Source of the DNA: an uncultured Bacilli bacterium
Lineage (GTDB): Bacteria > Bacillota_I > Bacilli_A > RF39 > UBA660
Assembly: GCA_934130045.1 (NCBI GenBank)
Contig: CAKOXI010000005.1
Location: forward strand, 1 to 62,482
DNA length: 62,482 nt
Direction of reading: 5' to 3'
Position numbers and translations under genes: made by a program. Within the stretch, counting starts at the first letter, position 1. Each line of letters starts with the position of its first letter. This document shows positions 1 through 62,482 of this stretch, piece after piece. Under the pieces are notes generated by a model, which had not been told where the DNA came from, searched no databases, and worked only from the letters and a program-made list of their open reading frames with translations.

Positions 1-42
1 GATTCAAAGACCCCTGATATAATCTGCCCTTACTCAAACGTG

Positions 43-76
43 TTTTTTAATCTTTCTTATAAGAAAGATTAAAAAA
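43..76. terminator. Bidirectional intrinsic-terminator-like hairpin
   Basis: Perfect inverted repeat AATCTTTCTT (49-58) / AAGAAAGATT (61-70), flanked by a T-run (43-48) and an A-run (71-76). Confidence 0.6.
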
Positions 77-113
77 TATTGTATCATAAACTAATGAGTA
101 TTTTTTTCATTAA

Positions 114-142
114 TTTACATCTTAAAGTATACATGATATAAT
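114..142 (+). promoter_or_regulatory. Sigma-A-type promoter for the P-type ATPase gene
   Basis: TTTACA (114-119), 17-nt spacer, TATAAT (137-142) preceded by TG (extended -10). Lies about 30 nt upstream of the RBS/ATG at 170. Confidence 0.5.
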
Positions 143-169
143 TTAATTGTTAAGTTTTGAAGGTGAATT

Positions 170-2497
170 ATGAATAACAATGTAAAAAGGTATGAAGCTA
201 ATATAAATGTTGGATTAACAGATGAACAAGTTACATCTAGATTAAATGATGGACTTTATAATTTTGATACTACTGTAAAAACAAAATCAATTAAAGAAAT
301 TATTATGTCTAATGTTTTTACACTTTTTAATTTAATAAATATTATTTTAGGAATATTAGTTTTTATTGTTGGTTCAATTAAAAATGTGCTTTTTTTAGGT
401 GTAATATTTTGCAATATTTTAATAGGTATTATTCAAGAAATTCGTTCTAAAAAAATAATTGATAAATTATCTATAATATCCAGCACAAAATCAACTGTTT
501 TAAGAAATGGGAAAAAAGTTGAGGTTGATATTAATAATATAGTTCTTGATGATATTATTATTTTTGAATTGGGTAACCAAATTATTGTTGATTCCTATAT
601 TTTAAATGGTAGTGTTGAAGTAAATGAATCATTTATAACAGGAGAAGCAGATACTGTTATAAAAAAAAGTGGTGATTTATTATTATCTGGTAGTTTCGTT
701 GTATCAGGTGGCGCTATATGTAGAGTAGAACATATAGGATGTGAAAACTACACTTCTACCATTTCTAGTGAAGCAAAGTATATAAAAAAAGTTAATTCTG
801 AAATAATGAATTCGTTAAATAAAATAATAAAAATTATTTCTTATTTTATTTTTCCTCTTGGAATACTATTATTTTTACATCAAATGTCTATAGATGGCAA
901 TAGTATAAATAATGCGATTATAAATACTGTTGCAGCAATTATAGGTATGATTCCAGAAGGATTAGTACTACTTACATCAACTGTATTAGCAGTTAGTGTT
1001 ATAAGGATTAGTAAGTATAATTGCTTAGTTCAAGATTTATTTAGTATTGAAACTTTATCTAGAGTAGATACTTTATGTTTAGATAAAACTGGAACTTTAA
1101 CTGAGGGAATTTTAGAGGTTATTGATGTATATATCTATAATAATAATTATAATATAAAGAATATATTGTCATCCATGATAGGTTCTTTTGATTATTTTAA
1201 TAGTACATTAGATGCAATAAAAGATAAGTATGGTAGTGATAAAATATATAAAGCTCAAGAAGTTATAAATTTTTCATCTGAAAGAAAGTATTCAGCCGTT
1301 CATTTTATGAATGAAGGTACTTTTGTTTTAGGGGCACCTGAGATTATATTAGAAAATATTCCACTTGATTTAAAAGAAAAAATAAATGCTAATTCAAAAT
1401 ACCGCATATTGCTACTTGGGAAAACTACTAGTTTAGATATACAAAATACCATTCCCATAGCGTTAATTTTTATTAAAGACAAAATTAGAAATAGTGCTAG
1501 TGAAACACTTAAATATTTTTATTCACAAGGCGTTGATATAAAAATAATATCAGGTGATAATCCTTTAACTGTTGCTAGTGTAGCTAGTGAGTGTGGTTTA
1601 AATAATATTAATTATATTGATGCTAGAACTTTGTTAACTGATAATGAAATAAAATGTGCATTAAATAAATATAATATTTTTGGTAGGGTTACTCCAGCAC
1701 AAAAGAAAAAAATAATTATTTCTTTAAAAGAATTAGGACATACTGTTGCAATGGTAGGGGATGGAGTAAATGATGTACTTGCACTAAAAGAATCCGATTG
1801 TAGTGTTGCACTTGCTAATGGAAGTGATGCAACTCGCAATGTTTCACAATTAGTATTATTAGATTCTAATTTTAGTTCAATGCCTAAAGTTGTGTTAGAG
1901 GGAAGACGTACTATCAACAATATTGAAAGATCGGCAACTTTATTTTTAGTAAAAACAATTTATTCTTTTATTTTATGTTTGTTATTTATTTTTATAAATA
2001 AACCATATCCCTTTGTTCCAATTCAACTTACATTAACTAGTGTATTAACAATTGGAATTCCTTCTTTTGTTTTAGCGCTTGAACCTAATAATGAAAGAAT
2101 TAAAGGAAATTTCTTATACAATGTTATAGCTTCTTCTTTACCAACAGCTTTAACGATTGTTTTTAATATTATAATAATTATGGTTTTATCATCAGTATTT
2201 AAGTTTAGTGTAGTTCAAAGTAGTACATTATGTGTAATATTAACGGGTTTCACCGGATTTACTTTGCTATATCATTTATGTAAACCGTTTAATATAATAA
2301 GATTTGTTTTGTTTTTTAGTAATTTAGTGGCATTTATTTTTGGTATTATAGGATTAAGAAATTTATTTTCACTTTCTATATTAAATGTAAAAATGATTAT
2401 TATAATAACTATTTTAATGGTAATAACTTATTTAATTACTTTATTTTTTAACAATTTAGTAAAGGAAGTATTGGATAAAAAAAGAAAGGATTTGTGA
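170..2497 (+). CDS. Cation-transporting P-type ATPase (HAD-IC family)
   Basis: 775 aa. Phosphorylation motif CLDKTGTLTEG, TGEA actuator motif, hinge GDGVNDVLALKESD, multiple TM helices at both ends. Confidence 0.9.
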   Translation: MNNNVKRYEANINVGLTDEQVTSRLNDGLYNFDTTVKTKSIKEIIMSNVFTLFNLINIILGILVFIVGSIKNVLFLGVIFCNILIGIIQEIRSKKIIDKLSIISSTKSTVLRNGKKVEVDINNIVLDDIIIFELGNQIIVDSYILNGSVEVNESFITGEADTVIKKSGDLLLSGSFVVSGGAICRVEHIGCENYTSTISSEAKYIKKVNSEIMNSLNKIIKIISYFIFPLGILLFLHQMSIDGNSINNAIINTVAAIIGMIPEGLVLLTSTVLAVSVIRISKYNCLVQDLFSIETLSRVDTLCLDKTGTLTEGILEVIDVYIYNNNYNIKNILSSMIGSFDYFNSTLDAIKDKYGSDKIYKAQEVINFSSERKYSAVHFMNEGTFVLGAPEIILENIPLDLKEKINANSKYRILLLGKTTSLDIQNTIPIALIFIKDKIRNSASETLKYFYSQGVDIKIISGDNPLTVASVASECGLNNINYIDARTLLTDNEIKCALNKYNIFGRVTPAQKKKIIISLKELGHTVAMVGDGVNDVLALKESDCSVALANGSDATRNVSQLVLLDSNFSSMPKVVLEGRRTINNIERSATLFLVKTIYSFILCLLFIFINKPYPFVPIQLTLTSVLTIGIPSFVLALEPNNERIKGNFLYNVIASSLPTALTIVFNIIIIMVLSSVFKFSVVQSSTLCVILTGFTGFTLLYHLCKPFNIIRFVLFFSNLVAFIFGIIGLRNLFSLSILNVKMIIIITILMVITYLITLFFNNLVKEVLDKKRKDL

Positions 2498-2499
2498 TT

Positions 2500-5400
2500 A
2501 TGAAAAAAATTATAACGGTTGATGGAAATGAAGCTTGTAGTTATGCATCTTACATGTTTACAGAGGTAGCTGGTATTTATCCTATTACTCCTGCTAGTCC
2601 CATGGCTGAACATATTGATGAATGGAGTAACAAACATGTTTTAAATTTATTTAATGATACTGTGCATATTGTTGAGATGCAAAGTGAGGCAGGCGCTATT
2701 GGTATGGTTCATGGCGCTTTACAGTCTGGACTTTTAGCAACGACTTATACAGCAAGCCAAGGATTACTTTTAATGATTCCTAATATGTATAAAATTGCAG
2801 GAGAGATGTTGCCTTGTGTTATTCATGTTGCAGCGAGAAGCATAGCTAGTCATGCACTTTCTATTTTTGGTGATCATCAAGATATATATGCTACTAGAAT
2901 GACTGGTTTTTGTAATTTGGCTTCATCATCAGTACAGGATTCATTTTATATGTCATTAGTTGCTCATTTATCAACAATTACATCATCAATTCCTTTTCTG
3001 CATTTTTTTGATGGATTTCGCACTAGTCATGAAATTGATAAAATTGAAGTTCTTGATATTGAAGATGTAAGACCTTTAGTTGATTTTAAATCTATACAAA
3101 AATTTAGAAATAGAGCCCTTAATTTAAATAACAAAGTTACTAGAGGAACTGCTCAAAACGATGATATTTATTTTCAAGCATTAGAGGTTAGAAATAAATA
3201 TTATAATAATGTTCCAGATATAGTTAATAATTATATGGAAAATATAAATAAAATTGCTAATACTGATTATAAACCTTTTATGTATTATGGAGACAAATTA
3301 GCTAAAAATATAATTGTTGCTATGGGCTCAGTTTGTGAAACAATAAAAGAAACTATCGATGAATTAAATAAAAATAATTATTGTGTAGGTTTAATTGAAG
3401 TACATTTATATAGACCATTTAGTTTAAAATATTTTTTTAATGTTTTACCTAAAAGCGTAGAAAAAATAGCTGTTTTAGATAGAACTAAAGAACCAGGTAG
3501 TATTGGCGAACCATTGTATTTGGATATAGTAAATGCTTTAAGTAATAAAAATGTTAAAATTGTTGGTGGTAGGTATGGATTAGGTAGTAAAAATACAACC
3601 CCTGCCCAAATTAAAGCAGTTTATGATATGTTGAACAGTGATTTAAAAAATAATTTTACAATAGGTATAAATGATGATGTAACTAATTTAAGTTTGGATG
3701 TTGATGATAATTTTAAAATTAATAATCATGATGAATTCTTAATATATGGCTTTGGTAGTGATGGAATGGTTGGAGCATCAAAGTCTATTATTAAATTAAT
3801 TGGTGATAATACTAATAAATATGTTCAAGGTTATTTTCAATATGATTCCAAAAAATCTGGTGGTGTAACTATTTCCCATTTGAGATTTTCTGATTCTATT
3901 ATTAATTCTACTTATTATGTAGAAAATCCTAAATTAGTGGTTGTTAGTAAAGATAGTTATTTAAATGAATTTGAATTATTAGATAATATACAAGAAAATG
4001 GTACTTTTATTTTAAATACCCAAATGACTGATTTAGAATTGAATAAAAAATTAACTAAAAAAATAAAACAGATTATTAAAAGTAAAAATATCAATTTTTA
4101 TGTTATTAATGCCTATGAACTTGCTAGAAAAGTAGGACTTAATAATAAGATTAGTATTATTATGGAAAGCGTTATTATTAAGTTTGCCAATCTCATCGAT
4201 TATGAATTTGCAAAAGAAAAAATAAAGGAATATGTTAGACAAAAATTCTTTAAAAAAGGTGAAGATGTTGTTAATGCAAACTTAAGCGCTATTGAAGATT
4301 ACCATTTATATTTAAGGAAATTTGATGTTGATGATGAAAATTATGGAAATGAAATAGCTGTGGATTTAAAAAATGTATATGATGCAATGACAAAAAGAAG
4401 AGGTTATGATTTGAGTGTAAGTGCATTTTTAAAATATCCAGATGGTACTTTTGAAGGTGGAACTAGTTGTTTAGAAAAAAGAGGAATTAATGATTTAGTT
4501 CCTAGTTGGATTAGTGAAAATTGTATACAATGTAATCAATGTTCTTTCGTATGCCCACATAGTGTAATTAGACCTTTTTTGTTAAATGATATGGAATATA
4601 AGAGTGCTCCAGATTATGTAAAAAATAGGTGTGTAAAATCTATTGGATCTAATAATTATTATTGTTTAGCAATTTCTATTAAAGACTGTACAGGTTGTGG
4701 TATATGCATTAAAACGTGCCCTGGCAAAAAAAATGAAAAAGCTTTAATTATAAAGAAATTAAAGGAACAACTTGATATTGGTGAACAAAAATTATTTGAT
4801 TATTTATCTAAAAATATTAGTTATAAAAATGATTTTAAAATTGATACAGTAAAGGGAAGTCAATTCAAAACTCCTAAATTTGAATATTGTGGTGCTTGTA
4901 GTGGTTGTGGAGAAGTCAGTTATTTAAAAGTATTAACACAATTATTTGGGGACTCTATTATTATTGCTAATGCAACAGGATGTTCATCTATATATGGTGG
5001 AAGTGCACCAATAACACCTTATAAACTTCCATGGGCTAATTCGCTTTTTGAGGATAATGCAGAATATGGATATGGAATGTTGGTTGCTAATAACACTGCT
5101 CGTAATAGAATAAAAAATATTATGAGTGATAATTTAAAAGGTAAAAATGGTAAATTATTTGAACTTTGGTTAAATAATTATGATAATTATGAAGTTACAA
5201 AAAATGTATACGATAACCTAGATTATAATGATTGTCCAAAGGAATTAATTCAATTAAAAGAATATATTCCTTATAGATCAATATGGACAGTTGGTGGAGA
5301 TGGTTGGGCTTATGATATTGGATTTGGGGGAATTGATCATGTACTTGCAAGTAGTGATAATGTAAATATTTTAGTACTTGATACACAAGTTTATTCAAAT

Positions 5401-5925
5401 ACTGGTGGGCAAGTATCTAAATCAAGTCCAAAGGGTTCTATTGCGTCTTTTGCAACGAGTGGTAAAAAACAATGTAAGAAGGATTTAGCACGTATTGCTT
5501 TATCAATTCCAAATGTTTATGTAGCCCAAGTATCACTTGGAGCTAACATGATACAATTTATTAAAGCTTTAAAAGAAGCTGAAGCACATATCGGACCTTC
5601 TATAATTATCGCATATTCTACTTGTATATCCCATGGTATAAAGGGAGGAATGCAAAATAGTTTAGAAATGCAAAGAAAGGCTGTTCAATGTGGATATTAT
5701 CCAATTTTTAGATATAATCCTTTAAATGATAACTTTATATTAGATAGTAAAAATGTTGATTTTGATTTATATGATGAGTTTTTAAATTCACAAACTAGAT
5801 ATTCAGCATTAAAAAAGATATGTGATGATGCAGACAGTTTATTAAAAAGTAATAAAGAAGAGGCAATTAAAAGATATAAATATTATAAGTCGTTAGAAAG
5901 TAGTAGTGGTAATGATGAAATATAA
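2500..5925 (+). CDS. nifJ: Pyruvate:ferredoxin (flavodoxin) oxidoreductase, single-polypeptide PFOR
   Basis: N-terminal DGNEA...YPITPASPM. Two 4Fe-4S motifs (CIQCNQCSFVCP, CTGCGICIKTCP). TPP-binding GGDGWAYDIGFGG. ATG at 2500 preferred over the GTG at 2494 that overlaps the upstream stop. Confidence 0.93.
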   Translation: MKKIITVDGNEACSYASYMFTEVAGIYPITPASPMAEHIDEWSNKHVLNLFNDTVHIVEMQSEAGAIGMVHGALQSGLLATTYTASQGLLLMIPNMYKIAGEMLPCVIHVAARSIASHALSIFGDHQDIYATRMTGFCNLASSSVQDSFYMSLVAHLSTITSSIPFLHFFDGFRTSHEIDKIEVLDIEDVRPLVDFKSIQKFRNRALNLNNKVTRGTAQNDDIYFQALEVRNKYYNNVPDIVNNYMENINKIANTDYKPFMYYGDKLAKNIIVAMGSVCETIKETIDELNKNNYCVGLIEVHLYRPFSLKYFFNVLPKSVEKIAVLDRTKEPGSIGEPLYLDIVNALSNKNVKIVGGRYGLGSKNTTPAQIKAVYDMLNSDLKNNFTIGINDDVTNLSLDVDDNFKINNHDEFLIYGFGSDGMVGASKSIIKLIGDNTNKYVQGYFQYDSKKSGGVTISHLRFSDSIINSTYYVENPKLVVVSKDSYLNEFELLDNIQENGTFILNTQMTDLELNKKLTKKIKQIIKSKNINFYVINAYELARKVGLNNKISIIMESVIIKFANLIDYEFAKEKIKEYVRQKFFKKGEDVVNANLSAIEDYHLYLRKFDVDDENYGNEIAVDLKNVYDAMTKRRGYDLSVSAFLKYPDGTFEGGTSCLEKRGINDLVPSWISENCIQCNQCSFVCPHSVIRPFLLNDMEYKSAPDYVKNRCVKSIGSNNYYCLAISIKDCTGCGICIKTCPGKKNEKALIIKKLKEQLDIGEQKLFDYLSKNISYKNDFKIDTVKGSQFKTPKFEYCGACSGCGEVSYLKVLTQLFGDSIIIANATGCSSIYGGSAPITPYKLPWANSLFEDNAEYGYGMLVANNTARNRIKNIMSDNLKGKNGKLFELWLNNYDNYEVTKNVYDNLDYNDCPKELIQLKEYIPYRSIWTVGGDGWAYDIGFGGIDHVLASSDNVNILVLDTQVYSNTGGQVSKSSPKGSIASFATSGKKQCKKDLARIALSIPNVYVAQVSLGANMIQFIKALKEAEAHIGPSIIIAYSTCISHGIKGGMQNSLEMQRKAVQCGYYPIFRYNPLNDNFILDSKNVDFDLYDEFLNSQTRYSALKKICDDADSLLKSNKEEAIKRYKYYKSLESSSGNDEI

Positions 5926-6340
5926 AAGTTTGATAATTTTTGATGTTGCTAAAAGAAGTGATATTCTTGCTATAGCTTTATGCAAAGATAGCAAGAAAAT
6001 AAATCCTTTACCAAATGATAGATACGCAATTAATTGTTTTTTTCATGACGATAAACATCCATCGATGATATTAGATAGAAAAAACAATAGATATTATTGT
6101 CATTGTTGTAAAGAAACTGGTAACGCTATTGATTTACTTATGAATCTTTATAATTTAAAATTTATAACTAGTGTGGAAACTTTGGCATATACTTTTAATA
6201 TTAGTTTACCTAAAAGGTATAATGTTGATGTTGATTATAGTGTAGCTAATAAAATAAAAAATATAGTTAATTCTGAGAGTTATAAAGATTTAATAAATGG
6301 TAGTTATCAGAAAACATTAAAAAAGACATTAAAAAAATAA
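5906..6340 (+). CDS. Stand-alone CHC2 (DnaG-primase-type) zinc-finger protein
   Basis: CFFHDDKHPSMILDRKNNRYYCHCC matches the CxxH-x-P-S...CxxC primase zinc finger. No Toprim or helicase-binding part. Start uncertain (GTG 5906, ATG 5912 or 5915); overlaps the PFOR 3' end. Confidence 0.6.
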   Translation: MVMMKYKSLIIFDVAKRSDILAIALCKDSKKINPLPNDRYAINCFFHDDKHPSMILDRKNNRYYCHCCKETGNAIDLLMNLYNLKFITSVETLAYTFNISLPKRYNVDVDYSVANKIKNIVNSESYKDLINGSYQKTLKKTLKK

Positions 6341-6364
6341 CTGAGAAATCAGTTATTTTTTTTG
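6337..6364. terminator. Bidirectional intrinsic terminator between convergent genes
   Basis: ATAACTGA (6337-6344) / TCAGTTAT (6349-6356) with GAAA loop, A-run upstream and T-run downstream. Both convergent stop codons (6338-6340 on + and 6353-6355 on -) lie inside the stem. Confidence 0.7.
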
Positions 6365-6976
6365 AAAATATTTAGAAATAATTGCTTCAAATGTACTATA
6401 TTCAGAATATCCAACTTGTGAATCTACAATTTTACCATCTTTAACAATTAACATCATTGGTGTATAACCATAAGCAGTATTTTCACCCTTAAAGAAATCT
6501 TCATCAAGAGCAATTATTCTGTTTGCGTCATCTTGGCTTACAGTAGTTATATCTAGATATAATGGTTGTAAATCATAGTTTGATTGAATTTGTTTTAAAA
6601 CAGGTAAAAATTTAACACAATATCCGCATGTAGCTCTACCTAAATATATAAGTTGAGTTTCACTACCGTTATATGCTTCAATAAATTCATCAGTATCAAT
6701 TGCTTTAAAACTACTTACATCGTATGTTGTATTATCACTACTAGTTGTAGTAGTTTTTGTAGTATCGTTAGTTTCACTATTACTACTTCCTTTAATTGCT
6801 GATATAATTAAATTTAATGCTAATAATGCAATTATGATATATAAACATACCAATATTTTATTAAAAAATGGTGTGTTATCAAATGAAATAGTTTCTTTTA
6901 CTACTGAATTATGTGCATTTTCATATTTGTCGCTTGTATCATAAATATCTTCTGTTTTTTTTGTACTCTTTGCCAT
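6353..6976 (-). CDS. Membrane-anchored thioredoxin-like thiol:disulfide oxidoreductase
   Basis: One TM helix, Thr/Ser-rich linker, thioredoxin fold with CGYC active site. GGAGG sits 8 nt upstream of the ATG at 6976, so that start is preferred over the ORF-track start at 6991. Confidence 0.75.
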   Translation of the reverse strand: MAKSTKKTEDIYDTSDKYENAHNSVVKETISFDNTPFFNKILVCLYIIIALLALNLIISAIKGSSNSETNDTTKTTTTSSDNTTYDVSSFKAIDTDEFIEAYNGSETQLIYLGRATCGYCVKFLPVLKQIQSNYDLQPLYLDITTVSQDDANRIIALDEDFFKGENTAYGYTPMMLIVKDGKIVDSQVGYSEYSTFEAIISKYFQKK

Positions 6977-7063
6977 ATCTTTTACCTCCATGATAATTTT
7001 AACATATCTATTTTAGTGTTTCAATATAAAAAACAAATTTCATTTAATTTTCACATAATTATA

Positions 7064-7321
7064 TTAAAGTTTACTTTTTAAAAATTTTTCAAACATTGGT
7101 AATCCATAATTTTTATCATAGTAATTTGGAAATTCATTTAAGTGTGCTAAAGCTATCTTAGCAGTTTTTTCTAAATCATTATTTGTTACGTTTGTTTTTA
7201 AATTAACGGTTCCATGTTCTAATTCTATATTTAATCCAGTTAAAAAATCTTCAACTGTGAATTTATCAAATAATATACCTAATTTATTAGCAATGTAAGT
7301 CGCATCTTTTTTTTCAAACAT
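7064..7321 (-). CDS. Small conserved hypothetical protein (DUF5661-like, from memory)
   Basis: Motif LEHGTVN...TNNDLEKTAKIALAHLNEFPNYY. ATG at 7321 with GGTGA RBS preferred over the TTG at 7336. Confidence 0.45.
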   Translation of the reverse strand: MFEKKDATYIANKLGILFDKFTVEDFLTGLNIELEHGTVNLKTNVTNNDLEKTAKIALAHLNEFPNYYDKNYGLPMFEKFLKSKL

Positions 7322-7418
7322 AATATCACCATTCAAATTATATGTTTAAATATGATACATTATTGATAATATTATCAGCAAATGATATAATATTTATGCT
7401 TATAGTGGAGGATATTTT

Positions 7419-7952
7419 ATGAAGAAAAATTTGTTATATATTTTTTTAGTTGTTTTTTTGATGAGTGGTTGTAGTAGTGAAAATATAGATAAAACAATAG
7501 ATAATGAAAATTTAAATAAAGTAAATAGTGAAGAAAATAGTATTCAAAATGATAATTTAAATATTAATGATAGTGAATATGGTGATGTTCAAAATGATAA
7601 TTTGAGTGATATAGATGAATCTAATTTTTATGTAATAGGTGCACAAAAATTTAAAGAAATGGTAAATAGTGATGAAAAATATTTATTTTTTATTGGTAGA
7701 GATACATGTCCTGCTTGCAAACAGTTTAAACAAATAGCGTCTTCTTTTTCTAGTAAAGAAAAAATAAATATTTATTATGTAAATACAACTGATTTCAATC
7801 AAAATGAATGGAATACTGTAACTGAAATTGTAGATATTAGTTATATTCCTACTATTATAGTTAGTTATAATTCTAAAATTTTATATAATGAGTATGGTGT
7901 TCATCAATATGATAAATTAAAGAATTTAGTTGATGAATATAGTTTAAAATAA
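7419..7952 (+). CDS. Thioredoxin-like lipoprotein
   Basis: Lipobox LMSGC, Asn/Asp-rich linker, CPAC active site in FFIGRDTCPACKQF. Paralogous layout to the 6353-6976 gene (YLGRATCGYCVKF). Confidence 0.75.
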   Translation: MKKNLLYIFLVVFLMSGCSSENIDKTIDNENLNKVNSEENSIQNDNLNINDSEYGDVQNDNLSDIDESNFYVIGAQKFKEMVNSDEKYLFFIGRDTCPACKQFKQIASSFSSKEKINIYYVNTTDFNQNEWNTVTEIVDISYIPTIIVSYNSKILYNEYGVHQYDKLKNLVDEYSLK

Positions 7953-8016
7953 TATTTATATTATTGTTTTTAAATCGTTTTTTTGATAATATAAATTATA
8001 GTTAGGACTTGGTAAT

Positions 8017-8943
8017 ATGAAAATAAAAATTAAATCATATTGTGGTAGATTAGGATTTATTTTAAGAAAATTAATTCCAAATGTTTGCAGTAATTCATAT
8101 CTTTTTTTTCAAAGAAGACTTTCAAATTTACCTAATCTAAAATATATGACATTAAAAGGTGATTATTATATACCGTTATTTGTAAATATTGAAACCATAA
8201 ATAAATGTAATGGATTATGTTCTTTTTGTACCTGTAATGTTAAAGAAGATAAAAGAAAATTACTTATAATGGATGATACATTATTTAAAAAGATAATATC
8301 TGATTTAGAAAAAATTAATTATGACGGTGTAATAACTCTTAACATAAATAATGAACCATTTTTAGATAAAACTTTAATTGATAAATTAAAATATGTTAGA
8401 AAAAAAATACCTAAAGCATATTCCTATTTATATACAAATGGCAGTATGCTTAATGTTAAATTAATGCAAGAAATTATTGATTTTAAACTTTTAGATGAAT
8501 TGGTAATTAATAATTATAATACTAGTTATGAATTAAATAATCACAATAAAAAATTATATAATTTTTTTAAAGACGAAGATTTAGATTTTAAGGTTACTAT
8601 AAATTTAAGATATGTTCATGAAGTTTTAAGTAATAGGGCAAATACTTCTCCAAATAAAATGGGTAAAAAAATAATTAATTCTTATTGTTCAATTCCATTT
8701 ACTGATTTAAATATTTTTCCAAATGGTAATATTGGAATTTGTTGCTGTGATACTAGGGAAATTACTAATTTTGGAAATGCTTTAAATGAAAATTTAATTG
8801 ATATTTTTAATAATAATAAATTTAAGAATTTAAGGGAAAAATTAGTAAATGGTAGAAATAATAATGAATTTTGTAAATTTTGCGATTTTAACGATATTGG
8901 TACAAGAAGAAAAAGAATTAAAAATAAATTAAAAAATAAATAG
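8017..8943 (+). CDS. Radical SAM protein with Cys-rich SPASM/twitch-like C-terminus
   Basis: CNGLCSFC (CX3CX2C) near the N-terminus. C-terminal cysteines CSIPF...GICCCD...CKFCDF. Confidence 0.75.
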   Translation: MKIKIKSYCGRLGFILRKLIPNVCSNSYLFFQRRLSNLPNLKYMTLKGDYYIPLFVNIETINKCNGLCSFCTCNVKEDKRKLLIMDDTLFKKIISDLEKINYDGVITLNINNEPFLDKTLIDKLKYVRKKIPKAYSYLYTNGSMLNVKLMQEIIDFKLLDELVINNYNTSYELNNHNKKLYNFFKDEDLDFKVTINLRYVHEVLSNRANTSPNKMGKKIINSYCSIPFTDLNIFPNGNIGICCCDTREITNFGNALNENLIDIFNNNKFKNLREKLVNGRNNNEFCKFCDFNDIGTRRKRIKNKLKNK

Positions 8944-8956
8944 AAATGGTGATACT

Positions 8957-10702
8957 GTGCAAAAAAAGTTAGAATTTGTATTAAAAAATAAATATAAATT
9001 GCTTACATTGACTTTGTTTTTGTTCTTTTTTATTCAAATGCAATTTGTATTTTTTTATGGTGATGATTTTGAAGTTTTATATCCTATTCATAATAATCAT
9101 GAAATTTTTAATATATTGAATTTTTGTTTTGATAAATTAAATTATTTTTGGTTTCAATGGTCAGGAAGAATAATAGGTCATGCCGTTGTAACCTTTGGTT
9201 TATCTTTTTTTGGAATTAATTTTTTTAGAATTTTAAATCCAATTATGGTATTAATTTTTGTTTATTTAATTTTAAAAATTCTTAAATTATTTAAACAATT
9301 TAATTTTGAAAAATTATTTTTTTATTTTTCATTTATATTTTTAGGAATGAATGTTTATTTATCTAGAGAAATATTATATTGGGCTTATTCTAGTATTCTT
9401 TATTTATGGGGATTTAATTTAATTTTATTTGTAATCTATATTGTATATAAAAATTATCTTGAAAACAAAAAGATAGAAAAAGATTACTTTATTTGGGTTA
9501 TAATAGCAACTGTTTCTTCTGTTTTTATTTTAGAACAATTTAGTTTTATATTAATATTCTTTTTTTCAATAATGTTTTATTTTTCTTGGAAAAATCATAA
9601 AAATTATAAACAAATTTTTGCCTTACTATGTGTATTAGTATTATCTATTATTGTGTATTTAATGGCTCCCGGTAGATTTCTTCGTACAAAACCTTTAGTA
9701 GAAGAACTTGAATTATATAATAACATTCAAATTATTTTAGGTAAAACTCACTCTTTATTTAATATTATATTTAATCCTAAATTACTTGGAATGTATATTT
9801 CTATATTTATGCTGTTATTAAGTAAAAAATATTTAAGTATAATTAATAATAAATTTAGATATAAAATACCATATATTTTTATATTGAGTTATTTTTTTAT
9901 ATTAATAATATCCAAATTTTTTAATATAAATTTATTACTCTTTAATGAAACTTATGATGCGATGAATCCATTATATAAAATATCTTTTTTATCAACTGTT
10001 GAAAAAACATTATTAATTAGTGCACTTGTATTAATAATATTATATTATATAGCTCTTATTATTAATTTATTTTATATGGTATATAAAGTTTTTTATAAAG
10101 AAAATAAATTTTTGTTTTATATGCTTTTAATTGGGTTTGGAACAACAATTATTACTGCTGTTCTTATTAGATATATTGGAATGCGTTATTATGTTTATTT
10201 TTTAATTTCTATTTTATTCTTGTCTATTTATTTAATTTTGGATTTGAAAAACAATTCTTTTGATATAAAATCATTATTTTTTCTTGGATGTTCATTACCA
10301 TATAATTATTCAATAGCAGTATCGGTTATTATATTGATAATATTATTTATGAATGATAAATTATATAAAAAAATGTCTAAAAATTCTAATAAGATTGTTT
10401 ATTTATTATGCATTTTAATTTGTTTGTTTAATTTATTTGATACATTTTTTGGATACGTTAGAAATAGTAAAATATATAAAAAAAATGAAGAACTTTTAAT
10501 TAATACAAATGATGATATTGCATTTTCAATTGATGCGATTCCTGATAGTGATAAACTATATGGTTGGCACACTATAAATACTAGATGGAATGTTACTGAT
10601 AAGTATTATGGATTTTATCTTAATAAATTTTATAAATCTTATTATGGAATTAATATGGATAATGTATATATAAAAACAGAGGATGGTTATTATGTTAGGT
10701 AG
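8957..10702 (+). CDS. Polytopic integral membrane protein, GT-C-like (function unknown)
   Basis: 581 aa, almost entirely hydrophobic helices. Acidic YGDDFE motif directly after TM1. Hydrophilic ~80-aa C-terminus. Confidence 0.5.
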   Translation: MQKKLEFVLKNKYKLLTLTLFLFFFIQMQFVFFYGDDFEVLYPIHNNHEIFNILNFCFDKLNYFWFQWSGRIIGHAVVTFGLSFFGINFFRILNPIMVLIFVYLILKILKLFKQFNFEKLFFYFSFIFLGMNVYLSREILYWAYSSILYLWGFNLILFVIYIVYKNYLENKKIEKDYFIWVIIATVSSVFILEQFSFILIFFFSIMFYFSWKNHKNYKQIFALLCVLVLSIIVYLMAPGRFLRTKPLVEELELYNNIQIILGKTHSLFNIIFNPKLLGMYISIFMLLLSKKYLSIINNKFRYKIPYIFILSYFFILIISKFFNINLLLFNETYDAMNPLYKISFLSTVEKTLLISALVLIILYYIALIINLFYMVYKVFYKENKFLFYMLLIGFGTTIITAVLIRYIGMRYYVYFLISILFLSIYLILDLKNNSFDIKSLFFLGCSLPYNYSIAVSVIILIILFMNDKLYKKMSKNSNKIVYLLCILICLFNLFDTFFGYVRNSKIYKKNEELLINTNDDIAFSIDAIPDSDKLYGWHTINTRWNVTDKYYGFYLNKFYKSYYGINMDNVYIKTEDGYYVR

Positions 10703-12485
10703 TATTATTTATATTTTTTCATTTATTTTACTAATAAGCACTTTTTTATTAATAAAAAAAAGTGATAAGAAATTAAATATTATAAAATGGTTATTTATTG
10801 CATTTGTATTAATTTTTTGTTTAAATTCAGTAATTGTTTTTATATTAAGTTATATTGGTATTAAAAGCAATCTTATTACTATTAGTATAATATATATAAT
10901 TTTAAGTTTATTTATTATTTTATTTTATCTAACTAAAGAAAGGCAAAAGTATTTTTTTAATAAAAAGGATTTAATTTATATTGGTGTTATTTTTGTAGTT
11001 GTTTTAGTTATTTCTATTATAAGGTTTGGATTTCCATTTTCTATTGTTTATCAAACATTTGATCCAGCAATTCATTATCAAAGTTCTTATAGTTTCTATA
11101 AGTATTCTTATTTATTAAATTTTGTTCAGGAAAAAACTATGCTGAATTTTGAAACTTGGAGATTTGCTTCTTATACAAATTTAGGAATAATTTTTAAAAT
11201 TTTTTCATGTTTTATGAATGAAAATAACTTTTATAATTTATATATATTATTTGATTTATTTACATTATTTTTAACAGGAGTATTATTTTATTTTCTAATT
11301 GATAATAATAAAAACAGAATTGTAAAACTAATAGGATGTATAATTTTTATTTGTGGATATCCCTTGAATAATTTAATAATTGGATTCTTTTATGTTGGTC
11401 ATGCATCTTTAATAATTATTTCTATTTTTTTAATTATAAATGAATTAGAAAGAAAATATATTAATAATATTTTATTATTTATTTTAAATATTGGTTTAAT
11501 GTTTACTTATTATTTGTATGTTCCAATTATTTATTGTGCTGAATTTTTATATTTTATAAAGAATAGAGAAAAAAGATTATTTTCTAAATCTATTTTATTA
11601 TTTGGAATACCTATAATTTTGGGCTTTTTATATTTTATATATCCAACATTTTCTAATAATGATATGAATTTAGGCAATCAAATTCATCTGGATGGTTACT
11701 TTTATAATGATGTTATTGGAAATACACTTTTGTTTTTACCAATTGCAAGCTTTTATTTTTATTATAAATTAAAAGAGAAAAAAATTAATTTTGAAATGAT
11801 AGCATTCATTGTATTAATAAGTTTTATGATTATTTTAAATATTTGTATGCTTTTAAATATTATATTACCTTATTATGTTTCAAAATATTATTATATATTA
11901 TGGATATTTTGTTTCATTATTTTATTTAAAACATTTGATGAGTATTATTCACTCAATAAATTTGTATTTAAAAATTATGCGATATTTATGCTATTTACTA
12001 TAGTTTTGTCTATAAGTAATATAGAAAATGCAATTATTAATTTAAATGAAGGAGAACATAATAAAACTACACCAAATATGTTATTTAATGTTTATAATTA
12101 TAATTTAAAAGAAATTATTAATCCAGTTATTGTATTTAATAATAATGAATTAAATGAAATAAAGAATGTATCCAAAAATATAGATATAGATTTTTATACA
12201 AATACGGAACCTGAAAGAATTATGTGGTTAATTAATTTTATTAATAATGGAAAACTTGATTGTCCAGTAAATTATACTTATGAATGTTTAAAAAAGAATT
12301 ATTATATGGAATTAGATGATTATGTTAATACTAGGGATAATAAAAAAAATTTTATTTTTTTTCCAAGAACTATATATTGGAAAGAATTATATAGTAGTGA
12401 TATTTTAAATACTGCTACATATTTAGAAGAAAAAAATTTTTTAATAGAAAGTTATAATTCATTTATTGTAATTAGAGGTAATTAG
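10692..12485 (+). CDS. Polytopic integral membrane protein, paralogue A (GT-C-like layout)
   Basis: About 450 aa of TM helices plus a ~150-aa hydrophilic C-terminal domain. Shares RFGFPFSIVYQTFDP, LDGYFYN and KKINFEMI with the 14183-16111 product. ATG at 10692 with GAGGA RBS preferred. Confidence 0.5.
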   Translation: MLGSIIYIFSFILLISTFLLIKKSDKKLNIIKWLFIAFVLIFCLNSVIVFILSYIGIKSNLITISIIYIILSLFIILFYLTKERQKYFFNKKDLIYIGVIFVVVLVISIIRFGFPFSIVYQTFDPAIHYQSSYSFYKYSYLLNFVQEKTMLNFETWRFASYTNLGIIFKIFSCFMNENNFYNLYILFDLFTLFLTGVLFYFLIDNNKNRIVKLIGCIIFICGYPLNNLIIGFFYVGHASLIIISIFLIINELERKYINNILLFILNIGLMFTYYLYVPIIYCAEFLYFIKNREKRLFSKSILLFGIPIILGFLYFIYPTFSNNDMNLGNQIHLDGYFYNDVIGNTLLFLPIASFYFYYKLKEKKINFEMIAFIVLISFMIILNICMLLNIILPYYVSKYYYILWIFCFIILFKTFDEYYSLNKFVFKNYAIFMLFTIVLSISNIENAIINLNEGEHNKTTPNMLFNVYNYNLKEIINPVIVFNNNELNEIKNVSKNIDIDFYTNTEPERIMWLINFINNGKLDCPVNYTYECLKKNYYMELDDYVNTRDNKKNFIFFPRTIYWKELYSSDILNTATYLEEKNFLIESYNSFIVIRGN

Positions 12486-12487
12486 TA

Positions 12488-14176
12488 ATGAAAAAATACA
12501 TATTAACTACAATTATTATGTTGTTTGGTTTAACATCCCTTTTATTAATTTGTAATTTTTTTAATACAAATAAAATCAATGAAAATGTTACAAAAAGCAT
12601 GGAAACTTATAATTATTTTGATAGTAAAAAGTTTAATTTAGATATTGATAATTATACTGATATGATAATGCTAAATATTATGTCATATAATGATAATTCT
12701 ATTATAAAGAGAAGTTTTGATAATAAATATGGAATTATGTATATTGATAAATTTGGTGATAAAGAAGTATATTGGAATCAATTTGAAAACTTGATTTCTA
12801 CTTTAGAAAAAAGAAATGATGATGTTATTTTATATGGAAGATTTTGGCATGGTTACCAAATAATATTAAAACCATTACTTATGGTATTTACATATCAACA
12901 ATCTTTATTTTTTCTTTCAATAATAGGTATTTTTTTAATCGTATTTTCTTGTTTTCTTTTATTTAAAAAAACAAATTTTAAAATACTTATGAGCTATTTA
13001 TTTTCTCTTTTATCACTTAATATATTTGTTTTTAATACTTGTTATCAATATTATTTTTCAATGATATTAATGATTGTTTTTAATATAATAATTTTGTTAA
13101 ACTATAAACTTCAAAAATTTGATTACAAATTTATGTTTTATATTTTTGGTTGTTTAACTGCTTATTTTTTGTTTATTAGTTTTCCACTAATTACCTTATG
13201 TTTTCCATTATTATTGTTTATGATATTGGAGTTTTCTAATAATAAATTTGAAAATTATAAGGAAAATATTTTAAAAATTATTAAATCTAGTATATTTTGG
13301 ATTTTGGGATATGTTTTATTCTTTTCATTAAAATGGATAATAGGAAGTTTATTTGGTAGTGAAAATTTTTTGGAAAATGCTTTAATGGCAATTAATCAAA
13401 GATTAGGATTAACATTTTCATTTAAGTATATTGATATTTTAAAATTGAACTTAGCATATTTCTTTAATTTTAAATTTAATATTATTTTGGTTTTCAGTTC
13501 TTTAATTATTATTTTTATTCAAATGCGTAAAAATTTTACTATAAAATTAAAGATTATTTCTCCATTTTTATTAATTTTTTTAATGCCATTTATTTGGATG
13601 TTTATATGTAATAATCATAGTGGTGTTCATTATTGGATGATTTCTAGATTGTTTTCGATATCAATTTTTTCACTATTATTTATTAGTTACTTCTTACTAT
13701 CAAATAAACAGTATAATGAAATAGAACATTTAAAAATAGATGATTATTTATTTTTATTAATTACTTTAATGTTTTTTATCTTGTATAAGTTTAATTTTAT
13801 ATTTATAATTTTATGTTTATTTATAATTTTTAAATATCACAAAAATAAAACATTAAATATATATATTATTTTATTAATAATTTTAAGTACATTATTATCT
13901 ATTAATAAATTTTTTGATAAACGTATTTTTAATGATAGTTTATTTTATGAAAATATATATAAAGAACTTTATCATAAAGCTATAATGTATGGAGAAGAGT
14001 ACGCAAAGAAAAATAATATATTTGTTGATACTAAAGTTGAACTTCATGATTTAATAGATATAATTAATTCCGATAGTGTTTTTTTACTTAGTTGTGATGG
14101 TTATATTATAGTTAATAATGAAAGTGTTACTCCATATATTGATTGTAATAATAAAATAAATATTAAAAATAATTAG
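12488..14176 (+). CDS. Polytopic integral membrane protein (function unknown)
   Basis: 562 aa. N-terminal TM, ~110-aa loop (YGRFWHGYQ), many TM helices, ~100-aa hydrophilic C-terminus. Tightly packed in the same operon. Confidence 0.45.
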   Translation: MKKYILTTIIMLFGLTSLLLICNFFNTNKINENVTKSMETYNYFDSKKFNLDIDNYTDMIMLNIMSYNDNSIIKRSFDNKYGIMYIDKFGDKEVYWNQFENLISTLEKRNDDVILYGRFWHGYQIILKPLLMVFTYQQSLFFLSIIGIFLIVFSCFLLFKKTNFKILMSYLFSLLSLNIFVFNTCYQYYFSMILMIVFNIIILLNYKLQKFDYKFMFYIFGCLTAYFLFISFPLITLCFPLLLFMILEFSNNKFENYKENILKIIKSSIFWILGYVLFFSLKWIIGSLFGSENFLENALMAINQRLGLTFSFKYIDILKLNLAYFFNFKFNIILVFSSLIIIFIQMRKNFTIKLKIISPFLLIFLMPFIWMFICNNHSGVHYWMISRLFSISIFSLLFISYFLLSNKQYNEIEHLKIDDYLFLLITLMFFILYKFNFIFIILCLFIIFKYHKNKTLNIYIILLIILSTLLSINKFFDKRIFNDSLFYENIYKELYHKAIMYGEEYAKKNNIFVDTKVELHDLIDIINSDSVFLLSCDGYIIVNNESVTPYIDCNNKINIKNN

Positions 14177-14182
14177 AAAAGG

Positions 14183-16111
14183 GTGAGTTGTTTGATTAAT
14201 TCTATTATATATTTAATTTCTTTTATTATTTTGGTTACAACTTTTATGCTTTTGAAAAAATCTTTAAATAAACAAAATGTGTTAATGTGGATTTTTTTAT
14301 CTTTTATGTTAATGTTTTGTTATAATTCAGTAGTAGTTTTTATATTAAGTTTATTTTATATAAAAAGTACATTATTGATTTTATCAATTGTTAATTTTTT
14401 GTTTTCAGTATTATTTTTATTACATATTTTTAAAACCAAAACAATACAAAAATATTATTTAAAAAAATTTGATTTATTAGCTATTTTCATAATAGTATTA
14501 GCAACTATTATTATTGGATACTTTCGATTTGGATTTCCCTTTAAAATAGTTTATGAAACTTGCGATCCTGGAACTCATTTTTGGACATCTATGGAATTTT
14601 TTAGAGAATCAATTTTATTAAATAAAGCGATAGTAACTGTAGATTTTTCTTCTCGTGTGTTTGGTTCTTATGTAAATATGGGAATAATTTTTAAAATTTT
14701 TTATCCTTATGTTGGGTACATAAATTTATATTTTATCTATATTCTTTATGATTTATTTATGTTAGCTATGTCAGGAATTACCTTTTACTTTTTGATAAGA
14801 TATATTTGTAAGGAAAATAAAGGTTTATTTGCTTTAATCTTTAGTATAATTTATTTTACAGGTTATCCTTTAAATAGTATGATATTTGGTTTTTTCTATT
14901 CGGGACATGTTGTAACTTTAATTTGTATTTTAATACTTTTATATAAATTTTTTGATAATAAGGAAATTAGTTATAAATTCAATTTGATACTTTTAATGAT
15001 TGTTAATATAGGTATATGTTTTGCTTATTATCTTTATTTACCAATACTATTTGTTTGTGAAACAATATATTTTATTTATTTAAAGAAAACTAAACAAATT
15101 GATAAAAATAATTTGCTAAAATCCTTTTTATTAGTTATAATTTTACCTTTAATTCTTACTTTATCGTATTTTGTATTTCCTTATATTGGTAATAATCAAC
15201 ATAGTATTTTTTATCAGTTAAGTTTAGATGGATATTTTTATAATAGTTATTTTTCTAATTTTATTTTATTTGTTCCTATAATTGTTTACTATATTATAAA
15301 TATGTTGAAAAATAAAAAATTAAATTTTGAAATGATTTTATTATTTAGTGTAATCAGTTTTATAATATTTATTATAATTTTATCTATCATGAATATTGCT
15401 ATGCAGTATTATGCTTCTAAGTTTTTTTATACATTATGGCTTGTTAATTTTATTTTGATATTTGATTTTTATATAAAAAACGATATAAAAAAATTATACT
15501 TAAATATCTATATAGCTTCGTTTTTACTTGTTCTTATCTTTACTGTATTTAGTATTGAAGATAAATTATATGATCAAAATAAATCATTTGGTAATAGGAT
15601 TGAATCATTAAATCTTTTGAATGTATATAATTGGAATATTGATAAAATTAAATATTCAAATATAACTTTCACACCAGATGAAATAAAAATCATAAAAGAA
15701 TTATATAATTTGGGTGCTTATAATGTTATAAATAATTTTATTCATTCATTTAATTCACAAAGATTATGGTTAAATGCATTTTTTTGGAATCAAAGATTAG
15801 ATTATCCTGAAAATGAAGTATATGATTATATGGTAAAGGATGTATTTTTTGATCCAATTAATTATAATAGTTATAAAAAAATGGATAATAATTATAAATA
15901 TTTTGTTATTTTTTATAGGGAATATGATCCTAGAAAATGGGATGGTTATAGTGAAGTTTATCCTTATGAAGTTCAAAGAAGATGGAATGCTAATTTTAGA
16001 AAAGATTATACAATTAATAGAATTTATGATTATATTAAAATAGATAGAAATACATGTGTTAATTGTAAATTTATTGATTTTGATACAGGTGTTATAATTA
16101 TTAAAGGATAA
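14183..16111 (+). CDS. Polytopic integral membrane protein, paralogue B (GT-C-like layout)
   Basis: Collinear similarity to the 10692-12485 product (RFGFPFKIVYETCDP, LDGYFYN, KKLNFEMI) with a longer hydrophilic C-terminal domain. Start is GTG 14183 or TTG 14192. Confidence 0.5.
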   Translation: MSCLINSIIYLISFIILVTTFMLLKKSLNKQNVLMWIFLSFMLMFCYNSVVVFILSLFYIKSTLLILSIVNFLFSVLFLLHIFKTKTIQKYYLKKFDLLAIFIIVLATIIIGYFRFGFPFKIVYETCDPGTHFWTSMEFFRESILLNKAIVTVDFSSRVFGSYVNMGIIFKIFYPYVGYINLYFIYILYDLFMLAMSGITFYFLIRYICKENKGLFALIFSIIYFTGYPLNSMIFGFFYSGHVVTLICILILLYKFFDNKEISYKFNLILLMIVNIGICFAYYLYLPILFVCETIYFIYLKKTKQIDKNNLLKSFLLVIILPLILTLSYFVFPYIGNNQHSIFYQLSLDGYFYNSYFSNFILFVPIIVYYIINMLKNKKLNFEMILLFSVISFIIFIIILSIMNIAMQYYASKFFYTLWLVNFILIFDFYIKNDIKKLYLNIYIASFLLVLIFTVFSIEDKLYDQNKSFGNRIESLNLLNVYNWNIDKIKYSNITFTPDEIKIIKELYNLGAYNVINNFIHSFNSQRLWLNAFFWNQRLDYPENEVYDYMVKDVFFDPINYNSYKKMDNNYKYFVIFYREYDPRKWDGYSEVYPYEVQRRWNANFRKDYTINRIYDYIKIDRNTCVNCKFIDFDTGVIIIKG

Positions 16112-16146
16112 TAATTATATTATTTAAAGTAGGAGAGAATTTAATT

Positions 16147-17871
16147 ATGAAAAGGTTGAGAAAAATATTTTTAATATTTTTAATAATTTTAAATTTTTTG
16201 TCTATAGTTTTAGGATTTAGAAATTTAGATTCTATCTCAAACGAAAGTTTATTATTATCATTATGTATAATTTTGTTTACAAACTTTATAATTTTTATAA
16301 AATGGAAACCATTATTAAATATTAAATTAAATTCTAAATTATTAATTTTTTCTTTAATTTTAACTATTTTATTTTGTATTATGTTACCATTAAATTTTTG
16401 CTTAGATAGAATATATTTGTATAATTATATTCCAATTATTAATTTAATCATAAAAATAATTTTTTCTATTTCATTATTTATTTCAATATTTATAATTATT
16501 ATGTTATTATTTTCATGTAATTTAAAGCATGATAAATGTTTAAATAAAACAAAAAAAGTAATGAAAATAATCATTTTTGTAATAAGTTTATTTTTTATAA
16601 TGAGTACAAGCACTGGTTTTTACGATTATGATTTTCAAAGTATATGGAGTTATGAAGTTGAAGGATTAAGTAACTGGCATACATTCTCATTTATGTTTCT
16701 TATCTATTTTGTAAAAATTATCTTTGGTAATCCTTATCCCATAATAATTTTTAATTTATTTTTATATGTATATTATTTTAATTACGCTATTGATTTAATC
16801 GACAAATATAGTAATAAAAAATCTCTTGTTTATTTATTTTTCTTTTTTAATTTATTTTCAGTAGTATGCTTTGAACAACTTAGATATGTAAAAAAAGATG
16901 TTTTATTTGCTTTAGGGTTTTGTAATTTAATTTTAACTTTTTTTGATTATTTAAATAGTAAAAAATTTTCGGTAAAATTATTTTTAAAAATGTTATTTTT
17001 TTCTATAATCACATCTTTATTTAGACATGGTGGAATATTGTTAACAGTTTTTTTCTTTATCATAATGTTGATATATTTAGTCATAAAAAAAATATATAAG
17101 CAAGTACTATATCCGATTATTTTAGTTGGTATTAATATTATTTTATATTTACTTTTAAACTACATTGGTTTTAATGTATTAAATGGATATAATTATCCTA
17201 AAAATGTTACATATACTGTTCCTATTTATCAGGTTGGAGCTTTTGCGCATGATGGATATGAATTCTCTGAATTAGAAAAAGATTATTTAAAAAATTATTT
17301 ATCAGTTGATTATATGAAAGAGCATTTTGTTAAATATAATGGTGATGCTTTGGCAAGAATTTATATAAATAATTATAATTTTGATTATAGTAAATTAATT
17401 AATTTAAATTATAAATTATTAAGAAAAAATCCAATATTTTATGTGCGTTCTTTATTAGATTTAACTAATATTTTATGGAAGATAGAAAAGGAATATTCTG
17501 AATGGCAAAAATTTTTTTATAAGGTTGAGTCTAGTGAATTACTTGATAAATACAAAGATACAACTATTAAATGGCAGGAAACCTTTTTAAATAAAATTGT
17601 TGATCGTGCTGTAAATATTTGTTTAAAAAGTGTTTTCTTTAATTTAAGAGTTAGAGGTGGATTTCCTTTATTTATAATATTTGTATCAATATTTTTATTA
17701 ATTTATAAAAAACAAAAAATATATTTATTACCAATTTGTGTCGTTTTATTTTGGGAATGTTGTTTATTTTTAAGTTTACCAACGGGTATGACTAGATATG
17801 TATTACCATTTATAAATATTTATCCATTTCTGTTCTGTTTTTCATTAGGAATTGATAAAAATTCTAATTAA
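16147..17871 (+). CDS. Polytopic integral membrane protein (function unknown)
   Basis: 574 aa, many TM helices with one ~150-aa hydrophilic region near the C-terminal third. AGGAG RBS. Confidence 0.45.
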   Translation: MKRLRKIFLIFLIILNFLSIVLGFRNLDSISNESLLLSLCIILFTNFIIFIKWKPLLNIKLNSKLLIFSLILTILFCIMLPLNFCLDRIYLYNYIPIINLIIKIIFSISLFISIFIIIMLLFSCNLKHDKCLNKTKKVMKIIIFVISLFFIMSTSTGFYDYDFQSIWSYEVEGLSNWHTFSFMFLIYFVKIIFGNPYPIIIFNLFLYVYYFNYAIDLIDKYSNKKSLVYLFFFFNLFSVVCFEQLRYVKKDVLFALGFCNLILTFFDYLNSKKFSVKLFLKMLFFSIITSLFRHGGILLTVFFFIIMLIYLVIKKIYKQVLYPIILVGINIILYLLLNYIGFNVLNGYNYPKNVTYTVPIYQVGAFAHDGYEFSELEKDYLKNYLSVDYMKEHFVKYNGDALARIYINNYNFDYSKLINLNYKLLRKNPIFYVRSLLDLTNILWKIEKEYSEWQKFFYKVESSELLDKYKDTTIKWQETFLNKIVDRAVNICLKSVFFNLRVRGGFPLFIIFVSIFLLIYKKQKIYLLPICVVLFWECCLFLSLPTGMTRYVLPFINIYPFLFCFSLGIDKNSN

Positions 17872-18176
17872 TATACGATAGCAACTGCCATTGTATATTT
17901 TTTTTCATGTGATATAGATAATTTTATATTACTATTATTTGAACAATATGGACTTCCAAATTTGTCTGTTAGAATTTCAAAATCTAAAAAACAATATTTT
18001 TTTGTATTTGGCATTGCTTTCATTATTGCTTCTTTAGCTGCAAATCTACCACATAAATATAAATTTCCTTTTTTCTTAAATTCAATTTGTTCTTTTTCAG
18101 TTAATATAAAATCAATAAATCTTTGTTCTTTATTTTCTAATCTTTTATTTTTTATAATATCGCAACCTATATTCAT
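17868..18176 (-). CDS. acpS: Holo-[acyl-carrier-protein] synthase (4'-phosphopantetheinyl transferase)
   Basis: MNIGCDII...GRFAAKEAIMKA...LSISHEKKYTMAVAIV is collinear with AcpS. GGAGG sits 10 nt upstream of the ATG at 18176 (the ORF track extends to 18236). Its stop overlaps the convergent upstream gene by 4 nt. Confidence 0.8.
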   Translation of the reverse strand: MNIGCDIIKNKRLENKEQRFIDFILTEKEQIEFKKKGNLYLCGRFAAKEAIMKAMPNTKKYCFLDFEILTDKFGSPYCSNNSNIKLSISHEKKYTMAVAIVY

Positions 18177-18299
18177 AGTATTAGTACCTCCAAATTTATT
18201 TAATTCTATTTTATCTTTATTTTTTTTTATATGCAATAGATTAATTTAATTAATTTATTTGAAATATTTATATTATTGTTATATAATTGATATGGTGAT

Positions 18300-20084
18300 A
18301 TGATGATTGAACTACAGTATCCATTTGATGTTGATTATATATTTCAAAATAAAAGAAAAATAAAAAAACAGTTGTTATTAAAACAAAATTTAATTGAAAA
18401 AAATATTGCGATTTTAGGTGGTTCTACAACTGGTGAGATAAAAAATATTTTAGAAATTTTTTTATTAAATTATGGAATTAAACCTAATTTTTATGAATCT
18501 AAATATAACATGTATTATGAAGATGCAATGTTCTTTAATGATGAGTTAATTAATTTTAAACCTGATATTGTATATATACATACAACTTTAAAAAATATTT
18601 TAAAGTTTCCAACTATTAATGATAATGAAGAAAAAATAAATGATTTATTAGATAGTCAATATTTAAAATTTGAAAGTATGTGGAATAGTATCTATAAAAA
18701 ATTTAATTCAGTTATAATTCAAAATAATTTTGAGTATCCGAGTTATAGATTACTTGGAAATAAAGATGCTAGTGATATCCATGGGAAAATAAATTTTATT
18801 ACAAAGTTGAATCAAAGATTTTATGATTATGCTAATAAAAATAGAAATTTTTTTATTAATGATATAAATTATGTATCATCTTGTTATGGATTAGATAAAT
18901 GGTTAAATGATTTTTATTGGCATCAATATAAATATGCTATGGATTTTTCTGCAATACCATATTTAGCTTTTAATTTAGCTAATATTATAAAATCTATTTA
19001 TGGATATAATAAGAAATCAGTAATATTAGATTTAGATAATACATTATGGGGTGGAGTTATTAGTGAAGATGGTCTTGATAAAATAAAGATAGGTAATGGT
19101 AATCCTATAGGGGAAGCTTATTTAGAGTTTCAAAAATATTTAAAAGAATTAAAAAGCATTGGAATTGTTTTAAATATAAATTCTAAAAATTATTATGAAG
19201 ATGCAATAATGGGATTAAATAGTCAGTTTTGCCTATTGAAACCTAATGATTTTGTTATTATTAAAAGTAATTGGGAAAACAAAAATATAAATGTTGATTC
19301 TATTGTTCATGATTTAAATTTGGGGAATGAAGCTTTTGTTTTTGTTGATGATAATCCTGTAGAAAGAAATTTGGTAAGAATTAGTAATATTGGTGTTTCT
19401 GTTCCAGAGGTAAATAAAATAGAAGAATACATTAAAATTATTGATCACAATGGCTATTTTGAGATAACTAATTTTTCTAATGAGGATTTAAATAAAACTG
19501 AGTTATATAAATCAAATCTTAAAAGAAGTGAAAATGTGAAAATGTATAATAATTATAGAGATTATTTGTTATCACTTAATATGGTTGCTGAAATTGAATC
19601 ATTTAAATCAATTTATATGGATAGAATTTGTCAACTTATAAATAAAAGTAATCAGTTTAATTTAACGACTAAAAGATATTCATGCTCTAGTCTTGAGGCA
19701 ATCAAAAATGATAATAGTTTTATTACTTTATATGGTAAATTATCTGATATTTATGGTGATAATGGATTAGTATCAATAGTTATTGGAAAGATAAAAGAAG
19801 ATTTTACTTTGCATATTGACTTATGGGTTATGAGTTGTAGAGTTTTAAAACGTGATTTAGAGTTTGCAATGATGAATAAACTTGTGAATGTTGCTAAAAA
19901 AAATCATTTAAAATACATATATGGATATTATTATCCTACTTTAAAAAATGAAATGGTTAGTGATTTTTATAGTAAATGTGGATTTGAAGAAATTTCAAAT
20001 ACCTGTGATAGTAAAATATACAAATTAGATATATTAAATTTTAATTATATGGATGTACCAATTGAGGTGAAGAATAATGCATGA
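18300..20084 (+). CDS. FkbH-like HAD-IIIC family protein with GNAT-like C-terminal domain
   Basis: LDLDNTLWGGVISEDG (DxDxT), NINSKN, FVDDNPVERN, and C-terminal WVMSCRVLKRDLE, which is typical of the FkbH family. Confidence 0.8.
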   Translation: MMIELQYPFDVDYIFQNKRKIKKQLLLKQNLIEKNIAILGGSTTGEIKNILEIFLLNYGIKPNFYESKYNMYYEDAMFFNDELINFKPDIVYIHTTLKNILKFPTINDNEEKINDLLDSQYLKFESMWNSIYKKFNSVIIQNNFEYPSYRLLGNKDASDIHGKINFITKLNQRFYDYANKNRNFFINDINYVSSCYGLDKWLNDFYWHQYKYAMDFSAIPYLAFNLANIIKSIYGYNKKSVILDLDNTLWGGVISEDGLDKIKIGNGNPIGEAYLEFQKYLKELKSIGIVLNINSKNYYEDAIMGLNSQFCLLKPNDFVIIKSNWENKNINVDSIVHDLNLGNEAFVFVDDNPVERNLVRISNIGVSVPEVNKIEEYIKIIDHNGYFEITNFSNEDLNKTELYKSNLKRSENVKMYNNYRDYLLSLNMVAEIESFKSIYMDRICQLINKSNQFNLTTKRYSCSSLEAIKNDNSFITLYGKLSDIYGDNGLVSIVIGKIKEDFTLHIDLWVMSCRVLKRDLEFAMMNKLVNVAKKNHLKYIYGYYYPTLKNEMVSDFYSKCGFEEISNTCDSKIYKLDILNFNYMDVPIEVKNNA

Positions 20085-20322
20085 AAAAGATATTTATGAT
20101 AAATTAAATAAAGTATTTCAAACAGTATTTGATGATGATAGTATTGTAGTCAATTGTTCTACAAATTCTAGTGATATTGCTGATTGGGATAGCTTAGAAC
20201 ATATAAATTTGCTTGTTGCAGTTGAAAAAAGCTTTGGTATTAAATTTGATATGAGTGAAGTAATAGATATGAATAATGTTGGTGATATGGTAAAAATTAT
20301 ATTATTAAAATTAAACAAATAG
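20077..20322 (+). CDS. Acyl/peptidyl carrier protein
   Basis: 81 aa. Phosphopantetheine-attachment type motif DIADWDSLEHINL. The ATG overlaps the stop of the FkbH-like gene (ATGCATGA). Confidence 0.8.
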   Translation: MHEKDIYDKLNKVFQTVFDDDSIVVNCSTNSSDIADWDSLEHINLLVAVEKSFGIKFDMSEVIDMNNVGDMVKIILLKLNK

Positions 20323-20339
20323 TTTTAAGTGGTAATTAT

Positions 20340-21866
20340 ATGAGTTTAGTTTCTTTAAAATTTTTGTTTTTTTGTTTATTTGTAATTATGGTTTACTTTA
20401 TTACACCTAAAAAATTTCAATGGATTATTTTACTTTTATCCAGTATCTTTTTTCTTTTTTATAAAAATTTTAGTTTTTTTTCTGTGTTACAAGCTCTTAT
20501 TGTCTTAATAACTAGTTATTTTTTTGCTATTAAAATATATCAAAATAAATCATCAAAAAAGTCTAAACATTTTTTAATTTTAGGAATAACAATAATATTA
20601 AGTCAATTATTTTATTTAAAATATTCTAATTTAATTTTGATAACATTAAATCATTTATTTAATTTTTTTAACATTGATTTTAATTTAGATTTAGTATATA
20701 GAAATTCATTAATTGGTATTAGTTATTATTCCTTAATTATGATTGGGTATTTAATAGATGTTTATAGAGGTATGTGTGTTCCACAAAAAAATATTTTTAA
20801 ATGTGCTTTATTTATGACATATTTTCCTATTTTAACATCTGGTCCCTTTGTAAGATATAATAATATGCAGAATGAATTATATAATGGTCATAAATTAAAT
20901 TATGATAGATTATGTATGGGACTTATTAGAATTCTTTTTGGAATGTTTAAGGTACTTGTGATATCTAAAAGAATTGGTTTTTATGTTGACTCTGTATATG
21001 GTAATTTAGCTAATTATCAGGGATTATTTGTTGTAATTGCGATTTTTTTATTTCCAATCCAATTGTATACAAATTTTTCAGGCTCGATTGATATTATTAT
21101 GGGAATCTCAGAAATTATTGGCATTAATTTACCAGAAAATTTTAAAACACCATTTTTTTCTAAAACAATTACTGAATTTTGGAGAAAATGGCATATAACT
21201 TTAGGATCTTGGCTTAGAGATTATATATTTTATCCAATTGCTAAATCAGATTTTATACAGAATTTTCGCACATTTATTACAAAAAAGTGTGGTAAGTGGT
21301 GTGGTAGAAAATTGCCAATATATTTATCTATGTTGGTTATGTGGTTATTAATAGGAATTTGGCATGGAGGGGAATATAAATATATTATAAGTTCTGGAAT
21401 ATTACAATTTATCATCATGGTATTAGAGGATATTTTAGAACCTGTTTTTATTAAAATAAATAAAAAAATTGGTATAAAAAATGATGTTTTTAGTTATAAA
21501 CTATATCAGTGTTTAAGAACTTATTGTTTATTTTCATTTGCTATGATTTTTTTTAGAGCATCTAGTATTACAAATGCGTTTGAAATAATAAAAAATATGT
21601 TTATATGGAATCCATGGATTTTATTTGATGGTTCATTATATTATGCTGGTTTGGATGCACCGGATTTTAAAGTTTTAATTATTGCAATTTTTGTTTTATT
21701 GATAGTTGAAATAATTGGACAAAGTGGTTCTGTAAGGGAAAAATTATTCAATCAAAATATAATTTTTAGATGGACAATTATATATATGCTAATATTTTTT
21801 GTTGTAATTTTTGGTTGTTATGGTGTTGGGTATGATGCTACTCAGTTTATCTATGGAAAATTCTAG
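20340..21866 (+). CDS. MBOAT family membrane O-acyltransferase (DltB/AlgI-like)
   Basis: 508 aa polytopic. FWRKWHITLGSWLRDYIFYP and IGIWHGG (conserved His) motifs. Confidence 0.88.
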   Translation: MSLVSLKFLFFCLFVIMVYFITPKKFQWIILLLSSIFFLFYKNFSFFSVLQALIVLITSYFFAIKIYQNKSSKKSKHFLILGITIILSQLFYLKYSNLILITLNHLFNFFNIDFNLDLVYRNSLIGISYYSLIMIGYLIDVYRGMCVPQKNIFKCALFMTYFPILTSGPFVRYNNMQNELYNGHKLNYDRLCMGLIRILFGMFKVLVISKRIGFYVDSVYGNLANYQGLFVVIAIFLFPIQLYTNFSGSIDIIMGISEIIGINLPENFKTPFFSKTITEFWRKWHITLGSWLRDYIFYPIAKSDFIQNFRTFITKKCGKWCGRKLPIYLSMLVMWLLIGIWHGGEYKYIISSGILQFIIMVLEDILEPVFIKINKKIGIKNDVFSYKLYQCLRTYCLFSFAMIFFRASSITNAFEIIKNMFIWNPWILFDGSLYYAGLDAPDFKVLIIAIFVLLIVEIIGQSGSVREKLFNQNIIFRWTIIYMLIFFVVIFGCYGVGYDATQFIYGKF

Positions 21867-21874
21867 GTGAATGT

Positions 21875-22909
21875 ATGAAAAAAATATTTAAAATTATTTG
21901 CTTTACTTCAATTTTAATTTTATTATGGAAGTATGTATTTTCTATATTGTGGTTACCAAAAAACAATATATCTTTTTTCTATGATGAGAAAGAAAATAGT
22001 ATTGATGTTATATATATTGGGGGTAGTAATGTTCATCATCATTTCAATAATTTATTAGCATACCACCTATATGGATTTACTACTTATCTTTTATCATCCG
22101 GAATTCAGCAATTTACACTTACAAAATCTCTTATTGAAGAATCAAGAAAATATCAAAATCCTAAATTGTATGTTATTGACCTAGCAAGATTAACTGATGA
22201 TTTTGAATCATCCTATAATGAACCATGGGGGAGATTTGTAGTTGATTCTCTTAAAAATTCTAAAACTAGAACAATGGCAATTAATGAAATGTTAGAATAT
22301 GCTAAAGTAGAAAAATCACAATATATAAATTATTATTTTAGTTTTTTTAAATATCATAACAGCTGGAAAGATATTAATAGGCAAAGTTTTAATAGCACTT
22401 TAAATGAATTTAAAGGTTATTATGCTTATGATTATGCATTTGAAGTAAATCCACAGGAAACATTTGTATGGAAAGATGATATTGAGCCATTAGAACCTGA
22501 TAATGAAAAAGTTTTACTTGATTTAATTGAGTATATAGAAAATAATGATTTAAATGTTTTATTTGTAATTCCTAAAAGTACTTTTTGGACACCTAATTAT
22601 GAAAGACTTAATTATGCAACTGAAATTATTAAAAAGCACAATTTGGATATTATAAATTTTAATAAATTAGATGATATTGATTTAAATTATGAAACAGATT
22701 TTTATGATAAGATTCATTTAAACGTATATGGTGCAACCAAATATACACTGTATTTTTCAAAATATTTAAAAGAAAAATATAATCTAGGTAATAATCAAGA
22801 TGATGAAATATTTTCTTCTTGGAACCAAGAGTATAATAGATTTGTAGATAAATTTAATAATGTTACTGGAGAAAATTTTGAAAGTATTTTAGAAAGATAT
22901 TTAAAATAA
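21875..22909 (+). CDS. N-terminally anchored SGNH/DltD-like (DHHW-type) extracytoplasmic acyltransferase or esterase, copy 1
   Basis: Single N-terminal TM. Block I-like YIGGSNV. Block V-like DFYDKIHLNVYG (DxxH). Directly downstream of the MBOAT gene. Confidence 0.6.
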   Translation: MKKIFKIICFTSILILLWKYVFSILWLPKNNISFFYDEKENSIDVIYIGGSNVHHHFNNLLAYHLYGFTTYLLSSGIQQFTLTKSLIEESRKYQNPKLYVIDLARLTDDFESSYNEPWGRFVVDSLKNSKTRTMAINEMLEYAKVEKSQYINYYFSFFKYHNSWKDINRQSFNSTLNEFKGYYAYDYAFEVNPQETFVWKDDIEPLEPDNEKVLLDLIEYIENNDLNVLFVIPKSTFWTPNYERLNYATEIIKKHNLDIINFNKLDDIDLNYETDFYDKIHLNVYGATKYTLYFSKYLKEKYNLGNNQDDEIFSSWNQEYNRFVDKFNNVTGENFESILERYLK

Positions 22910-22945
22910 TAATTGTTATATGCGATAATGAAATAGGTGGTTTTT

Positions 22946-23989
22946 ATGAAGAAAATAGTAAAAGTTATTTTGTTTATTACTTTTTTATTTGTTTTATGGA
23001 AAATAGTATTTTCAGTATTATGGTTACCAAAAAATAATATTTCGTATTTTTATGAAGAGCCAAAAAATACATTAGATATTATTTATATTGGAGCTAGTAA
23101 TGTTGATCAACATTTTAATCCTTTATTAGCGTTTGATTTGTATGGATTTACGACTGGATTTTTGTCAACAAGTTCTCAACCTTTTATTGCAACAAAATTA
23201 CTTATTCAAGAATCTTTAAAAAAACAAAAACCTAGTCTTTATATTATTGACTTAATTAGATCACAAGATGATTTTAGTTTTGATTATAGTGAAGCAAGGA
23301 CAAGAGAAGTGGTTGATCCTATACCATTTTCTATTAATAAAATAAATACTATAAATCAAATTTTGAAATATGGAAAAGTATCAAATGATGAATATATATA
23401 TTATTATTTTAGTTTTTTTAAATATCATAATATTTGGAAAGAAAGTTATAATAGTCGTTTATATAAAATTAAAAATAAATATAAAGGTTATACTTTTTAT
23501 GCAGATAATTTAAAACAAAATCCTCAAAAAGAAAATATTTGGAAAGATGAAATAATTGAAATGGAAAATGATAATAAAATGGTTTTATTAGAGTTACTTG
23601 ATTATATAAAAAAGGAAAATTTAAATGTTTTATTTGTTGTTCCTAATGTATGTGATAATTGGACTCCTAATCAGGAGAGAATTAATGATGCTATAAGAGT
23701 AATTGAGCAAAATGGTTATAATGTAATTAACTTTAATAAATGGCATGATTTTATAGTAGATTATGAAACTGATTTTTATAATTCATCACATTTAAATATA
23801 TATGGAGCAACCAAATATACTCTATATTTATCTGAGTATTTAAAAAATAATTATAAATTACCAAATCATAAAGGTGATATAAATTTTGAAACATGGCAAG
23901 ATGGTTACTATCTTTTTAAGAATGAACTTTATAATTCTTACAGAATAAATTTTGATAGTATTTTACTTAAATATAAACAAAATTATTAA
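22946..23989 (+). CDS. N-terminally anchored SGNH/DltD-like protein, copy 2
   Basis: Collinear paralogue of the 21875-22909 product (WLPKNNIS.FY.E, YIGASNV, NVLFV.P, DFYNSSHLNIYGATKYTLY). AGGTGG RBS before the ATG at 22946. Confidence 0.6.
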   Translation: MKKIVKVILFITFLFVLWKIVFSVLWLPKNNISYFYEEPKNTLDIIYIGASNVDQHFNPLLAFDLYGFTTGFLSTSSQPFIATKLLIQESLKKQKPSLYIIDLIRSQDDFSFDYSEARTREVVDPIPFSINKINTINQILKYGKVSNDEYIYYYFSFFKYHNIWKESYNSRLYKIKNKYKGYTFYADNLKQNPQKENIWKDEIIEMENDNKMVLLELLDYIKKENLNVLFVVPNVCDNWTPNQERINDAIRVIEQNGYNVINFNKWHDFIVDYETDFYNSSHLNIYGATKYTLYLSEYLKNNYKLPNHKGDINFETWQDGYYLFKNELYNSYRINFDSILLKYKQNY

Positions 23990-24032
23990 TTTATGATAAA
24001 ATTATTATAGTCTATAAAATAGAGGTGATAAC

Positions 24033-26177
24033 ATGAATGAAAATATAATTCTAGAAATTAGCAAAAATTTAAATATAAAAACAAGTCAAGTTGAAGCTGT
24101 TTTAAAATTGTTAGCAGATGGTAATACAATACCTTTTATTGCTCGTTATAGAAAAGAAGCAACTGGTGCTTTAGATGAAGAAATTATAAGAAGTATCAAT
24201 GAAGTATATGAATATCAAGTAAATTTACTTAAGAGAAAAGAGGATGTTATTCGTTTAATTGACGAGAAGGGACTTCTTACAGATGAATTAAAAATGTCAA
24301 TTATGAGTGCTACTAAATTAGTAGAAGTAGAGGATTTATATAGACCATTTAAAGAAAAAAAGAAAACAAAAGCAACAGACGCTATAAATAATGGTCTTGA
24401 GCCACTTGCTAAAATTATTATGAGTTTTCCTATTAATGGAAATATAGAGGAAATATCAAATAAATTTTTAAACGATAAAGTTGGAAATGTAAATGATGCT
24501 ATAATGGGCGCAAAATATATTATTGCAGAATGGATTAGTGATAATGCATTTTATAGAAAAGGTATTAGAAATTATTACTATCATAATGGCATTTTAACTA
24601 GTAAAATAAAGAAAAATGCTAAAGATGAATTAGAAACATATAAAATGTATTATGATTATAGTGAAAAAATAAAAGGTATAAAAGCGCACCGTATTTTAGC
24701 TATCAATCGTGGTGAAAAAGAAGGTATATTAAGTGTTTCAATTGATGTTAATAATGATGAAATCGTTTCATATTTAGAAAACAAAATAATAAAAAATAAA
24801 AATTCTTTTGTATGTGAAATAGTAATTGAAGCAATAAAGGATAGTCTTAAACGTTTAATTTTACCTAGTATTGAAAGAGAAGTTAGAAGTGAACTTAAAA
24901 GTGATAGTGAAGTAGTTGCTATAGAAAATTTTTCTAAGAATGTAGAAAGTTTACTATTAACTCCACCAATAAAAGATAAAGTTGTATTAGGGTTTGATCC
25001 AGCTTTTAGAACAGGTTGTAAGTTAGCTGTATTAGATCCAACAGGTAAAGTTTTAAATATATCAGTTATATATCCTACAGAACCACATAATAAAATAGAA
25101 GAAAGCAAAAAAATTGTTTTAGATTTAATTGATAAATATGATATTGATATAATAGCAATAGGAAATGGTACTGCATCACGTGAATCTGAAGCATTTATTG
25201 CTGATTGTATAAAGGAATCAAAAAGAAAAGTGGAATATATAATTGTAAGTGAGGCAGGTGCATCGGTTTATTCTGCATCAAAACTAGCTATTAGTGAATT
25301 TCCAGATTTAACAGTTGAGAAAAGAAGTGCCATAAGTATTGGAAGAAGGCTTCAAGATGCCTTATCTGAACTTGTTAAAATTGATCCCAAAAGCATTGGA
25401 GTAGGATTATATCAACATGATGTAACACCTAAAAAACTTGATGAATCACTTGATTTTGTTGTAACTAAAGCAGTTAACCAAGTAGGTGTAAACGTAAATA
25501 CAGCTTCTCCATCGTTATTAAAATATGTATCTGGTATGAACAAAAAGGCAATAGATGAGTTAATTAGTTACCGTGATAATTTTGGTAAAATAAAATCACG
25601 TGATGAGATCAAAAAAATAAAAGGAATATCCGATAAAGTATTTGAACAGTCGGTAGGTTTTATGCGCATTCTTGATGGAACTAATCCTTTGGATAAAACT
25701 TCTATTCATCCAGAAAATTATAAAGATGCATTAAAATTACTAAATTTTTTAGATTTGAGTGTTAATGATATTGGGACAGATAAATTACGTTTTAAATTAA
25801 ATGATATTAATATAAGTGATTGTAATTTGGATATTGATAAATATACATTTGAAGATATAAAGAAATCACTTATGCAACCATCTCGTGATCCGAGAGACTC
25901 ATTACCTCGTCCAATTTTAAAAAGTGATATTTTACATGCATCAGATTTACATGTGGGAGATAAATTACAAGGTACAGTTAGAAATGTAGTAGATTTTGGT
26001 CTATTTATAGATGTTGGATTACATAACGATTGTCTTGCTCATATTTCTAAATTATCGGATAAATATTTACGTCATCCATCGGAAATGTTTAGTGTGGGTG
26101 ATATAGTAGATTGTTATGTTATTGAAATAGATAAAGATAAGGAAAAAGTATCACTTTCTTTAATAGAAGAAAAATAG
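24033..26177 (+). CDS. tex: Tex-like transcription accessory protein with S1 RNA-binding domain
   Basis: 714 aa. N-terminal IPFIARYRKEATG, YqgF/RuvC-like middle, HhH region, C-terminal S1 domain (GDKLQGTVRNVVDFGLFIDVG). Confidence 0.9.
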   Translation: MNENIILEISKNLNIKTSQVEAVLKLLADGNTIPFIARYRKEATGALDEEIIRSINEVYEYQVNLLKRKEDVIRLIDEKGLLTDELKMSIMSATKLVEVEDLYRPFKEKKKTKATDAINNGLEPLAKIIMSFPINGNIEEISNKFLNDKVGNVNDAIMGAKYIIAEWISDNAFYRKGIRNYYYHNGILTSKIKKNAKDELETYKMYYDYSEKIKGIKAHRILAINRGEKEGILSVSIDVNNDEIVSYLENKIIKNKNSFVCEIVIEAIKDSLKRLILPSIEREVRSELKSDSEVVAIENFSKNVESLLLTPPIKDKVVLGFDPAFRTGCKLAVLDPTGKVLNISVIYPTEPHNKIEESKKIVLDLIDKYDIDIIAIGNGTASRESEAFIADCIKESKRKVEYIIVSEAGASVYSASKLAISEFPDLTVEKRSAISIGRRLQDALSELVKIDPKSIGVGLYQHDVTPKKLDESLDFVVTKAVNQVGVNVNTASPSLLKYVSGMNKKAIDELISYRDNFGKIKSRDEIKKIKGISDKVFEQSVGFMRILDGTNPLDKTSIHPENYKDALKLLNFLDLSVNDIGTDKLRFKLNDINISDCNLDIDKYTFEDIKKSLMQPSRDPRDSLPRPILKSDILHASDLHVGDKLQGTVRNVVDFGLFIDVGLHNDCLAHISKLSDKYLRHPSEMFSVGDIVDCYVIEIDKDKEKVSLSLIEEK

Positions 26178-26187
26178 GGGAGAATAT

Positions 26188-26847
26188 ATGAAAATTAAAA
26201 AATTTGCGCAATCATGTTTAATGATTGATTATAAAAATGTAAGAATTTTGGTAGATCCAGGTAATGTTGATTATTTTGAGGGACTATTGGATTTATGGAC
26301 AAGTATTAATATTATTATTGTTACTCATGCCCATGCTGATCATTGTCATGCAAATATAATAAAAAAAATAATCGAAAGAGACAATGCAATATTATATACA
26401 ACAAAAGAGGTATTAAATATTTATCCTGATTTAAAAGGCATTGTTATTAAATCTGGCGATAAGATAAATTTCTCTAGTAGTTTTAATATTACAGTTACAA
26501 AGGCAATTCACGGATATTTACCATTTATGAAAGATAACGAGGTAAAGGAAAATATAGGTCTAATTATTAATGATTCTATTAATAAAATTTATATTACCGG
26601 TGATACATTGTCATTTAATAATGATTATAAGTGTGATTATCTATTTATTCCATTTTCAAATCATGGTATCACAACAGGAATTTATGATGGGTTGATGTTT
26701 GCTAAAGAAACTGGTGCTAAAACTGTTATACCAATGAATATAGAGGATAAGTTATATTCTACTGATACTAATGAGTTAATAGATATGGCAGAAAAATTAA
26801 AAATTAACTTAAAAATAATGAAAGTTAATGATGTTATTGAAATGTAA
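26188..26847 (+). CDS. MBL-fold metallo-hydrolase
   Basis: VTHAHADHC metal-binding motif, 219 aa. Confidence 0.75.
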   Translation: MKIKKFAQSCLMIDYKNVRILVDPGNVDYFEGLLDLWTSINIIIVTHAHADHCHANIIKKIIERDNAILYTTKEVLNIYPDLKGIVIKSGDKINFSSSFNITVTKAIHGYLPFMKDNEVKENIGLIINDSINKIYITGDTLSFNNDYKCDYLFIPFSNHGITTGIYDGLMFAKETGAKTVIPMNIEDKLYSTDTNELIDMAEKLKINLKIMKVNDVIEM

Positions 26848-26866
26848 GGTATAATATTTTTTATAA

Positions 26867-26892
26867 AGTTACTAAAAAAAGTAACTTTTTTG
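26867..26892 (+). terminator. Intrinsic terminator
   Basis: AGTTACT (26867-26873) / AGTAACT (26880-26886) with A6 loop, followed by a T-run. Confidence 0.65.
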
Positions 26893-26949
26893 TTTGTTTT
26901 TATAAAATCTATGTTATAATATAATTCCCAAAAAGAGAGGATAATCATT

Positions 26950-27552
26950 ATGTATGTTAATTTATATAACAATTTAGTGAAAATTTTCAATGACAGTATA
27001 CCAAAAGATGTAAACTTAATTTCAAATAAATATGATTTAATTGGAAATTATGATGTATATTATTCTGATTTTAAAAAATATTGTAAAAATTATGATGGCA
27101 ATTTTAATGGTTATATATGTAATTATTATAATAGTAGTAAATTAATTGTATTAAAAAATTTTGATTTATATACTGAAAATTATATATTAATTGATAAAGA
27201 TAATTTAGAAAAAATGAGAATTAATATTATAAAAGAAAAAGATTCTATTAATCTATCATTATATTTAAATGATTGCTTTTATATAAAAAATATAATAAAT
27301 TATGAAAAGAAAAAAATTAAATCTGAAAAATTTTTATTTGGTTATAAAAATAATATGAATTATCTAAAGATATTTTATAAGAAGGGTTGTCCTAAAGTTA
27401 TTTTTAGTGGTTTAAGCGATAGAATAAAATATGTTGATGAAAATGATATTGCTGATTGTATTTTATCAATTCAAAATACATATAATGATTTGTATGAAAA
27501 TATTAAAAATATAATTGATTATAAGAAAGAGGAAAAGAGATATGGAAAATAG
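26950..27552 (+). CDS. Hypothetical protein
   Basis: 200-aa ORF with GAGAGGA RBS. No motif recognised. Confidence 0.4.
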   Translation: MYVNLYNNLVKIFNDSIPKDVNLISNKYDLIGNYDVYYSDFKKYCKNYDGNFNGYICNYYNSSKLIVLKNFDLYTENYILIDKDNLEKMRINIIKEKDSINLSLYLNDCFYIKNIINYEKKKIKSEKFLFGYKNNMNYLKIFYKKGCPKVIFSGLSDRIKYVDENDIADCILSIQNTYNDLYENIKNIIDYKKEEKRYGK

Positions 27553-27967
27553 GAATTATATGTTACCTAGTGATGAAAAATTAAAATTAATTAATAAATG
27601 GCTAAAATATATACCAGAAAATTGGTTATATGAAAATAATATAGTTAAATTAAATAATTATTTAAAAGTAATTAGATATAATATGGAAATTTCTGATATT
27701 ATTGAAGCATATTTTAATAACAAAAATAACGTTGAATTAAAATTTAAAATAATAGAAATTGGAAGTATAAATTTAGAAAATATTATTAATTTTAAAATTA
27801 ATGATGTAGAAAAAGCTGTTATTAAAAGTAAGATAGATTTAATTGATAATAAAGAGAAAGAAATAGAAAAAATAAAAAATATTAGTCTATTAAATAGATC
27901 TATGTTAGATGAATATTTATTATTTAAGTTAGAAAAAGAAGGATTAGAAAAAAAATTAGTAAAATAA
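27542..27967 (+). CDS. Hypothetical protein
   Basis: ATG at 27542 with AGAGGAAAAGAG RBS; overlaps the upstream ORF by 11 nt. No motif recognised. Confidence 0.4.
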   Translation: MENRNYMLPSDEKLKLINKWLKYIPENWLYENNIVKLNNYLKVIRYNMEISDIIEAYFNNKNNVELKFKIIEIGSINLENIINFKINDVEKAVIKSKIDLIDNKEKEIEKIKNISLLNRSMLDEYLLFKLEKEGLEKKLVK

Positions 27968-28082
27968 AAATGTTGGAATTATATTAATTTATATAATTCT
28001 TTTATTTTATATAAATAAATTTACTATATTGACACACAAACAAATGTTTGATAAAATGTTTCTAGTGATAGATGGTGATTAT

Positions 28083-28859
28083 ATGAAAATAAAGAAAATT
28101 AAAAAGTTATCAAATGGTAAATATAACTTATTAATGGATGATAATTCTAAAATTATTGCTTATGACGAAGTTATTATAAATAATAATTTATTATATAATA
28201 ATGAAATTGATAGTGATTTATTAAATAAAATTAATAATGAAAATTCTTTTTATAAAATCTATAATAAAGTTATTAAACTAATCAATATTAGGTTAAGGAG
28301 TGAGCATGAAATTATAGATTATTTAAATAATAATATTATTAATGAAAATGATCAAAAAAAGATAATTGATTTATTAAAATTAAACAATTTAATAAATGAT
28401 AATTTATTCGTAAAATCATATATTTATGATAAGATAAATTTAAGTAATTATGGTCCTAATAAAATAAAAAGAGATTTATTAAATTATAATATTGATGATT
28501 CTATTATTAATAGTGAAATAGAAAATATAGATAAAAATTTAATAATTAATAAAATTGATAAATTAGTAAATAAAAAAATAAATTCAAATAATAAATATTC
28601 AAATTATATTTTAAAACAAAAATTAATAATTTATTTAATTGATTTAGGTTTTGATAAAGATGATATTGTTTTAGTCTTAAATAACTATGATTTTTATGAT
28701 GATGATCTTATATATAAGAACTATGATAAGTTATATAAAAAGTTATCACAAAAATATAGTGATAAGGTTTTATATCAAAAAATAAAGGAAAAATTATATA
28801 GAATGGGTTTTTCTTTATCTCAAATTGATAAAGTTATAAATGAAAAAATGGATTTTTAA
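28083..28859 (+). CDS. recX: RecX-like regulatory protein
   Basis: Repeated three-helix modules (YGPNKIKRDLLNYNIDDSII, ILKQKLIIYLIDLGFDKDDI, KIKEKLYRMGFSLSQI) typical of RecX. ATG at 28083 preferred over the TTG at 28029. Confidence 0.55.
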   Translation: MKIKKIKKLSNGKYNLLMDDNSKIIAYDEVIINNNLLYNNEIDSDLLNKINNENSFYKIYNKVIKLINIRLRSEHEIIDYLNNNIINENDQKKIIDLLKLNNLINDNLFVKSYIYDKINLSNYGPNKIKRDLLNYNIDDSIINSEIENIDKNLIINKIDKLVNKKINSNNKYSNYILKQKLIIYLIDLGFDKDDIVLVLNNYDFYDDDLIYKNYDKLYKKLSQKYSDKVLYQKIKEKLYRMGFSLSQIDKVINEKMDF

Positions 28860-28868
28860 ATCCATTTT
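28845..28868. terminator. Bidirectional terminator hairpin between convergent genes
   Basis: AAAATGGATTT / AAATCCATTTT inverted repeat spanning the stop of the recX-like gene and the stop of prsA. Confidence 0.55.
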
Positions 28869-29826
28869 ATTTTGCTTTATTGATTGTATTTTCATATACA
28901 GTTTTAATATCACTATCAATAATATTTAAACCATGTTCTTTTCTTATTTCATCCCAAGCAGTGGTACTCAATTTTTCATCAGATTTTAATTTGTTTGTAG
29001 TTAATGTTTCTAAGATATCATCTTTAGTATCTTCTAGGGAAGGTCTTTCTTTTTGACTAACTCTCAAAATAATGTGATATCCAAATTGACTTTTTACTGG
29101 TTCACTTGTATATTCTCCATCTTTTAAATTTGATGATGCATCCCAGAATTCTTGAACAACTCCAGTTTTAGTAAAGTCTTTAATTAATCCGCCTTCACTT
29201 GCAGTTCCAGTATCATCTGAATTTTCCTTTGCTAATGTTTCAAAATCAGCACCATTATTTAATTGATTAATTAAATCTTTTGCTTTATTTAGGGCTTCTT
29301 CTTCTTTTTTAGATTTTTCTTCATCAGACATATCAGTAGTTGTTTCTGGTTTAATCAAAATATGTCTTGCTGTAATTTCTCCAAAAATATTTTCATTATA
29401 ATAGTCTTCAACTTCTTTATCTTCTATTTTTGATTTAATATAATTTTCTAATGTTTTATCTTTCTTATATTGAACAATAATTTCTTCTTTTAATTGATCT
29501 TCTGATGTATAACCTGCATCTTTCATAGCTTGATCAAAATCCATTTGATATAATTTGTATTGTGCTTTTAAATTTTCTAATTCAGTCTCTGCATATTCTT
29601 TAGCGGCATCATCAGTTTCAATTTCTTCAGCAATCTTTTTATCTATTGCGTTAACTAAAAATGATGCTCCATAAGTACTTTTCATATCCTTATATAATTC
29701 ATCTGCTGTAAATTTTGCGCCATCAATTTCTGCTACTACTTCTTCGCCATTTTCTAGTTTTGGTATTTTTCCACACCCAGTTAATAACAAACCACATGCT
29801 AAAGTTATTAACAATTTCTTTTTCAT
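28867..29826 (-). CDS. prsA: Foldase lipoprotein PrsA (parvulin-type peptidyl-prolyl isomerase)
   Basis: Lipobox LLTGC. Parvulin core ITARHILIK...FGYHIILRV. Confidence 0.88.
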   Translation of the reverse strand: MKKKLLITLACGLLLTGCGKIPKLENGEEVVAEIDGAKFTADELYKDMKSTYGASFLVNAIDKKIAEEIETDDAAKEYAETELENLKAQYKLYQMDFDQAMKDAGYTSEDQLKEEIIVQYKKDKTLENYIKSKIEDKEVEDYYNENIFGEITARHILIKPETTTDMSDEEKSKKEEEALNKAKDLINQLNNGADFETLAKENSDDTGTASEGGLIKDFTKTGVVQEFWDASSNLKDGEYTSEPVKSQFGYHIILRVSQKERPSLEDTKDDILETLTTNKLKSDEKLSTTAWDEIRKEHGLNIIDSDIKTVYENTINKAK

Positions 29827-29921
29827 AAAATCATCCTTTCATTATATAACTTATATTCCAAAGTGTACATGTATATGATAGCAAAAAAAAATAAAAAAAA
29901 CAATATTATAGATAAGTATTC

Positions 29922-29948
29922 ACATAATTTTCAAAATTCCATAGAATA
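29922..29948 (+). promoter_or_regulatory. Candidate sigma-K-type sporulation promoter
   Basis: AC (29922-29923), 16-nt spacer, CATAGAATA (29940-29948), matching the AC-N16/17-CATAnnnTA pattern. About 30 nt upstream of the micro-peptide gene. Confidence 0.25.
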
Positions 29949-29978
29949 TATCGAAAAGACAAAAAGGAGGAATGAACT

Positions 29979-30062
29979 ATGTGTAATACAGGTGTTTCTG
30001 GAGCTGCTATTGTTTTAGTACTATTTATACTATTAATAATTATACTTGGGGCTTATATTTAA
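29979..30062 (+). CDS. YjcZ-family-like sporulation micro-peptide (27 aa, single TM)
   Basis: MCNTGVSGAAIVLVLFILLIIILGAYI resembles the tiny-TM YjcZ family (G-rich start, then VLFILLII..GA). AGGAGG RBS 9 nt upstream. Not in the ORF track because it is too short. Confidence 0.55.
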   Translation: MCNTGVSGAAIVLVLFILLIIILGAYI

Positions 30063-30090
30063 GCCTATTAAATAATAGGGGGTGATATAA

Positions 30091-30222
30091 GTGTCATGTC
30101 AAAATTCTAGTAAAAGTAATTGCCAAAATAATTCTACCAATTCTATTTCTAATTACTGGATTATAATTATCCTATATATATTGCTTGCTATTGTAATTGG
30201 TTCTGTAATTAATTGGTATTAA
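30091..30222 (+). CDS. Small membrane peptide (43 aa)
   Basis: GTG start with AGGGGGTGA RBS. Polar N/S/Q/C-rich head, then one TM (YWIIIILYILLAIVIGSVI). Followed directly by a terminator. Confidence 0.4.
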   Translation: MSCQNSSKSNCQNNSTNSISNYWIIIILYILLAIVIGSVINWY

Positions 30223-30250
30223 AAAGGGTTTATCCCTTTTTTTCTTTTTT
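30221..30250 (+). terminator. Intrinsic terminator
   Basis: AAAAGGG (30222-30228) / CCCTTTT (30234-30240) stem followed by a long T-rich run. Confidence 0.65.
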
Positions 30251-30288
30251 TACATATATAATTTTTTTAGATAAATATATATGTAAAA
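30248..30288. repeat. 13-bp perfect inverted repeat upstream of the mraZ promoter
   Basis: TTTTACATATATA (30248-30260) and TATATATGTAAAA (30276-30288), separated by 15 nt. Confidence 0.5.
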
Positions 30289-30312
30289 TAAAGTATATAT
30301 TTGTTTTTTCTA

Positions 30313-30341
30313 TTTACAAAATATCATTAATGGAGTAAAAT
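30313..30341 (+). promoter_or_regulatory. Sigma-A-type promoter of the dcw operon (Pmra)
   Basis: TTTACA (30313-30318), 17-nt spacer, TAAAAT (30336-30341). Confidence 0.55.
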
Positions 30342-30381
30342 AATGGTGTATAGTGGTTGAAAGTGGCGAATAGTGGGTGAT
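30342..30381 (+). promoter_or_regulatory. Candidate MraZ operator: four 10-bp-phased direct repeats
   Basis: aaTGGtgtat / agTGGttgaa / agTGGcgaat / agTGGgtgat, with TGG at 30344, 30354, 30364 and 30374. Lies between the -10 box and the mraZ ATG. Confidence 0.6.
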
Positions 30382-30385
30382 TTAT

Positions 30386-30820
30386 ATGTTGATGGGTGAG
30401 TATCATCATATTATCGATGAAAAAGGTAGACTTACAATTCCATCTAAAATTAGATATGAATTAGGAGATGGATTTGTAATTACAAGAGGTTTAGATAATT
30501 GTTTATCTATTTATCCTAAAGTTGAATGGAATTCAATTATTGAAAAGTATAAGCTATTACCTCAAACCAAAGATGTTAGAAATTTTATGAGAATTTTTTT
30601 ATCAGGTGCAACTGTCTTAGAATTTGATAAACAAGGAAGAATAAATATACCATCTACACTTATAGAGTTTGCTAATTTAACCAAGGAATGTATAATTATT
30701 GGCGTTAATAATCGTATAGAGATTTGGAGTCAAGATAATTGGAATAATTTTATTAAAGTTAATGAAGATAATTTTTCAGATATAGCTGATAACTTATTTA
30801 GTTCTAATATTAATTTATAA
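30386..30820 (+). CDS. mraZ: Transcriptional regulator MraZ
   Basis: MLMGEYHHIIDEKGRLTIPSK and a second SpoVT/AbrB-like repeat (DKQGRINIPS). First gene of the dcw cluster. Confidence 0.93.
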   Translation: MLMGEYHHIIDEKGRLTIPSKIRYELGDGFVITRGLDNCLSIYPKVEWNSIIEKYKLLPQTKDVRNFMRIFLSGATVLEFDKQGRINIPSTLIEFANLTKECIIIGVNNRIEIWSQDNWNNFIKVNEDNFSDIADNLFSSNINL

Positions 30821-30830
30821 GAGGTGTAAT

Positions 30831-31754
30831 ATGCATAAAAGTGTTTTACTAGAGAGTTGTTTAGAATATTTAAATTTAGGTGAAAATAGTATTATTGTTG
30901 ATTGTACCTTAGGATATGCTGGGCATAGTAGTAGAATACTTGAAAAAATAACTAATGGTTTTTTATATTGTTTTGATCAAGACAATGAAGCCATTAATTA
31001 TAGCCAAAATAAATTAGCTAAAATAGCTTCTAATTATGAAATTATAGAAAGTAATTTTGTTAATTTAGAATGTGAATTAAAAAAAAGAGGTATTGATAGT
31101 GTTGATGGTATTTTATTTGATTTAGGAGTTTCATCTCCTCAATTAGATGAAGACTACCGTGGATTTAGTTTTCATAAAGATGCACCACTTGATATGAGAA
31201 TGAATACTAAACAAGATTTGTCAGCTTATTATGTTGTTAATAACTATTCTAGTGAAGAATTAATTAAAATTTTTAGAGATTATGGAGAAGAAAAATATGC
31301 TTCTAGTATTGCTCATAAAATAGTTGATTATAGAAAAAATAAGCCAGTTGAAACAACTTTAGAGCTAGTTGAAATAATAAAGTCTTCTGTTCCAGAAAAA
31401 TATAAACGTGAAAAGCATCCAGCTAGGAAAGTATTTCAAGCAATTAGAATAGAAGTAAATCATGAACTAGATGTCTTTGACTCAGCTTTAAGACAAGCAT
31501 TAGAACTAGTTAATGTTGGTGGAAGGGTTTGTGTTATAACATTTCATTCTCTAGAAGATAGAATTTGTAAAAATATTTTTAAAGAATACAGTACAGTTGA
31601 TAAAAATATTAGTAAATTACCAATTATACCAGATGATCTTGAGCCTAAATTTAAAGTGGTTGCTACAATTTCTCCAGATTTAAAGGAATTAGAAGAAAAT
31701 AATCGTAGTAGAAGTGCTAAATTACGAGTTATAGAAAGAGTAAAGAAGGGTTAA
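30831..31754 (+). CDS. rsmH: 16S rRNA (cytosine1402-N4)-methyltransferase RsmH
   Basis: HKSVLL...DCTLGYAGHS...FDLGVSSPQLD...FHSLEDR motifs. Confidence 0.93.
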   Translation: MHKSVLLESCLEYLNLGENSIIVDCTLGYAGHSSRILEKITNGFLYCFDQDNEAINYSQNKLAKIASNYEIIESNFVNLECELKKRGIDSVDGILFDLGVSSPQLDEDYRGFSFHKDAPLDMRMNTKQDLSAYYVVNNYSSEELIKIFRDYGEEKYASSIAHKIVDYRKNKPVETTLELVEIIKSSVPEKYKREKHPARKVFQAIRIEVNHELDVFDSALRQALELVNVGGRVCVITFHSLEDRICKNIFKEYSTVDKNISKLPIIPDDLEPKFKVVATISPDLKELEENNRSRSAKLRVIERVKKG

Positions 31755-31755
31755 T

Positions 31756-32052
31756 ATGAAGAAAAAAAAGATAAGAAAAATGAAATTTAGTAAAGGTGAA
31801 AAGTTGTTGTATTCTGTGTCTTTTTTGTGCCTAATTACTACTATGGTTTTAAAAATATTTTGTGGTGCTAGTATTGGACATTTGAGTATGAGTGTTGAAA
31901 AATTAAAATATAATATTTCAGAACAAGAAAAGAAAATAGAAAGTTTAAATATGCAAGTTAATGAACTTACTTCTTTTACTGAAGTTCAAGATGTTGTAAA
32001 AAACATGGGATTGTCTTATAATAATCAAAATGTAATCATTATTAATGAGTAA
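31756..32052 (+). CDS. ftsL: Cell division protein FtsL
   Basis: 98 aa. Basic N-terminus, one TM, coiled-coil segment. Conserved position between rsmH and the PBP gene. Confidence 0.7.
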   Translation: MKKKKIRKMKFSKGEKLLYSVSFLCLITTMVLKIFCGASIGHLSMSVEKLKYNISEQEKKIESLNMQVNELTSFTEVQDVVKNMGLSYNNQNVIIINE

Positions 32053-32064
32053 TGGAGGAATTAT

Positions 32065-34269
32065 ATGAAAGCAGATAATAATATTAACAAAAATTGGAAA
32101 TTTCCTAAAAAAGTTTTTATTTGCTTTCTTTTTTTTATGTTTATTCTTTTTTTACAATTATGTTATTTATCATTATCACCTGTTATATATGGAATTAATA
32201 TGAAGGAATTTTCTGCAAATCGTAACACTGTTACTAATGTTTTGAAATCAAACCGTGGAACAATTTATGATGTTGATGGAAATGTTTTGGCTTCTAATAT
32301 AACATCTTATACAGTAATTGCGTATGTTAATCCTAGTATTACTGGTAATTCTAAAATACAAAAGCATGTTACAGATGTAATTAATACAAGTGAGAAATTA
32401 GCGCCTATTTTAAATATGGAAGTTGATACAATAAAAAATTTACTAAATGACGCAATTAATAAAGGTTCTTGGCAAGTTGAATTAGGACCAGGTGGAAGAA
32501 ATATAACTGAACTTAAAAAAGAAGAAATTGAATCATTAGGATTGCCGGGAATTGATTTTGTTGAATCAACAAAAAGGTATTATCCAAATGGAGATTTTGC
32601 TTCATATATCATAGGTTATGTTAGACAATATGAAGAACCAGTTATGGAAAATGGTATTCAAAAATTACAGAAAAATTTAGTTGGTGAAATGGGAATTGAG
32701 GCTAAATATAATGAAGAATTAAGTGGTACTGATGGAAGTCGTACCTATCAAAGAGATCAATCAGGTTATAAAATTCCTGATACTAAAGAAGTATTAGTTG
32801 ACGCTATTGATGGTAATGATATTTATTTAACTATTGATTCTAATATTCAACGTTTTATTGAAGCTTCTCTAAAAGATGTTACTGAAAAATATAATCCTGA
32901 ATGGATGACACTTACTGTTATGGATGCTAAAACAGGAGATATTTTAGGTACTTCAGCATCACCATCATTTGATCCTAATATAAAAAATATTTCAAATTAT
33001 GAAAATCCTTTAATTTCTACTACTTTTGAACCTGGTTCAACTATGAAAATATATACATATATGTGTGCTATGGAAACTGGCAATTACAATGGTAGTGATT
33101 TATATCAGTCTGGAAGTATTCAATTTACTGATGATAAGGTAAGTGATTGGAATCGTTATGGTTGGGGTAAAATAACTTATGATAAAGGATTTGAATATTC
33201 AAGTAACGTGGCTGTATCAACTTTGGTTCAAACTATTTTAGATAAACAAAAGTTAAGAAGTTGTTTAGAAAATTATGGCTTTGGTGAAAAAACAGGTATT
33301 GAATTATCTAATGAAGCTAGTGGAAATATTTCGACATTTAATTATCCAATCGAAGTTGCAAATGCATCGTTTGGACAAGGAATTACTATAACTGCAATTC
33401 AACAGTTACAAGCACTAACCTTGATATCTAACAATGGCGTTATGTTAAAACCACATATTGTAAAAAAAATAGTAGATAGTAAAACAAAAGAAGTTATTTA
33501 TGAAAATACAATTAATGAAAGTGAAAAAATAGTAAGTGATGAAACCATAACGAAAATTAAAGATTTAATGTATAATGTTGTAAATAGTGATGATCCTATT
33601 GCTACTGGTAAAAAATATAAAATTGATGGACTTGATGTGATTGGAAAAACTGGTACTGCTGAAATCTATGATACATCCTTAGGAAGATATTTAGATGGTG
33701 AAAATGATTATATTTTCTCTTTTGCAGGAATGTATCCAAAAAATGATCCACAAATTATAATATATGCTACTATGAAAAAGCCAACAAATGGTGCAAGTGC
33801 GGGATTAGTTGAAGCAACTAAATCTGTAATAGAAAGTGTTGCTAAATTTAAGAATATTTATAATGATAAAAGTAATATAGAAATCGTTGATACATATGTA
33901 ATGGATAATTATGAAAATAAATATGTAAAAGATGTAGAAGAAAATTTAAATAATTTAAAGTTAAATGTTGTTTTGATAGGTAATGGCGATAAAATAATTA
34001 ACCAATATCCAAGTGCTTCAACAAATTTATTGAGTGGAGATAAAATATTTTTACTTACTAATGGTAATGAGAAAAAAATGCCAAATATGACTAATTGGTC
34101 AAAAAAAGATGTAATTGAATTTTTTGAATTAGCAAAAATCAAATATAATATTGATGGCAATGGATATGTTTATGAACAATCTATTAAGGAAAATGAAATT
34201 TTAACAAATGACCTAGAAGTTAATATAAAACTAAAGGACAGATTTTTGGAGAAAGAAAACGCAGAATGA
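32065..34269 (+). CDS. Class B penicillin-binding protein (PBP2B/FtsI-type) with two C-terminal PASTA domains
   Basis: SxxK (GSTMKIY), SxN (YSSNV), KTG (GKTGTAE); N-terminal TM plus dimerisation domain. Confidence 0.9.
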   Translation: MKADNNINKNWKFPKKVFICFLFFMFILFLQLCYLSLSPVIYGINMKEFSANRNTVTNVLKSNRGTIYDVDGNVLASNITSYTVIAYVNPSITGNSKIQKHVTDVINTSEKLAPILNMEVDTIKNLLNDAINKGSWQVELGPGGRNITELKKEEIESLGLPGIDFVESTKRYYPNGDFASYIIGYVRQYEEPVMENGIQKLQKNLVGEMGIEAKYNEELSGTDGSRTYQRDQSGYKIPDTKEVLVDAIDGNDIYLTIDSNIQRFIEASLKDVTEKYNPEWMTLTVMDAKTGDILGTSASPSFDPNIKNISNYENPLISTTFEPGSTMKIYTYMCAMETGNYNGSDLYQSGSIQFTDDKVSDWNRYGWGKITYDKGFEYSSNVAVSTLVQTILDKQKLRSCLENYGFGEKTGIELSNEASGNISTFNYPIEVANASFGQGITITAIQQLQALTLISNNGVMLKPHIVKKIVDSKTKEVIYENTINESEKIVSDETITKIKDLMYNVVNSDDPIATGKKYKIDGLDVIGKTGTAEIYDTSLGRYLDGENDYIFSFAGMYPKNDPQIIIYATMKKPTNGASAGLVEATKSVIESVAKFKNIYNDKSNIEIVDTYVMDNYENKYVKDVEENLNNLKLNVVLIGNGDKIINQYPSASTNLLSGDKIFLLTNGNEKKMPNMTNWSKKDVIEFFELAKIKYNIDGNGYVYEQSIKENEILTNDLEVNIKLKDRFLEKENAE

Positions 34270-34340
34270 TGTTTTCTTTTCAGTTTAAATAATAAATATT
34301 ATGATATAATTAATTTAGGAAATTATGAAGAGGTGAAAAA

Positions 34341-35384
34341 ATGGCTAATGTAGTAAGTGAGAAATGTCCAGCTTGTCTTGCTCCGCTTAAGTTTGATACT
34401 AAAAGTGATTCATTCAAGTGTGAATATTGTGGAAATGTTTATAGTTTGTTAGATTTAGAAGAATATAAAAAAAATAATAAAAAGCTTGAATTAGAAAAAA
34501 TGTCTGATATGGATGGTTATAGGTGTTCAAGTTGTGGTGCAGAAATTATAACACTAGATAATACAGCATCAACTTCCTGTGTTTATTGTAAGAATACCGC
34601 CATTATAAAGGAACGTTTAACTGGTTTATATGCTCCTAGTAAAATAATTACTTTTAAATTTTCACGTGATGATGCGATTGAAGCATTTAAAAAGAAATGT
34701 AAGGGAAGATTATTAATTCCTAAACAATTTAGTGATGTTAATAATATTCAAGATATGGAAGGATTATATGTACCATTTTGGTTATTTGATTGTTCAAATG
34801 ATACAAAATTAGAAGCAAATTGTACTAAAGTTACTTCTTGGTCAGATATTAGATATCATTATACTAAAACGGATACATATTTAGTTTCAAGAAGTGGTAT
34901 TTTAAATTTTGAGCAAATTCCTAATGATGGATCAAGTAGATTTGATGACAAAATAATGAGTGCAATAGAACCTTTTGATTATTCTGAATTTAAAGATTTT
35001 AATATGTCATATTTATCAGGCTTTATTTCTGAAAAATATGATGTTGATAATGAAAAAGCTTTTTTAGTTACGACTGAAAGAATAAAAAATGACTCTAAAA
35101 AATATTTACTTGATAGTATAAATTCATATACAACAAAAACAGTAAAACAAAATAGTAATTCTATTGAACTAAAAAATACTAGTTATGCTCTATTACCTGT
35201 TTGGGTATTAAATATTAAGTTTAAGGATAAAATTTATCATTTTGCTTATAACGGTCAAACTGGAAAAATGGTTGGAGAAATACCAGTTGATTTAAAAAAA
35301 TTTTTAATATCAATAATAATTAATTTATTAATACCTATTTTTGTATTGTTAGTTATTTTTAGTATTTTAGGATATAGGTGGTAA
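34341..35384 (+). CDS. Double zinc-ribbon protein with C-terminal TM anchor (function unknown)
   Basis: CPACLAP...CEYCG and CSSCGAE...CVYCKN ribbons. Conserved-looking YVPFWLFD and LLPVWVLN...YNGQTGKMVGEIP. Terminal TM helix. Confidence 0.5.
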   Translation: MANVVSEKCPACLAPLKFDTKSDSFKCEYCGNVYSLLDLEEYKKNNKKLELEKMSDMDGYRCSSCGAEIITLDNTASTSCVYCKNTAIIKERLTGLYAPSKIITFKFSRDDAIEAFKKKCKGRLLIPKQFSDVNNIQDMEGLYVPFWLFDCSNDTKLEANCTKVTSWSDIRYHYTKTDTYLVSRSGILNFEQIPNDGSSRFDDKIMSAIEPFDYSEFKDFNMSYLSGFISEKYDVDNEKAFLVTTERIKNDSKKYLLDSINSYTTKTVKQNSNSIELKNTSYALLPVWVLNIKFKDKIYHFAYNGQTGKMVGEIPVDLKKFLISIIINLLIPIFVLLVIFSILGYRW

Positions 35385-35386
35385 TT

Positions 35387-36289
35387 ATGAAAAAGCAAAA
35401 TATCATTTTAACATTAATTTTAACTTTTTGCCTGTTTTATATTCCAGGTGTTTTAGCAAGTTCTACATATGAAAGAACAGAATCTGATTATAGAGTACCT
35501 AGTGATATAGTTGTTAATAGTTCTAATAAAAGTGCTGTACTTAAAACTCCCTCAGTTGATGAAACACAAAAAATATATGATTTTGCTAATTTATTAACTG
35601 AAAGTGAAAAACAAAGCTTATTTAATGAAGTAACAGATTTTATTTCAAAAACAAATTATGATCTTGTAATAGTAACGATTGACTATAATAATAAAAATAG
35701 TGCTCAAAAATATGCTGATGATTTCTTTGATTATAATTATTTTGGTAAGAATAGTAGTAGAGATGGGCTTTTAATTCTAATTGACATGGATAATAGAGAA
35801 ATATATATATCAACAAGTGGTTACGCAATTAAAACTTATAGTGATTCAAGAATTCAATCTATAATAGATGAAGGTTTTTCTGATTTAAAAAATACTAATT
35901 ATTATGAATGTTTATCTAAAATGATTGATAAATCTTATTCATATTTTAAGAAAGGATTTCCATCTAGTAATAATAATATCATTATAAATAATGATGGTAG
36001 TGTAACAGTTATTAAAAAAATGCCATATTTAATGATTGCCATAATTTCAATTACTTTTTGTGTTATTATGTCTAGTATCTTATATTTTAAAACATCTTCA
36101 AAAATAAAAAAAGAAAATACTGTTACATACATTAATCCTAATTTATCTAATATCATAAAAAATGATCAATTTTTAACTACTCATACTACTAAAATAAGAA
36201 GAGAATCTTCTAGTAGTAGTGGTGGAGGAAGTAGTCATCACTCTAGTAGTAGTGGTAGAAGTCATGGTGGGGGCGGAAGACATTTTTAA
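35387..36289 (+). CDS. TPM-domain (YgcG-like) membrane protein with Gly/Ser/His-rich tail
   Basis: Signal/TM, TPM core (IYDFANLLTESEKQSL...YDLVIVTI...RDGLLILIDMDNREIYISTSGY), TM, tail SSSSGGGSSHHSSSSGRSHGGGGRHF. Confidence 0.75.
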   Translation: MKKQNIILTLILTFCLFYIPGVLASSTYERTESDYRVPSDIVVNSSNKSAVLKTPSVDETQKIYDFANLLTESEKQSLFNEVTDFISKTNYDLVIVTIDYNNKNSAQKYADDFFDYNYFGKNSSRDGLLILIDMDNREIYISTSGYAIKTYSDSRIQSIIDEGFSDLKNTNYYECLSKMIDKSYSYFKKGFPSSNNNIIINNDGSVTVIKKMPYLMIAIISITFCVIMSSILYFKTSSKIKKENTVTYINPNLSNIIKNDQFLTTHTTKIRRESSSSSGGGSSHHSSSSGRSHGGGGRHF

Positions 36290-36363
36290 ATGTCTTTTTT
36301 TGCTTGTGTTATAAAAAATTTTATATTATAATATTAACTAATTTAAGGAATGAGTGAATTTTA

Positions 36364-39300
36364 ATGATTATGAGTTATGATGATTTTAAAAGTATAGTAC
36401 CTGAAAGAACTAAAAAATTTGTAGATAAAGTATTAGAAGTTTATCAATCATATGTTTATCAACATAGTTTTACTATTCAAATAAATTATAAAGGGGTAAC
36501 TGATGATAATTTAGAACTTTTTGTTATTTTTTTATTAGCGCTTGAACAATTTGAAAAAAATAATATATCAATGTCTTTTTTTGATAGGTATAAAAAATAT
36601 AACATTATTACTAATGAATATGTTAATATTAAAATCAAAGATGATGCTATAAGTGATATAAGAATTTTTAATAAATTATCAGAAATATTGTGTCCTTTTA
36701 ATTTTTATGAAAATTATATGTATTTAACCCCAGAACGTATAATTTACAACTATATCTCAGAAGATGATTTATCTGCACTCTTTTATGTTGATTGTAAGGA
36801 AATGGATAAAGAATATAAGAATTTAGCTGATCAAGAGGAAAATAAACTTATACATGATATAGAAATGAATTTTTATAAAGATTTACCTTATGATTTAATT
36901 GTTTTTTTAGAAAATTCTGCTCAAATATTTTACTATTTTAACAGAAATAGTTTCTCAAATGAAATAATTAAAACTTATGATGATTATGTTGTTTCGTCTT
37001 TATTAATTTCAATTTATTTAAATAAAAGTTATATATCAAATTATTTAGATTCTAAAGGTATTACTAAAAATTATATAGGTAAAAAGTTTGAATTTAATTA
37101 TAATAGTTCTTGGAATGTTTTTCTTCCTATTTATGCTACTATTTTAAAAAAATATTATAGTAAAATTATTTTTGAAGGAAAAAATAAAAATATTGAAAGA
37201 AAAAACTTGGGTATTGCCAATGTAATGTCTAATATTTTTGATAATAATTTGACTAATAGTAGAGTAGTTGATTCTATACTTTATGACTTAAATTTAAAAA
37301 GTACTGAATTTGATGATTTTGTAAATAAAGTAAATGATTTTGAAAAAGAATATTTATATTTAAAAGATAAAGAAGAAATAGAAAAATTTTATACTGGTAT
37401 GAATAATGATGTAATTAAATTTTTAGAATTTATTTCAAAAGTTTATACTGTTCTTAATGATAAAAAGTTAGAAGAAATTTTTGATAAAAATTATATAAAA
37501 AATACCAAAGATTTAATGATTATTTCATGTTTTATAGGTAGTTATTTCTTTAATAATAAGTATATAGATTATTTTAAAGATAATGAAATTTCTTATGAAA
37601 AATTACTTAAATTTTTAAATTTAAAAATATCAAGTGAAGATATAAATTCAGTAAATTTTGATTTTGATATAATAAAAAAATACATGAAAAATATTTTTTT
37701 AATTGCAAATAATAAAAATAAAAAAGATTTAACTATTGATCAACTTTTAAATGATATATTAAATAATGAATGTATTAGTAATATAATAACTGAAATCAAT
37801 CCAAATCTTAATTTAAAGTGTAAATTAACTGACATAATTGATGCTTATCTTATTCATAAAGAAGAATTGCGTAAATATGAATTAGAGAAAAAATTTTTTG
37901 GTAATATGAAAAAGGAAACTGTAGAATATATAAAAAAAACTGAAACAATATGTCAGTATATTTCAGAATACAAAGAAAATGTGCTTTTTTTTACATATGA
38001 CGATTTGGTTCAAATATCTTTATTTTTGACACTTGTAGGTGAATATCGATTGTTCCACAAATATGATGAATTAATAATAACATCATTAAACAGTATGTAT
38101 GATCATAATGATATGAAAAAATATCCTAAGTTTGATGAAGTATTGTACAAAGCAGGTTTTACCGATTCAACTAAATATAATATAGATTTTATTTATAATA
38201 ATTTTGGTAAATATGTATTTGGTGGTAATAATAAAAACAAGAAAAAGAAGGATATTGAAATAAAAGATATATTTACTAATATATTTGGTTGTAGTTTTGA
38301 AACTAGTGAAACTTTAAATAAATTTTTATTTGATATAGAATTTGATAAATCAAAGCTAAAAAATTATGATGAATATTTTATTAATTTTAAAGAAGAAAAC
38401 TTTATAGAAAAAGTAAAACTTAAAATACAATATGATTCCATTACAAATTATTATGAAAATTTATCCAAAATATATCAAATTTTAAAAGAAATCGATAGTG
38501 AAAATAATAATATAAATAATATTGAAGATTCTTCACAATTATTAGCATGTTTTACCGAAGAAAATTCTAATTCTAATTTAAGAATTTCTTTATTGAAAAA
38601 TAGAAAAATTAATTTAGAAAGCTATTTAAAATATCTTAATATTTCTAATGAAGAATTTATTAATTATAAAAATAAAGAAGTAAATTATCATATAATTGAT
38701 GAAAAATTTTCACATTTATATTATTTAAGTTTTGATAATATTTTGATGTTTTTATTTGGTAAGTTACCACAATTACCAGGATTATCACAAGTTTCAGAGC
38801 AACATAATAAGTTCGTTGATTATATAAAATCGCTTAATCAAAACCCTAATATAGTTGAAGAAGAAATCAGTTCTGGTAAAGAGGTAATAGTTCCTATGAC
38901 TCAAGATGAACAAATAAAATATTTTAATAGTATTCCAGTTAATAAATTAGAGTATAGCATTTCCTCAGTTTCTTCTTTTGGCAAAGAATTATCAGAGCAT
39001 TCTTTGGTAATTGCTGATGAATATTTAAAAATTGCTTTAATGGATTCAAATGAAAATAGTGTTATTTGTAATATTCAAGAAGAACTTGATAAAATTAATC
39101 CTAAAAAAGATATTAGATCATTTTTTAGAAAAAAGGTGACTGGTGCGAAAAAAATTAAACAAAATAAAGCTATATTAAATAATTTAAATCAATTTTTAGA
39201 GGAAAAAGAAAAAACTTTATATGAACAAATTGAACATTTTGAATATTTAAAAAAATTAATTGCGCTTTATATGTATAGATTAAATAATTATATTTTAAAA

Positions 39301-39813
39301 CTTGAAACTATTGATGATTTTGAAAAAAATGGTAATAGTATTATTCAAAATATGGATTATCAAATAGTTAAACAAATTTACAATGATAAATTAAGTGATT
39401 TTAAAAAATCTTTAATTTTATCTACTGAGCAATATCAAAAAATTAATTTATTATTAAAAACACACGCTATTACATTAAGTAAAATTTCTACATATAGGAA
39501 TACATTTATTCCAAATTTATATATGGAGTTATCTATTCGTGATGGTATTATTAGTGAAAAAGAAAGTATTGATTCTTTGAAGAAAATAAATGATTTATTA
39601 GATAATATGGTTATTACTAATAATAAATTATTAAATCAAAAGGAATTTAATAATATTACGGAAAGGGATATTGTTAAAATTGATGATAATATTAGTAAAT
39701 CTATTACAGATATTTTGATGAATGAACACCTTATTGAAAATAATAATATAAATAAAAAAGATAATTCAGTAAAGGTAAAAAAATATATAATAAAAAAAAG
39801 ATCAGAAAAATAA
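36364..39813 (+). CDS. Large hypothetical protein with TelA-like C-terminal region
   Basis: 1149 aa, no TM. The last ~300 aa are collinear with TelA/YceH-type proteins (SFGKELSEHS, NPKKDIRSFFRKKVTGAKK, FEYLKKLIALYMYRLNNYILKLE, NTFIPNLYMEL). The N-terminal ~850 aa show repeated helical modules weakly reminiscent of Clp_N repeats. Confidence 0.45.
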   Translation: MIMSYDDFKSIVPERTKKFVDKVLEVYQSYVYQHSFTIQINYKGVTDDNLELFVIFLLALEQFEKNNISMSFFDRYKKYNIITNEYVNIKIKDDAISDIRIFNKLSEILCPFNFYENYMYLTPERIIYNYISEDDLSALFYVDCKEMDKEYKNLADQEENKLIHDIEMNFYKDLPYDLIVFLENSAQIFYYFNRNSFSNEIIKTYDDYVVSSLLISIYLNKSYISNYLDSKGITKNYIGKKFEFNYNSSWNVFLPIYATILKKYYSKIIFEGKNKNIERKNLGIANVMSNIFDNNLTNSRVVDSILYDLNLKSTEFDDFVNKVNDFEKEYLYLKDKEEIEKFYTGMNNDVIKFLEFISKVYTVLNDKKLEEIFDKNYIKNTKDLMIISCFIGSYFFNNKYIDYFKDNEISYEKLLKFLNLKISSEDINSVNFDFDIIKKYMKNIFLIANNKNKKDLTIDQLLNDILNNECISNIITEINPNLNLKCKLTDIIDAYLIHKEELRKYELEKKFFGNMKKETVEYIKKTETICQYISEYKENVLFFTYDDLVQISLFLTLVGEYRLFHKYDELIITSLNSMYDHNDMKKYPKFDEVLYKAGFTDSTKYNIDFIYNNFGKYVFGGNNKNKKKKDIEIKDIFTNIFGCSFETSETLNKFLFDIEFDKSKLKNYDEYFINFKEENFIEKVKLKIQYDSITNYYENLSKIYQILKEIDSENNNINNIEDSSQLLACFTEENSNSNLRISLLKNRKINLESYLKYLNISNEEFINYKNKEVNYHIIDEKFSHLYYLSFDNILMFLFGKLPQLPGLSQVSEQHNKFVDYIKSLNQNPNIVEEEISSGKEVIVPMTQDEQIKYFNSIPVNKLEYSISSVSSFGKELSEHSLVIADEYLKIALMDSNENSVICNIQEELDKINPKKDIRSFFRKKVTGAKKIKQNKAILNNLNQFLEEKEKTLYEQIEHFEYLKKLIALYMYRLNNYILKLETIDDFEKNGNSIIQNMDYQIVKQIYNDKLSDFKKSLILSTEQYQKINLLLKTHAITLSKISTYRNTFIPNLYMELSIRDGIISEKESIDSLKKINDLLDNMVITNNKLLNQKEFNNITERDIVKIDDNISKSITDILMNEHLIENNNINKKDNSVKVKKYIIKKRSEK

Positions 39814-39828
39814 AATTCTGATTTTTTT
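39801..39828. terminator. Bidirectional intrinsic terminator
   Basis: ATCAGAA (39801-39807) / TTCTGAT (39816-39822) with A-rich loop, then a T-run. Sits between convergent genes. Confidence 0.65.
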
Positions 39829-40381
39829 AATTAAAGAGTTTCATAAACCATTTTTTTATATTAAATCCTAATTCATCTAATGTGTAATTACTATTATTTC
39901 TAAAATACTTTAATATTTGACTAACAATTCCATCAACACAAAAATTCATATCTAATTCTAAATATTTAGAATTTATATTTAGATTTTTTAAACAATTATA
40001 AGCAGCATCTATAAAAACTTTTCTTATTTTATCCAAAAATATTAGTGGTTCATCAGAAGAAAGTAACATTTTATATGTATTTTCATTTTCCTTTAAATTT
40101 TTTATAATAACATCAATATAAACATTAACATCATTAATACTTTTTATATCAACATCTTCATTTAATAATAATTCTATTGTATCATTTTGGAATTCTTTTG
40201 CTACATCATAAATATTATCATAATGGGTATAAAATGTTGATCTAGTAATTCCAGCTTTTTTTACAAGATCAGTAACCGTAACAAATTGTAACTCACGCTT
40301 TTCGTGTAATAATTCTACAAAGTATTTTTTTATTAATTCCTTTGTCTTTTTAGAAGAAGCATTCAAGTTTTTGACTTTCAT
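39827..40381 (-). CDS. TetR/AcrR family transcriptional regulator
   Basis: HTH VTVTDLVKKAGITRSTFYTHY. GAGGTG RBS 6 nt before the ATG at 40381. Confidence 0.85.
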   Translation of the reverse strand: MKVKNLNASSKKTKELIKKYFVELLHEKRELQFVTVTDLVKKAGITRSTFYTHYDNIYDVAKEFQNDTIELLLNEDVDIKSINDVNVYIDVIIKNLKENENTYKMLLSSDEPLIFLDKIRKVFIDAAYNCLKNLNINSKYLELDMNFCVDGIVSQILKYFRNNSNYTLDELGFNIKKWFMKLFN

Positions 40382-40425
40382 ATAATTCACCTCGAAATAA
40401 TTATATCACAAAATTACGATAAATT

Positions 40426-40471
40426 TTGACAGTGTATGAAAATTTAAACAATTTTATTGACAGTGTATGAA
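40426..40471. promoter_or_regulatory. Duplicated 15-bp element TTGACAGTGTATGAA in the tetR/MMPL divergent intergenic region
   Basis: Identical copies at 40426-40440 and 40457-40471 (31-bp period), each starting with a consensus -35 hexamer TTGACA. Confidence 0.45.
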
Positions 40472-40558
40472 TTTGTACATTTTGTATCCAAATGTCCTTT
40501 AATGTGTATACATTATTGTACTAAAATATCTTTTGTCAAAGAAAGGAAGATATTGAAT

Positions 40559-43500
40559 ATGAGAAAATTCACAGATTTTATTGTAGAAAAAAGAAATATT
40601 ATTCTTATTTTATTCATAATATTGTCTGCTTTTTGTTTATTTTTATCAACTAAAGTAAATATTAATTCAGATATTACTAAGTATTTACCTGATGATTCAG
40701 AAACAAAAATCGGAAAAGAAATTATGGATTCTGAATTCGAGGAACAAAAACAGAGTGTATTAAATGTAGTTTATAAGGGATTATCTGATGATGAAAAAAC
40801 TAAACTATATAATAATCTTTTAGATATCGATGGTGTTAGCAGTGTTGATTATGATGATACTACAAAATATAATAAAGATGAATATACTTTATATGTTATT
40901 AATGTTGATGATTATGCTTCATCAGATACATCAACAAGTGTTTATAAAGCGATTCAAAAAGAATATAAACCATACGCTACAAGTGGAAGTATTGATGATG
41001 AGAATAAAACAATATTACATTTATGGATAGTAATTTTAGCTATTTCAATGGCTATGGTTATATTAATCATAATGTGTGAATCATATGTTGAACCATTTTT
41101 ATATCTAATATCAATTGGTATGGCTGTATTTATCAATAAGGGTACAAATATAATGTTCCCTAGTGTTTCAAACATAACTGATTCGATAACAGCTATCCTA
41201 CAACTTGCTTTATCTATGGATTATTCAATTATGCTATCAAATAGATATAGACAGGAAAGAGCCAGTGAAAAAGATAAAGTTAAAGCTATGAAAACAGCTT
41301 TATATCACTCATTCAGTTCTATTATGAGTAGTTCTGTAACAACAGTAGTAGGTCTACTTGCACTTGTATTTATGAGTTTCACAATAGGTAAAGATTTAGG
41401 ATTTGTTTTAGCTAAAGGTGTATTTTTAAGTTTGATAGGTGTTTTATTATGTTTACCTGCATTAATTCTTCTATTTGATAAATTAATAGATAAGACTCAC
41501 AAAAAATCTCCTAAATTTAATTTAAAATTTTTAGGAAATATGAATAATAAAATTAAATTTATTCAACCAATAGCTATAATAATAGTATTTGTTGCAAGTT
41601 TCTTATTAAAAGGTAATTTACAAATTTTATATACTGATTCAGAACAAGATGAGGTTGCTAAAATTTTTGGAGCAGATAACCAAATCGCAATAGTATATGA
41701 AAATAAATATGAAGATTTAGTAAGTGATTACTGTAAGTCAATAAATGATCAAAATATTAATCAAGTATTATGTTATGGTAATACAATAAATGAAAAATTA
41801 AAATATAATGAATTAAATCAAAAATTAAGTGATTTAGGTCAAGATACAAGTATTGATGATTATTTACTTAAAGTAATTTATTATAATTATTTTAATAAAG
41901 AAAATATTAAATTATCATCTTTTGATTTTATAAATTTTATAAAAAATGATATATACAATAATGAAAAATTTAATAGTTTAATTACTGATGATATTAAAAC
42001 TAATATTGAACTTTTATCTAATTTTACAGATAAAGATAATGTTTTAAATAATAAAAATATTAAAGATATTTCTAACATTTTAGGAATAAATGAAAGTGAT
42101 GCTTCTGATATCTTATTATTATATAATTCTAAAAATATAAATACTAAGATGACTATAAGTGAATTTGCTAATTTTATTAATAATTATGTTTTAAATGATT
42201 CTAAGTATTCTAGTAGTATTAATAGTGATACTATAGAGTCTATAAAAAAATTATCTTTATTTTCAAACAAAGAATTTATAAATCAAAAATTAAATTATGA
42301 ACAAATGTCAAATGTATTTGGTATAGATAAGGAATTAACTAAAAAATTATTCTTATTCTATAGATTAAAAAGCGATACAAATACAAAATTAACATTAAAT
42401 GAATTTGCTAATTTTGTATATACATTAAAAAGTGATCCTACTTATAGTAATTTAATTAGTGATGATATAAGTAATACAATTAGTATATTAAAACTTTTAT
42501 CAAACAAAGAATTTATTAATACAAAATTTGATTCTAATACAATGAGTAATAATTTAAGTAGTTTTGGATTAAATAAAGAAACAATTGATAAAATTTATTT
42601 ATACTACGCAATTAATAATGATTCAAATAGTGAGATTTCAATAAATGAATTTGTTAAATTAGCGCTTTTCTTATCAAATGATTCAAATTATAGTTCATAT
42701 TTTGATACAGATACTATTAATAATTTGAATAAACTAGATATGTTAACTACATATTATGATAAAGAATTAGATAGTAATACCTTATATTTAATGTTTGGTA
42801 GTGATTCTCTAGACTTAAATACAATTAGTAATTTAGTATCACAATATGGAACTAACAATTTAATGAAACCAATTGATTTTGTAAATTTATTATTAAATAG
42901 TGGGTTAGTAAGTGATGAAGCTTCCCTACAAAAATTAAATTATAGTTTAAATATTATGAATAATGCTCAATCAAAATTAAATTATAGTGATTTAGCTAAT
43001 ACTTTAGGAGTAAACCAAAACTTAGCTAAGACTATATATGGTATTAATGACTATAATAATGGTAAAGTTTCTTTAAGTATAAAAGAATTAGTTAATTTTA
43101 TCTTAAATCATAAAGACGATAGTTTATTAAGTAGCGCTATTACTACTTATTTACCAAGTTTATATTTAGCTAATAATATAATGGAAAATGTAGAAAATAG
43201 TTATACATATAGTGAATTAAGTGATTATTTAAATAGTTTAATGAATAAAGAAATAGTTTCTAAAGAATTATTAAAACAAGTATATTCGTTATATGATTAT
43301 AATTCTGTTGAAACATTAATTACTCCTTATGAATTTGTTAATTTAATAATTAACAATCAAAATGATTCATTATTATCTGGTAATATTACAGTAAATACAC
43401 TTAGTACTTTAAATTTATTAAATACTATTATGAATAGTACTATTAATAATATTTATTATAGTTCTTATGAATTATCAAATTTAATTAATATGGATAATAA

Positions 43501-44620
43501 TACAGTAAGTTTATTATATTCACTATATAATTCTTTATATATTAAAGAAAATATGAATATTTCATTAATAAATTATACTGACTTTATAATTAGTGATGTT
43601 ATAACAAATGATGCATATAAAAATAAATTTGATGAAAAATCAATAGAAAAATTAAATACTGTAAATGATATTATGCATAAAACTATAAATGATTATAAAT
43701 ATGATTCAAAAGAGTTATATAATACTTTAAATAAATTAACTGATAAATTAAATTATGACTTAGTAGATATTTTATATATTTATTATGGAAGTATTAATAA
43801 CTATGATGAGACTTATGAATTAACTGTTGAAAGTTTTGTAAATTATTTATATAAAGATATTTTAAACGATTCAAGATTTAAAGATTTTATTGATAGTGAA
43901 ATGAAAGAAAAAATAAATAGTGCTAATGAGAATATTGGTAGTGCTAAAAACTTATTAGTTACTGATAAATATTCAAGAGCAATATTAAATACAAGTTACG
44001 AATTAGAAGGTGCTGATACTTTAGAATTTGTACAAAATACTTTAGATAAATTTGAAGGAAAAGAAGGAATTTATGTTATAGGTGATTCACCTATGGCACT
44101 TGAAATGAGTAAAACATTTTCTAGTGAATTAGACTTTATAACTATTTTAACAATAATTTTCATATTTGTTGTAGTAGCATTCACATTTAAATCAATACTT
44201 GTTTCAATAATATTAGTATTAATAATTCAAACAGCTGTATATTTAACAATGGGTATATTATCTTTGATGGGTGGAAGTGTATATTTTATTTCCTTATTAA
44301 TTGTTCAAGCAATTTTAATGGGAGCTACAATTGATTACGCAATTGTATATACTTCATATTATAAGGAATCAAGATTGACTATGAATATTAAAGATTCATT
44401 AATTAATGCTTATAATAAATCAATTCATACAATTTTAACTTCATCATCAATTTTAATTATTGTTACATTGATTGTTGCTAATTTCGCCTCAGCAATCGCT
44501 GCAAAAATTTGTGAAACATTATCACAAGGAACATTATGTTCAGTATTGTTAATATTATTAATTCTTCCTGGTATTTTAGCAGCATTTGATAAAGTTATTT
44601 GTAAGAATGGAAAAAAATAG
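40559..44620 (+). CDS. MMPL/RND-superfamily membrane transporter with a giant internal repeat domain
   Basis: Two MMPL-type TM bundles (LALSMDYSIMLSNRYRQER; LMGATIDYAIVYTSYYKESR) separated by ~700 aa of hydrophilic repeats. ATG at 40559 with GAAAGGAAG RBS preferred over the TTG at 40457. Confidence 0.8.
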   Translation: MRKFTDFIVEKRNIILILFIILSAFCLFLSTKVNINSDITKYLPDDSETKIGKEIMDSEFEEQKQSVLNVVYKGLSDDEKTKLYNNLLDIDGVSSVDYDDTTKYNKDEYTLYVINVDDYASSDTSTSVYKAIQKEYKPYATSGSIDDENKTILHLWIVILAISMAMVILIIMCESYVEPFLYLISIGMAVFINKGTNIMFPSVSNITDSITAILQLALSMDYSIMLSNRYRQERASEKDKVKAMKTALYHSFSSIMSSSVTTVVGLLALVFMSFTIGKDLGFVLAKGVFLSLIGVLLCLPALILLFDKLIDKTHKKSPKFNLKFLGNMNNKIKFIQPIAIIIVFVASFLLKGNLQILYTDSEQDEVAKIFGADNQIAIVYENKYEDLVSDYCKSINDQNINQVLCYGNTINEKLKYNELNQKLSDLGQDTSIDDYLLKVIYYNYFNKENIKLSSFDFINFIKNDIYNNEKFNSLITDDIKTNIELLSNFTDKDNVLNNKNIKDISNILGINESDASDILLLYNSKNINTKMTISEFANFINNYVLNDSKYSSSINSDTIESIKKLSLFSNKEFINQKLNYEQMSNVFGIDKELTKKLFLFYRLKSDTNTKLTLNEFANFVYTLKSDPTYSNLISDDISNTISILKLLSNKEFINTKFDSNTMSNNLSSFGLNKETIDKIYLYYAINNDSNSEISINEFVKLALFLSNDSNYSSYFDTDTINNLNKLDMLTTYYDKELDSNTLYLMFGSDSLDLNTISNLVSQYGTNNLMKPIDFVNLLLNSGLVSDEASLQKLNYSLNIMNNAQSKLNYSDLANTLGVNQNLAKTIYGINDYNNGKVSLSIKELVNFILNHKDDSLLSSAITTYLPSLYLANNIMENVENSYTYSELSDYLNSLMNKEIVSKELLKQVYSLYDYNSVETLITPYEFVNLIINNQNDSLLSGNITVNTLSTLNLLNTIMNSTINNIYYSSYELSNLINMDNNTVSLLYSLYNSLYIKENMNISLINYTDFIISDVITNDAYKNKFDEKSIEKLNTVNDIMHKTINDYKYDSKELYNTLNKLTDKLNYDLVDILYIYYGSINNYDETYELTVESFVNYLYKDILNDSRFKDFIDSEMKEKINSANENIGSAKNLLVTDKYSRAILNTSYELEGADTLEFVQNTLDKFEGKEGIYVIGDSPMALEMSKTFSSELDFITILTIIFIFVVVAFTFKSILVSIILVLIIQTAVYLTMGILSLMGGSVYFISLLIVQAILMGATIDYAIVYTSYYKESRLTMNIKDSLINAYNKSIHTILTSSSILIIVTLIVANFASAIAAKICETLSQGTLCSVLLILLILPGILAAFDKVICKNGKK
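41800..43940 (+). repeat. Intragenic array of about 9 degenerate ~70-75-aa tandem repeats (protein level)
   Basis: Recurrent pattern ..(L/I)(S/T).xEF(A/V)NF(I/V)...ND..YS..I..D.I..(I/L)..L..........(L/Y)(N/D)Y..(L/M)(S/A)N.LG(I/V)(N/D)..L.K.(I/L)(Y/F)L(Y/F)Y. Examples: ISEFANFINNYVLNDSKYSS, LNEFANFVYTLKSDPTYSN, INEFVKLALFLSNDSNYSS, IKELVNFILNHKDDSLLSS, PYEFVNLIINNQNDSLLSG. Confidence 0.65.
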
Positions 44621-44650
44621 AGCAATCTATTTTTTTTGTTTTAAAAATGA

Positions 44651-44681
44651 AAAATAAGTGTAATTATACTTATTTTTTTTT
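44651..44681 (+). terminator. Intrinsic terminator
   Basis: AAAATAAGT (44651-44659) / ACTTATTTT (44668-44676) followed by a T-run. Confidence 0.6.
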
Positions 44682-44710
44682 AATTTCATAAAATTTTATG
44701 AGGTGTTATT

Positions 44711-46615
44711 ATGTTCTTTAAAGAATATCATAGAAGAATTAAAATAATTTTGGTAGTAATTATTTTGTTATTTATTTTAATTATAAGTAAAATATTTTAT
44801 ATTCAAGTTTTTAGTTATAAAAAATTAAATAATTATGCCAATAGTTTATGGAGTAGAAATTTACCTATAGAAGCTAATAGGGGCATAATTTATGACCGAA
44901 ATGGAGTAGTAATTGCGGATAATATAACAACAACCTCTTTGGTCATTATTCCAAATCAAATTGAAGATAAAGAAGATGTATCGAAAAAGTTAGCTGAAAT
45001 ATTAAATGTTAGTTATGATGATATGTATGCACATGTTAGTAAAAAAACTTCTATAGAAAGGGTCCATCCAGAAGGAAGAAGGCTTTCGTATGAAGTTGCG
45101 GATAAAATTGCTTCTTTAAATTTACCTGGTGTATATCTAGTAAAAGAATCAAAAAGAAATTATCCTTATGACACATACTTATCTCATACATTAGGGTTTG
45201 TTGGTATAGATAATCAAGGATTAAGTGGTTTGGAACTTATGTATAATAATGTTTTAACTGGTGAATATGGCGCTATAAAGTATTATAGTGATGCAAAGGG
45301 AAATCGACTTAATTTAAACGAGGTTTATGAAAAGCCACAAGATGGAATCAATATGACTTTAACTATAAATATGGATATCCAAAGTTCTTTGGAAAGAGAA
45401 CTTGATAATGCTATGCTAAAATATAATCCTGATCAGGCACTTGGAATAGTTATGGATCCTAAAAGTGGGGAAATTTTAGCAATTTCCTCTAGACCTAATT
45501 TTTCTCCAAGTAATTATCAAAATTATACAGTTGAAGAAATTAATAGAAATTTGCCAGTTTGGATGACATATGAACCTGGATCAACTTTTAAAATAATTAC
45601 TCTTGCAGCATCGTTAGAAGAAAAAATTGTTGATTTAGATAATGATACATTTTTTGATTCAGGGGCAGTAACTGTAGATAATGCAACACTTCACTGTTGG
45701 AAACATGGAGGACATGGAGCTCAAACTTATTTACAAGTAGTAGAAAATTCTTGCAATCCAGGATTTGTTAATTTGGGTTTAAAACTTGGTAAAGAAAAAT
45801 TATTTAACTACATAAAACAATTTGGATTTGGAACCAAAACGGGAGTTGATTTAAATGGTGAAGGTTCTGGAATAATTTTTAATTTAGATAAGGTAGGTAA
45901 TGTAGAACTTGCAACAACTGCCTTTGGTCAAGGAGTAAGTGTAACACCTATACAGCAAATAACTGCTGTTAGTGCCGCAATAAATGGTGGATATTTATAT
46001 AAACCTTATATTGTTAAAAGTCTAAATGAACCAGAAACGAATACTGTCGTTCAAGAAAATAATAAACAAATTGTAAGAAAAGTTATAAGTGAAGAAACAA
46101 GCGAAAAGGTAAGATATGCCCTAGAGAGTGTAGTTTCAAATGGTACGGGAAGACCTGCTTATATAGATGGTTACAGAGTTGGTGGAAAAACAGGTACAGC
46201 ACAAAAGGTAAAAGATGGAAGATATATGGTAGGAAATTATATTGTGTCATTTATAGGGTTTCTCCCTGCTGATGATCCACAAGTTATTGTTTATATAGCA
46301 GTCGATAATGCTAAAGGTGTTACACAATATGGTGGAACTATTGCGGCACCAATCGCCAAAACAATTTTATCTGACGCTATAACAGCATTAAATATTGATA
46401 AAAGAAGTGGTAGTACAGAAAAAAAGTATAATTATAATGATAAAAAATATATAGATGTTGCTAATGTAGTTGGAATGAATAAAAATGATGCGATTAAAAA
46501 TTTAAAATCATTTAAAGTTGAGTATACCGGTACTGGTGATACTGTAACTTATCAATCTCCTATGGCAGGTGAGAGAATTTTAGAAGGTGAAACTGTTAGG
46601 CTTTTACTTGAATGA
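44711..46615 (+). CDS. spoVD: Class B penicillin-binding protein, SpoVD-type (single C-terminal PASTA)
   Basis: SxxK (GSTFKII), SxN (SCNPG), KTG (GKTGTAQ), one PASTA domain (VANVVGMNKNDAIKNL...). Sits at the position of spoVD in the Bacillus dcw order. Confidence 0.8.
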   Translation: MFFKEYHRRIKIILVVIILLFILIISKIFYIQVFSYKKLNNYANSLWSRNLPIEANRGIIYDRNGVVIADNITTTSLVIIPNQIEDKEDVSKKLAEILNVSYDDMYAHVSKKTSIERVHPEGRRLSYEVADKIASLNLPGVYLVKESKRNYPYDTYLSHTLGFVGIDNQGLSGLELMYNNVLTGEYGAIKYYSDAKGNRLNLNEVYEKPQDGINMTLTINMDIQSSLERELDNAMLKYNPDQALGIVMDPKSGEILAISSRPNFSPSNYQNYTVEEINRNLPVWMTYEPGSTFKIITLAASLEEKIVDLDNDTFFDSGAVTVDNATLHCWKHGGHGAQTYLQVVENSCNPGFVNLGLKLGKEKLFNYIKQFGFGTKTGVDLNGEGSGIIFNLDKVGNVELATTAFGQGVSVTPIQQITAVSAAINGGYLYKPYIVKSLNEPETNTVVQENNKQIVRKVISEETSEKVRYALESVVSNGTGRPAYIDGYRVGGKTGTAQKVKDGRYMVGNYIVSFIGFLPADDPQVIVYIAVDNAKGVTQYGGTIAAPIAKTILSDAITALNIDKRSGSTEKKYNYNDKKYIDVANVVGMNKNDAIKNLKSFKVEYTGTGDTVTYQSPMAGERILEGETVRLLLE

Positions 46616-46617
46616 TA

Positions 46618-46646
46618 TTGAATTATTTTTTAATAAATGATACAAT
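46618..46646 (+). promoter_or_regulatory. Sigma-A-type promoter for the pilin-like gene
   Basis: TTGAAT (46618-46623), 17-nt spacer, TACAAT (46641-46646) with upstream TG (extended -10). Confidence 0.45.
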
Positions 46647-46669
46647 AATCTCGTTAAGGTGGGATTCTT

Positions 46670-47065
46670 ATGAAATTTCAAAAAAACGGATTTACTCTTA
46701 TTGAGGTTATGGGAGTTATAATATTACTATCAATTATTGGTCTAATAACAATTCCTATAATTACAGGAACAATGAAAAGCTCAAGAGAAAAATTATATGA
46801 AACTCAAATAGATAATTTAAAATCAGCTGCAAGACTTTATGTGATTGATCCTTTAGAAACTGATAAAGAAAATATAAAAAAACTTGAAAATGGTGAAATA
46901 GAGTCTTTTGATATAAGTTTAGATGATTTAAAAAAACAAGGTAAAATTGATAAAGATTTTGAAAACCCAAAAACTGGTGAACCTTTTAAAGATTGTATAT
47001 ATGTAAAAGTAACTACTAATGAAAATGGGATATTTGAGTATACAGTAGTTGATAATTGTAGTTAA
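46670..47065 (+). CDS. Type IV pilin-like / pseudopilin protein
   Basis: Prepilin N-terminal cleavage/methylation motif MKFQKNG|FTLIEVMGVIILLSIIGL (Glu at +5). 131 aa. Confidence 0.8.
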   Translation: MKFQKNGFTLIEVMGVIILLSIIGLITIPIITGTMKSSREKLYETQIDNLKSAARLYVIDPLETDKENIKKLENGEIESFDISLDDLKKQGKIDKDFENPKTGEPFKDCIYVKVTTNENGIFEYTVVDNCS

Positions 47066-47092
47066 AATAGTGCAAGTTGCACTATTTTTTTC
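47064..47092 (+). terminator. Intrinsic terminator inside the dcw cluster
   Basis: ATAGTGCAA (47067-47075) / TTGCACTAT (47077-47085) followed by T7. Confidence 0.7.
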
Positions 47093-47143
47093 ATATACTT
47101 TATTAGAAGTAAATATATTTTAATTTTAAAGTAGGTGGCGAAT

Positions 47144-48136
47144 ATGTTTGTACTTACGAAGTCAGTTTTAGCAATGATGATAAGTTTTATTTTAGCTGTT
47201 ATTTTTGGTATTTTTTTAATTCCATTATTAAAAAAAATGAAAGCTTCTCAAAGAATTAGTGAGTATGTAAGTGATATTCATAAGGGTAAAAATGGAACTC
47301 CTACTATGGGAGGATTAATATTTATTGTTCCTGTTTTGTTAACTATTTTTATATTATATTTTTTAGGTAAAATAGAATTTAGTTATAATTTACTTATCAT
47401 CATATTTACATTTATATCATATTCTTTAATTGGTTTTTTAGATGATTATTTAATAATAAAACGCAATAATAATAAAGGATTAACAGAAATTCAAAAATTA
47501 TTATTTCAAATAATTGTTGCTATAGTTTTCTTTTATCTATTTATGAGGGGTGGTAATGAACCATTAGTTTGGATAAGAACTCTAAATTTAAAAATAGATA
47601 TTAATTGGTTATATGGTCTATTTATTTTATTTATATTAGTTGCTAGTAGTAATGCAGTTAATATAACTGATGGATTAGATGGCTTAGCTGGTGGATTATC
47701 TGTTATTGCATTTTTAACATTTGGTATAATTTCGTGGAGTACTGGCTGGTTAGAGGGATATGAAGATATTGCAGTTTTTTGTTTTGTTTTAATTGGAGGA
47801 ATTTTAGGTTTTTTGGTTTTCAATTTAAATCCAGCTAAAGTTTTTATGGGGGATACTGGTTCTTTATCACTAGGCGCTACATTAGGCGCAGTTGCTATTA
47901 TAACAAGATATGAATTTTTACTCGTTTTGATTGGAATAGTTTTTGTAATTGAAACATTGAGTTGTATTATTCAAATTATTTATTATAAATTAACTGGAAA
48001 AAGATTTTTCCCAATGGCACCAATTCATCATAGTTTTGAAAAAATGGGATTTAAGGAAACTGATATTGTAAAAATGTTTTTATTTGTTGGACTTTTAGCC
48101 AGTATGATAGCAATTATTTTTTGTGTATGGATATAG
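47144..48136 (+). CDS. mraY: Phospho-N-acetylmuramoyl-pentapeptide transferase MraY
   Basis: GTPTMGG, NAVNITDGLDGLA, MGDTGSLSLG, PIHHSFE motifs. AGGTGG RBS before the ATG at 47144. Confidence 0.93.
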   Translation: MFVLTKSVLAMMISFILAVIFGIFLIPLLKKMKASQRISEYVSDIHKGKNGTPTMGGLIFIVPVLLTIFILYFLGKIEFSYNLLIIIFTFISYSLIGFLDDYLIIKRNNNKGLTEIQKLLFQIIVAIVFFYLFMRGGNEPLVWIRTLNLKIDINWLYGLFILFILVASSNAVNITDGLDGLAGGLSVIAFLTFGIISWSTGWLEGYEDIAVFCFVLIGGILGFLVFNLNPAKVFMGDTGSLSLGATLGAVAIITRYEFLLVLIGIVFVIETLSCIIQIIYYKLTGKRFFPMAPIHHSFEKMGFKETDIVKMFLFVGLLASMIAIIFCVWI

Positions 48137-48143
48137 GTGAAAT

Positions 48144-49235
48144 ATGAAAAAAAATAGTATAGATTGGTTACTTTTAATAGCAATTGTAGTTATATCTATT
48201 TTTGGAATAATTATGATTTATTCTGCCTCTTATGTTTGGGCTGAATATAAATTTAATGATGCATTTAAATATGTTAAACATCAAAGTTTGTTTTTTGTAA
48301 TAGGTGTATTTTTTATGATTATTATTAGTAAAATTGATTATCATATTTATTTAAAAAAGGCAAATTTAATTCTACTTGGATGTTTAATTTTACTTATTTT
48401 AGTTGCAATACCAGGTATAGGTACTGTAAGAAATGGTAGTAGAAGTTGGTTTGGTATAGGTTCATTTGGTATTCAACCAAGTGAGTTTACTAAATTAGCT
48501 CTTATTATGTTTACTTCAAAATATTTAGTTAATAATGAGAAGAATTTAAAAAATATAAAAAATGGTGTATTACCAATTTTAGGAATAACGATGCTTGTAT
48601 TTGCTCTTATTATGCTTCAACCTGATTTTGGTACAGGTACAATTATTGTTATGTCAATTGTAGGTTTATTATTTGTAGCAGGTGTTAATTTTAAATTCTT
48701 TTTTAAAATAGGTATAATCGGTGTAATAGGTGTTGTTATATTAATTGCGGTTGCACCATATAGAATGGCTAGAATAGTTTCATTTTTAAATCCTTGGAGC
48801 GATCCTTTAGGAAGTGGATTTCAAATAATTCAATCATTATATGCGATAGGTCCTGGTGGATTATTTGGATATGGTTTTTTAAATTCAAGACAAAAACATT
48901 TTTATTTACCTGAACCACAAACCGATTTTATATTTTCAATAATAAGTGAAGAATTTGGTTTTTTAGGTATTATTATTGTTGCTTCGTTATTTTTATTAAT
49001 TATTATAAGAGGATTTAGAATTTCTAGAAATTGTTCTGATATGTTTGGTAAGTATCTAACATTTGGTATTGTTTTTCAAATTGCTTTTCAAACAGTTTTA
49101 AATTTAATGGTAGTTGTAGGTCTTATTCCTGTAACGGGTGTAACTTTACCATTTCTTTCATATGGGGGCTCTAGTTTACTTATTACACTATGTAGTATGG
49201 GGATAATTCTGAATATATCTAGAAATCAAAAATAG
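48144..49235 (+). CDS. ftsW: SEDS-family peptidoglycan glycosyltransferase FtsW/SpoVE
   Basis: 363 aa polytopic. QPSEFTKL, PEPQTDFIFS, GVTLPFLSYGGSS motifs. Confidence 0.9.
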   Translation: MKKNSIDWLLLIAIVVISIFGIIMIYSASYVWAEYKFNDAFKYVKHQSLFFVIGVFFMIIISKIDYHIYLKKANLILLGCLILLILVAIPGIGTVRNGSRSWFGIGSFGIQPSEFTKLALIMFTSKYLVNNEKNLKNIKNGVLPILGITMLVFALIMLQPDFGTGTIIVMSIVGLLFVAGVNFKFFFKIGIIGVIGVVILIAVAPYRMARIVSFLNPWSDPLGSGFQIIQSLYAIGPGGLFGYGFLNSRQKHFYLPEPQTDFIFSIISEEFGFLGIIIVASLFLLIIIRGFRISRNCSDMFGKYLTFGIVFQIAFQTVLNLMVVVGLIPVTGVTLPFLSYGGSSLLITLCSMGIILNISRNQK

Positions 49236-49320
49236 GTTAAATAGTAAAACCAATGAAAGTTTTAAATTAAAATACAACAAATATGCTATAATATTGTTAT
49301 AAATTAAAAGAAGGTGCTAT

Positions 49321-50322
49321 GTGTTGAATGAAGGAAATAACAATATTAAATTAAAACCTATGATGAAAATATCCGAAATGATATCGTATTTGAAAACAAA
49401 AAATATTAAATTTGAATTAATTTCTGAAGAAAAGGCAGAAAAATATTTAAGGGATAATAACAATTATTATAATTTAACATCATATAAAAATAATTTTGTA
49501 AAATACCCAACTCCGGCAGGTAAATTTGAAGGTAAGTATCAGGATTTAGATTTTGCATATCTAAAAGATTTATCGATTATTGATCATAGAGTTAGATTGG
49601 TTTTATTTAAAATGATTATTGATATTGAACATTATTTAAAAATTAGAATTTTGAATATAGTTGAAAATATTGATGAAGAGGATGGATATAGAGCAGTAAA
49701 TTTATATTTAGAAAAAGATTTTAATGATAAAAAAAGAGTTCATAATAGTATATTTAAAAAAGTTGGTAGTGAATATTATGAAAAAATATTTTCTAATTAT
49801 GATCTTGATGAAGATAAAAAACTTGAGAATATTCCTATATGGGAATTTTTGGAGATTATAACTTTTGGGGAATTGATTAGTTTTTATGAATTTTTTAGTA
49901 AAAAATATAATTTAATAGATGAAAGTGAAAATATATTTATTTTGAGGGAAGTAGGAAAATTAAGAAACGCAGTGGCACATAATTCTTGTGTTTTATCAGA
50001 ACTTAATAAAAAGGATAATCCATATCCACCAGATCATAAAATAACTCAATTTTTAAAAGAATGCGGTATTGAAAAAGAAATGAGAAAAAACAAACTCAGT
50101 AATTCGAGAATTAGACAAATTACATATACATTATATATGTTTAATAAAATTGTGACTAGTGAAGGAATAAAAAAGAACATTAGGACTGATATTAATGAAT
50201 TATTTTTTGAAAGAATAATTTATCATAAAGAATACTATAATAATAATGAACTATTGAAATCGATATATTTTTATTTTAAAAGTATTTTAGAAAAAAAATA
50301 TAGTGAATTTGTTAATCAATAG
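49321..50322 (+). CDS. Abi_2 (AbiD/AbiF-like) abortive-infection family protein with HEPN-type Rx4H motif
   Basis: N-terminal ISEMISYLKTKNI...AEKYLRDNNNYYNLTSY and KLRNAVAHNS (R-x4-H), both typical of the Abi_2 family. GTG start with AGAAGGTG RBS. Confidence 0.7.
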   Translation: MLNEGNNNIKLKPMMKISEMISYLKTKNIKFELISEEKAEKYLRDNNNYYNLTSYKNNFVKYPTPAGKFEGKYQDLDFAYLKDLSIIDHRVRLVLFKMIIDIEHYLKIRILNIVENIDEEDGYRAVNLYLEKDFNDKKRVHNSIFKKVGSEYYEKIFSNYDLDEDKKLENIPIWEFLEIITFGELISFYEFFSKKYNLIDESENIFILREVGKLRNAVAHNSCVLSELNKKDNPYPPDHKITQFLKECGIEKEMRKNKLSNSRIRQITYTLYMFNKIVTSEGIKKNIRTDINELFFERIIYHKEYYNNNELLKSIYFYFKSILEKKYSEFVNQ

Positions 50323-50323
50323 T

Positions 50324-50352
50324 TTGACATAAGTATATATTTGTGATATATT
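50324..50352 (+). promoter_or_regulatory. Near-consensus sigma-A promoter with no protein gene behind it
   Basis: TTGACA (50324-50329), 17-nt spacer, TG-n-TATATT (50344-50352). Begins 2 nt after the abi stop codon. Confidence 0.55.
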
Positions 50353-50357
50353 ACTTG

Positions 50358-50422
50358 TGCAAGGAAAAAATGTTAAATCATTTTTGCAAGGGCACTATCT
50401 AGCGGTAGAGCCCTATTTTTAT
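50358..50422 (+). ncRNA. Candidate ~65-nt small transcript (promoter-to-terminator unit)
   Basis: Two hairpins: AAAAATG/CATTTTT (50365-50371 / 50379-50385), and a 10-bp terminator stem GGGCACTATC/GGTAGAGCCC (50390-50413; one A.A mismatch, one G.U pair) followed by TATTTTTA. Also contains a 10-codon micro-ORF (50370-50402). Confidence 0.3.
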
Positions 50423-50635
50423 TAATAAAAAAATAAATATTTTTGATCGCCATTTATAAATGTAATTGGTATAAAAAATTATTTTTAAAATTTTGTATAG
50501 AATAATTTATCTATTTGGTGATAAAATTTGGTAATAAGTGATATTATGTAACAAATGTTGAAATCAAAAATAATGTAATTATTTTATCAAATATTAAAAA
50601 ATAATGTATAATATAGTTATAAGGATGTTGATAAT

Positions 50636-51442
50636 ATGAAAAAAAGAATTGTTGCTTATATATTGGATATTATTTTGATTTCAATGATTTCAAGTTTAAT
50701 AAGTAGTATTCCATTTATTAATAAGGATTATAATGAATATCGTAATACATATGGTGAATATTCAGATAAAGTTCAAGATTTTAACAATTTAAAAAATGAT
50801 TTTAATGATTATTCAAGTGATTATGAAATTAGTTTAGAGGAATATGAAAAGCTAACAAATGATTATCCAAGTTATGCAGATTATTTTAAGAATAAGTATG
50901 AAGAATTAAATCTTTCTAATGAAAAATTAGATGATGATATGAAAAATACTATTATACTAGATATTATTAATATAAATAATGATATTTTTAATGATTATGC
51001 CTATAAACTTGCAAAATTAGAGATTATACCATCTATAATTAATATTGTTTGTATTATTGTTTATTTTGTTTTTGTACAATATTTCTTAAATGGTCAAACA
51101 TTAGGAAAAAGGATTCTTAATATAAAGGTTGTTAGAAAAAATAATGAAAAAGCATCAATATTAAATTTATTTATTAGAACTATAATTTTAATGGGAACAA
51201 TATTTACAGTTTGTAATTTAATTTGTTTACAGTTGTTAAGTAAAACAGATTATTTAAATATAAATTTTTATATTTCTTGTGCATCAAATATATGTTCATT
51301 TGCTATAATAGCAGTTCTTTATATTAATAAAGGTGAAGTGGGATTACATGATTTAATTGGTAATACAAAAGTTGTACCAATTGATAATAATTTAGATAGT
51401 GCTAAAATAATTGAATCTAGTGATAATAACATAAATTGTTAA
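50636..51442 (+). CDS. RDD-family membrane protein
   Basis: KRIVAYILDIILISMI at the N-terminus; GQTLGKRILNIKVV and GLHDLIGNTKVV, typical RDD-domain features. Confidence 0.7.
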   Translation: MKKRIVAYILDIILISMISSLISSIPFINKDYNEYRNTYGEYSDKVQDFNNLKNDFNDYSSDYEISLEEYEKLTNDYPSYADYFKNKYEELNLSNEKLDDDMKNTIILDIININNDIFNDYAYKLAKLEIIPSIINIVCIIVYFVFVQYFLNGQTLGKRILNIKVVRKNNEKASILNLFIRTIILMGTIFTVCNLICLQLLSKTDYLNINFYISCASNICSFAIIAVLYINKGEVGLHDLIGNTKVVPIDNNLDSAKIIESSDNNINC

Positions 51443-51475
51443 TTAATTTGAGAATTTAAATAATAATTAATCTTG

Positions 51476-51508
51476 ATAAACGAATATAAATCGTTTATTA
51501 TTTTTTTT
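51476..51508 (+). terminator. Intrinsic terminator
   Basis: ATAAACGA (51476-51483) / TCGTTTAT (51491-51498) followed by T8. Confidence 0.7.
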
Positions 51509-51567
51509 AAATATGGTATAATACTTGTGTTTTACCGTTAAAATAGTTATACCTAGAAGGAGATTAG

Positions 51568-52020
51568 ATGAAATTTATAAATAATTTAGTTAAATTTATG
51601 TATGGTAGATATGGGATAGATAATTTACATAAATTTTGTTTATGGCTTTATATTTTTATTGTTATAGTAAATATTTTTTTACACAGTAATATATTAATAT
51701 ATATAGAAATTATTATATTTATTATAGTAATTTATCGTATGTTTTCTAAAAATATATATAGAAGAAATTTGGAAAATCAAATGTATTTAAAATTTAAAAA
51801 AATATTATTGAAACCATTTAATAATATTAAAAGAAATTTTTTAGATAGAAAAAAATATGTATATAAAAAGTGTCATAAATGTAAAACTACTTTAAGGTTA
51901 CCAATACCTTATAAAAGAGGTGTTAACCATGTTATTTGTCCTGAATGTAAAAATAGAATTACCTGTTTTTCTTTAAGACGAAAAAAAATAGAAATTATAA
52001 GAAACAAGAAAGGAAAGTAA
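51568..52020 (+). CDS. Small membrane protein with C-terminal zinc ribbon
   Basis: 150 aa. One or two TM helices, then CHKCKTTL...CPECKNRI. Confidence 0.5.
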   Translation: MKFINNLVKFMYGRYGIDNLHKFCLWLYIFIVIVNIFLHSNILIYIEIIIFIIVIYRMFSKNIYRRNLENQMYLKFKKILLKPFNNIKRNFLDRKKYVYKKCHKCKTTLRLPIPYKRGVNHVICPECKNRITCFSLRRKKIEIIRNKKGK

Positions 52021-52022
52021 GT

Positions 52023-53783
52023 ATGTTTAAGTTGTTTAAAAATTTTAATAAAAAAGATTTATTAATTATAATATTATGTATTATATTTGTTGTTATTCAA
52101 GTTTGGCTTGACTTAAAATTACCTGATTATATGTCTAGTATTACGCGTCTTGTTCAAACTGAAGGAAGTAGTATGAATGAAATTATTTTGCAAGGTGTTT
52201 ATATGCTACTTTGTGCATTTGGTAGTTTATTATCAGCCATTTGTGTAGGATATATGTCATCTCTACTTTCAGCAAATTTTTCAAAAATACTTAGAAAAAA
52301 AATCTTTAATAAAGTTGAAGATTTTGGAACTGAAGAAATAAAAAAATTCTCAACTAGTAGTTTAATAACTAGAACAACTAATGATGTTACACAAATAGAG
52401 ATGCTTATTTCTATGGGATTACAATTATTAATTAAAGCACCTATTATGGCTGTATGGGCAATTAGTAAAATTTTAAATAAGAGTATTGAGTGGAGTGCAC
52501 TAACGGGAGTAGGTGTTGTTGTCCTTTTAGCAACAATAATAACAATAATGCTAATTGTTTTACCTAGATTTGAAATAGTTCAAAAATTAATCGATAAAGT
52601 AAATGGTGTTACTCGTGAAAATTTAATGGGTATTAGAGTTGTTAGAGCATTTAATGCTGAAAAATTTGAGGAAGAAAGATTTGATAAAGTAAATTGCGAA
52701 TTAACTAATACTCAATTATTTAATCAAAAATGTTTCGCAATTTTAAATCCAATGATGAATATTGTTATGCATTTTTTAACACTTGGAATTTATTTTATTG
52801 GCGCTATATTAATTGAAAAATCTTTAATGTCAGATAAAATAACATTATTTAGTGATATGGTAGTTTTCTCAAGTTATGGTATGCAGGTTATTATGTCATT
52901 TTTAATGCTTGCAATGATTTTTATGATGTGGCCAAGAGCTCAAGTTTCGGCAAAACGTATTAATGAAGTACTTGATTCAAGCATTTCAATAATTGATGGA
53001 AATTATTCTGATGCTGGTTTAGAAAAGGGAACAGTAGAATTTAAGAATGTTTCATTTAAATATCCTGATGCAGATGAATATTTACTTAAAAATATTTCAT
53101 TTAAAGTAAATAAGGGTGAAACTATTGCGTTTATTGGTTCAACAGGAAGTGGTAAATCAACACTTATAAATTTAGTTCCAAGATTTTATGATGTAACTGA
53201 TGGAGAAATTTTAGTTGACGGAATTAATGTTAAAGAATATAAGGGTGAGGTTTTACATAATAAAATAGGTTATGTACCACAAAAGGCAGTTATGTTTACT
53301 GGAACCGTTTTCTATAATGTTGCTTATGGTGAGGCAGCTGAAAAAGATATATCTTTAGATAAGGTAAAAAAAGCAATAGAAGTTGCGCAGGGAACTGATT
53401 TTGTTGAAAAAATGGAAAATACTTATGAAGCTCATATTGCTCGTGGCGGAACAAATGTATCTGGTGGTCAAAAACAAAGACTTGCGATTGCTCGTGCTAT
53501 AGCAAAAGATCCAGAAATTTATATTTTTGATGATTCATTTTCAGCTCTAGATTATAAAACAGATTCAATTTTACGTCGTGAATTAAAAAAATATACAAAA
53601 GATGCTACAAGTATGATTGTAGCTCAAAGAATTGGTACAATTATAAATGCTGATAAAATTGTTGTTTTAGATAAAGGAGAATGTGTAGGAATTGGAACAC
53701 ATAAAGAATTATTAAAGAGTTGTGAAGTTTATAAAGAGATTGCTTTATCACAACTTTCAAAGGAGGAGTTAGAAAATGCCTAG
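52023..53783 (+). CDS. ABC exporter subunit (fused permease-ATPase), degenerate-site half
   Basis: Six-TM domain plus NBD. Walker A GSTGSGKST, signature VSGGQKQR, Walker B IYIFDDS (Asp where the catalytic Glu normally sits). Confidence 0.88.
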   Translation: MFKLFKNFNKKDLLIIILCIIFVVIQVWLDLKLPDYMSSITRLVQTEGSSMNEIILQGVYMLLCAFGSLLSAICVGYMSSLLSANFSKILRKKIFNKVEDFGTEEIKKFSTSSLITRTTNDVTQIEMLISMGLQLLIKAPIMAVWAISKILNKSIEWSALTGVGVVVLLATIITIMLIVLPRFEIVQKLIDKVNGVTRENLMGIRVVRAFNAEKFEEERFDKVNCELTNTQLFNQKCFAILNPMMNIVMHFLTLGIYFIGAILIEKSLMSDKITLFSDMVVFSSYGMQVIMSFLMLAMIFMMWPRAQVSAKRINEVLDSSISIIDGNYSDAGLEKGTVEFKNVSFKYPDADEYLLKNISFKVNKGETIAFIGSTGSGKSTLINLVPRFYDVTDGEILVDGINVKEYKGEVLHNKIGYVPQKAVMFTGTVFYNVAYGEAAEKDISLDKVKKAIEVAQGTDFVEKMENTYEAHIARGGTNVSGGQKQRLAIARAIAKDPEIYIFDDSFSALDYKTDSILRRELKKYTKDATSMIVAQRIGTIINADKIVVLDKGECVGIGTHKELLKSCEVYKEIALSQLSKEELENA

Positions 53784-55728
53784 ACCAGCAAGAACAATGG
53801 AAAAATCTAAAGATTTTAAAGGTTCAATGAAAAAACTTATTAAAAGTTTAAAAAGTTTTCATGTTTTACTTATAATTTCATTAGTATTAGCAATGGCAAG
53901 TGCAATTTTAGCTCTTGTTTCTCCTAACAAATTATCAGATTTAACAAATGAGGTAACACTTGGTATTACTCCAAATATTAGTGAAGAAGTAATTTCTTCA
54001 ATTATGAGTGATGATAGTATTAGTGCAGAAGATAAGTTAGAATTTTCTAAAATTTTAGAACAAGCTAGGGAAAACACTGATAACAAAACAGAATTACTAG
54101 AGTCATTTGATGAATTACCAACTAGTATATACGACAAAATAAAACCATCAATTGATATGAAAAAAGTTGAAAATATTGCGTTATTATTAGTTATTTTATA
54201 TTTGATAAGTGCATTATTTAGTTATATTGAAGGAATTTTAATGACTGTTGTTTCAAATGGTTATGCGAAAAATTTAAGAACTAATATTAGTAAAAAAATA
54301 AATAAATTACCACTTAAATATTTTGATAGTCATGAAACTGGTGATATATTATCACGTGTTACTAACGACGTTGATACAATAGCGACTAATTTAAATCAAA
54401 GTTTAACTACATTAGTTACTAGTATTACATTATTTATAGGTTCAATAATTATGATGTTTACTACAAATTGGATTATGGCTTTAACAGCGATTGTTTCAAG
54501 TTTAATCGGTTTTAGTTTTATGGGACTTATTTTAGGTAAAAGTCAAAAATATTTTACTGAAAGACAAACTGAACTTGGAAATTTGAATGGCTATATTGAG
54601 GAAATATATTCAGGACATAATGTCGTTAAGGCATATAATGGTGATAAAGAAGCTAGAGAAAATTTTGAAAAATTAAATGATAAGTTATTTGTATGTAATC
54701 AAAAAAGTCAATTTTTATCAGGTCTAATGCCTCCAATGATGAGTTTTGTTGGAAATTTAGGATATGTTGCTGTATGCGTAGTAGGTGCATTACTTACTAT
54801 GAATAATACAATTTCATTTGGAGTTATTGTTGCATTTATGATTTATGTTAGATTGTTTACAAATCCAATGGGACAAATGGCTCAAGCTATGACAAGTTTA
54901 CAATCAACTGTAGCTGCAAGTGAACGTGTTTTTGAATTTTTAAATGAAGAAGAAATGTCAGATCAAAAACATTTGACAAAATATTTAAGTAAAGATTCAG
55001 TAAAAGGTGAAATTGAATTTAAAAATGTAAAATTTGGTTATGATAAAGATAAAATGATTATAAATGATTTTAGTGTTAAGGCAAAACCAGGTGAAAAAAT
55101 TGCGATTGTAGGTCCAACTGGTGCTGGAAAAACAACAATGGTTAATTTACTTATGAAATTTTATGAAATTAATGATGGTGATATCTTAATTGATGGAGTA
55201 TCTACTAAAGAATTAACAAGAGAAAATATTCACGAATTATTTGTAATGGTTTTACAAGATACTTGGGTTTTTGACGGTACAATTAGAGATAATATTAAAT
55301 TTAATAAAGAAAATGTAACAGATGAAGAAATTTGGGCAGCATGTAAAACTGTTGGAATTGATCACTTTATTAAGACATTACCAGGTGGACTTGATTGTAA
55401 ATTAGATGAAACTGAAACAATTAGTCAAGGTCAAAGACAACTTCTTACAATTGCTCGTGGTATGATTGAAAATGAACCATTTTTAATACTAGATGAAGCT
55501 ACTAGTAATGTCGATACAAGAACTGAGGAATTGGTTCAAAAAGCTATGGATAAATTAACATCAGGAAGAACTTCTTTCATAATTGCGCATAGATTGTCAA
55601 CTATTAAGAATGCTGATAAGATTTTAGTTATGAAAAATGGCGATATAATTGAATCTGGTACACATGATGAATTAATGAATAAAAATGGCTTTTATGCTGA
55701 ACTTTATAATTCACAGTTTGAGTTATAG
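53776..55728 (+). CDS. ABC exporter subunit (fused permease-ATPase), consensus-site half
   Basis: Walker A GPTGAGKTT, Walker B LILDEATS, signature variant ISQGQRQ. Overlaps the upstream partner by 8 nt. Confidence 0.88.
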   Translation: MPRPARTMEKSKDFKGSMKKLIKSLKSFHVLLIISLVLAMASAILALVSPNKLSDLTNEVTLGITPNISEEVISSIMSDDSISAEDKLEFSKILEQARENTDNKTELLESFDELPTSIYDKIKPSIDMKKVENIALLLVILYLISALFSYIEGILMTVVSNGYAKNLRTNISKKINKLPLKYFDSHETGDILSRVTNDVDTIATNLNQSLTTLVTSITLFIGSIIMMFTTNWIMALTAIVSSLIGFSFMGLILGKSQKYFTERQTELGNLNGYIEEIYSGHNVVKAYNGDKEARENFEKLNDKLFVCNQKSQFLSGLMPPMMSFVGNLGYVAVCVVGALLTMNNTISFGVIVAFMIYVRLFTNPMGQMAQAMTSLQSTVAASERVFEFLNEEEMSDQKHLTKYLSKDSVKGEIEFKNVKFGYDKDKMIINDFSVKAKPGEKIAIVGPTGAGKTTMVNLLMKFYEINDGDILIDGVSTKELTRENIHELFVMVLQDTWVFDGTIRDNIKFNKENVTDEEIWAACKTVGIDHFIKTLPGGLDCKLDETETISQGQRQLLTIARGMIENEPFLILDEATSNVDTRTEELVQKAMDKLTSGRTSFIIAHRLSTIKNADKILVMKNGDIIESGTHDELMNKNGFYAELYNSQFEL

Positions 55729-55744
55729 TTAAAAATATTATTAT

Positions 55745-55780
55745 AAAAAAATGCTTTCTAAAATGAAGGCATTTTTTTTG
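55745..55780. terminator. Bidirectional intrinsic terminator
   Basis: ATGCTTTC (55751-55758) / GAAGGCAT (55765-55772), flanked by A6 and T8. Sits between convergent operons. Confidence 0.7.
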
Positions 55781-55787
55781 TAATTTG

Positions 55788-56303
55788 TTAAATATTTTTA
55801 GTTAATTTTTTAGAATATGTGGGAATTAGTCTAGATATTTTTATTTCTTCTCCTAGGTATTTTTGATTTTCAAATGGTTTTAATATCCATTCATTATTTA
55901 GGTATCTTATTATGTTTTGAATAAGTAATATTTCATTTTCTTCAATATGTTCACTTGCATCTAAAAAATTTAGAACCGTATTTTCAATTTTGTTAATATT
56001 TTTATTTAGTAGATATAATTTTAATTCACAAACTAAATTATTTAGTTCATGTTTATTTTTTATAAATGGATTTTGTTGTTTAATTATTGCTAAACAAAAA
56101 TCTAAATTTGTTGGATCTTGAATTATATTTATCGTGTAATCTTTTTTTAGATAAATAAAAATTTCATTTAAAATATCAAATTCATTTTCAAGTATTGTTG
56201 ATTCTGAATCAATTAAATTAAGTGCTTCTTGCATAATTCTTTTATCATTTTGATTAGAAGTCATTTTGACATATTTATTAATAATCGATTTAAAATTTTC
56301 CAT
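55788..56303 (-). CDS. Hypothetical protein co-transcribed with the HD-GYP protein
   Basis: 171 aa, helical-looking, no motif recognised. Its GGAG RBS lies inside the 3' end of the upstream gene, with a 1-nt intergenic gap. Confidence 0.45.
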   Translation of the reverse strand: MENFKSIINKYVKMTSNQNDKRIMQEALNLIDSESTILENEFDILNEIFIYLKKDYTINIIQDPTNLDFCLAIIKQQNPFIKNKHELNNLVCELKLYLLNKNINKIENTVLNFLDASEHIEENEILLIQNIIRYLNNEWILKPFENQKYLGEEIKISRLIPTYSKKLTKNI

Positions 56304-56304
56304 A

Positions 56305-57522
56305 CTATATCTCCTTTTTTACAAATTGTGAATTATTTTTTTCATTTAAATTTACTTGTTTTAACATATTTTTAGAATTAACATCTGCTAATTTTTTTGC
56401 AGTTTGTAGATTATCCATTGTTGTTTTACTGTTTTTGATTACTTTTATAAATTTATCAACTAAAACTGGATTATAAAAAAGTCCTAATCCACCATCAACT
56501 CCATATGGTTTTGTATGCATTTTTAAATCTTCAAATGCCTCTTCAGCGGATTTTACTTGATTATATGATCTTTGTGATGTCATTGCATCAAAACTGTCTG
56601 CGATAGCCAAAATTTGCGCAAATAGAGGAATATCATTTCCTTTTAATCCATCAGGATATCCACTTCCATCATATTTTTCATGATGTGCCCTTACTATACT
56701 ATTTAAATATCCTAATTGATCACCAGGCAATAATAATGCACCTAATTCAACATGCTTTTTCATTAAATTAAATTCTAAATCATTTAGTTTGGTTGTTTTT
56801 GTTATAACAGCATCAGGAAGTGCGATTTTTCCAATATCATGTAAATTTGCAGCTAATATTAAGTCTTCTAACTGTTCTTCATTTAATCCTAATTCCTGAC
56901 CTAATGCTTCTGCATAATTAGCAACTCTTTGACAATGACCGGCAGTATAGTTATCTTTAAGCTCTATGAAGTTATTTAATGTATTTGCAAGTTTAAATAA
57001 AAATTCTTTTGAAACTGCTTCTATTGTTTTTCCACCTTGAATTTGTTTATTTACTTGTATACTATTATAAATTTCTTTTGCTTGAATTTTTGTAATTTTT
57101 TGTAATTTTCCTATATTTGCCATTTGACACATATTAATTATCTTGCCCATTGATAATTCAGATTTTGTTTGTTTTATTATTTTATTATTTTTTTCTAGTT
57201 CAACTTCTTCACCAGAAAGTTCAAAGCAATTTCCAAAAATATTATTTGTTTTTTTTGTAGTAACTTTAGCAAGTCCAGAATTTGCTTCATAAAGAACTGC
57301 TATTATTTTATCATTTATGTTACTTTCAATATCACAAATAACAACATCTGGTTTTTGCAATATATGTTTATTTTTTAATTCAAAAAATTTTGTATGGTCA
57401 TTTGCAATATCAACGATTTCAAAATGTTCGTTTGGCAGGTATCTATTTATAATTGAATATTCTCTTGCATTAATATCATATAACCATACTATATATCTAC
57501 TATTTTTATAATTTCTATTCAT
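56305..57522 (-). CDS. HD-GYP domain protein (probable cyclic-di-GMP phosphodiesterase) with receiver-like N-terminus
   Basis: HCQRVANYA, NLHDIGKIALPD, HHEKYDGSGYPDGL, IADSFDAMTS. N-terminal ~110 aa resemble a REC fold (IVWLYDIN...PDVVICDIE). Confidence 0.85.
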   Translation of the reverse strand: MNRNYKNSRYIVWLYDINAREYSIINRYLPNEHFEIVDIANDHTKFFELKNKHILQKPDVVICDIESNINDKIIAVLYEANSGLAKVTTKKTNNIFGNCFELSGEEVELEKNNKIIKQTKSELSMGKIINMCQMANIGKLQKITKIQAKEIYNSIQVNKQIQGGKTIEAVSKEFLFKLANTLNNFIELKDNYTAGHCQRVANYAEALGQELGLNEEQLEDLILAANLHDIGKIALPDAVITKTTKLNDLEFNLMKKHVELGALLLPGDQLGYLNSIVRAHHEKYDGSGYPDGLKGNDIPLFAQILAIADSFDAMTSQRSYNQVKSAEEAFEDLKMHTKPYGVDGGLGLFYNPVLVDKFIKVIKNSKTTMDNLQTAKKLADVNSKNMLKQVNLNEKNNSQFVKKEI

Positions 57523-57799
57523 ATAATCACCATTTATTATTTTAACATAAATTGAAAAATATAATCTAAATATATAAAATAATATATTTTTTAATTTTAT
57601 AATTTGTTAAATATCTTAAATTATTTTTAATATTTACCAATTGTTTTATATTGATTTTTTGTGATAATACCTACGAAAATGTATCAAATGAAAAAATGTA
57701 TTTATTACTTCAATGGTATTCTTGATTATTTAAACATAGTTATTTTTTATTATCCGTTTAATAATTATATTAAATACAAGTATAATAAATATGATTGTA

Positions 57800-57828
57800 T
57801 TGATTTTTTTTTTTATAAATGCTACAAT
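57800..57828 (+). promoter_or_regulatory. Sigma-A-type promoter for the pilin-like gene pair
   Basis: TTGATT (57800-57805), 17-nt spacer, TG-n-TACAAT (57820-57828). Confidence 0.45.
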
Positions 57829-57853
57829 TGTTTTGTAAAATAGGAGGAGTTTT

Positions 57854-58291
57854 ATGAGCAAAAACAATGGTTTTACATTAGTAGAAGTTTTATCTACAAT
57901 TGTGATATTGGCTTTAATTTCTTTAATTGCAATTCCTTCAGTAATAAAAACTATAAAAGATGGTAGAACTGATCTTTATGATAACCAAATAAGCTTAATC
58001 AAGTCATCTGCAATTAGTTATGTTACCAATGAAATTATGCATCCTAATACCAACAATTCCATTTATCAAATGCTTTATGGCGATGATAAAGAATATAATA
58101 TATATTTAAGTGAATTACAGAAATTAGGTTATGCAGAAGAGATATCAAATCCATTATGTGATAATGGAGGATATTTTGATTCAAGTAAAATTTATATAAA
58201 TATACAAAAACAAGAAAATAATGAATATTTATATACAGTTCTGTGTCAAGATAACTGTGATATGAAAAGTAGTTGTTTAGTTAAAGATTAG
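57854..58291 (+). CDS. Type IV pilin-like / pseudopilin protein
   Basis: MSKNNG|FTLVEVLSTIVILALISLIAIPS prepilin motif. 145 aa; four Cys in the globular part. Confidence 0.8.
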   Translation: MSKNNGFTLVEVLSTIVILALISLIAIPSVIKTIKDGRTDLYDNQISLIKSSAISYVTNEIMHPNTNNSIYQMLYGDDKEYNIYLSELQKLGYAEEISNPLCDNGGYFDSSKIYINIQKQENNEYLYTVLCQDNCDMKSSCLVKD

Positions 58292-58300
58292 GAGGAAAAT

Positions 58301-59659
58301 ATGGAAAATATTATAAAAAAGAAAAAAGGTTTTACATTAGTAGAATTATTATCAGTTATAACGATTTTACTATTAATAGCTCTTATTTGTATACCAGCAG
58401 TATTAAAAAGAGTAAAAAAAGGAAAAGAAGATTTATATTCTTCCCAAATAGATTTAATAAAATCAACAGCATCTAGTTATATGAGTGATCAAATTATGCA
58501 TCCAAATTATAGTAGTGAGGCATATGGTGTAATATTTGGTGATAAGGTAGGATTTATAATTTCATTGTCAGAATTACAACAATTAGGTTATGCAGATTTT
58601 AAAATATCAAATCCGTTATGTGAAAATAATGGTTATTTTGACCCAAGTGATGTGTATATTAGAATTACAAAGATTGGTTCTGACTATGAATATGAAGTTT
58701 ATAGTTATAATGAAAATGATTTAACAAAAAGTTGTGTTGGTGAGGATGTAGTTACAACGAAGGTTACAACTACTAAAACAACAACTACTAAAGTTAGTGG
58801 TACTACAGAACCTAATATAGAACCTGATGACATTAAGCTACCTACATACGATGTAGAACCAAGTGGTTGGTCAAAATCAAAGACAGTTACAATAAATTAT
58901 CCTGATGGTTATATAAATGAGTATAGTACAAATGATGGTGCATCTTGGAATAGATATGTTGGACCGGTTAAATTTAATGAAAATGGTAAAATAATAGCCC
59001 GAATACGTAAAGACAATAAAATTTTTACTTCTGATTCAAAAACTGTTGATATGATAGATAATATAGCACCACAAATTAATAGTTTTAGTGGCTATAGCAA
59101 AAGTGAAAATAATTATGGAACAACTTCTTTATCTTTAAGTGTTAGTGCAACTGATACGGAAAGCGGAATTGTAAAATATGTTTTTTATAAAGTTGATAAA
59201 TCATCTAATAAAGAAACAAAACTTGAAGAAACTACGAGTAATACAATTAATTTTAGTAATTTAGGTTCAAATAATTATGTAGTATATGTTATAGATAAGG
59301 TTGGAAATGTTTCAAAAAAAGAGTTAGTAGAAACATGCGAAGAAGATAAACATAAATCTAGCAGTTGTTATAATGGAATTAGAACGATATATACTTCTTG
59401 TAATACTGGTAGAATAACAAAAGTTCAAACTAGTATAGGATGTTCAAGCGCTTCAAGTAGTGGAAGTGGATCTTCAAGTGGTAGTTGTATTCCACAACAT
59501 TGTACTGTTCATAGTGAAACTGGTAGTCATGGTGAACCAATGACATGTTATGAAAATGCTAGTGGTTCTATAAAGAGTTGTAGTAATAGTAGTATGTATC
59601 CAAATGCAGGTAGTACTGCTCAATCAAATTGTGATTCTATAAATGCTAAATGTGGTTAA
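58301..59659 (+). CDS. Type IV pilin-like protein with Thr-rich linker, Ig-like domain and Cys-rich C-terminal extension
   Basis: KKKKG|FTLVELLSVITILLLIAL prepilin motif. Pilin core paralogous to 57854-58291. Linker VVTTKVTTTKTTTTKVSGTT. DNIAPQI...ATDTESGIVKY Ig-like segment. About 110 aa with 13 Cys at the C-terminus. Confidence 0.75.
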   Translation: MENIIKKKKGFTLVELLSVITILLLIALICIPAVLKRVKKGKEDLYSSQIDLIKSTASSYMSDQIMHPNYSSEAYGVIFGDKVGFIISLSELQQLGYADFKISNPLCENNGYFDPSDVYIRITKIGSDYEYEVYSYNENDLTKSCVGEDVVTTKVTTTKTTTTKVSGTTEPNIEPDDIKLPTYDVEPSGWSKSKTVTINYPDGYINEYSTNDGASWNRYVGPVKFNENGKIIARIRKDNKIFTSDSKTVDMIDNIAPQINSFSGYSKSENNYGTTSLSLSVSATDTESGIVKYVFYKVDKSSNKETKLEETTSNTINFSNLGSNNYVVYVIDKVGNVSKKELVETCEEDKHKSSSCYNGIRTIYTSCNTGRITKVQTSIGCSSASSSGSGSSSGSCIPQHCTVHSETGSHGEPMTCYENASGSIKSCSNSSMYPNAGSTAQSNCDSINAKCG

Positions 59660-59667
59660 TAATTCTA

Positions 59668-59705
59668 TAAAAAAGTATTGAAATAAAAAATCAATACTTT
59701 TTTTG
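59668..59705 (+). terminator. Intrinsic terminator
   Basis: AGTATTGA (59674-59681) / TCAATACT (59691-59698) followed by a T-run. Confidence 0.7.
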
Positions 59706-59750
59706 AATATAAAAAAATTTTTTTTTCATAATAATTTTAGGAGGAATTAT

Positions 59751-60191
59751 ATGGAAAAAAATAAATATAAACAAATCGTAGATAAATATACACCTAAAGA
59801 AAATCGAATGTATAATGGAATGCTTGCTTTTTTGTCTGGTGGACTAATGGGAGTAATTGGACAATTTATATTACAACTTTATTCTTATTATTTAGATATT
59901 CCTACTAAAGAGGCAGGAACTTATATGATAATAACTTTAATATTTATTGGTTGTTTATTAACTTGTTTTGGTTTTTTTGATAAATGGGTTAATTTTTGTA
60001 AAGCAGGATTATTTGTTCCAATTACAGGATTTGCGCATGCAATGATGAGTGCTGCACTTGATTATAAAAAGGAAGGATTAGTTACAGGACTTGGTGCTAG
60101 TATGTTTAAATTAAGTGGCGCTGTAATTATTTTTGGTGTTGTTAGTGCATATGTATTTGGTCTTTTAAGATTAATGATATTTGGAGGATAA
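59751..60191 (+). CDS. spoVAC: Stage V sporulation protein AC
   Basis: YKQIVDKYTPKEN...LAFLSGGLMGVIGQ...FVPITGFAH, typical of SpoVAC. AGGAGG RBS before the ATG at 59751. Confidence 0.88.
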   Translation: MEKNKYKQIVDKYTPKENRMYNGMLAFLSGGLMGVIGQFILQLYSYYLDIPTKEAGTYMIITLIFIGCLLTCFGFFDKWVNFCKAGLFVPITGFAHAMMSAALDYKKEGLVTGLGASMFKLSGAVIIFGVVSAYVFGLLRLMIFGG

Positions 60192-60194
60192 AAA

Positions 60195-61184
60195 ATGACA
60201 ATAAAATTTGATAATGTTTATATAAATGAAACTGGTACTATAACAGGTCCGTATGAAAAAAATGGACCATTACAAAGTTATTTTGACAAAAGTTATAATG
60301 ATTTTTATTTTGGATTAAAAACGTGGGAACAGGCTGATTCAAAATTAATAGAAGATTCGGTTGATATTTTGTTAAATAAAATTGGAAAAACTCGTTTTGA
60401 TATAAATTTACATATTTCAGGTGATCTAATGAATCAAATTACTTCATCAAATTATGCAGCAAGTAATTTAGGAATACCATATTTAGGAATATATAATGCA
60501 TGTGCTACCAGTGTTGAAGGATTAATTATAGGTTCAAGTTTGGTTGATAAAAATGTCATTAAAAATTGTATTTGTTCTGTTTCTTCTCATAATAATGCCG
60601 CAGAAAAACAATTTAGATATCCTGTTGAGTATGGCGGACCTAAAAGAAAAACGACAACATTTACAACAACAGGTGGTGCTAGTGCATATTTATCTAGTGA
60701 AAAAAATGGAATAAGGATAGATAGTGGAACAATTGGAACTGTTGTTGATATGGGAATAAAAGATGTTTACCATATGGGAGCAGTTATGGCTCCAGCAGCT
60801 GCTAAAACTATATATGAACATTTAAGAGATACAAAAAGAGAAATTGGTTATTATGATCTTATATTAACTGGTGATTTAGGTATTTATGGTAAAAAGATTT
60901 TAAAAGAATATATGGAAACAGAATACAATATAAAACTAAATAATTATGATGATACAGCTTGTATGATATTTGATTTAGATAAACAACCTGTATATGCGGG
61001 AGCAAGTGGACCTGCATGTGCACCACTTGTTACATATGGATATATATTTAATAAAATGCGTAAAAAAGAAATTTCAAAAATTTTATTGGTTGCAACTGGT
61101 GCTTTGATGTCGCCTACTATGGTAAATGAAAAAATGACTATTCCAGGTATTGCTCATGCGATTAGTTTGGAGGTAATAGAATGA
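60195..61184 (+). CDS. spoVAD: Stage V sporulation protein AD
   Basis: 329 aa thiolase-like. GPYEKNGPL, GIYNACATS, SSHNNAAEKQFRYPVEYG. Position between spoVAC and spoVAE. Confidence 0.88.
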   Translation: MTIKFDNVYINETGTITGPYEKNGPLQSYFDKSYNDFYFGLKTWEQADSKLIEDSVDILLNKIGKTRFDINLHISGDLMNQITSSNYAASNLGIPYLGIYNACATSVEGLIIGSSLVDKNVIKNCICSVSSHNNAAEKQFRYPVEYGGPKRKTTTFTTTGGASAYLSSEKNGIRIDSGTIGTVVDMGIKDVYHMGAVMAPAAAKTIYEHLRDTKREIGYYDLILTGDLGIYGKKILKEYMETEYNIKLNNYDDTACMIFDLDKQPVYAGASGPACAPLVTYGYIFNKMRKKEISKILLVATGALMSPTMVNEKMTIPGIAHAISLEVIE

Positions 61185-61531
61185 TATATATTAATGCCTT
61201 TTTATTTGCGGGAATTGTTTGTTTAATTGGTCAAGTTATATTAGATAATTCTAAGCTAACTCCTGGTCATATAACTGCTCTTTTTGTAATACTTGGTGCT
61301 TTTTTAGATTTATTTAACATTTATGATAAGTTTGTATTATGGGCTGGAGGAGGAGCTTTAGTACCTATTACAAGTTTTGGACACTTATTAATTCATGGAG
61401 CGCTAGAAAAAGCCTCTGAGTGTGGTTTTATGGGACTTGCGATGGGGATGTTTGATTTGACTTCATCTGGTATTATATCTGCTATTGTGATTTCTTTCTT
61501 TTTATCATTTATTTTTAATCCAAAGGATTAA
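61181..61531 (+). CDS. spoVAE: Stage V sporulation protein AE (AEB-type)
   Basis: 116 aa membrane protein. FLFAGIVCLIGQVILD...LVPITSFGH. 4-nt overlap with spoVAD. Confidence 0.85.
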   Translation: MIYINAFLFAGIVCLIGQVILDNSKLTPGHITALFVILGAFLDLFNIYDKFVLWAGGGALVPITSFGHLLIHGALEKASECGFMGLAMGMFDLTSSGIISAIVISFFLSFIFNPKD

Positions 61532-61534
61532 AAA

Positions 61535-61897
61535 ATGAAAAAGTTTCCTTTTATATTTTTAGGAATAATTTTATTCTATTTACAAGTTATGATTTGTTTA
61601 AATAATTTTAAAACATTGACAGTTGATGGTGAACACAGTATTATAGATATAAAAAATCCATCAGTTATAACCAAATTATCAAAATCTACATTTAAAGCAT
61701 TACTTATTAATAATTCTGATTCAAATATTTATGTTGATAATGTTGAAATAATTGTTAAGGATAATTCTAATAATGTTATATGTACATTTAAAATAAAATT
61801 AGAACAAGATTTAGATATAGATAAACCTATTAAGATACAAAAAGAGGTTAATTATGATTTATCTGATGCATATTCATTTGATTTTGTTATAAATTAA
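61535..61897 (+). CDS. Small secreted or membrane-anchored hypothetical protein
   Basis: 120 aa. N-terminal hydrophobic helix, then a beta-rich-looking domain. Tightly follows spoVAE. Confidence 0.45.
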   Translation: MKKFPFIFLGIILFYLQVMICLNNFKTLTVDGEHSIIDIKNPSVITKLSKSTFKALLINNSDSNIYVDNVEIIVKDNSNNVICTFKIKLEQDLDIDKPIKIQKEVNYDLSDAYSFDFVIN

Positions 61898-61989
61898 AGA
61901 CTAATGTCTTTTTTTTATAGTGAATTTTTAAATTTTTTTTGAATTTTATTATATATCGTGTATAATATTTCAAGAAGGTTTGTGATTTT

Positions 61990-62482
61990 GTGGAAGTTTT
62001 AAATAAAGTAAAAGATATTAATGATATAAAAAAGTTATCCATTTTAGAATTAGAACAATTAGCAATAGAAATAAGAGAATTTTTAATTTCAAATATTTCT
62101 AAAACTGGTGGTCATTTAGCGTCTAATTTAGGAATTGTAGAATTAACAATTTCTCTTTTATATAATTATGATTTTAATAAAGATAAAATTATTTTTGATG
62201 TTGGACATCAAAGTTATGTTTATAAAATTTTAACTGGCAGAATGGATAAATTTAGTTCGTTAAGGCAATATAAGGGCCTGAGTGGATTTCCAAAAAGGGA
62301 AGAAAGTATTTATGATTTTTTTGATACAGGGCATAGTAGTAATTCTATTTCTGCATGTCTTGGTATGGCAAGAGCACGTGATTTAAAAAGAGAAGACTAT
62401 GAAATTATTTCTGTAATCGGTGATGGAGCTTTTACAGGAGGAATGGTATATGAAGCTTTAAATGATTTAGGTTTTAATCATT
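61990..62482 (+). CDS. dxs: 1-deoxy-D-xylulose-5-phosphate synthase, 5' part (runs off the window)
   Basis: Translation [33 protein letters not shown]...[14 protein letters not shown]...[16 protein letters not shown]...[24 protein letters not shown]...[14 protein letters not shown] start. Absent from the ORF track because it is truncated. Confidence 0.85.

Follow-up and report, generated by a model that had tools for sequence, protein, structure and literature searches.

Positions 8017-17871 on the plus strand of the window (the whole stretch of DNA analysed, 62,482 nucleotides from an uncultured Bacilli bacterium) carry six consecutive genes, which encode a radical SAM protein followed by five polytopic membrane proteins of 562-642 aa, named here M1 to M5 by gene order. 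The reading that we favour, with a probability of roughly 0.6, is that this operon encodes an array for extracytoplasmic glycosylation, supplied with a sugar donor that the radical SAM enzyme tailors. The single-strand run with tight junctions, described in the initial annotation, was reproduced when the open reading frames and junctions were measured again: a 13-nt gap is followed by an overlap of M1 and M2 (11 or 20 nt), gaps of 2 and 6 nt, and the largest intergenic distance, 35 nt, between M4 and M5. Shine-Dalgarno-like sequences (AGAGG, AGGAG or GGTGA) precede the starts, and the six genes form one operon. A Pfam search of these genes revealed no GT-A or GT-B glycosyltransferase, Wzx/Wzy or polysaccharide ABC gene, in agreement with the earlier remark that conventional glycosyltransferases, flippases and polymerases are absent from them. 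The host is a gut bacterium of the Bacilli with very AT-rich DNA, a cell wall and the ability to form spores; wall and spore genes within the window include those for MraZ, MraW, PBP2B, MraY, FtsW and SpoVAD.

M1 (581 aa; 8957..10702, plus strand) is assigned by Pfam to the GtrC-type GT-C glycosyltransferases: in the search against DUF6056-type models that had been suggested, it matched PF19528 (DUF6056) over residues 12-566, with E 1.5e-13 and a score of 50.7 bits, the cut-off being 27. This GtrC-type family is also labelled GT_STM0557_N; the gtr operon STM0557-0559 is responsible for O-antigen glucosylation in Salmonella (PMC3688519). The motif YGDDFE directly follows the first TM helix of M1, and its DD pair is invariant across 7 M1-family sequences.

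BLASTP comparisons among M1-M5 gave a single significant pair, M2 (597 aa; 10692..12485) and M4 (642 aa; 14183..16111), both on the plus strand. Their paralogy was thus substantiated (38% identity over 583 columns, E 2.6e-103), as were the hydrophilic C-terminal tails, of about 156 aa in M2 and 182 aa in M4. For M2 the start at 10692 is preferred to an alternative ATG at 10683 (600 aa), since it has an upstream AGAGG at a distance of 9 nt and agrees with the 597 aa of an independent gene call; an alternative TTG start of M4 at 14192 would give 639 aa. In M2, three extra N-terminal TM helices precede the core TM helix and the outside loop RFGFPF..D127..H131, and an alpha/beta domain of about 130-155 aa forms the C-terminus. 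D127 is invariant in 28 sequences of the M2/M4 family (37 clusters, no Pfam model), and M4 shares the family-invariant residues in the M2/M4 alignment. When the confident AF2 model of M2 (pLDDT 87.6, pTM 0.90) was compared with PDB structures by Foldseek, the best 16 matches were all GT-C enzymes (ArnT, PglB, STT3, AftA, Pmt4, PimE and ALG9), the E-value being a modest 2.9e-4 and the TM-scores for M2 and M5 lying between 0.3 and 0.47.

In M5 (574 aa; 16147..17871, plus strand), four N-terminal TM helices precede a further one that is followed by the loop STGFYDYDF; a hydrophilic insert of 150 aa occupies residues 346-500, and three TM helices lie at the C-terminus. D160, D162, R293 and H294 occur without exception in the 21 M5-family sequences compared. 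Its AF2 model is of moderate quality (pLDDT 78, pTM 0.83). The best 30 Foldseek matches were all GT-C proteins at weak E-values (0.018 or above), headed by chain 6p25_B of Pmt1-Pmt2 (E 0.018, probability 1.0, rmsd 4.7 A, 261 columns).

The third orphan family is that of M3 (562 aa; 12488..14176, plus strand). Between TM1 and a run of about 11 TM helices, this protein has a loop of about 100 aa that carries IDNYTD and YGRYWHG; an 85-aa domain with conserved Cys residues forms its C-terminus. The family comprises 44 clusters, with no Pfam match in any of 26 members, and D58 is at least 90% conserved among 26 sequences. Profile comparison by hhalign gave a weak link to the M2 family (probability 74%, E 2.9e-5). 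Distant, shorter M3 homologues of about 420 aa adjoin a GtrB/AglJ-like GT2 gene in 11 of 19 loci, nine of them at E <=1e-100. These GT2 proteins have two C-terminal TM helices, and their best matches are AglJ, dolichyl-phosphate hexose transferase, PpgS and ArnC. Homologue context and profile comparison suggest that M3 is GtrC-like.

The GT-C layout proposed in the initial annotation is thus favoured by the family assignment of M1 and by the predicted models of M2 and M5, which resemble GT-C enzymes rather than transporters. The acidic loop residues likewise proved to be conserved, as given above for each family. In the families of M1, M2/M4, M3 and M5 they follow a TM helix that is itself preceded by a Lys- and Arg-rich loop; by the positive-inside rule, the Asp-bearing loops would lie outside the membrane. 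The M2/M4, M3 and M5 families, three of the four GT-C families of the operon, are tiny (23-44 clusters each) and have no model in Pfam or NCBIfam.

The first gene (8017..8943, plus strand) encodes a BtrN-like radical SAM enzyme of 308 aa with one auxiliary-cluster (twitch-like SPASM) domain; the Pfam scores, 30.6 bits for Radical_SAM and 36.9 bits for SPASM, are each above cut-off. The motifs quoted for it earlier (CNGLCSFC, CSIPF, GICCCD and CKFCDF) were all found, as was YGDDFE of M1. CNGLCSFC occupies residues 64-71 and provides the cluster cysteines C64, C68 and C71; the auxiliary cysteines are C224, C242, C286 and C289, and both sets, together with G237, are invariant in 11 orthologues. 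A scan for hydrophobic segments revealed none, and hence no TM helix, and a basic N-terminal extension of about 50 aa is conserved. The only match in a PDB sequence search was BtrN (PDB 4M7T; E 4.3e-20, residues 52-296), the 2-deoxy-scyllo-inosamine dehydrogenase of butirosin biosynthesis, which has one auxiliary cluster and a sugar-like ring substrate; the pattern Cx12Gx4C...CxxC aligns with the BtrN cysteines. The two enzymes share full-length alignment, the CX3CX2C site, the single auxiliary cluster and a core of about 250 aa, but the protein of the operon has the additional N-terminal segment and is surrounded by glycosyltransferases rather than by an aminoglycoside cluster, and the BtrN substrate is an aminocyclitol, not a lipid-linked sugar. 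NeoN and HygY are other sugar-acting twitch radical SAM enzymes related to BtrN. Relatives with about 36% identity to the radical SAM protein are fused to a GT4, GT2 or sugar C-methyltransferase domain.

In more than 500 metagenome loci, full-length orthologues of the radical SAM protein cluster with genes for GtrB-like GT2, DUF6044, PMT_2, SGNH and MBOAT proteins. Within four genes of such an orthologue, GtrB-like GT2 was present in 35, DUF6044 in 31 and PMT_2 in 18 of 76 loci; DUF6044, the commonest direct neighbour in other taxa, was adjacent in 25 of the 76, and these counts are not independent, as the loci form 7 clusters at 70% identity. Large polytopic proteins made up 49 of 140 adjacent genes, versus 19 of 249 genes at least five positions away. 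The radical SAM enzyme is a widespread, previously undescribed neighbour of lipid-linked-sugar glycosylation genes. BtrN as sole solved relative, the glycosyltransferase fusions and the GtrB-like neighbours lend indirect support to the earlier suggestion that this enzyme has a sugar or lipid donor as its substrate. In the literature, we found no experiment or paper tying this radical SAM family to glycosylation and no described glycosylation system with a radical SAM component. The enzyme appears to be coupled to M2/M4, as it occurs together with an M2-family gene in the window and in L001, L022, L036 and L040 and is absent from L005 and L006, which have only M1 and M3; distant M2 homologues occur without a nearby radical SAM gene. 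DUF6044 (PF19510), an uncharacterised polytopic family of 560 aa, takes the M1/M2 position beside radical SAM orthologues, but profile comparison detected no similarity between it and M1, M2/M4, M3 or M5.

We infer a lipid-linked donor, an acceptor, and a substrate and reaction of the radical SAM enzyme as follows. M1-M5 would be GT-C-type glycosyltransferases acting on the outer face of the membrane, each taking a sugar from a polyprenyl-phosphate-sugar via the conserved Asp of the first large external loop and transferring it onto a cell-envelope polymer, likely a wall or membrane-anchored polysaccharide or teichoic acid, possibly a protein. With five different enzymes, there would be either five distinct linkages or acceptors, or a side chain built step by step. 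The cytoplasmic BtrN-like enzyme would most likely abstract hydrogen from a sugar carbon, leading to oxidation or epimerisation of a nucleotide-sugar or of a lipid-linked sugar that a GtrB-type GT2, encoded outside the window, would make, and the resulting non-standard donor would be used mainly by M2/M4-type enzymes. Donor supply is assumed, because no GtrB-like GT2, GtrA-type flippase or nucleotide-sugar gene was found in the 62-kb window.

The nearest known counterparts include the three-component glycosylation systems GtrA/GtrB/GtrC of Salmonella and Shigella phages, CsbB/GtcA/YfhO, acting on Bacillus and Listeria teichoic acids, and GacI/J/K/L of group A Streptococcus. With these, the operon would share the decoration of a surface polymer outside the cell by a polytopic GT-C enzyme using a polyprenyl-phosphate sugar; M1 belongs to the Pfam family named after the GtrC protein STM0557, and loci with M3-family and radical SAM orthologues carry an adjacent GtrB-type GT2. 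However, the operon has five GT-C genes in tandem and no gtrA or gtrB within 62 kb, three of its four GT-C families lack a database model, and it is headed by a radical SAM gene. Several GT-C enzymes using polyprenyl-phosphate sugars (EmbA/B/C, AftA-D, PimE) assemble arabinogalactan and LAM outside the membrane in mycobacteria and corynebacteria, and sugars are altered on the lipid carrier by DprE1/DprE2 (epimerisation) and, in the Arn pathway (ArnC/ArnD/ArnT), by ArnD (deformylation). The structural comparisons of M2 and M5 also gave matches to AftA, EmbB/C, PimE and ArnT, but the operon proteins are not related to those enzymes in sequence, the tailoring proposed here would fall to an oxygen-independent radical SAM protein, and the host is a low-GC Firmicute.

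Instead of an assembly line, the array could be a set of alternative independent decorators, some perhaps inactive, in a variable antigenic or phage-receptor-masking island resembling multiple gtrC genes; we regard this as possible, though clearly the lesser prospect. This island, bounded by the PedC-like thioredoxin genes and tex, indeed varies among related MAGs: it holds a carbamoyltransferase-like gene with only M1 and M3 in L005 and only M1 and M3 in L006, and L001 has two further DUF6056 paralogues and an M4 homologue split in two. Several gtrC families also occur per Salmonella genome (PMC3688519). Against this, the expected co-occurrence in related genomes was found, the order from radical SAM to M5 being identical in at least two species-level relatives, which together with the tight junctions argues for co-function. 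The independent-decorator reading overlaps the glycosylation array proposed here and does not exclude it.

It is rather unlikely that the five GT-C enzymes act on proteins, for example S-layer or spore-surface proteins or lipoproteins, as PMT or PglB/AglB enzymes do, and not on a polysaccharide or teichoic acid. In favour of protein acceptors, protein O-mannosyltransferases head the structural matches of M5, PglB and STT3 are among those of M2, the best match of the associated GT2 is AglJ, which functions in S-layer N-glycosylation, and genes flanking the operon encode secreted thioredoxin-like lipoproteins. However, GT-C fold matches do not distinguish acceptors, the top match of M2 is ArnT, which acts on lipid A, and the M1 family is named for an O-antigen glucosyltransferase. 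Moreover, distant M2 homologues (30-33% identity) sit within ABC-transporter-type (Wzm/Wzt-type) wall-polysaccharide clusters with many GT2/GT4 genes, GtrA_DPMS_TM, Glucos_trans_II and DUF2142.

That the radical SAM/SPASM protein is a RiPP or cofactor maturase, with membrane proteins adjacent by chance or as product exporters, is highly improbable. Most characterised SPASM enzymes act on peptides, and the weak NCBIfam matches of the protein are peptide or cofactor maturases, all far under their cut-offs; but it has a single auxiliary-cluster Cys set rather than the seven-Cys SPASM pattern, its sole solved relative is BtrN, and the 64 nt upstream and 13 nt downstream of its gene leave no space for a precursor gene. 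The GT2/GT4 fusions of its relatives, neighbours across loci that are GT2, GT-C, SGNH and MBOAT genes rather than peptidases or ABC exporters, and the models of M2 and M5, which are unlike transporters, also speak against it. Least credible of all are transporters, permeases or Wzy/WaaL-type polymerases or ligases, as might be guessed from the many TM helices and the three of four families without assignment: Foldseek gave transporters for M2 and M5 only below the GT-C matches, at probability <=0.06, and no Wzy, WaaL or SEDS structure among the matches listed, and M1 has a GT-C-type Pfam assignment.

Downstream of the operon, and convergent with it, lies a gene for an AcpS-type phosphopantetheinyl transferase (17868..18236, minus strand; Pfam ACPS, E 2.9e-11), followed by a five-gene acylation cassette on the plus strand (18300..23989), identified with Pfam and NCBIfam. 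It encodes an FkbH-like loader (18300-20084; TIGR01686, E 5e-65), an ACP (20077-20322), a DltB-like MBOAT protein (20340-21866; Pfam MBOAT, with LTA_dltB at E 6.5e-36, under its cut-off) and two paralogous single-TM proteins of 344 and 350 aa (21875-22909 and 22937-23989). The cassette does abut the operon, as had been pointed out, but the link suggested between the two is loose: the minus-strand AcpS gene lies between them, they are therefore separate transcription units, and neither L001 nor L005 has the cassette. It is not an obligate partner of the operon, and its probable target is a surface polymer, either that of the operon or a different one. In L041, MBOAT and partner proteins homologous to those of the cassette are encoded beside a radical SAM orthologue.

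The six genes of the operon lie closely packed on the forward strand: the radical SAM protein gene (8017-8943, 308 aa) is followed by genes for five polytopic membrane proteins, designated M1 (8957-10702, 581 aa), M2 (10683/10692-12485, 600/597 aa), M3 (12488-14176, 562 aa), M4 (14183-16111, 642 aa) and M5 (16147-17871, 574 aa). The junctions range from an overlap to a 35-nt gap, with a Shine-Dalgarno-like sequence at every start, and the same genes were called independently on an identical metagenome contig (M2 as 597 aa and M4 as 639 aa). Every sequence motif cited in the initial annotation was found in the six proteins, and the paralogy of M2 and M4 proposed there was borne out (38% identity, E 2.6e-103); no other pair of operon proteins was related by BLASTP. 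The G+C content of the locus is 17-19% (17-28% over the whole window); in this AT-rich DNA, promoter-like sites were uninformative (185 vs 205 expected) and a scan yielded no terminators. Genes for MraZ, MraW, MraY, FtsW, SpoVAD and two PBP2B-type transpeptidases are present in the window, so the host is walled by peptidoglycan and carries sporulation genes. The MAGs that hold the nearest loci bear the titles "uncultured Bacilli bacterium" and "uncultured Tenericutes bacterium UMGS1045". An Abi_2 (abortive-infection-like) gene (49321-50322) is located directly 3' of ftsW within the run of cell-division and cell-wall genes.

M1 is placed in the GT-C superfamily by its Pfam family alone. It matches PF19528 (DUF6056) at 50.7 bits (cut-off 27) over model positions 7-435 of 442; in the precomputed table this family is named GT_STM0557_N, and an identical gene and orthologues are assigned alike. 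STM0557-0559 form a gtr operon of Salmonella that attaches glucose in alpha-1,4 linkage to O-antigen galactose (PMC3688519). A literature search returned no paper relevant to DUF6056 or to DUF6044.

The other four membrane proteins have no match in Pfam or NCBIfam, and all 26 M3-family members compared with these collections gave noise only. Searches of 5.8 billion clustered proteins produced families of 37 (M2/M4), 44 (M3) and 23 (M5) clusters, none of them named, and PDB sequence searches with the three family profiles found nothing, even at E 10. An AlphaFold model of M2 built from the family alignment was confident (pLDDT 87.6, pTM 0.90), and its best 16 PDB matches were all GT-C enzymes, headed by ArnT (E 2.9e-4) and continuing with PglB, STT3, AftA, Pmt4, PimE and ALG9, with TM-scores of 0.43-0.47. 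The M5 model was of moderate quality (pLDDT 78, pTM 0.83), and its best 30 matches were likewise all GT-C enzymes, with protein O-mannosyltransferases on top (best E 0.018, probability 1.0, rmsd about 5 Å over about 265 columns). The models thus assign M2 and M5 to GT-C at the level of predicted fold, and the same fold for M4 follows from its 38% sequence identity to M2. That the array would resemble GT-C enzymes and not transporters, as first proposed, agrees with the models of M2 and M5 and, through Pfam, with M1. A transporter identity was rejected, as transporters appear only lower down in the M2 match list, at a probability of 0.06 or less, and GT-C enzymes fill the top matches of both models. 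An identity as Wzy, WaaL or SEDS proteins was also rejected: there was no Pfam or NCBIfam match, and none occurred among the Foldseek matches listed for M2 and M5. Profile-profile comparison of the four membrane families with one another and with DUF6044, PMT_2 and two other neighbour families showed no links except a weak one between M2 and M3 (probability 74%); therefore, M2 and M4 apart, the array is not a simple tandem duplication.

Acidic residues in the first large loop, pointed out earlier for M1, proved to be conserved in the M1, M2/M4, M3 and M5 families. In M1, Y(G/A)DD(F/Y) directly follows TM1 and is invariant in 7/7 family members, two divergent paralogues included. The M2/M4 family retains D127, H131 and N166 in the loop after the fourth helix, D127 being invariant (n=28). 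In the M5 family D160 and D162 (STGFYDxDF) are invariant (n=21), and R293 and H294 are also kept. The M3 family keeps IDNYTD and YGRYWHG in a 100-aa loop after TM1; D58 is conserved in at least 90% of members (n=26), and D54 and D58 are invariant in the 13 close ones. The segments preceding these loops, as read from the sequence, are rich in Lys and Arg: KKSDKK and TKERQKYFFNKKD before the TM helix that precedes the acidic loop of M2, MKRLRK, KWKPLLNIKLNSK and NLKHDKCLNKTKKVMK before the relevant helices of M5, and MQKKLEFVLKNKYK and MKK before TM1 of M1 and M3, respectively. By the positive-inside rule, this charge bias suggests an outward orientation of the acidic loops, in which case M2 and M5 would have three and four extra helices, respectively, ahead of a GT-C core; hydropathy-based segmentation is too crude for the full topology and for the side of the C-terminal domain, and the placement uses the N-terminal part, in which the charge bias is clear.

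GT-C enzymes set the surface chemistry met by phages, antibodies and host lectins, and divergence among their families is such that many go unannotated. M2-family proteins of 30-33% identity are encoded inside Wzm/Wzt-type wall-polysaccharide clusters rich in GT2, GT4, GtrA_DPMS_TM, Glucos_trans_II and DUF2142 genes, with GtrA_DPMS_TM-GT2 fusions present at some of these loci. Clostridia, Bacteroidales and Desulfovibrio piger encode M3-family proteins of about 420 aa, and in 11 of 19 loci a GT2 gene directly adjoins the homologue (9 of them at E 1e-100 or lower to the GT2 query). This GT2 is about 315 aa long and has two TM helices at its C terminus; its best NCBIfam matches (AglJ, dolichyl-phosphate hexose transferase, PpgS, ArnC) all fall below the equivalog cut-offs. 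The position of gtrB beside gtrC is the classical arrangement, and the similar placing of GT2 next to M3 homologues is our main argument that M3, too, may be a lipid-linked-sugar transferase. Pfam scans and phmmer with a GtrB-like query detected neither a GT2 nor a GtrA-like ORF in the 62-kb window; the locus lacks the adjacent gtrA and gtrB genes of a gtrABC-type operon. The donor-making GT2 and a flippase would have to be encoded outside the window.

The gene order of the array recurs in related MAGs, as anticipated. The complete order from the radical SAM gene to M5 is repeated in GCA_964408085.1 (locus L001), where two extra DUF6056 paralogues with a YADDY motif are located upstream of the radical SAM gene (1936-5242). 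The M4 homologue there (L001 11736-13676) is split into ORFs of 352 and 255 aa, a frameshift or an assembly error. A rabbit-gut Bacilli MAG (L022) carries the radical SAM gene, M1, M2 and M3 up to the contig end. In two other loci (L005 and L006) only M1 and M3 of the array are found. The flanking genes are the same: PFOR, CHC2 zinc-finger and thioredoxin-like genes lie to one side, Tex and MBL-fold genes to the other; besides M1 and M3, the L005 island encodes proteins of 479 aa, 607 aa (carbamoyltransferase-like) and 189 aa (a membrane protein). The corresponding flanks in the window are the PedC-like thioredoxin lipoprotein genes (6353-7952) and the tex side (24033-26177). The site is therefore a variable island, the core of which is formed by M1 and M3. 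M2-type genes are accompanied by the radical SAM gene in the window and in L001, L022, L036 and L040. 

The same array, with proteins 48-62% identical to those of the window, is present in L004 (CAYOYB010000005.1), a record titled "uncultured Muribaculaceae"; given the synteny and G+C, this is probably a taxonomic or binning error. In L117 (258-2374), M2 is broken into three ORFs (109, 508 and 87 aa) upstream of an M3 identical to that of the window, which points to disruption at the strain level or to an assembly error. The rabbit-gut Bacilli MAG also has a second, divergent M5-family gene (32% identity; L033 9481-11232), located directly 3' of a Mur ligase gene and apart from the array. The stand-alone small CHC2 (DnaG-type) zinc-finger ORF of the window (5906-6340) overlaps the end of the PFOR gene, and its position is conserved in L005 and L116.

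The radical SAM protein has a CX3CX2C site (C64/C68/C71) and a single auxiliary-cluster pattern, C224-x12-G237-x4-C242 ... C286-x2-C289, invariant in 11 full-length orthologues. It thereby shares with BtrN-like twitch enzymes both the CX3CX2C site and the single auxiliary 4Fe-4S site (CX9-15GX4C ... CX2C). Its only PDB sequence match was BtrN, the 2-deoxy-scyllo-inosamine dehydrogenase of butirosin biosynthesis (E 4.3e-20); the alignment spans both proteins end to end and keeps the auxiliary cysteines in register. BtrN-like enzymes oxidise a secondary alcohol of an aminocyclitol in an aminoglycoside pathway, whereas no aminoglycoside biosynthesis genes are found near the radical SAM gene, which has glycosyltransferases as neighbours instead. 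A role as a RiPP maturase was rejected: SPASM enzymes of that kind have seven Cys and two auxiliary clusters, as against four or five C-terminal Cys here; with 64 nt upstream and 13 nt downstream of the gene, there is no room for a precursor peptide gene; Pfam detected no peptide-recognition domain, and peptide-maturase models scored far below their cut-offs. Anaerobic sulfatase maturase was likewise rejected.

In an exhaustive search, 7229 relatives were retrieved at E <1e-3 and 266 clusters (50%-identity representatives) at E <1e-30; among relatives sharing about 36% identity, some carry a fused GT4 domain, GT2 domain or sugar C-methyltransferase C-terminal domain. When metagenomes were scanned with the orthologue alignment, >563 loci were obtained, of which 80 were kept, 76 with an intact gene. 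In these 76 loci, which are not independent (37 clusters at 90% radical SAM identity, only 7 at 70%), the genes found within four positions of the orthologue encoded a GtrB-like GT2 (35/76), DUF6044 (polytopic, 580 aa, with Pfam E-values down to 5e-180; 31/76), an SGNH/GDSL protein (25/76), a PRK07208-type FAD oxidoreductase (24/76), a PMT_2-type GT-C (18/76) and MBOAT (5/76); the GT2 association is present in 5 of the 7 clusters defined at 70% identity. Large polytopic proteins account for 35% of directly adjacent genes vs 7.6% at five or more positions. The PRK07208-type FAD-dependent oxidoreductase, absent from the window, could be a redox partner of the radical SAM enzyme; an example (L069 9020-10594) has 524 aa and matches NCBIfam PRK07208 "hypothetical protein" at E 2e-232 and Pfam Amino_oxidase.

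The best reading of the membrane proteins is as five GT-C transferases that would act at the outer face of the membrane, with a cytoplasmic radical SAM enzyme modifying a sugar and so readying the donor. The acceptor may be a wall polysaccharide or teichoic acid, which fits the contexts of the homologues, or, less probably, a protein. The relationship to BtrN is the one basis for hypothesizing that the radical SAM chemistry is dehydrogenation or epimerisation, perhaps of a lipid-linked sugar as with DprE1/DprE2 or ArnD. More generally, we suggest, at odds of roughly one in three, that a widespread, undescribed family of BtrN-like radical SAM enzymes is a fourth component of bacterial three-component glycosylation in anaerobes, providing O2-free tailoring of donor sugars for surface GT-C enzymes. 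Such an enzyme might oxidise, epimerise or deoxygenate a polyprenyl-phosphate sugar or its nucleotide precursor, and the unusual donors would be put on the surface by dedicated GT-C enzymes (M2/M4 type, DUF6044, PMT_2 type); this would be the anaerobic counterpart of tailoring by DprE1/DprE2 or ArnD. 

GT-C decoration fed by lipid-linked sugars is a known kind of system. The new elements are the three GT-C-like families, which lack a Pfam or NCBIfam model, the five-gene stack, in a lineage that places five to eight GT-C-like enzymes in one operon, and the recurrent radical SAM partnership; literature searches combining radical SAM enzymes with GT-C, undecaprenyl, capsule or twitch/sugar themes found no relevant paper. 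A more useful lead is the radical SAM gene, which belongs to a large family with glycosyltransferase fusions and repeated GtrB and GT-C neighbours in gut and rumen metagenomes. If the enzyme does tailor a donor sugar, it would represent a new enzymatic step by which anaerobes glycosylate their surface, and would be a source of unusual sugars.

The neighbouring acylation cassette (17868-23989, AcpS included) encodes an FkbH-type loader (TIGR01686, E 5e-65), an 81-aa ACP, a DltB-like MBOAT and two paralogous proteins of 344 and 350 aa, each with a single TM helix and no Pfam match. This set is Dlt-like but distinct, the FkbH protein suggesting that a surface polymer receives a glyceryl- or hydroxyacyl-type group and not D-alanine. 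It was proposed initially that the adjoining operon and cassette might form one system. They are separate units: the convergent AcpS gene (17868-18236, reverse strand) lies between the operon and the FkbH/ACP/MBOAT genes, and the cassette is missing from related loci. However, on a metagenome contig of 41% G+C from another taxon (L041), a pair consisting of MBOAT and a 501-aa protein (13123-16046) is homologous to the proteins encoded at 20340-23989 of the window (MBOAT E 1e-72; partner proteins E 6e-20 and 2.5e-18); past DUF6044, GT2 and GDSL genes, this pair lies four to five genes 3' of a radical SAM orthologue. Operon and cassette seem to share one broad set of tools for decorating surface polymers and not to form one obligate system. 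Two ORFs elsewhere in the window are very large: that at 36364-39813 (1149 aa) has no Pfam match, and that at 40457-44620 (1387 aa) has two MMPL domains.

Follow-up and report, generated by a model that had tools for sequence, protein, structure and literature searches.

In the Dlt pathway (DltA-DltC-DltB-DltX-DltD), which D-alanylates teichoic acids, a dedicated carrier protein is the cytoplasmic acyl donor, the MBOAT DltB works as a trans-membrane acyl relay, and DltD is a single-pass anchored transferase. In the PatA/PatB and AlgI/AlgJ/AlgX systems the partner of the MBOAT is an extracytoplasmic Ser-His transferase. The MBOATs of these systems feature two extra C-terminal helices ending in an FxYxxF motif, the tyrosine of which shuttles the acyl group in both PatA and DltX; Pat and Alg use acetyl-CoA and no carrier, and non-Dlt MBOAT/SGNH pathways in general have been stated in 2025 to be devoid of carrier proteins (PMC12148441).

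Glyceryl-ACP is made by FkbH/OzmB/ZmaN proteins, in which HAD-IIIC and C-terminal Cys domains are combined, with an adjacent standalone ACP. Supply of glyceryl-ACP to polyketides and tetronates is the only role of FkbH-ACP pairs established by experiment (PMC7489565), and FkbH-type loading modules are recorded as making D-lactyl-ACP from 1,3-bisphosphoglycerate (PMC7901079). FkbH-type proteins are found also in a glycan-modification context, as Campylobacter jejuni cj1302, located in the flagellar-glycan locus (PMC7099621), and Bacteroides fragilis BF1531 (PDB 3slr). The locus described here shares features with all these systems, and coincides with none.

Organization of the locus

The locus spans positions 17868-23989 of the 62,482-nt stretch of DNA from an uncultured Bacilli bacterium that was analysed as a whole, called here the window. 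The earlier note had described an acpS gene divergent from a tightly packed, co-directional run of five genes, encoding loader, carrier, MBOAT and two anchored proteins, denominated here X1 and X2. All six ORFs have been found where the note placed them, and the arrangement is as described: the genes from loader to X2 are spaced by -8, 17, 8 and 27 nt, and the carrier ATG overlaps the loader stop by 8 nt (ATGCATGA). The motifs that the note had quoted are all present, DLDNT (at residue 244), NSKN, VDDNP and MSCRV (with Cys513) in the loader, DSLEH (with Ser39) in the carrier, WRKWHITL and WHGG in the MBOAT.

The acpS gene (17868-18236, minus strand) encodes an AcpS-type 4'-phosphopantetheinyl transferase, matching Pfam ACPS with 43.8 bits and TIGR00556 with 53.9 bits (cutoff 45.35). 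Translation probably begins at the ATG at 18176, which yields a protein of 102 aa, the length called on an identical metagenome contig (L084). Divergent acpS homologs are found upstream of the loader gene in 26 of 80 related genome loci. The best promoter-like site in the 63-nt gap 5' of the loader gene (18259-18287, plus strand) fits TTGAAA-17-TATAAT at 11 of 12 positions, but is weak evidence, because across this AT-rich region such sites are no more frequent than chance predicts (68 against an expected 76).

Domains typical of PKS, NRPS, ketosynthases, adenylation enzymes, FabH-like enzymes or acyl-CoA dehydrogenases were searched with Pfam in 38 window ORFs, most of the 50 ORFs of at least 100 aa found across 62 kb, and none was detected; the claim that adenylating, ketosynthase, PKS and NRPS genes are missing nearby thus holds for the ORFs scanned. 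ORF and Pfam analyses similarly revealed in the window cassette no other enzyme, such as a cytoplasmic acyltransferase, able to unload the carrier.

Five consecutive genes encoding polytopic membrane proteins are located directly upstream (8957-17871, plus strand), and may be functionally linked to the cassette. The product of the first (8957-10702) matches DUF6056 in profile searches, and two others, encoded at 10683 and 14183, are paralogs with 38% identity. At least one plausibly has a GT-C glycosyltransferase-like fold: the top Foldseek matches of the 16147-17871 product model (pLDDT 81) are Pmt1/2, Pmt4, PglB, ArnT and STT3, with probabilities of 0.9-1.0 but E values of 0.04-0.1. Few other loci have homologs of these membrane proteins close to the cassette.

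The loader and the carrier protein

The loader (594 aa; 18300-20084, plus strand) had been taken for an FkbH-type protein, and profile searches agree, as it matches TIGR01686 FkbH with 219.7 bits (cutoff 146.65), HAD-IIIC with 54.5 bits and Pfam FkbH_N with 33.3 bits. The FkbH_N region (residues ~36-231) is followed by the HAD-IIIC phosphatase region (~238-395) and by a C-terminal, possibly GNAT-like acyl-transfer region, in which Cys513 is encoded by nt 19836-19838. The protein has been aligned to ZmaN of the zwittermicin cluster and to a Streptomyces FkbH adjoining an ACP and an acyl-CoA dehydrogenase. All the residues invariant in the two are retained, both in the HAD domain (D244, D246, T248, S295, K328, D350) and in the S512-C513-R514-V515 tract, and the DxDxT and SCR[VI] motifs are conserved in 82 of 82 loader homologs. 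Identity to characterised polyketide FkbH enzymes is only 24-27%, and these enzymes, about 360 aa long, lack the additional N-terminal domain of ~235 aa found in the loader. BF1531 aligns to loader residues 22-394 (E 1e-46), but is 387 aa long and lacks the C-terminal Cys domain; neither BF1531 nor cj1302 is accompanied by an MBOAT-X export arm. The C. jejuni locus has been linked to di-O-methylglyceroyl groups on flagellar nonulosonic acids.

The carrier (81 aa; 20077-20322, plus strand) matches the PP-binding profile with 23.6 bits (cutoff 20.8), and scores well below the equivalog cutoffs of both AcpP and DltC (for the latter 17.6 bits vs 68). The putative phosphopantetheine site is Ser39 (nt 20191-20193), and the motif DS[LMIVF] is found in 79 of 79 carrier homologs. 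The carrier gene follows the loader gene in 77 of the 80 related loci.

The one role documented for FkbH-ACP pairs would suggest that glyceryl-ACP is destined here for secondary metabolism, as a precursor of a tetronate or of a methoxymalonyl/hydroxymalonyl polyketide extender unit, the MBOAT being unrelated or serving self-resistance or export. Plasmid matches in Bacillus and Streptomyces do lie in NRPS/PKS clusters. This explanation is nonetheless highly improbable, given the domains missing from the 38 window ORFs, the short polyketide FkbH enzymes devoid of the N-terminal domain, and the polysaccharide genes that flank related loci. The cassette includes none of the downstream dehydrogenases, O-methyltransferase, FabH-like enzyme or PKS accompanying FkbH proteins, and its product is apparently passed to a membrane acyltransferase rather than to a synthase.

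The MBOAT

The MBOAT (508 aa; 20340-21866, plus strand) matches the Pfam MBOAT profile with 35.3 bits (cutoff 27), and features about ten hydrophobic segments and the conserved residues His285 (WRKWHITL) and His342 (WHGG). The only PDB sequence matches, extending over residues 123-406, are to DltB (6bug, 8jem; E ~1e-15). The protein is nevertheless not a DltB orthologue, as it scores 124 bits against TIGR04091 DltB, the cutoff of which is 375. Its C-terminal hexapeptide FIYGKF (residues 503-508, including Tyr505; 21846-21863, plus strand) fits the FxYxxF consensus, and ends two additional C-terminal helices of the kind seen in Pat and Alg MBOATs. The C-termini of 67 cassette-type MBOATs have been compared: 60 end in FxYxxF and three in FxYxx[ILV], and the remaining four ORFs are truncated.

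The earlier note had assigned to the locus the export logic of Dlt. Carrier, MBOAT and extracytoplasmic transferase are in keeping with this, and so is the tightly packed, operon-like gene run; the architecture of the MBOAT is not DltB-like, the tyrosine shuttle being apparently fused to its C-terminus in place of DltX, a microprotein for which there is no room in the cassette because gaps do not exceed 63 nt. Other differences from Dlt are the replacement of the adenylating DltA by an FkbH/HAD-type loader, and a carrier that is not DltC-like. Since the MBOAT carries a PatA/AlgI-type C-terminal FxYxxF and scores below the DltB cutoff, the cassette is, at the sequence level, a hybrid between Dlt and Pat/Alg. 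It differs from Pat and Alg in turn, as it includes a loader, a carrier and often a dedicated PPTase, and the MBOAT is partnered by proteins of a type other than ALGX/AlgJ/PatB.

The anchored proteins X1 and X2

X1 (344 aa; 21875-22909, plus strand) and its paralog X2 (22937-23989, plus strand; 51% identity) have one N-terminal hydrophobic helix each. For X2, the ATG at 22946 (347 aa) is a more probable start than the GTG at 22937. Both had been described as SGNH/DltD-like. In profile searches neither matches any Pfam or NCBIfam model, DltD and SGNH included, and the two do not belong to the DHHW or AlgX families. In contrast, the structure predicted for X1 by AF2 (pLDDT 91.5) is nearest to DltD: DltD chains make up all of the top 11 Foldseek matches in the PDB (probability 0.94-1.0, TM 0.32-0.38, E ~1e-3), and GDSL/SGNH esterases come next. 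X1 and X2 are hence DltD-like at the level of predicted fold only, and X1 may be viewed as a membrane anchor joined to a domain of predicted SGNH fold, similar to DltD.

The putative nucleophile of X1 is Ser51 (IGGSN), the putative base His281 (D278-K-I-H); the X2 equivalents, numbered from the GTG, are Ser54 and His285. Among X homologs position 51 is Ser in 72 and Cys in eight, and 83 of 84 retain His281. Two members of the X family feature an apparent N-terminal AT3 domain, a layout of the OatA type; the AT3 profile is fully spanned in these matches, with scores below the Pfam cutoff.

Related loci in other genomes

Most of the 80 related loci contain the gene set. A cassette-type MBOAT was found in 67, and at least one X gene in 64, with one to four tandem X copies per locus. 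The order loader-carrier-MBOAT-X, the conservation of which the earlier note had proposed to check, recurs in 60 of the 66 loci that have at least 5 kb of sequence downstream, and the cassette-type MBOAT is likewise present in 60 of these 66. Neighbours include genes encoding a pyruvyl transferase, Bac_transf, an MBOAT+ALGX pair, glycosyltransferases and a TagD-like protein, so related cassettes are flanked by polysaccharide genes and not embedded in PKS loci. A looser version adjoins the rkp capsule-export genes in Sinorhizobium meliloti pSymB, but the protein found there at the X position is unrelated to X. No published description of the cassette was found in literature searches, in line with the statement of the note that no characterised example was known.

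Tailoring genes are inserted beside the carrier gene in 55 of the 67 MBOAT-positive loci (MaoC and/or SDR in 27, VOC in 25, both in three), and sit between the carrier and MBOAT genes within one gene run. They bear on the substrate of the loader. The architecture might be the same and the loader act not on 1,3-bisphosphoglycerate but on another acyl phosphate or phospho-hydroxyacid, in which case the ester would not derive from glycerate. The extra N-terminal domain and the low identity to polyketide FkbH make this conceivable, and literature searches returned nothing on this loader subfamily; yet all ZmaN-type invariant residues are retained, and the MaoC dehydratase and SDR pair fits the known route of FkbH loading modules from glyceryl via pyruvoyl to lactyl. 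A different substrate is accordingly regarded as rather improbable.

Unlikely too, if slightly less so, is the coexistence of two independent modules, namely an acetyl-CoA-fed, PatA/AlgI-style O-acetylation pair made of MBOAT and X, and a loader-carrier pair providing glyceryl-ACP for separate acylation of sugars or sugar nucleotides in the cytoplasm. The MBOAT has indeed the fused FxYxxF of the acetyl-CoA-using class. Loader-carrier pairs lacking an MBOAT have been identified in loci L041, L045 and L047 and on a C. perfringens plasmid, and a Niveispirillum pair is accompanied by a WcbI-type acyltransferase; the donor module is therefore not obligately coupled to the MBOAT. Moreover, the FkbH-domain gene of C. 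jejuni belongs to a cytoplasmic glycan-modification locus. Against two modules, the window cassette offers the loaded carrier no cytoplasmic acyltransferase, the gene order is kept, and tailoring genes lie between carrier and MBOAT in the same run. In genomes that host a classical MBOAT+ALGX pair, furthermore, the MBOAT of the pair is a separate protein, only 26-31% identical to the loader-linked one, which forms a similarity group of its own.

A proposed pathway

The genes present, the families they belong to, the catalytic residues they retain, their conserved synteny and their setting among glycan genes are best accommodated by a single module, with a probability of roughly 0.6, that would attach a small hydroxy-acyl group by an ester bond to an extracytoplasmic envelope glycopolymer, the donor being an acyl-carrier protein and not acyl-CoA. 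The family assignments of loader, carrier and MBOAT, all above curated cutoffs, favour this single-module reading. Counting against it are the loader-carrier pairs devoid of an MBOAT, the low TM-scores of X1 against DltD, the unrelated S. meliloti protein and the additional N-terminal domain of the loader; moreover, MBOATs with a fused tyrosine use acetyl-CoA in the cases studied, and the same could hold here.

Each chemical step of this pathway, as well as the acyl group and the acceptor, we infer from the systems described above. The AcpS-type enzyme would prime carrier Ser39. The HAD domain of the loader, as in FkbH/OzmB/ZmaN, would act on 1,3-bisphosphoglycerate, and the glyceryl group, held on Cys513, would be moved to the phosphopantetheine thiol of the carrier to yield glyceryl-S-ACP. 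The MBOAT would bind the loaded carrier at the cytoplasmic face, as DltB does with DltC, and transfer the acyl group via His342 to Tyr505 on the outer side, in the manner of the acetyl transfer by PatA. X1 and X2 would take it on Ser51 and Ser54, respectively, and deliver it to the hydroxyl groups of a glycopolymer of the wall or surface, each protein probably serving a position or an acceptor of its own. In sister species glyceryl would be tailored on the carrier before export, MaoC dehydratase and SDR leading to pyruvoyl and then lactyl, in parallel with the loading modules yielding D-lactyl-ACP; the VOC-family protein might act as a C2 epimerase. The exported group would thus vary by species (glyceryl, probably lactyl, possibly epimers), and the window would host the minimal, untailored version, for which glyceroyl esters are predicted.

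The core of the first reading, a non-polyketide cassette in which a carrier-dependent MBOAT and an extracytoplasmic transferase are served by an FkbH-type loader, is supported by these data. The cassette is a real, widespread and uncharacterised variant of MBOAT-SGNH polymer acylation. Being probably carrier-fed and yet distinct from Dlt, it would contrast with the statement that pathways of this kind lack carriers (PMC12148441). If the proposed pathway is true, a three-carbon hydroxy-acid derived from glycolysis probably decorates a surface polymer much as D-alanine decorates teichoic acids, with the difference that the predicted group is neutral, and not a cationic amino acid.

Organization of the gene cassette

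The ORF list of the window reproduces exactly the gene map of the earlier note, which had proposed here a Dlt-like surface-acylation cassette with an FkbH-type loader in place of a D-alanine ligase. The acpS gene (17868-18236, minus strand) diverges from five genes on the plus strand, which encode the loader (594 aa, 18300-20084), a carrier protein (81 aa, 20077-20322), an MBOAT protein (508 aa, 20340-21866) and two paralogous, membrane-anchored DltD-like candidates denominated X1 (344 aa, 21875-22909) and X2 (350 aa, 22937-23989). The co-directional genes are spaced by -8, 17, 8 and 27 nt, the loader stop and the carrier start sharing the overlap ATGCATGA. An identical metagenome contig has shorter gene calls, with acpS beginning at an internal ATG (102 aa) and X2 at the ATG at 22946 (347 aa); translation probably begins there. 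The DNA is very AT-rich, GC content being about 17-28% in 2-kb windows. Among the promoter-like sites of this region, which show no enrichment, the best (11/12 matches) sits in the 63-nt gap 5' of the loader gene. A terminator scan found no intrinsic terminators in the cassette, and the operon boundaries are consequently set by gene spacing only.

The loader and the carrier protein

The loader scores 219.7 bits against the FkbH-domain model TIGR01686 (curated cutoff 146.65) and 54.5 bits against the HAD-IIIC model (cutoff 35.75), and its first 230 residues or so match Pfam FkbH_N. Residues 22-394 align with BF1531 of Bacteroides fragilis, a structural-genomics protein (PDB 3slr, E 1e-46). The loader was aligned with ZmaN and with one Streptomyces FkbH homolog. 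ZmaN is the FkbH homolog of the zwittermicin cluster carried by a Bacillus cereus plasmid, its gene being flanked by those for an ABC exporter and an NRPS; the Streptomyces gene adjoins those of an ACP and an acyl-CoA dehydrogenase. D244, D246 and T248 (HAD motif I), S295, K328 and D350 are invariant in the three proteins, as is the tract S512-C513-R514-V515. Both DxDxT and SCR[VI] are found in 82/82 loader homologs of the related loci fetched from other genomes. The loss of FkbH catalytic residues, by which the earlier note would have abandoned its interpretation, is thus not seen. The conserved cysteine is reportedly, from work on OzmB, the acceptor carrying the glyceryl intermediate. FkbH enzymes, together with an ACP, turn 1,3-bisphosphoglycerate into glyceryl-ACP (PMC7489565); that the loader, its catalytic residues conserved, should use a different acyl substrate is improbable.

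Polyketide-type FkbH enzymes are about 360 aa long and lack the N-terminal domain found in the window loader, which therefore represents a distinct, longer subfamily. Within this domain (FkbH_N, residues 1-231, 18300-18992) the motifs GGSTT (40-44) and D159-x-H161 are invariant in 17 aligned loaders, namely the window protein and gut-metagenome homologs. FkbH_N is absent from ZmaN, and GGSTT and D159-x-H161 are not kept in the Sinorhizobium meliloti homolog. Judged by its motifs the domain looks SGNH-like, and editing or hydrolysis, or else docking of the carrier, are possible roles.

The carrier matches the PP-binding family (PF00550, 23.6 bits, cutoff 20.8). Its Ser39 lies within DSLEH, and a DSL-type motif is found in 79/79 homologs. 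The scores of the carrier fall far under the cutoffs of the AcpP and DltC equivalogs. Its best solved relative is 2lml, a structural-genomics 'putative acyl carrier protein' (E 8e-17), a match far better than any to AcpP or DltC. Pathways of this sort may have a distinct carrier subfamily.

That the cassette might serve a secondary metabolite is hardly credible, since no PKS, NRPS, ketosynthase or adenylation domains were detected in the 38 window ORFs scanned with Pfam; the polyketide role, which the earlier note held to be unlikely, is rejected on these grounds.

The MBOAT protein

The MBOAT protein scores 35.3 bits against PF03062 (cutoff 27), has about 10 hydrophobic segments and carries His342 within a WHGG motif. 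It reaches 124.4 bits against the DltB equivalog TIGR04091, below the cutoff of 375; in PDB its sequence matches DltB chains only, over residues 123-406. The protein runs about 100 aa past the DltB-aligned region, with two hydrophobic segments, and ends in FIYGKF (residues 503-508). Related loci yielded 67 MBOATs of this type, linked to loaders: 60 have FxYxxF as their C-terminus and three FxYxx[ILV], the remaining four being truncated ORFs.

[quoted passage not shown] The donor of PatA-type MBOATs is acyl-CoA, and they 'lack a similar carrier protein' (PMC12148441, published in 2025). The window MBOAT departs from DltB in having the shuttle motif fused at its C-terminus. It shares the C-terminal hexapeptide with PatA and AlgI, but differs from them in being encoded with a carrier, a loader and a PPTase, in a conserved linkage. 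The cassette differs from Dlt also in the donor enzyme, as no AMP-binding domain, typical of DltA-type D-alanine ligases, is found in it or in the 38 window ORFs scanned. A hidden DltX gene was considered and rejected, because the intergenic gaps are too short. Given the fused FIYGKF, the carrier protein and the lack of room for DltX, the system would combine a Dlt-style donor with a PatA-style relay, and the MBOAT, as far as its sequence tells, is a putative hybrid of these two known designs.

The X1 and X2 proteins

Neither X1 nor X2 has a Pfam or NCBIfam match at default thresholds, and none of 30 aligned members of the X family (X1, X2 and 28 homologs) matches Pfam even at E <= 10. DltD was not found for the family in a profile search of PDB. 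The sole match obtained, the C-S lyase 7qug (E 0.0015, 84 residues), was judged spurious. DHHW proteins and AlgX-AlgJ partners were rejected as identities of X1 and X2, no profile match being found. By sequence, X1 and X2 cannot be placed in the DltD family.

Structural predictions hint at DltD. The AlphaFold2 model of X1, built on the 30-sequence alignment (pLDDT 91.5, pTM 0.89), has a helix at the N-terminus and an alpha/beta domain after it. Compared to PDB with Foldseek, its top 11 matches, belonging to four entries, are all DltD chains (probability 0.94-1.0), followed by GDSL/SGNH esterases, with TM scores of only 0.32-0.38 and E values around 1e-3. X1 and the X-type ORFs of related loci were then aligned (84 sequences, four of them gapped at the Gly49 column). 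Gly49 is present in 80/80 sequences having a residue there. Position 51 is occupied by Ser (72 sequences) or Cys (8), position 278 by Asp or Asn, and His281 is conserved in 83/84. The alternation of Ser and Cys at position 51 is the pattern expected of a catalytic nucleophile. We conclude from the predicted fold that X1 and X2 would work like DltD.

The X family is large and has no Pfam model: an exhaustive profile search retrieved 8,017 clusters at 50% identity (E <= 1e-3), 2,072 of which reach E <= 1e-30. Some members, among the homologs P0365, P0397, P0309 and P0316, bear fibronectin type III or GH85_C-like extensions. Two have an apparent N-terminal AT3 acyltransferase domain, the matches covering the full profile yet scoring below the Pfam gathering score; their layout echoes that of OatA-type AT3-SGNH enzymes. 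A protein of 868 aa with the X domain at the C-terminus (P0364) was tested as a MBOAT-X fusion, and ruled out.

Related loci in other genomes

No loader relatives were detected when the genome collection was scanned with the single protein. An alignment-based scan, restricted to one genome per species, found 501, and the best 80 of these 501 loci were examined. They derive mostly from rabbit-gut MAGs labelled Bacilli or Clostridia, some from Lachnospiraceae, Erysipelotrichales and other groups. The carrier gene follows the loader in 77 of the 80 loci. A cassette-type MBOAT is found within 8 kb in 67/80, and in 60/66 if loci with at least 5 kb of downstream DNA are counted. At least one X gene, in one to four tandem copies, is present in 64/80 loci, and acpS lies near the loader in 26/80. 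Several related genomes encode a second MBOAT, only 26-31% identical, paired with an ALGX-family protein (the partner in locus L086 matches PF16822). This second MBOAT and its ALGX partner are a classical acetylation pair.

Loader and carrier genes are found also in other company. On pSymB of S. meliloti (L082 4562-10443; CP140934.1 1032067-1037948) a looser module lies beside rkpR and the rkp capsule-export genes, and encodes a VOC protein, a MBOAT ending in FLYQGF, a 409-aa protein, an ACP and a FkbH-type protein of 628 aa. The 409-aa protein is not a homolog of X (hhalign probability 0.5%, no Pfam match), and its annotation as 'TonB-dependent receptor' looks unreliable. In S. meliloti strain 1021 the loader match is in two pieces, possibly by a frameshift. 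Loader-carrier pairs are associated with a WcbI-family putative acetyltransferase and a SDR on a Niveispirillum plasmid (L091 6779-11259), and with a nucleotidyltransferase, a VOC protein and a hypothetical protein on a Clostridium perfringens plasmid (L090 5676-9001). The Campylobacter jejuni gene cj1302, located within the flagellar-glycan locus, encodes a FkbH domain. As the pairs are seen with different transferases, the FkbH-ACP donor module seems to be reused. The loader-carrier pair appears to be a portable donor of acyl groups for the decoration of glycans, and MBOAT and X appear to be its extracytoplasmic delivery route.

The existence of loader-carrier pairs without MBOAT, and the PatA-like architecture of the MBOAT, are what would be expected if MBOAT and X formed an ordinary acetyl-CoA-fed system, merely adjoining a cytoplasmic glyceryl-ACP pathway. 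This main rival explanation is unlikely: the minimal cassette of the window has no other acceptor enzyme, gene order is conserved, and the MBOATs paired with ALGX have a separate identity. A single pathway, in which the MBOAT is fed by the carrier, is favoured also by the genes found between the two. The carrier-MBOAT gap, empty in the window, is often filled in other loci. Inserts confirmed by Pfam encode a MaoC-like dehydratase and a short-chain dehydrogenase, or a Glyoxalase_4/VOC protein. Among the 67 MBOAT-positive loci, 12 have no tailoring gene near the loader, as the window, 25 have VOC only, 27 MaoC and/or SDR, and three VOC together with MaoC/SDR. All the alternatives (MaoC and SDR, VOC/Glyoxalase_4, both, none) were seen within the sets L003-L043 and L002-L070. 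Dehydratase and ketoreductase are combined with FkbH in modular form in bryostatin biosynthesis. In FkbH loading modules, dehydration of glyceryl-ACP followed by ketoreduction is recorded as the way to D-lactyl-ACP (PMC7901079). The location of tailoring enzymes between carrier and MBOAT would be hard to explain unless the cargo of the carrier is what the MBOAT exports, and suggests that the exported acyl group comes in species-specific variants.

Genomic context

The window encodes MraZ, RsmH, two PASTA-containing PBPs, MraY, FtsW and SpoVAD. The host, of Bacillota type, thus has a peptidoglycan wall, and is probably a spore former. The division and cell-wall genes are clustered at 30377-50322, mraZ, rsmH and a PBP gene being followed later by the second PBP gene, mraY and ftsW. 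The cluster is split by genes for a 1149-aa protein without Pfam match (36364-39813), a TetR regulator (39827-40390, minus strand) and a 1387-aa MMPL transporter (40457-44620), and an Abi_2 abortive-infection-like gene (49321-50322) comes after ftsW.

Just upstream of the cassette, five successive co-directional genes (8957-17871) encode polytopic membrane proteins of 581, 600, 562, 642 and 574 aa. One matches DUF6056, and four have no Pfam match. Two of the five, encoded at 10683-12485 and 14183-16111, are paralogous (38% identity). The last gene (16147-17871), which adjoins acpS, is among those without Pfam match; the model of its product (pLDDT 81) has exclusively GT-C proteins (Pmt, PglB, ArnT) as top Foldseek matches, with probability 0.9-1.0, weak E values (0.04-0.1) and TM scores of about 0.3. 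The membrane array may build, or glycosylate, the polymer acylated by the cassette. A radical SAM/SPASM protein is encoded just upstream of the array (8017-8943), and before it come two genes for thioredoxin-like proteins (6353-6991, minus strand, and 7419-7952, plus strand).

The flanks of related loci encode, according to Pfam, a polysaccharide pyruvyl transferase and a Bac_transf initiating transferase. Judging from N-terminal sequences only, other neighbours would be glycosyltransferases, a TagD-like cytidylyltransferase and an AT3 protein.

Proposed mechanism and significance

Of the readings compared, the one with the best support is a model in five stages, and we give it a probability of about 0.6. 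AcpS would prime the carrier, on which the FkbH-type loader would put a glyceryl group. The MBOAT would move the acyl from the carrier to its own Tyr505, from which Ser51 of X1 (Ser54 of X2) would pick it up, and a wall or surface glycopolymer would eventually be esterified.

Every component family is already known, as is the principle of the MBOAT-SGNH relay. A description of the cassette system was not found in the searchable literature; novel are a second kind of MBOAT system fed by a carrier protein, a non-adenylating loader tapping glycolysis, and a variable tailoring layer. More tentatively, with odds slightly short of even, cassettes of this kind could be a large cross-phylum family of carrier-dependent MBOAT systems, installing unrecognised glyceroyl, lactyl or epimer esters on envelope glycopolymers.

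Envelope acylation by MBOAT-SGNH systems affects resistance to antibiotics and lysozyme, recognition by phages and the immune system, and biofilm properties. To our knowledge, Dlt is the only example fed by a carrier protein. If the proposed reading is true, carrier-protein donors are no peculiarity of D-alanylation, and the cassette would break the generalisation that non-Dlt systems use acyl-CoA and no carrier (PMC12148441). Glycolysis, through 1,3-bisphosphoglycerate, would be directly tied to surface decoration without ATP-dependent activation, and base-labile glyceroyl or lactyl esters are predicted on wall polymers. Glyceroyl, lactyl and their epimers would be neutral isosteres of seryl and alanyl groups. 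Plug-in tailoring (dehydratase and reductase, or VOC) and the variable number of acceptor-specific transferases would diversify the surface chemistry of gut bacteria. The model would also provide a first functional hypothesis for the many runs of genes annotated as 'HAD-IIIC phosphatase / acyl carrier protein / MBOAT / hypothetical protein' in gut Bacillota, and for one on pSymB of S. meliloti.
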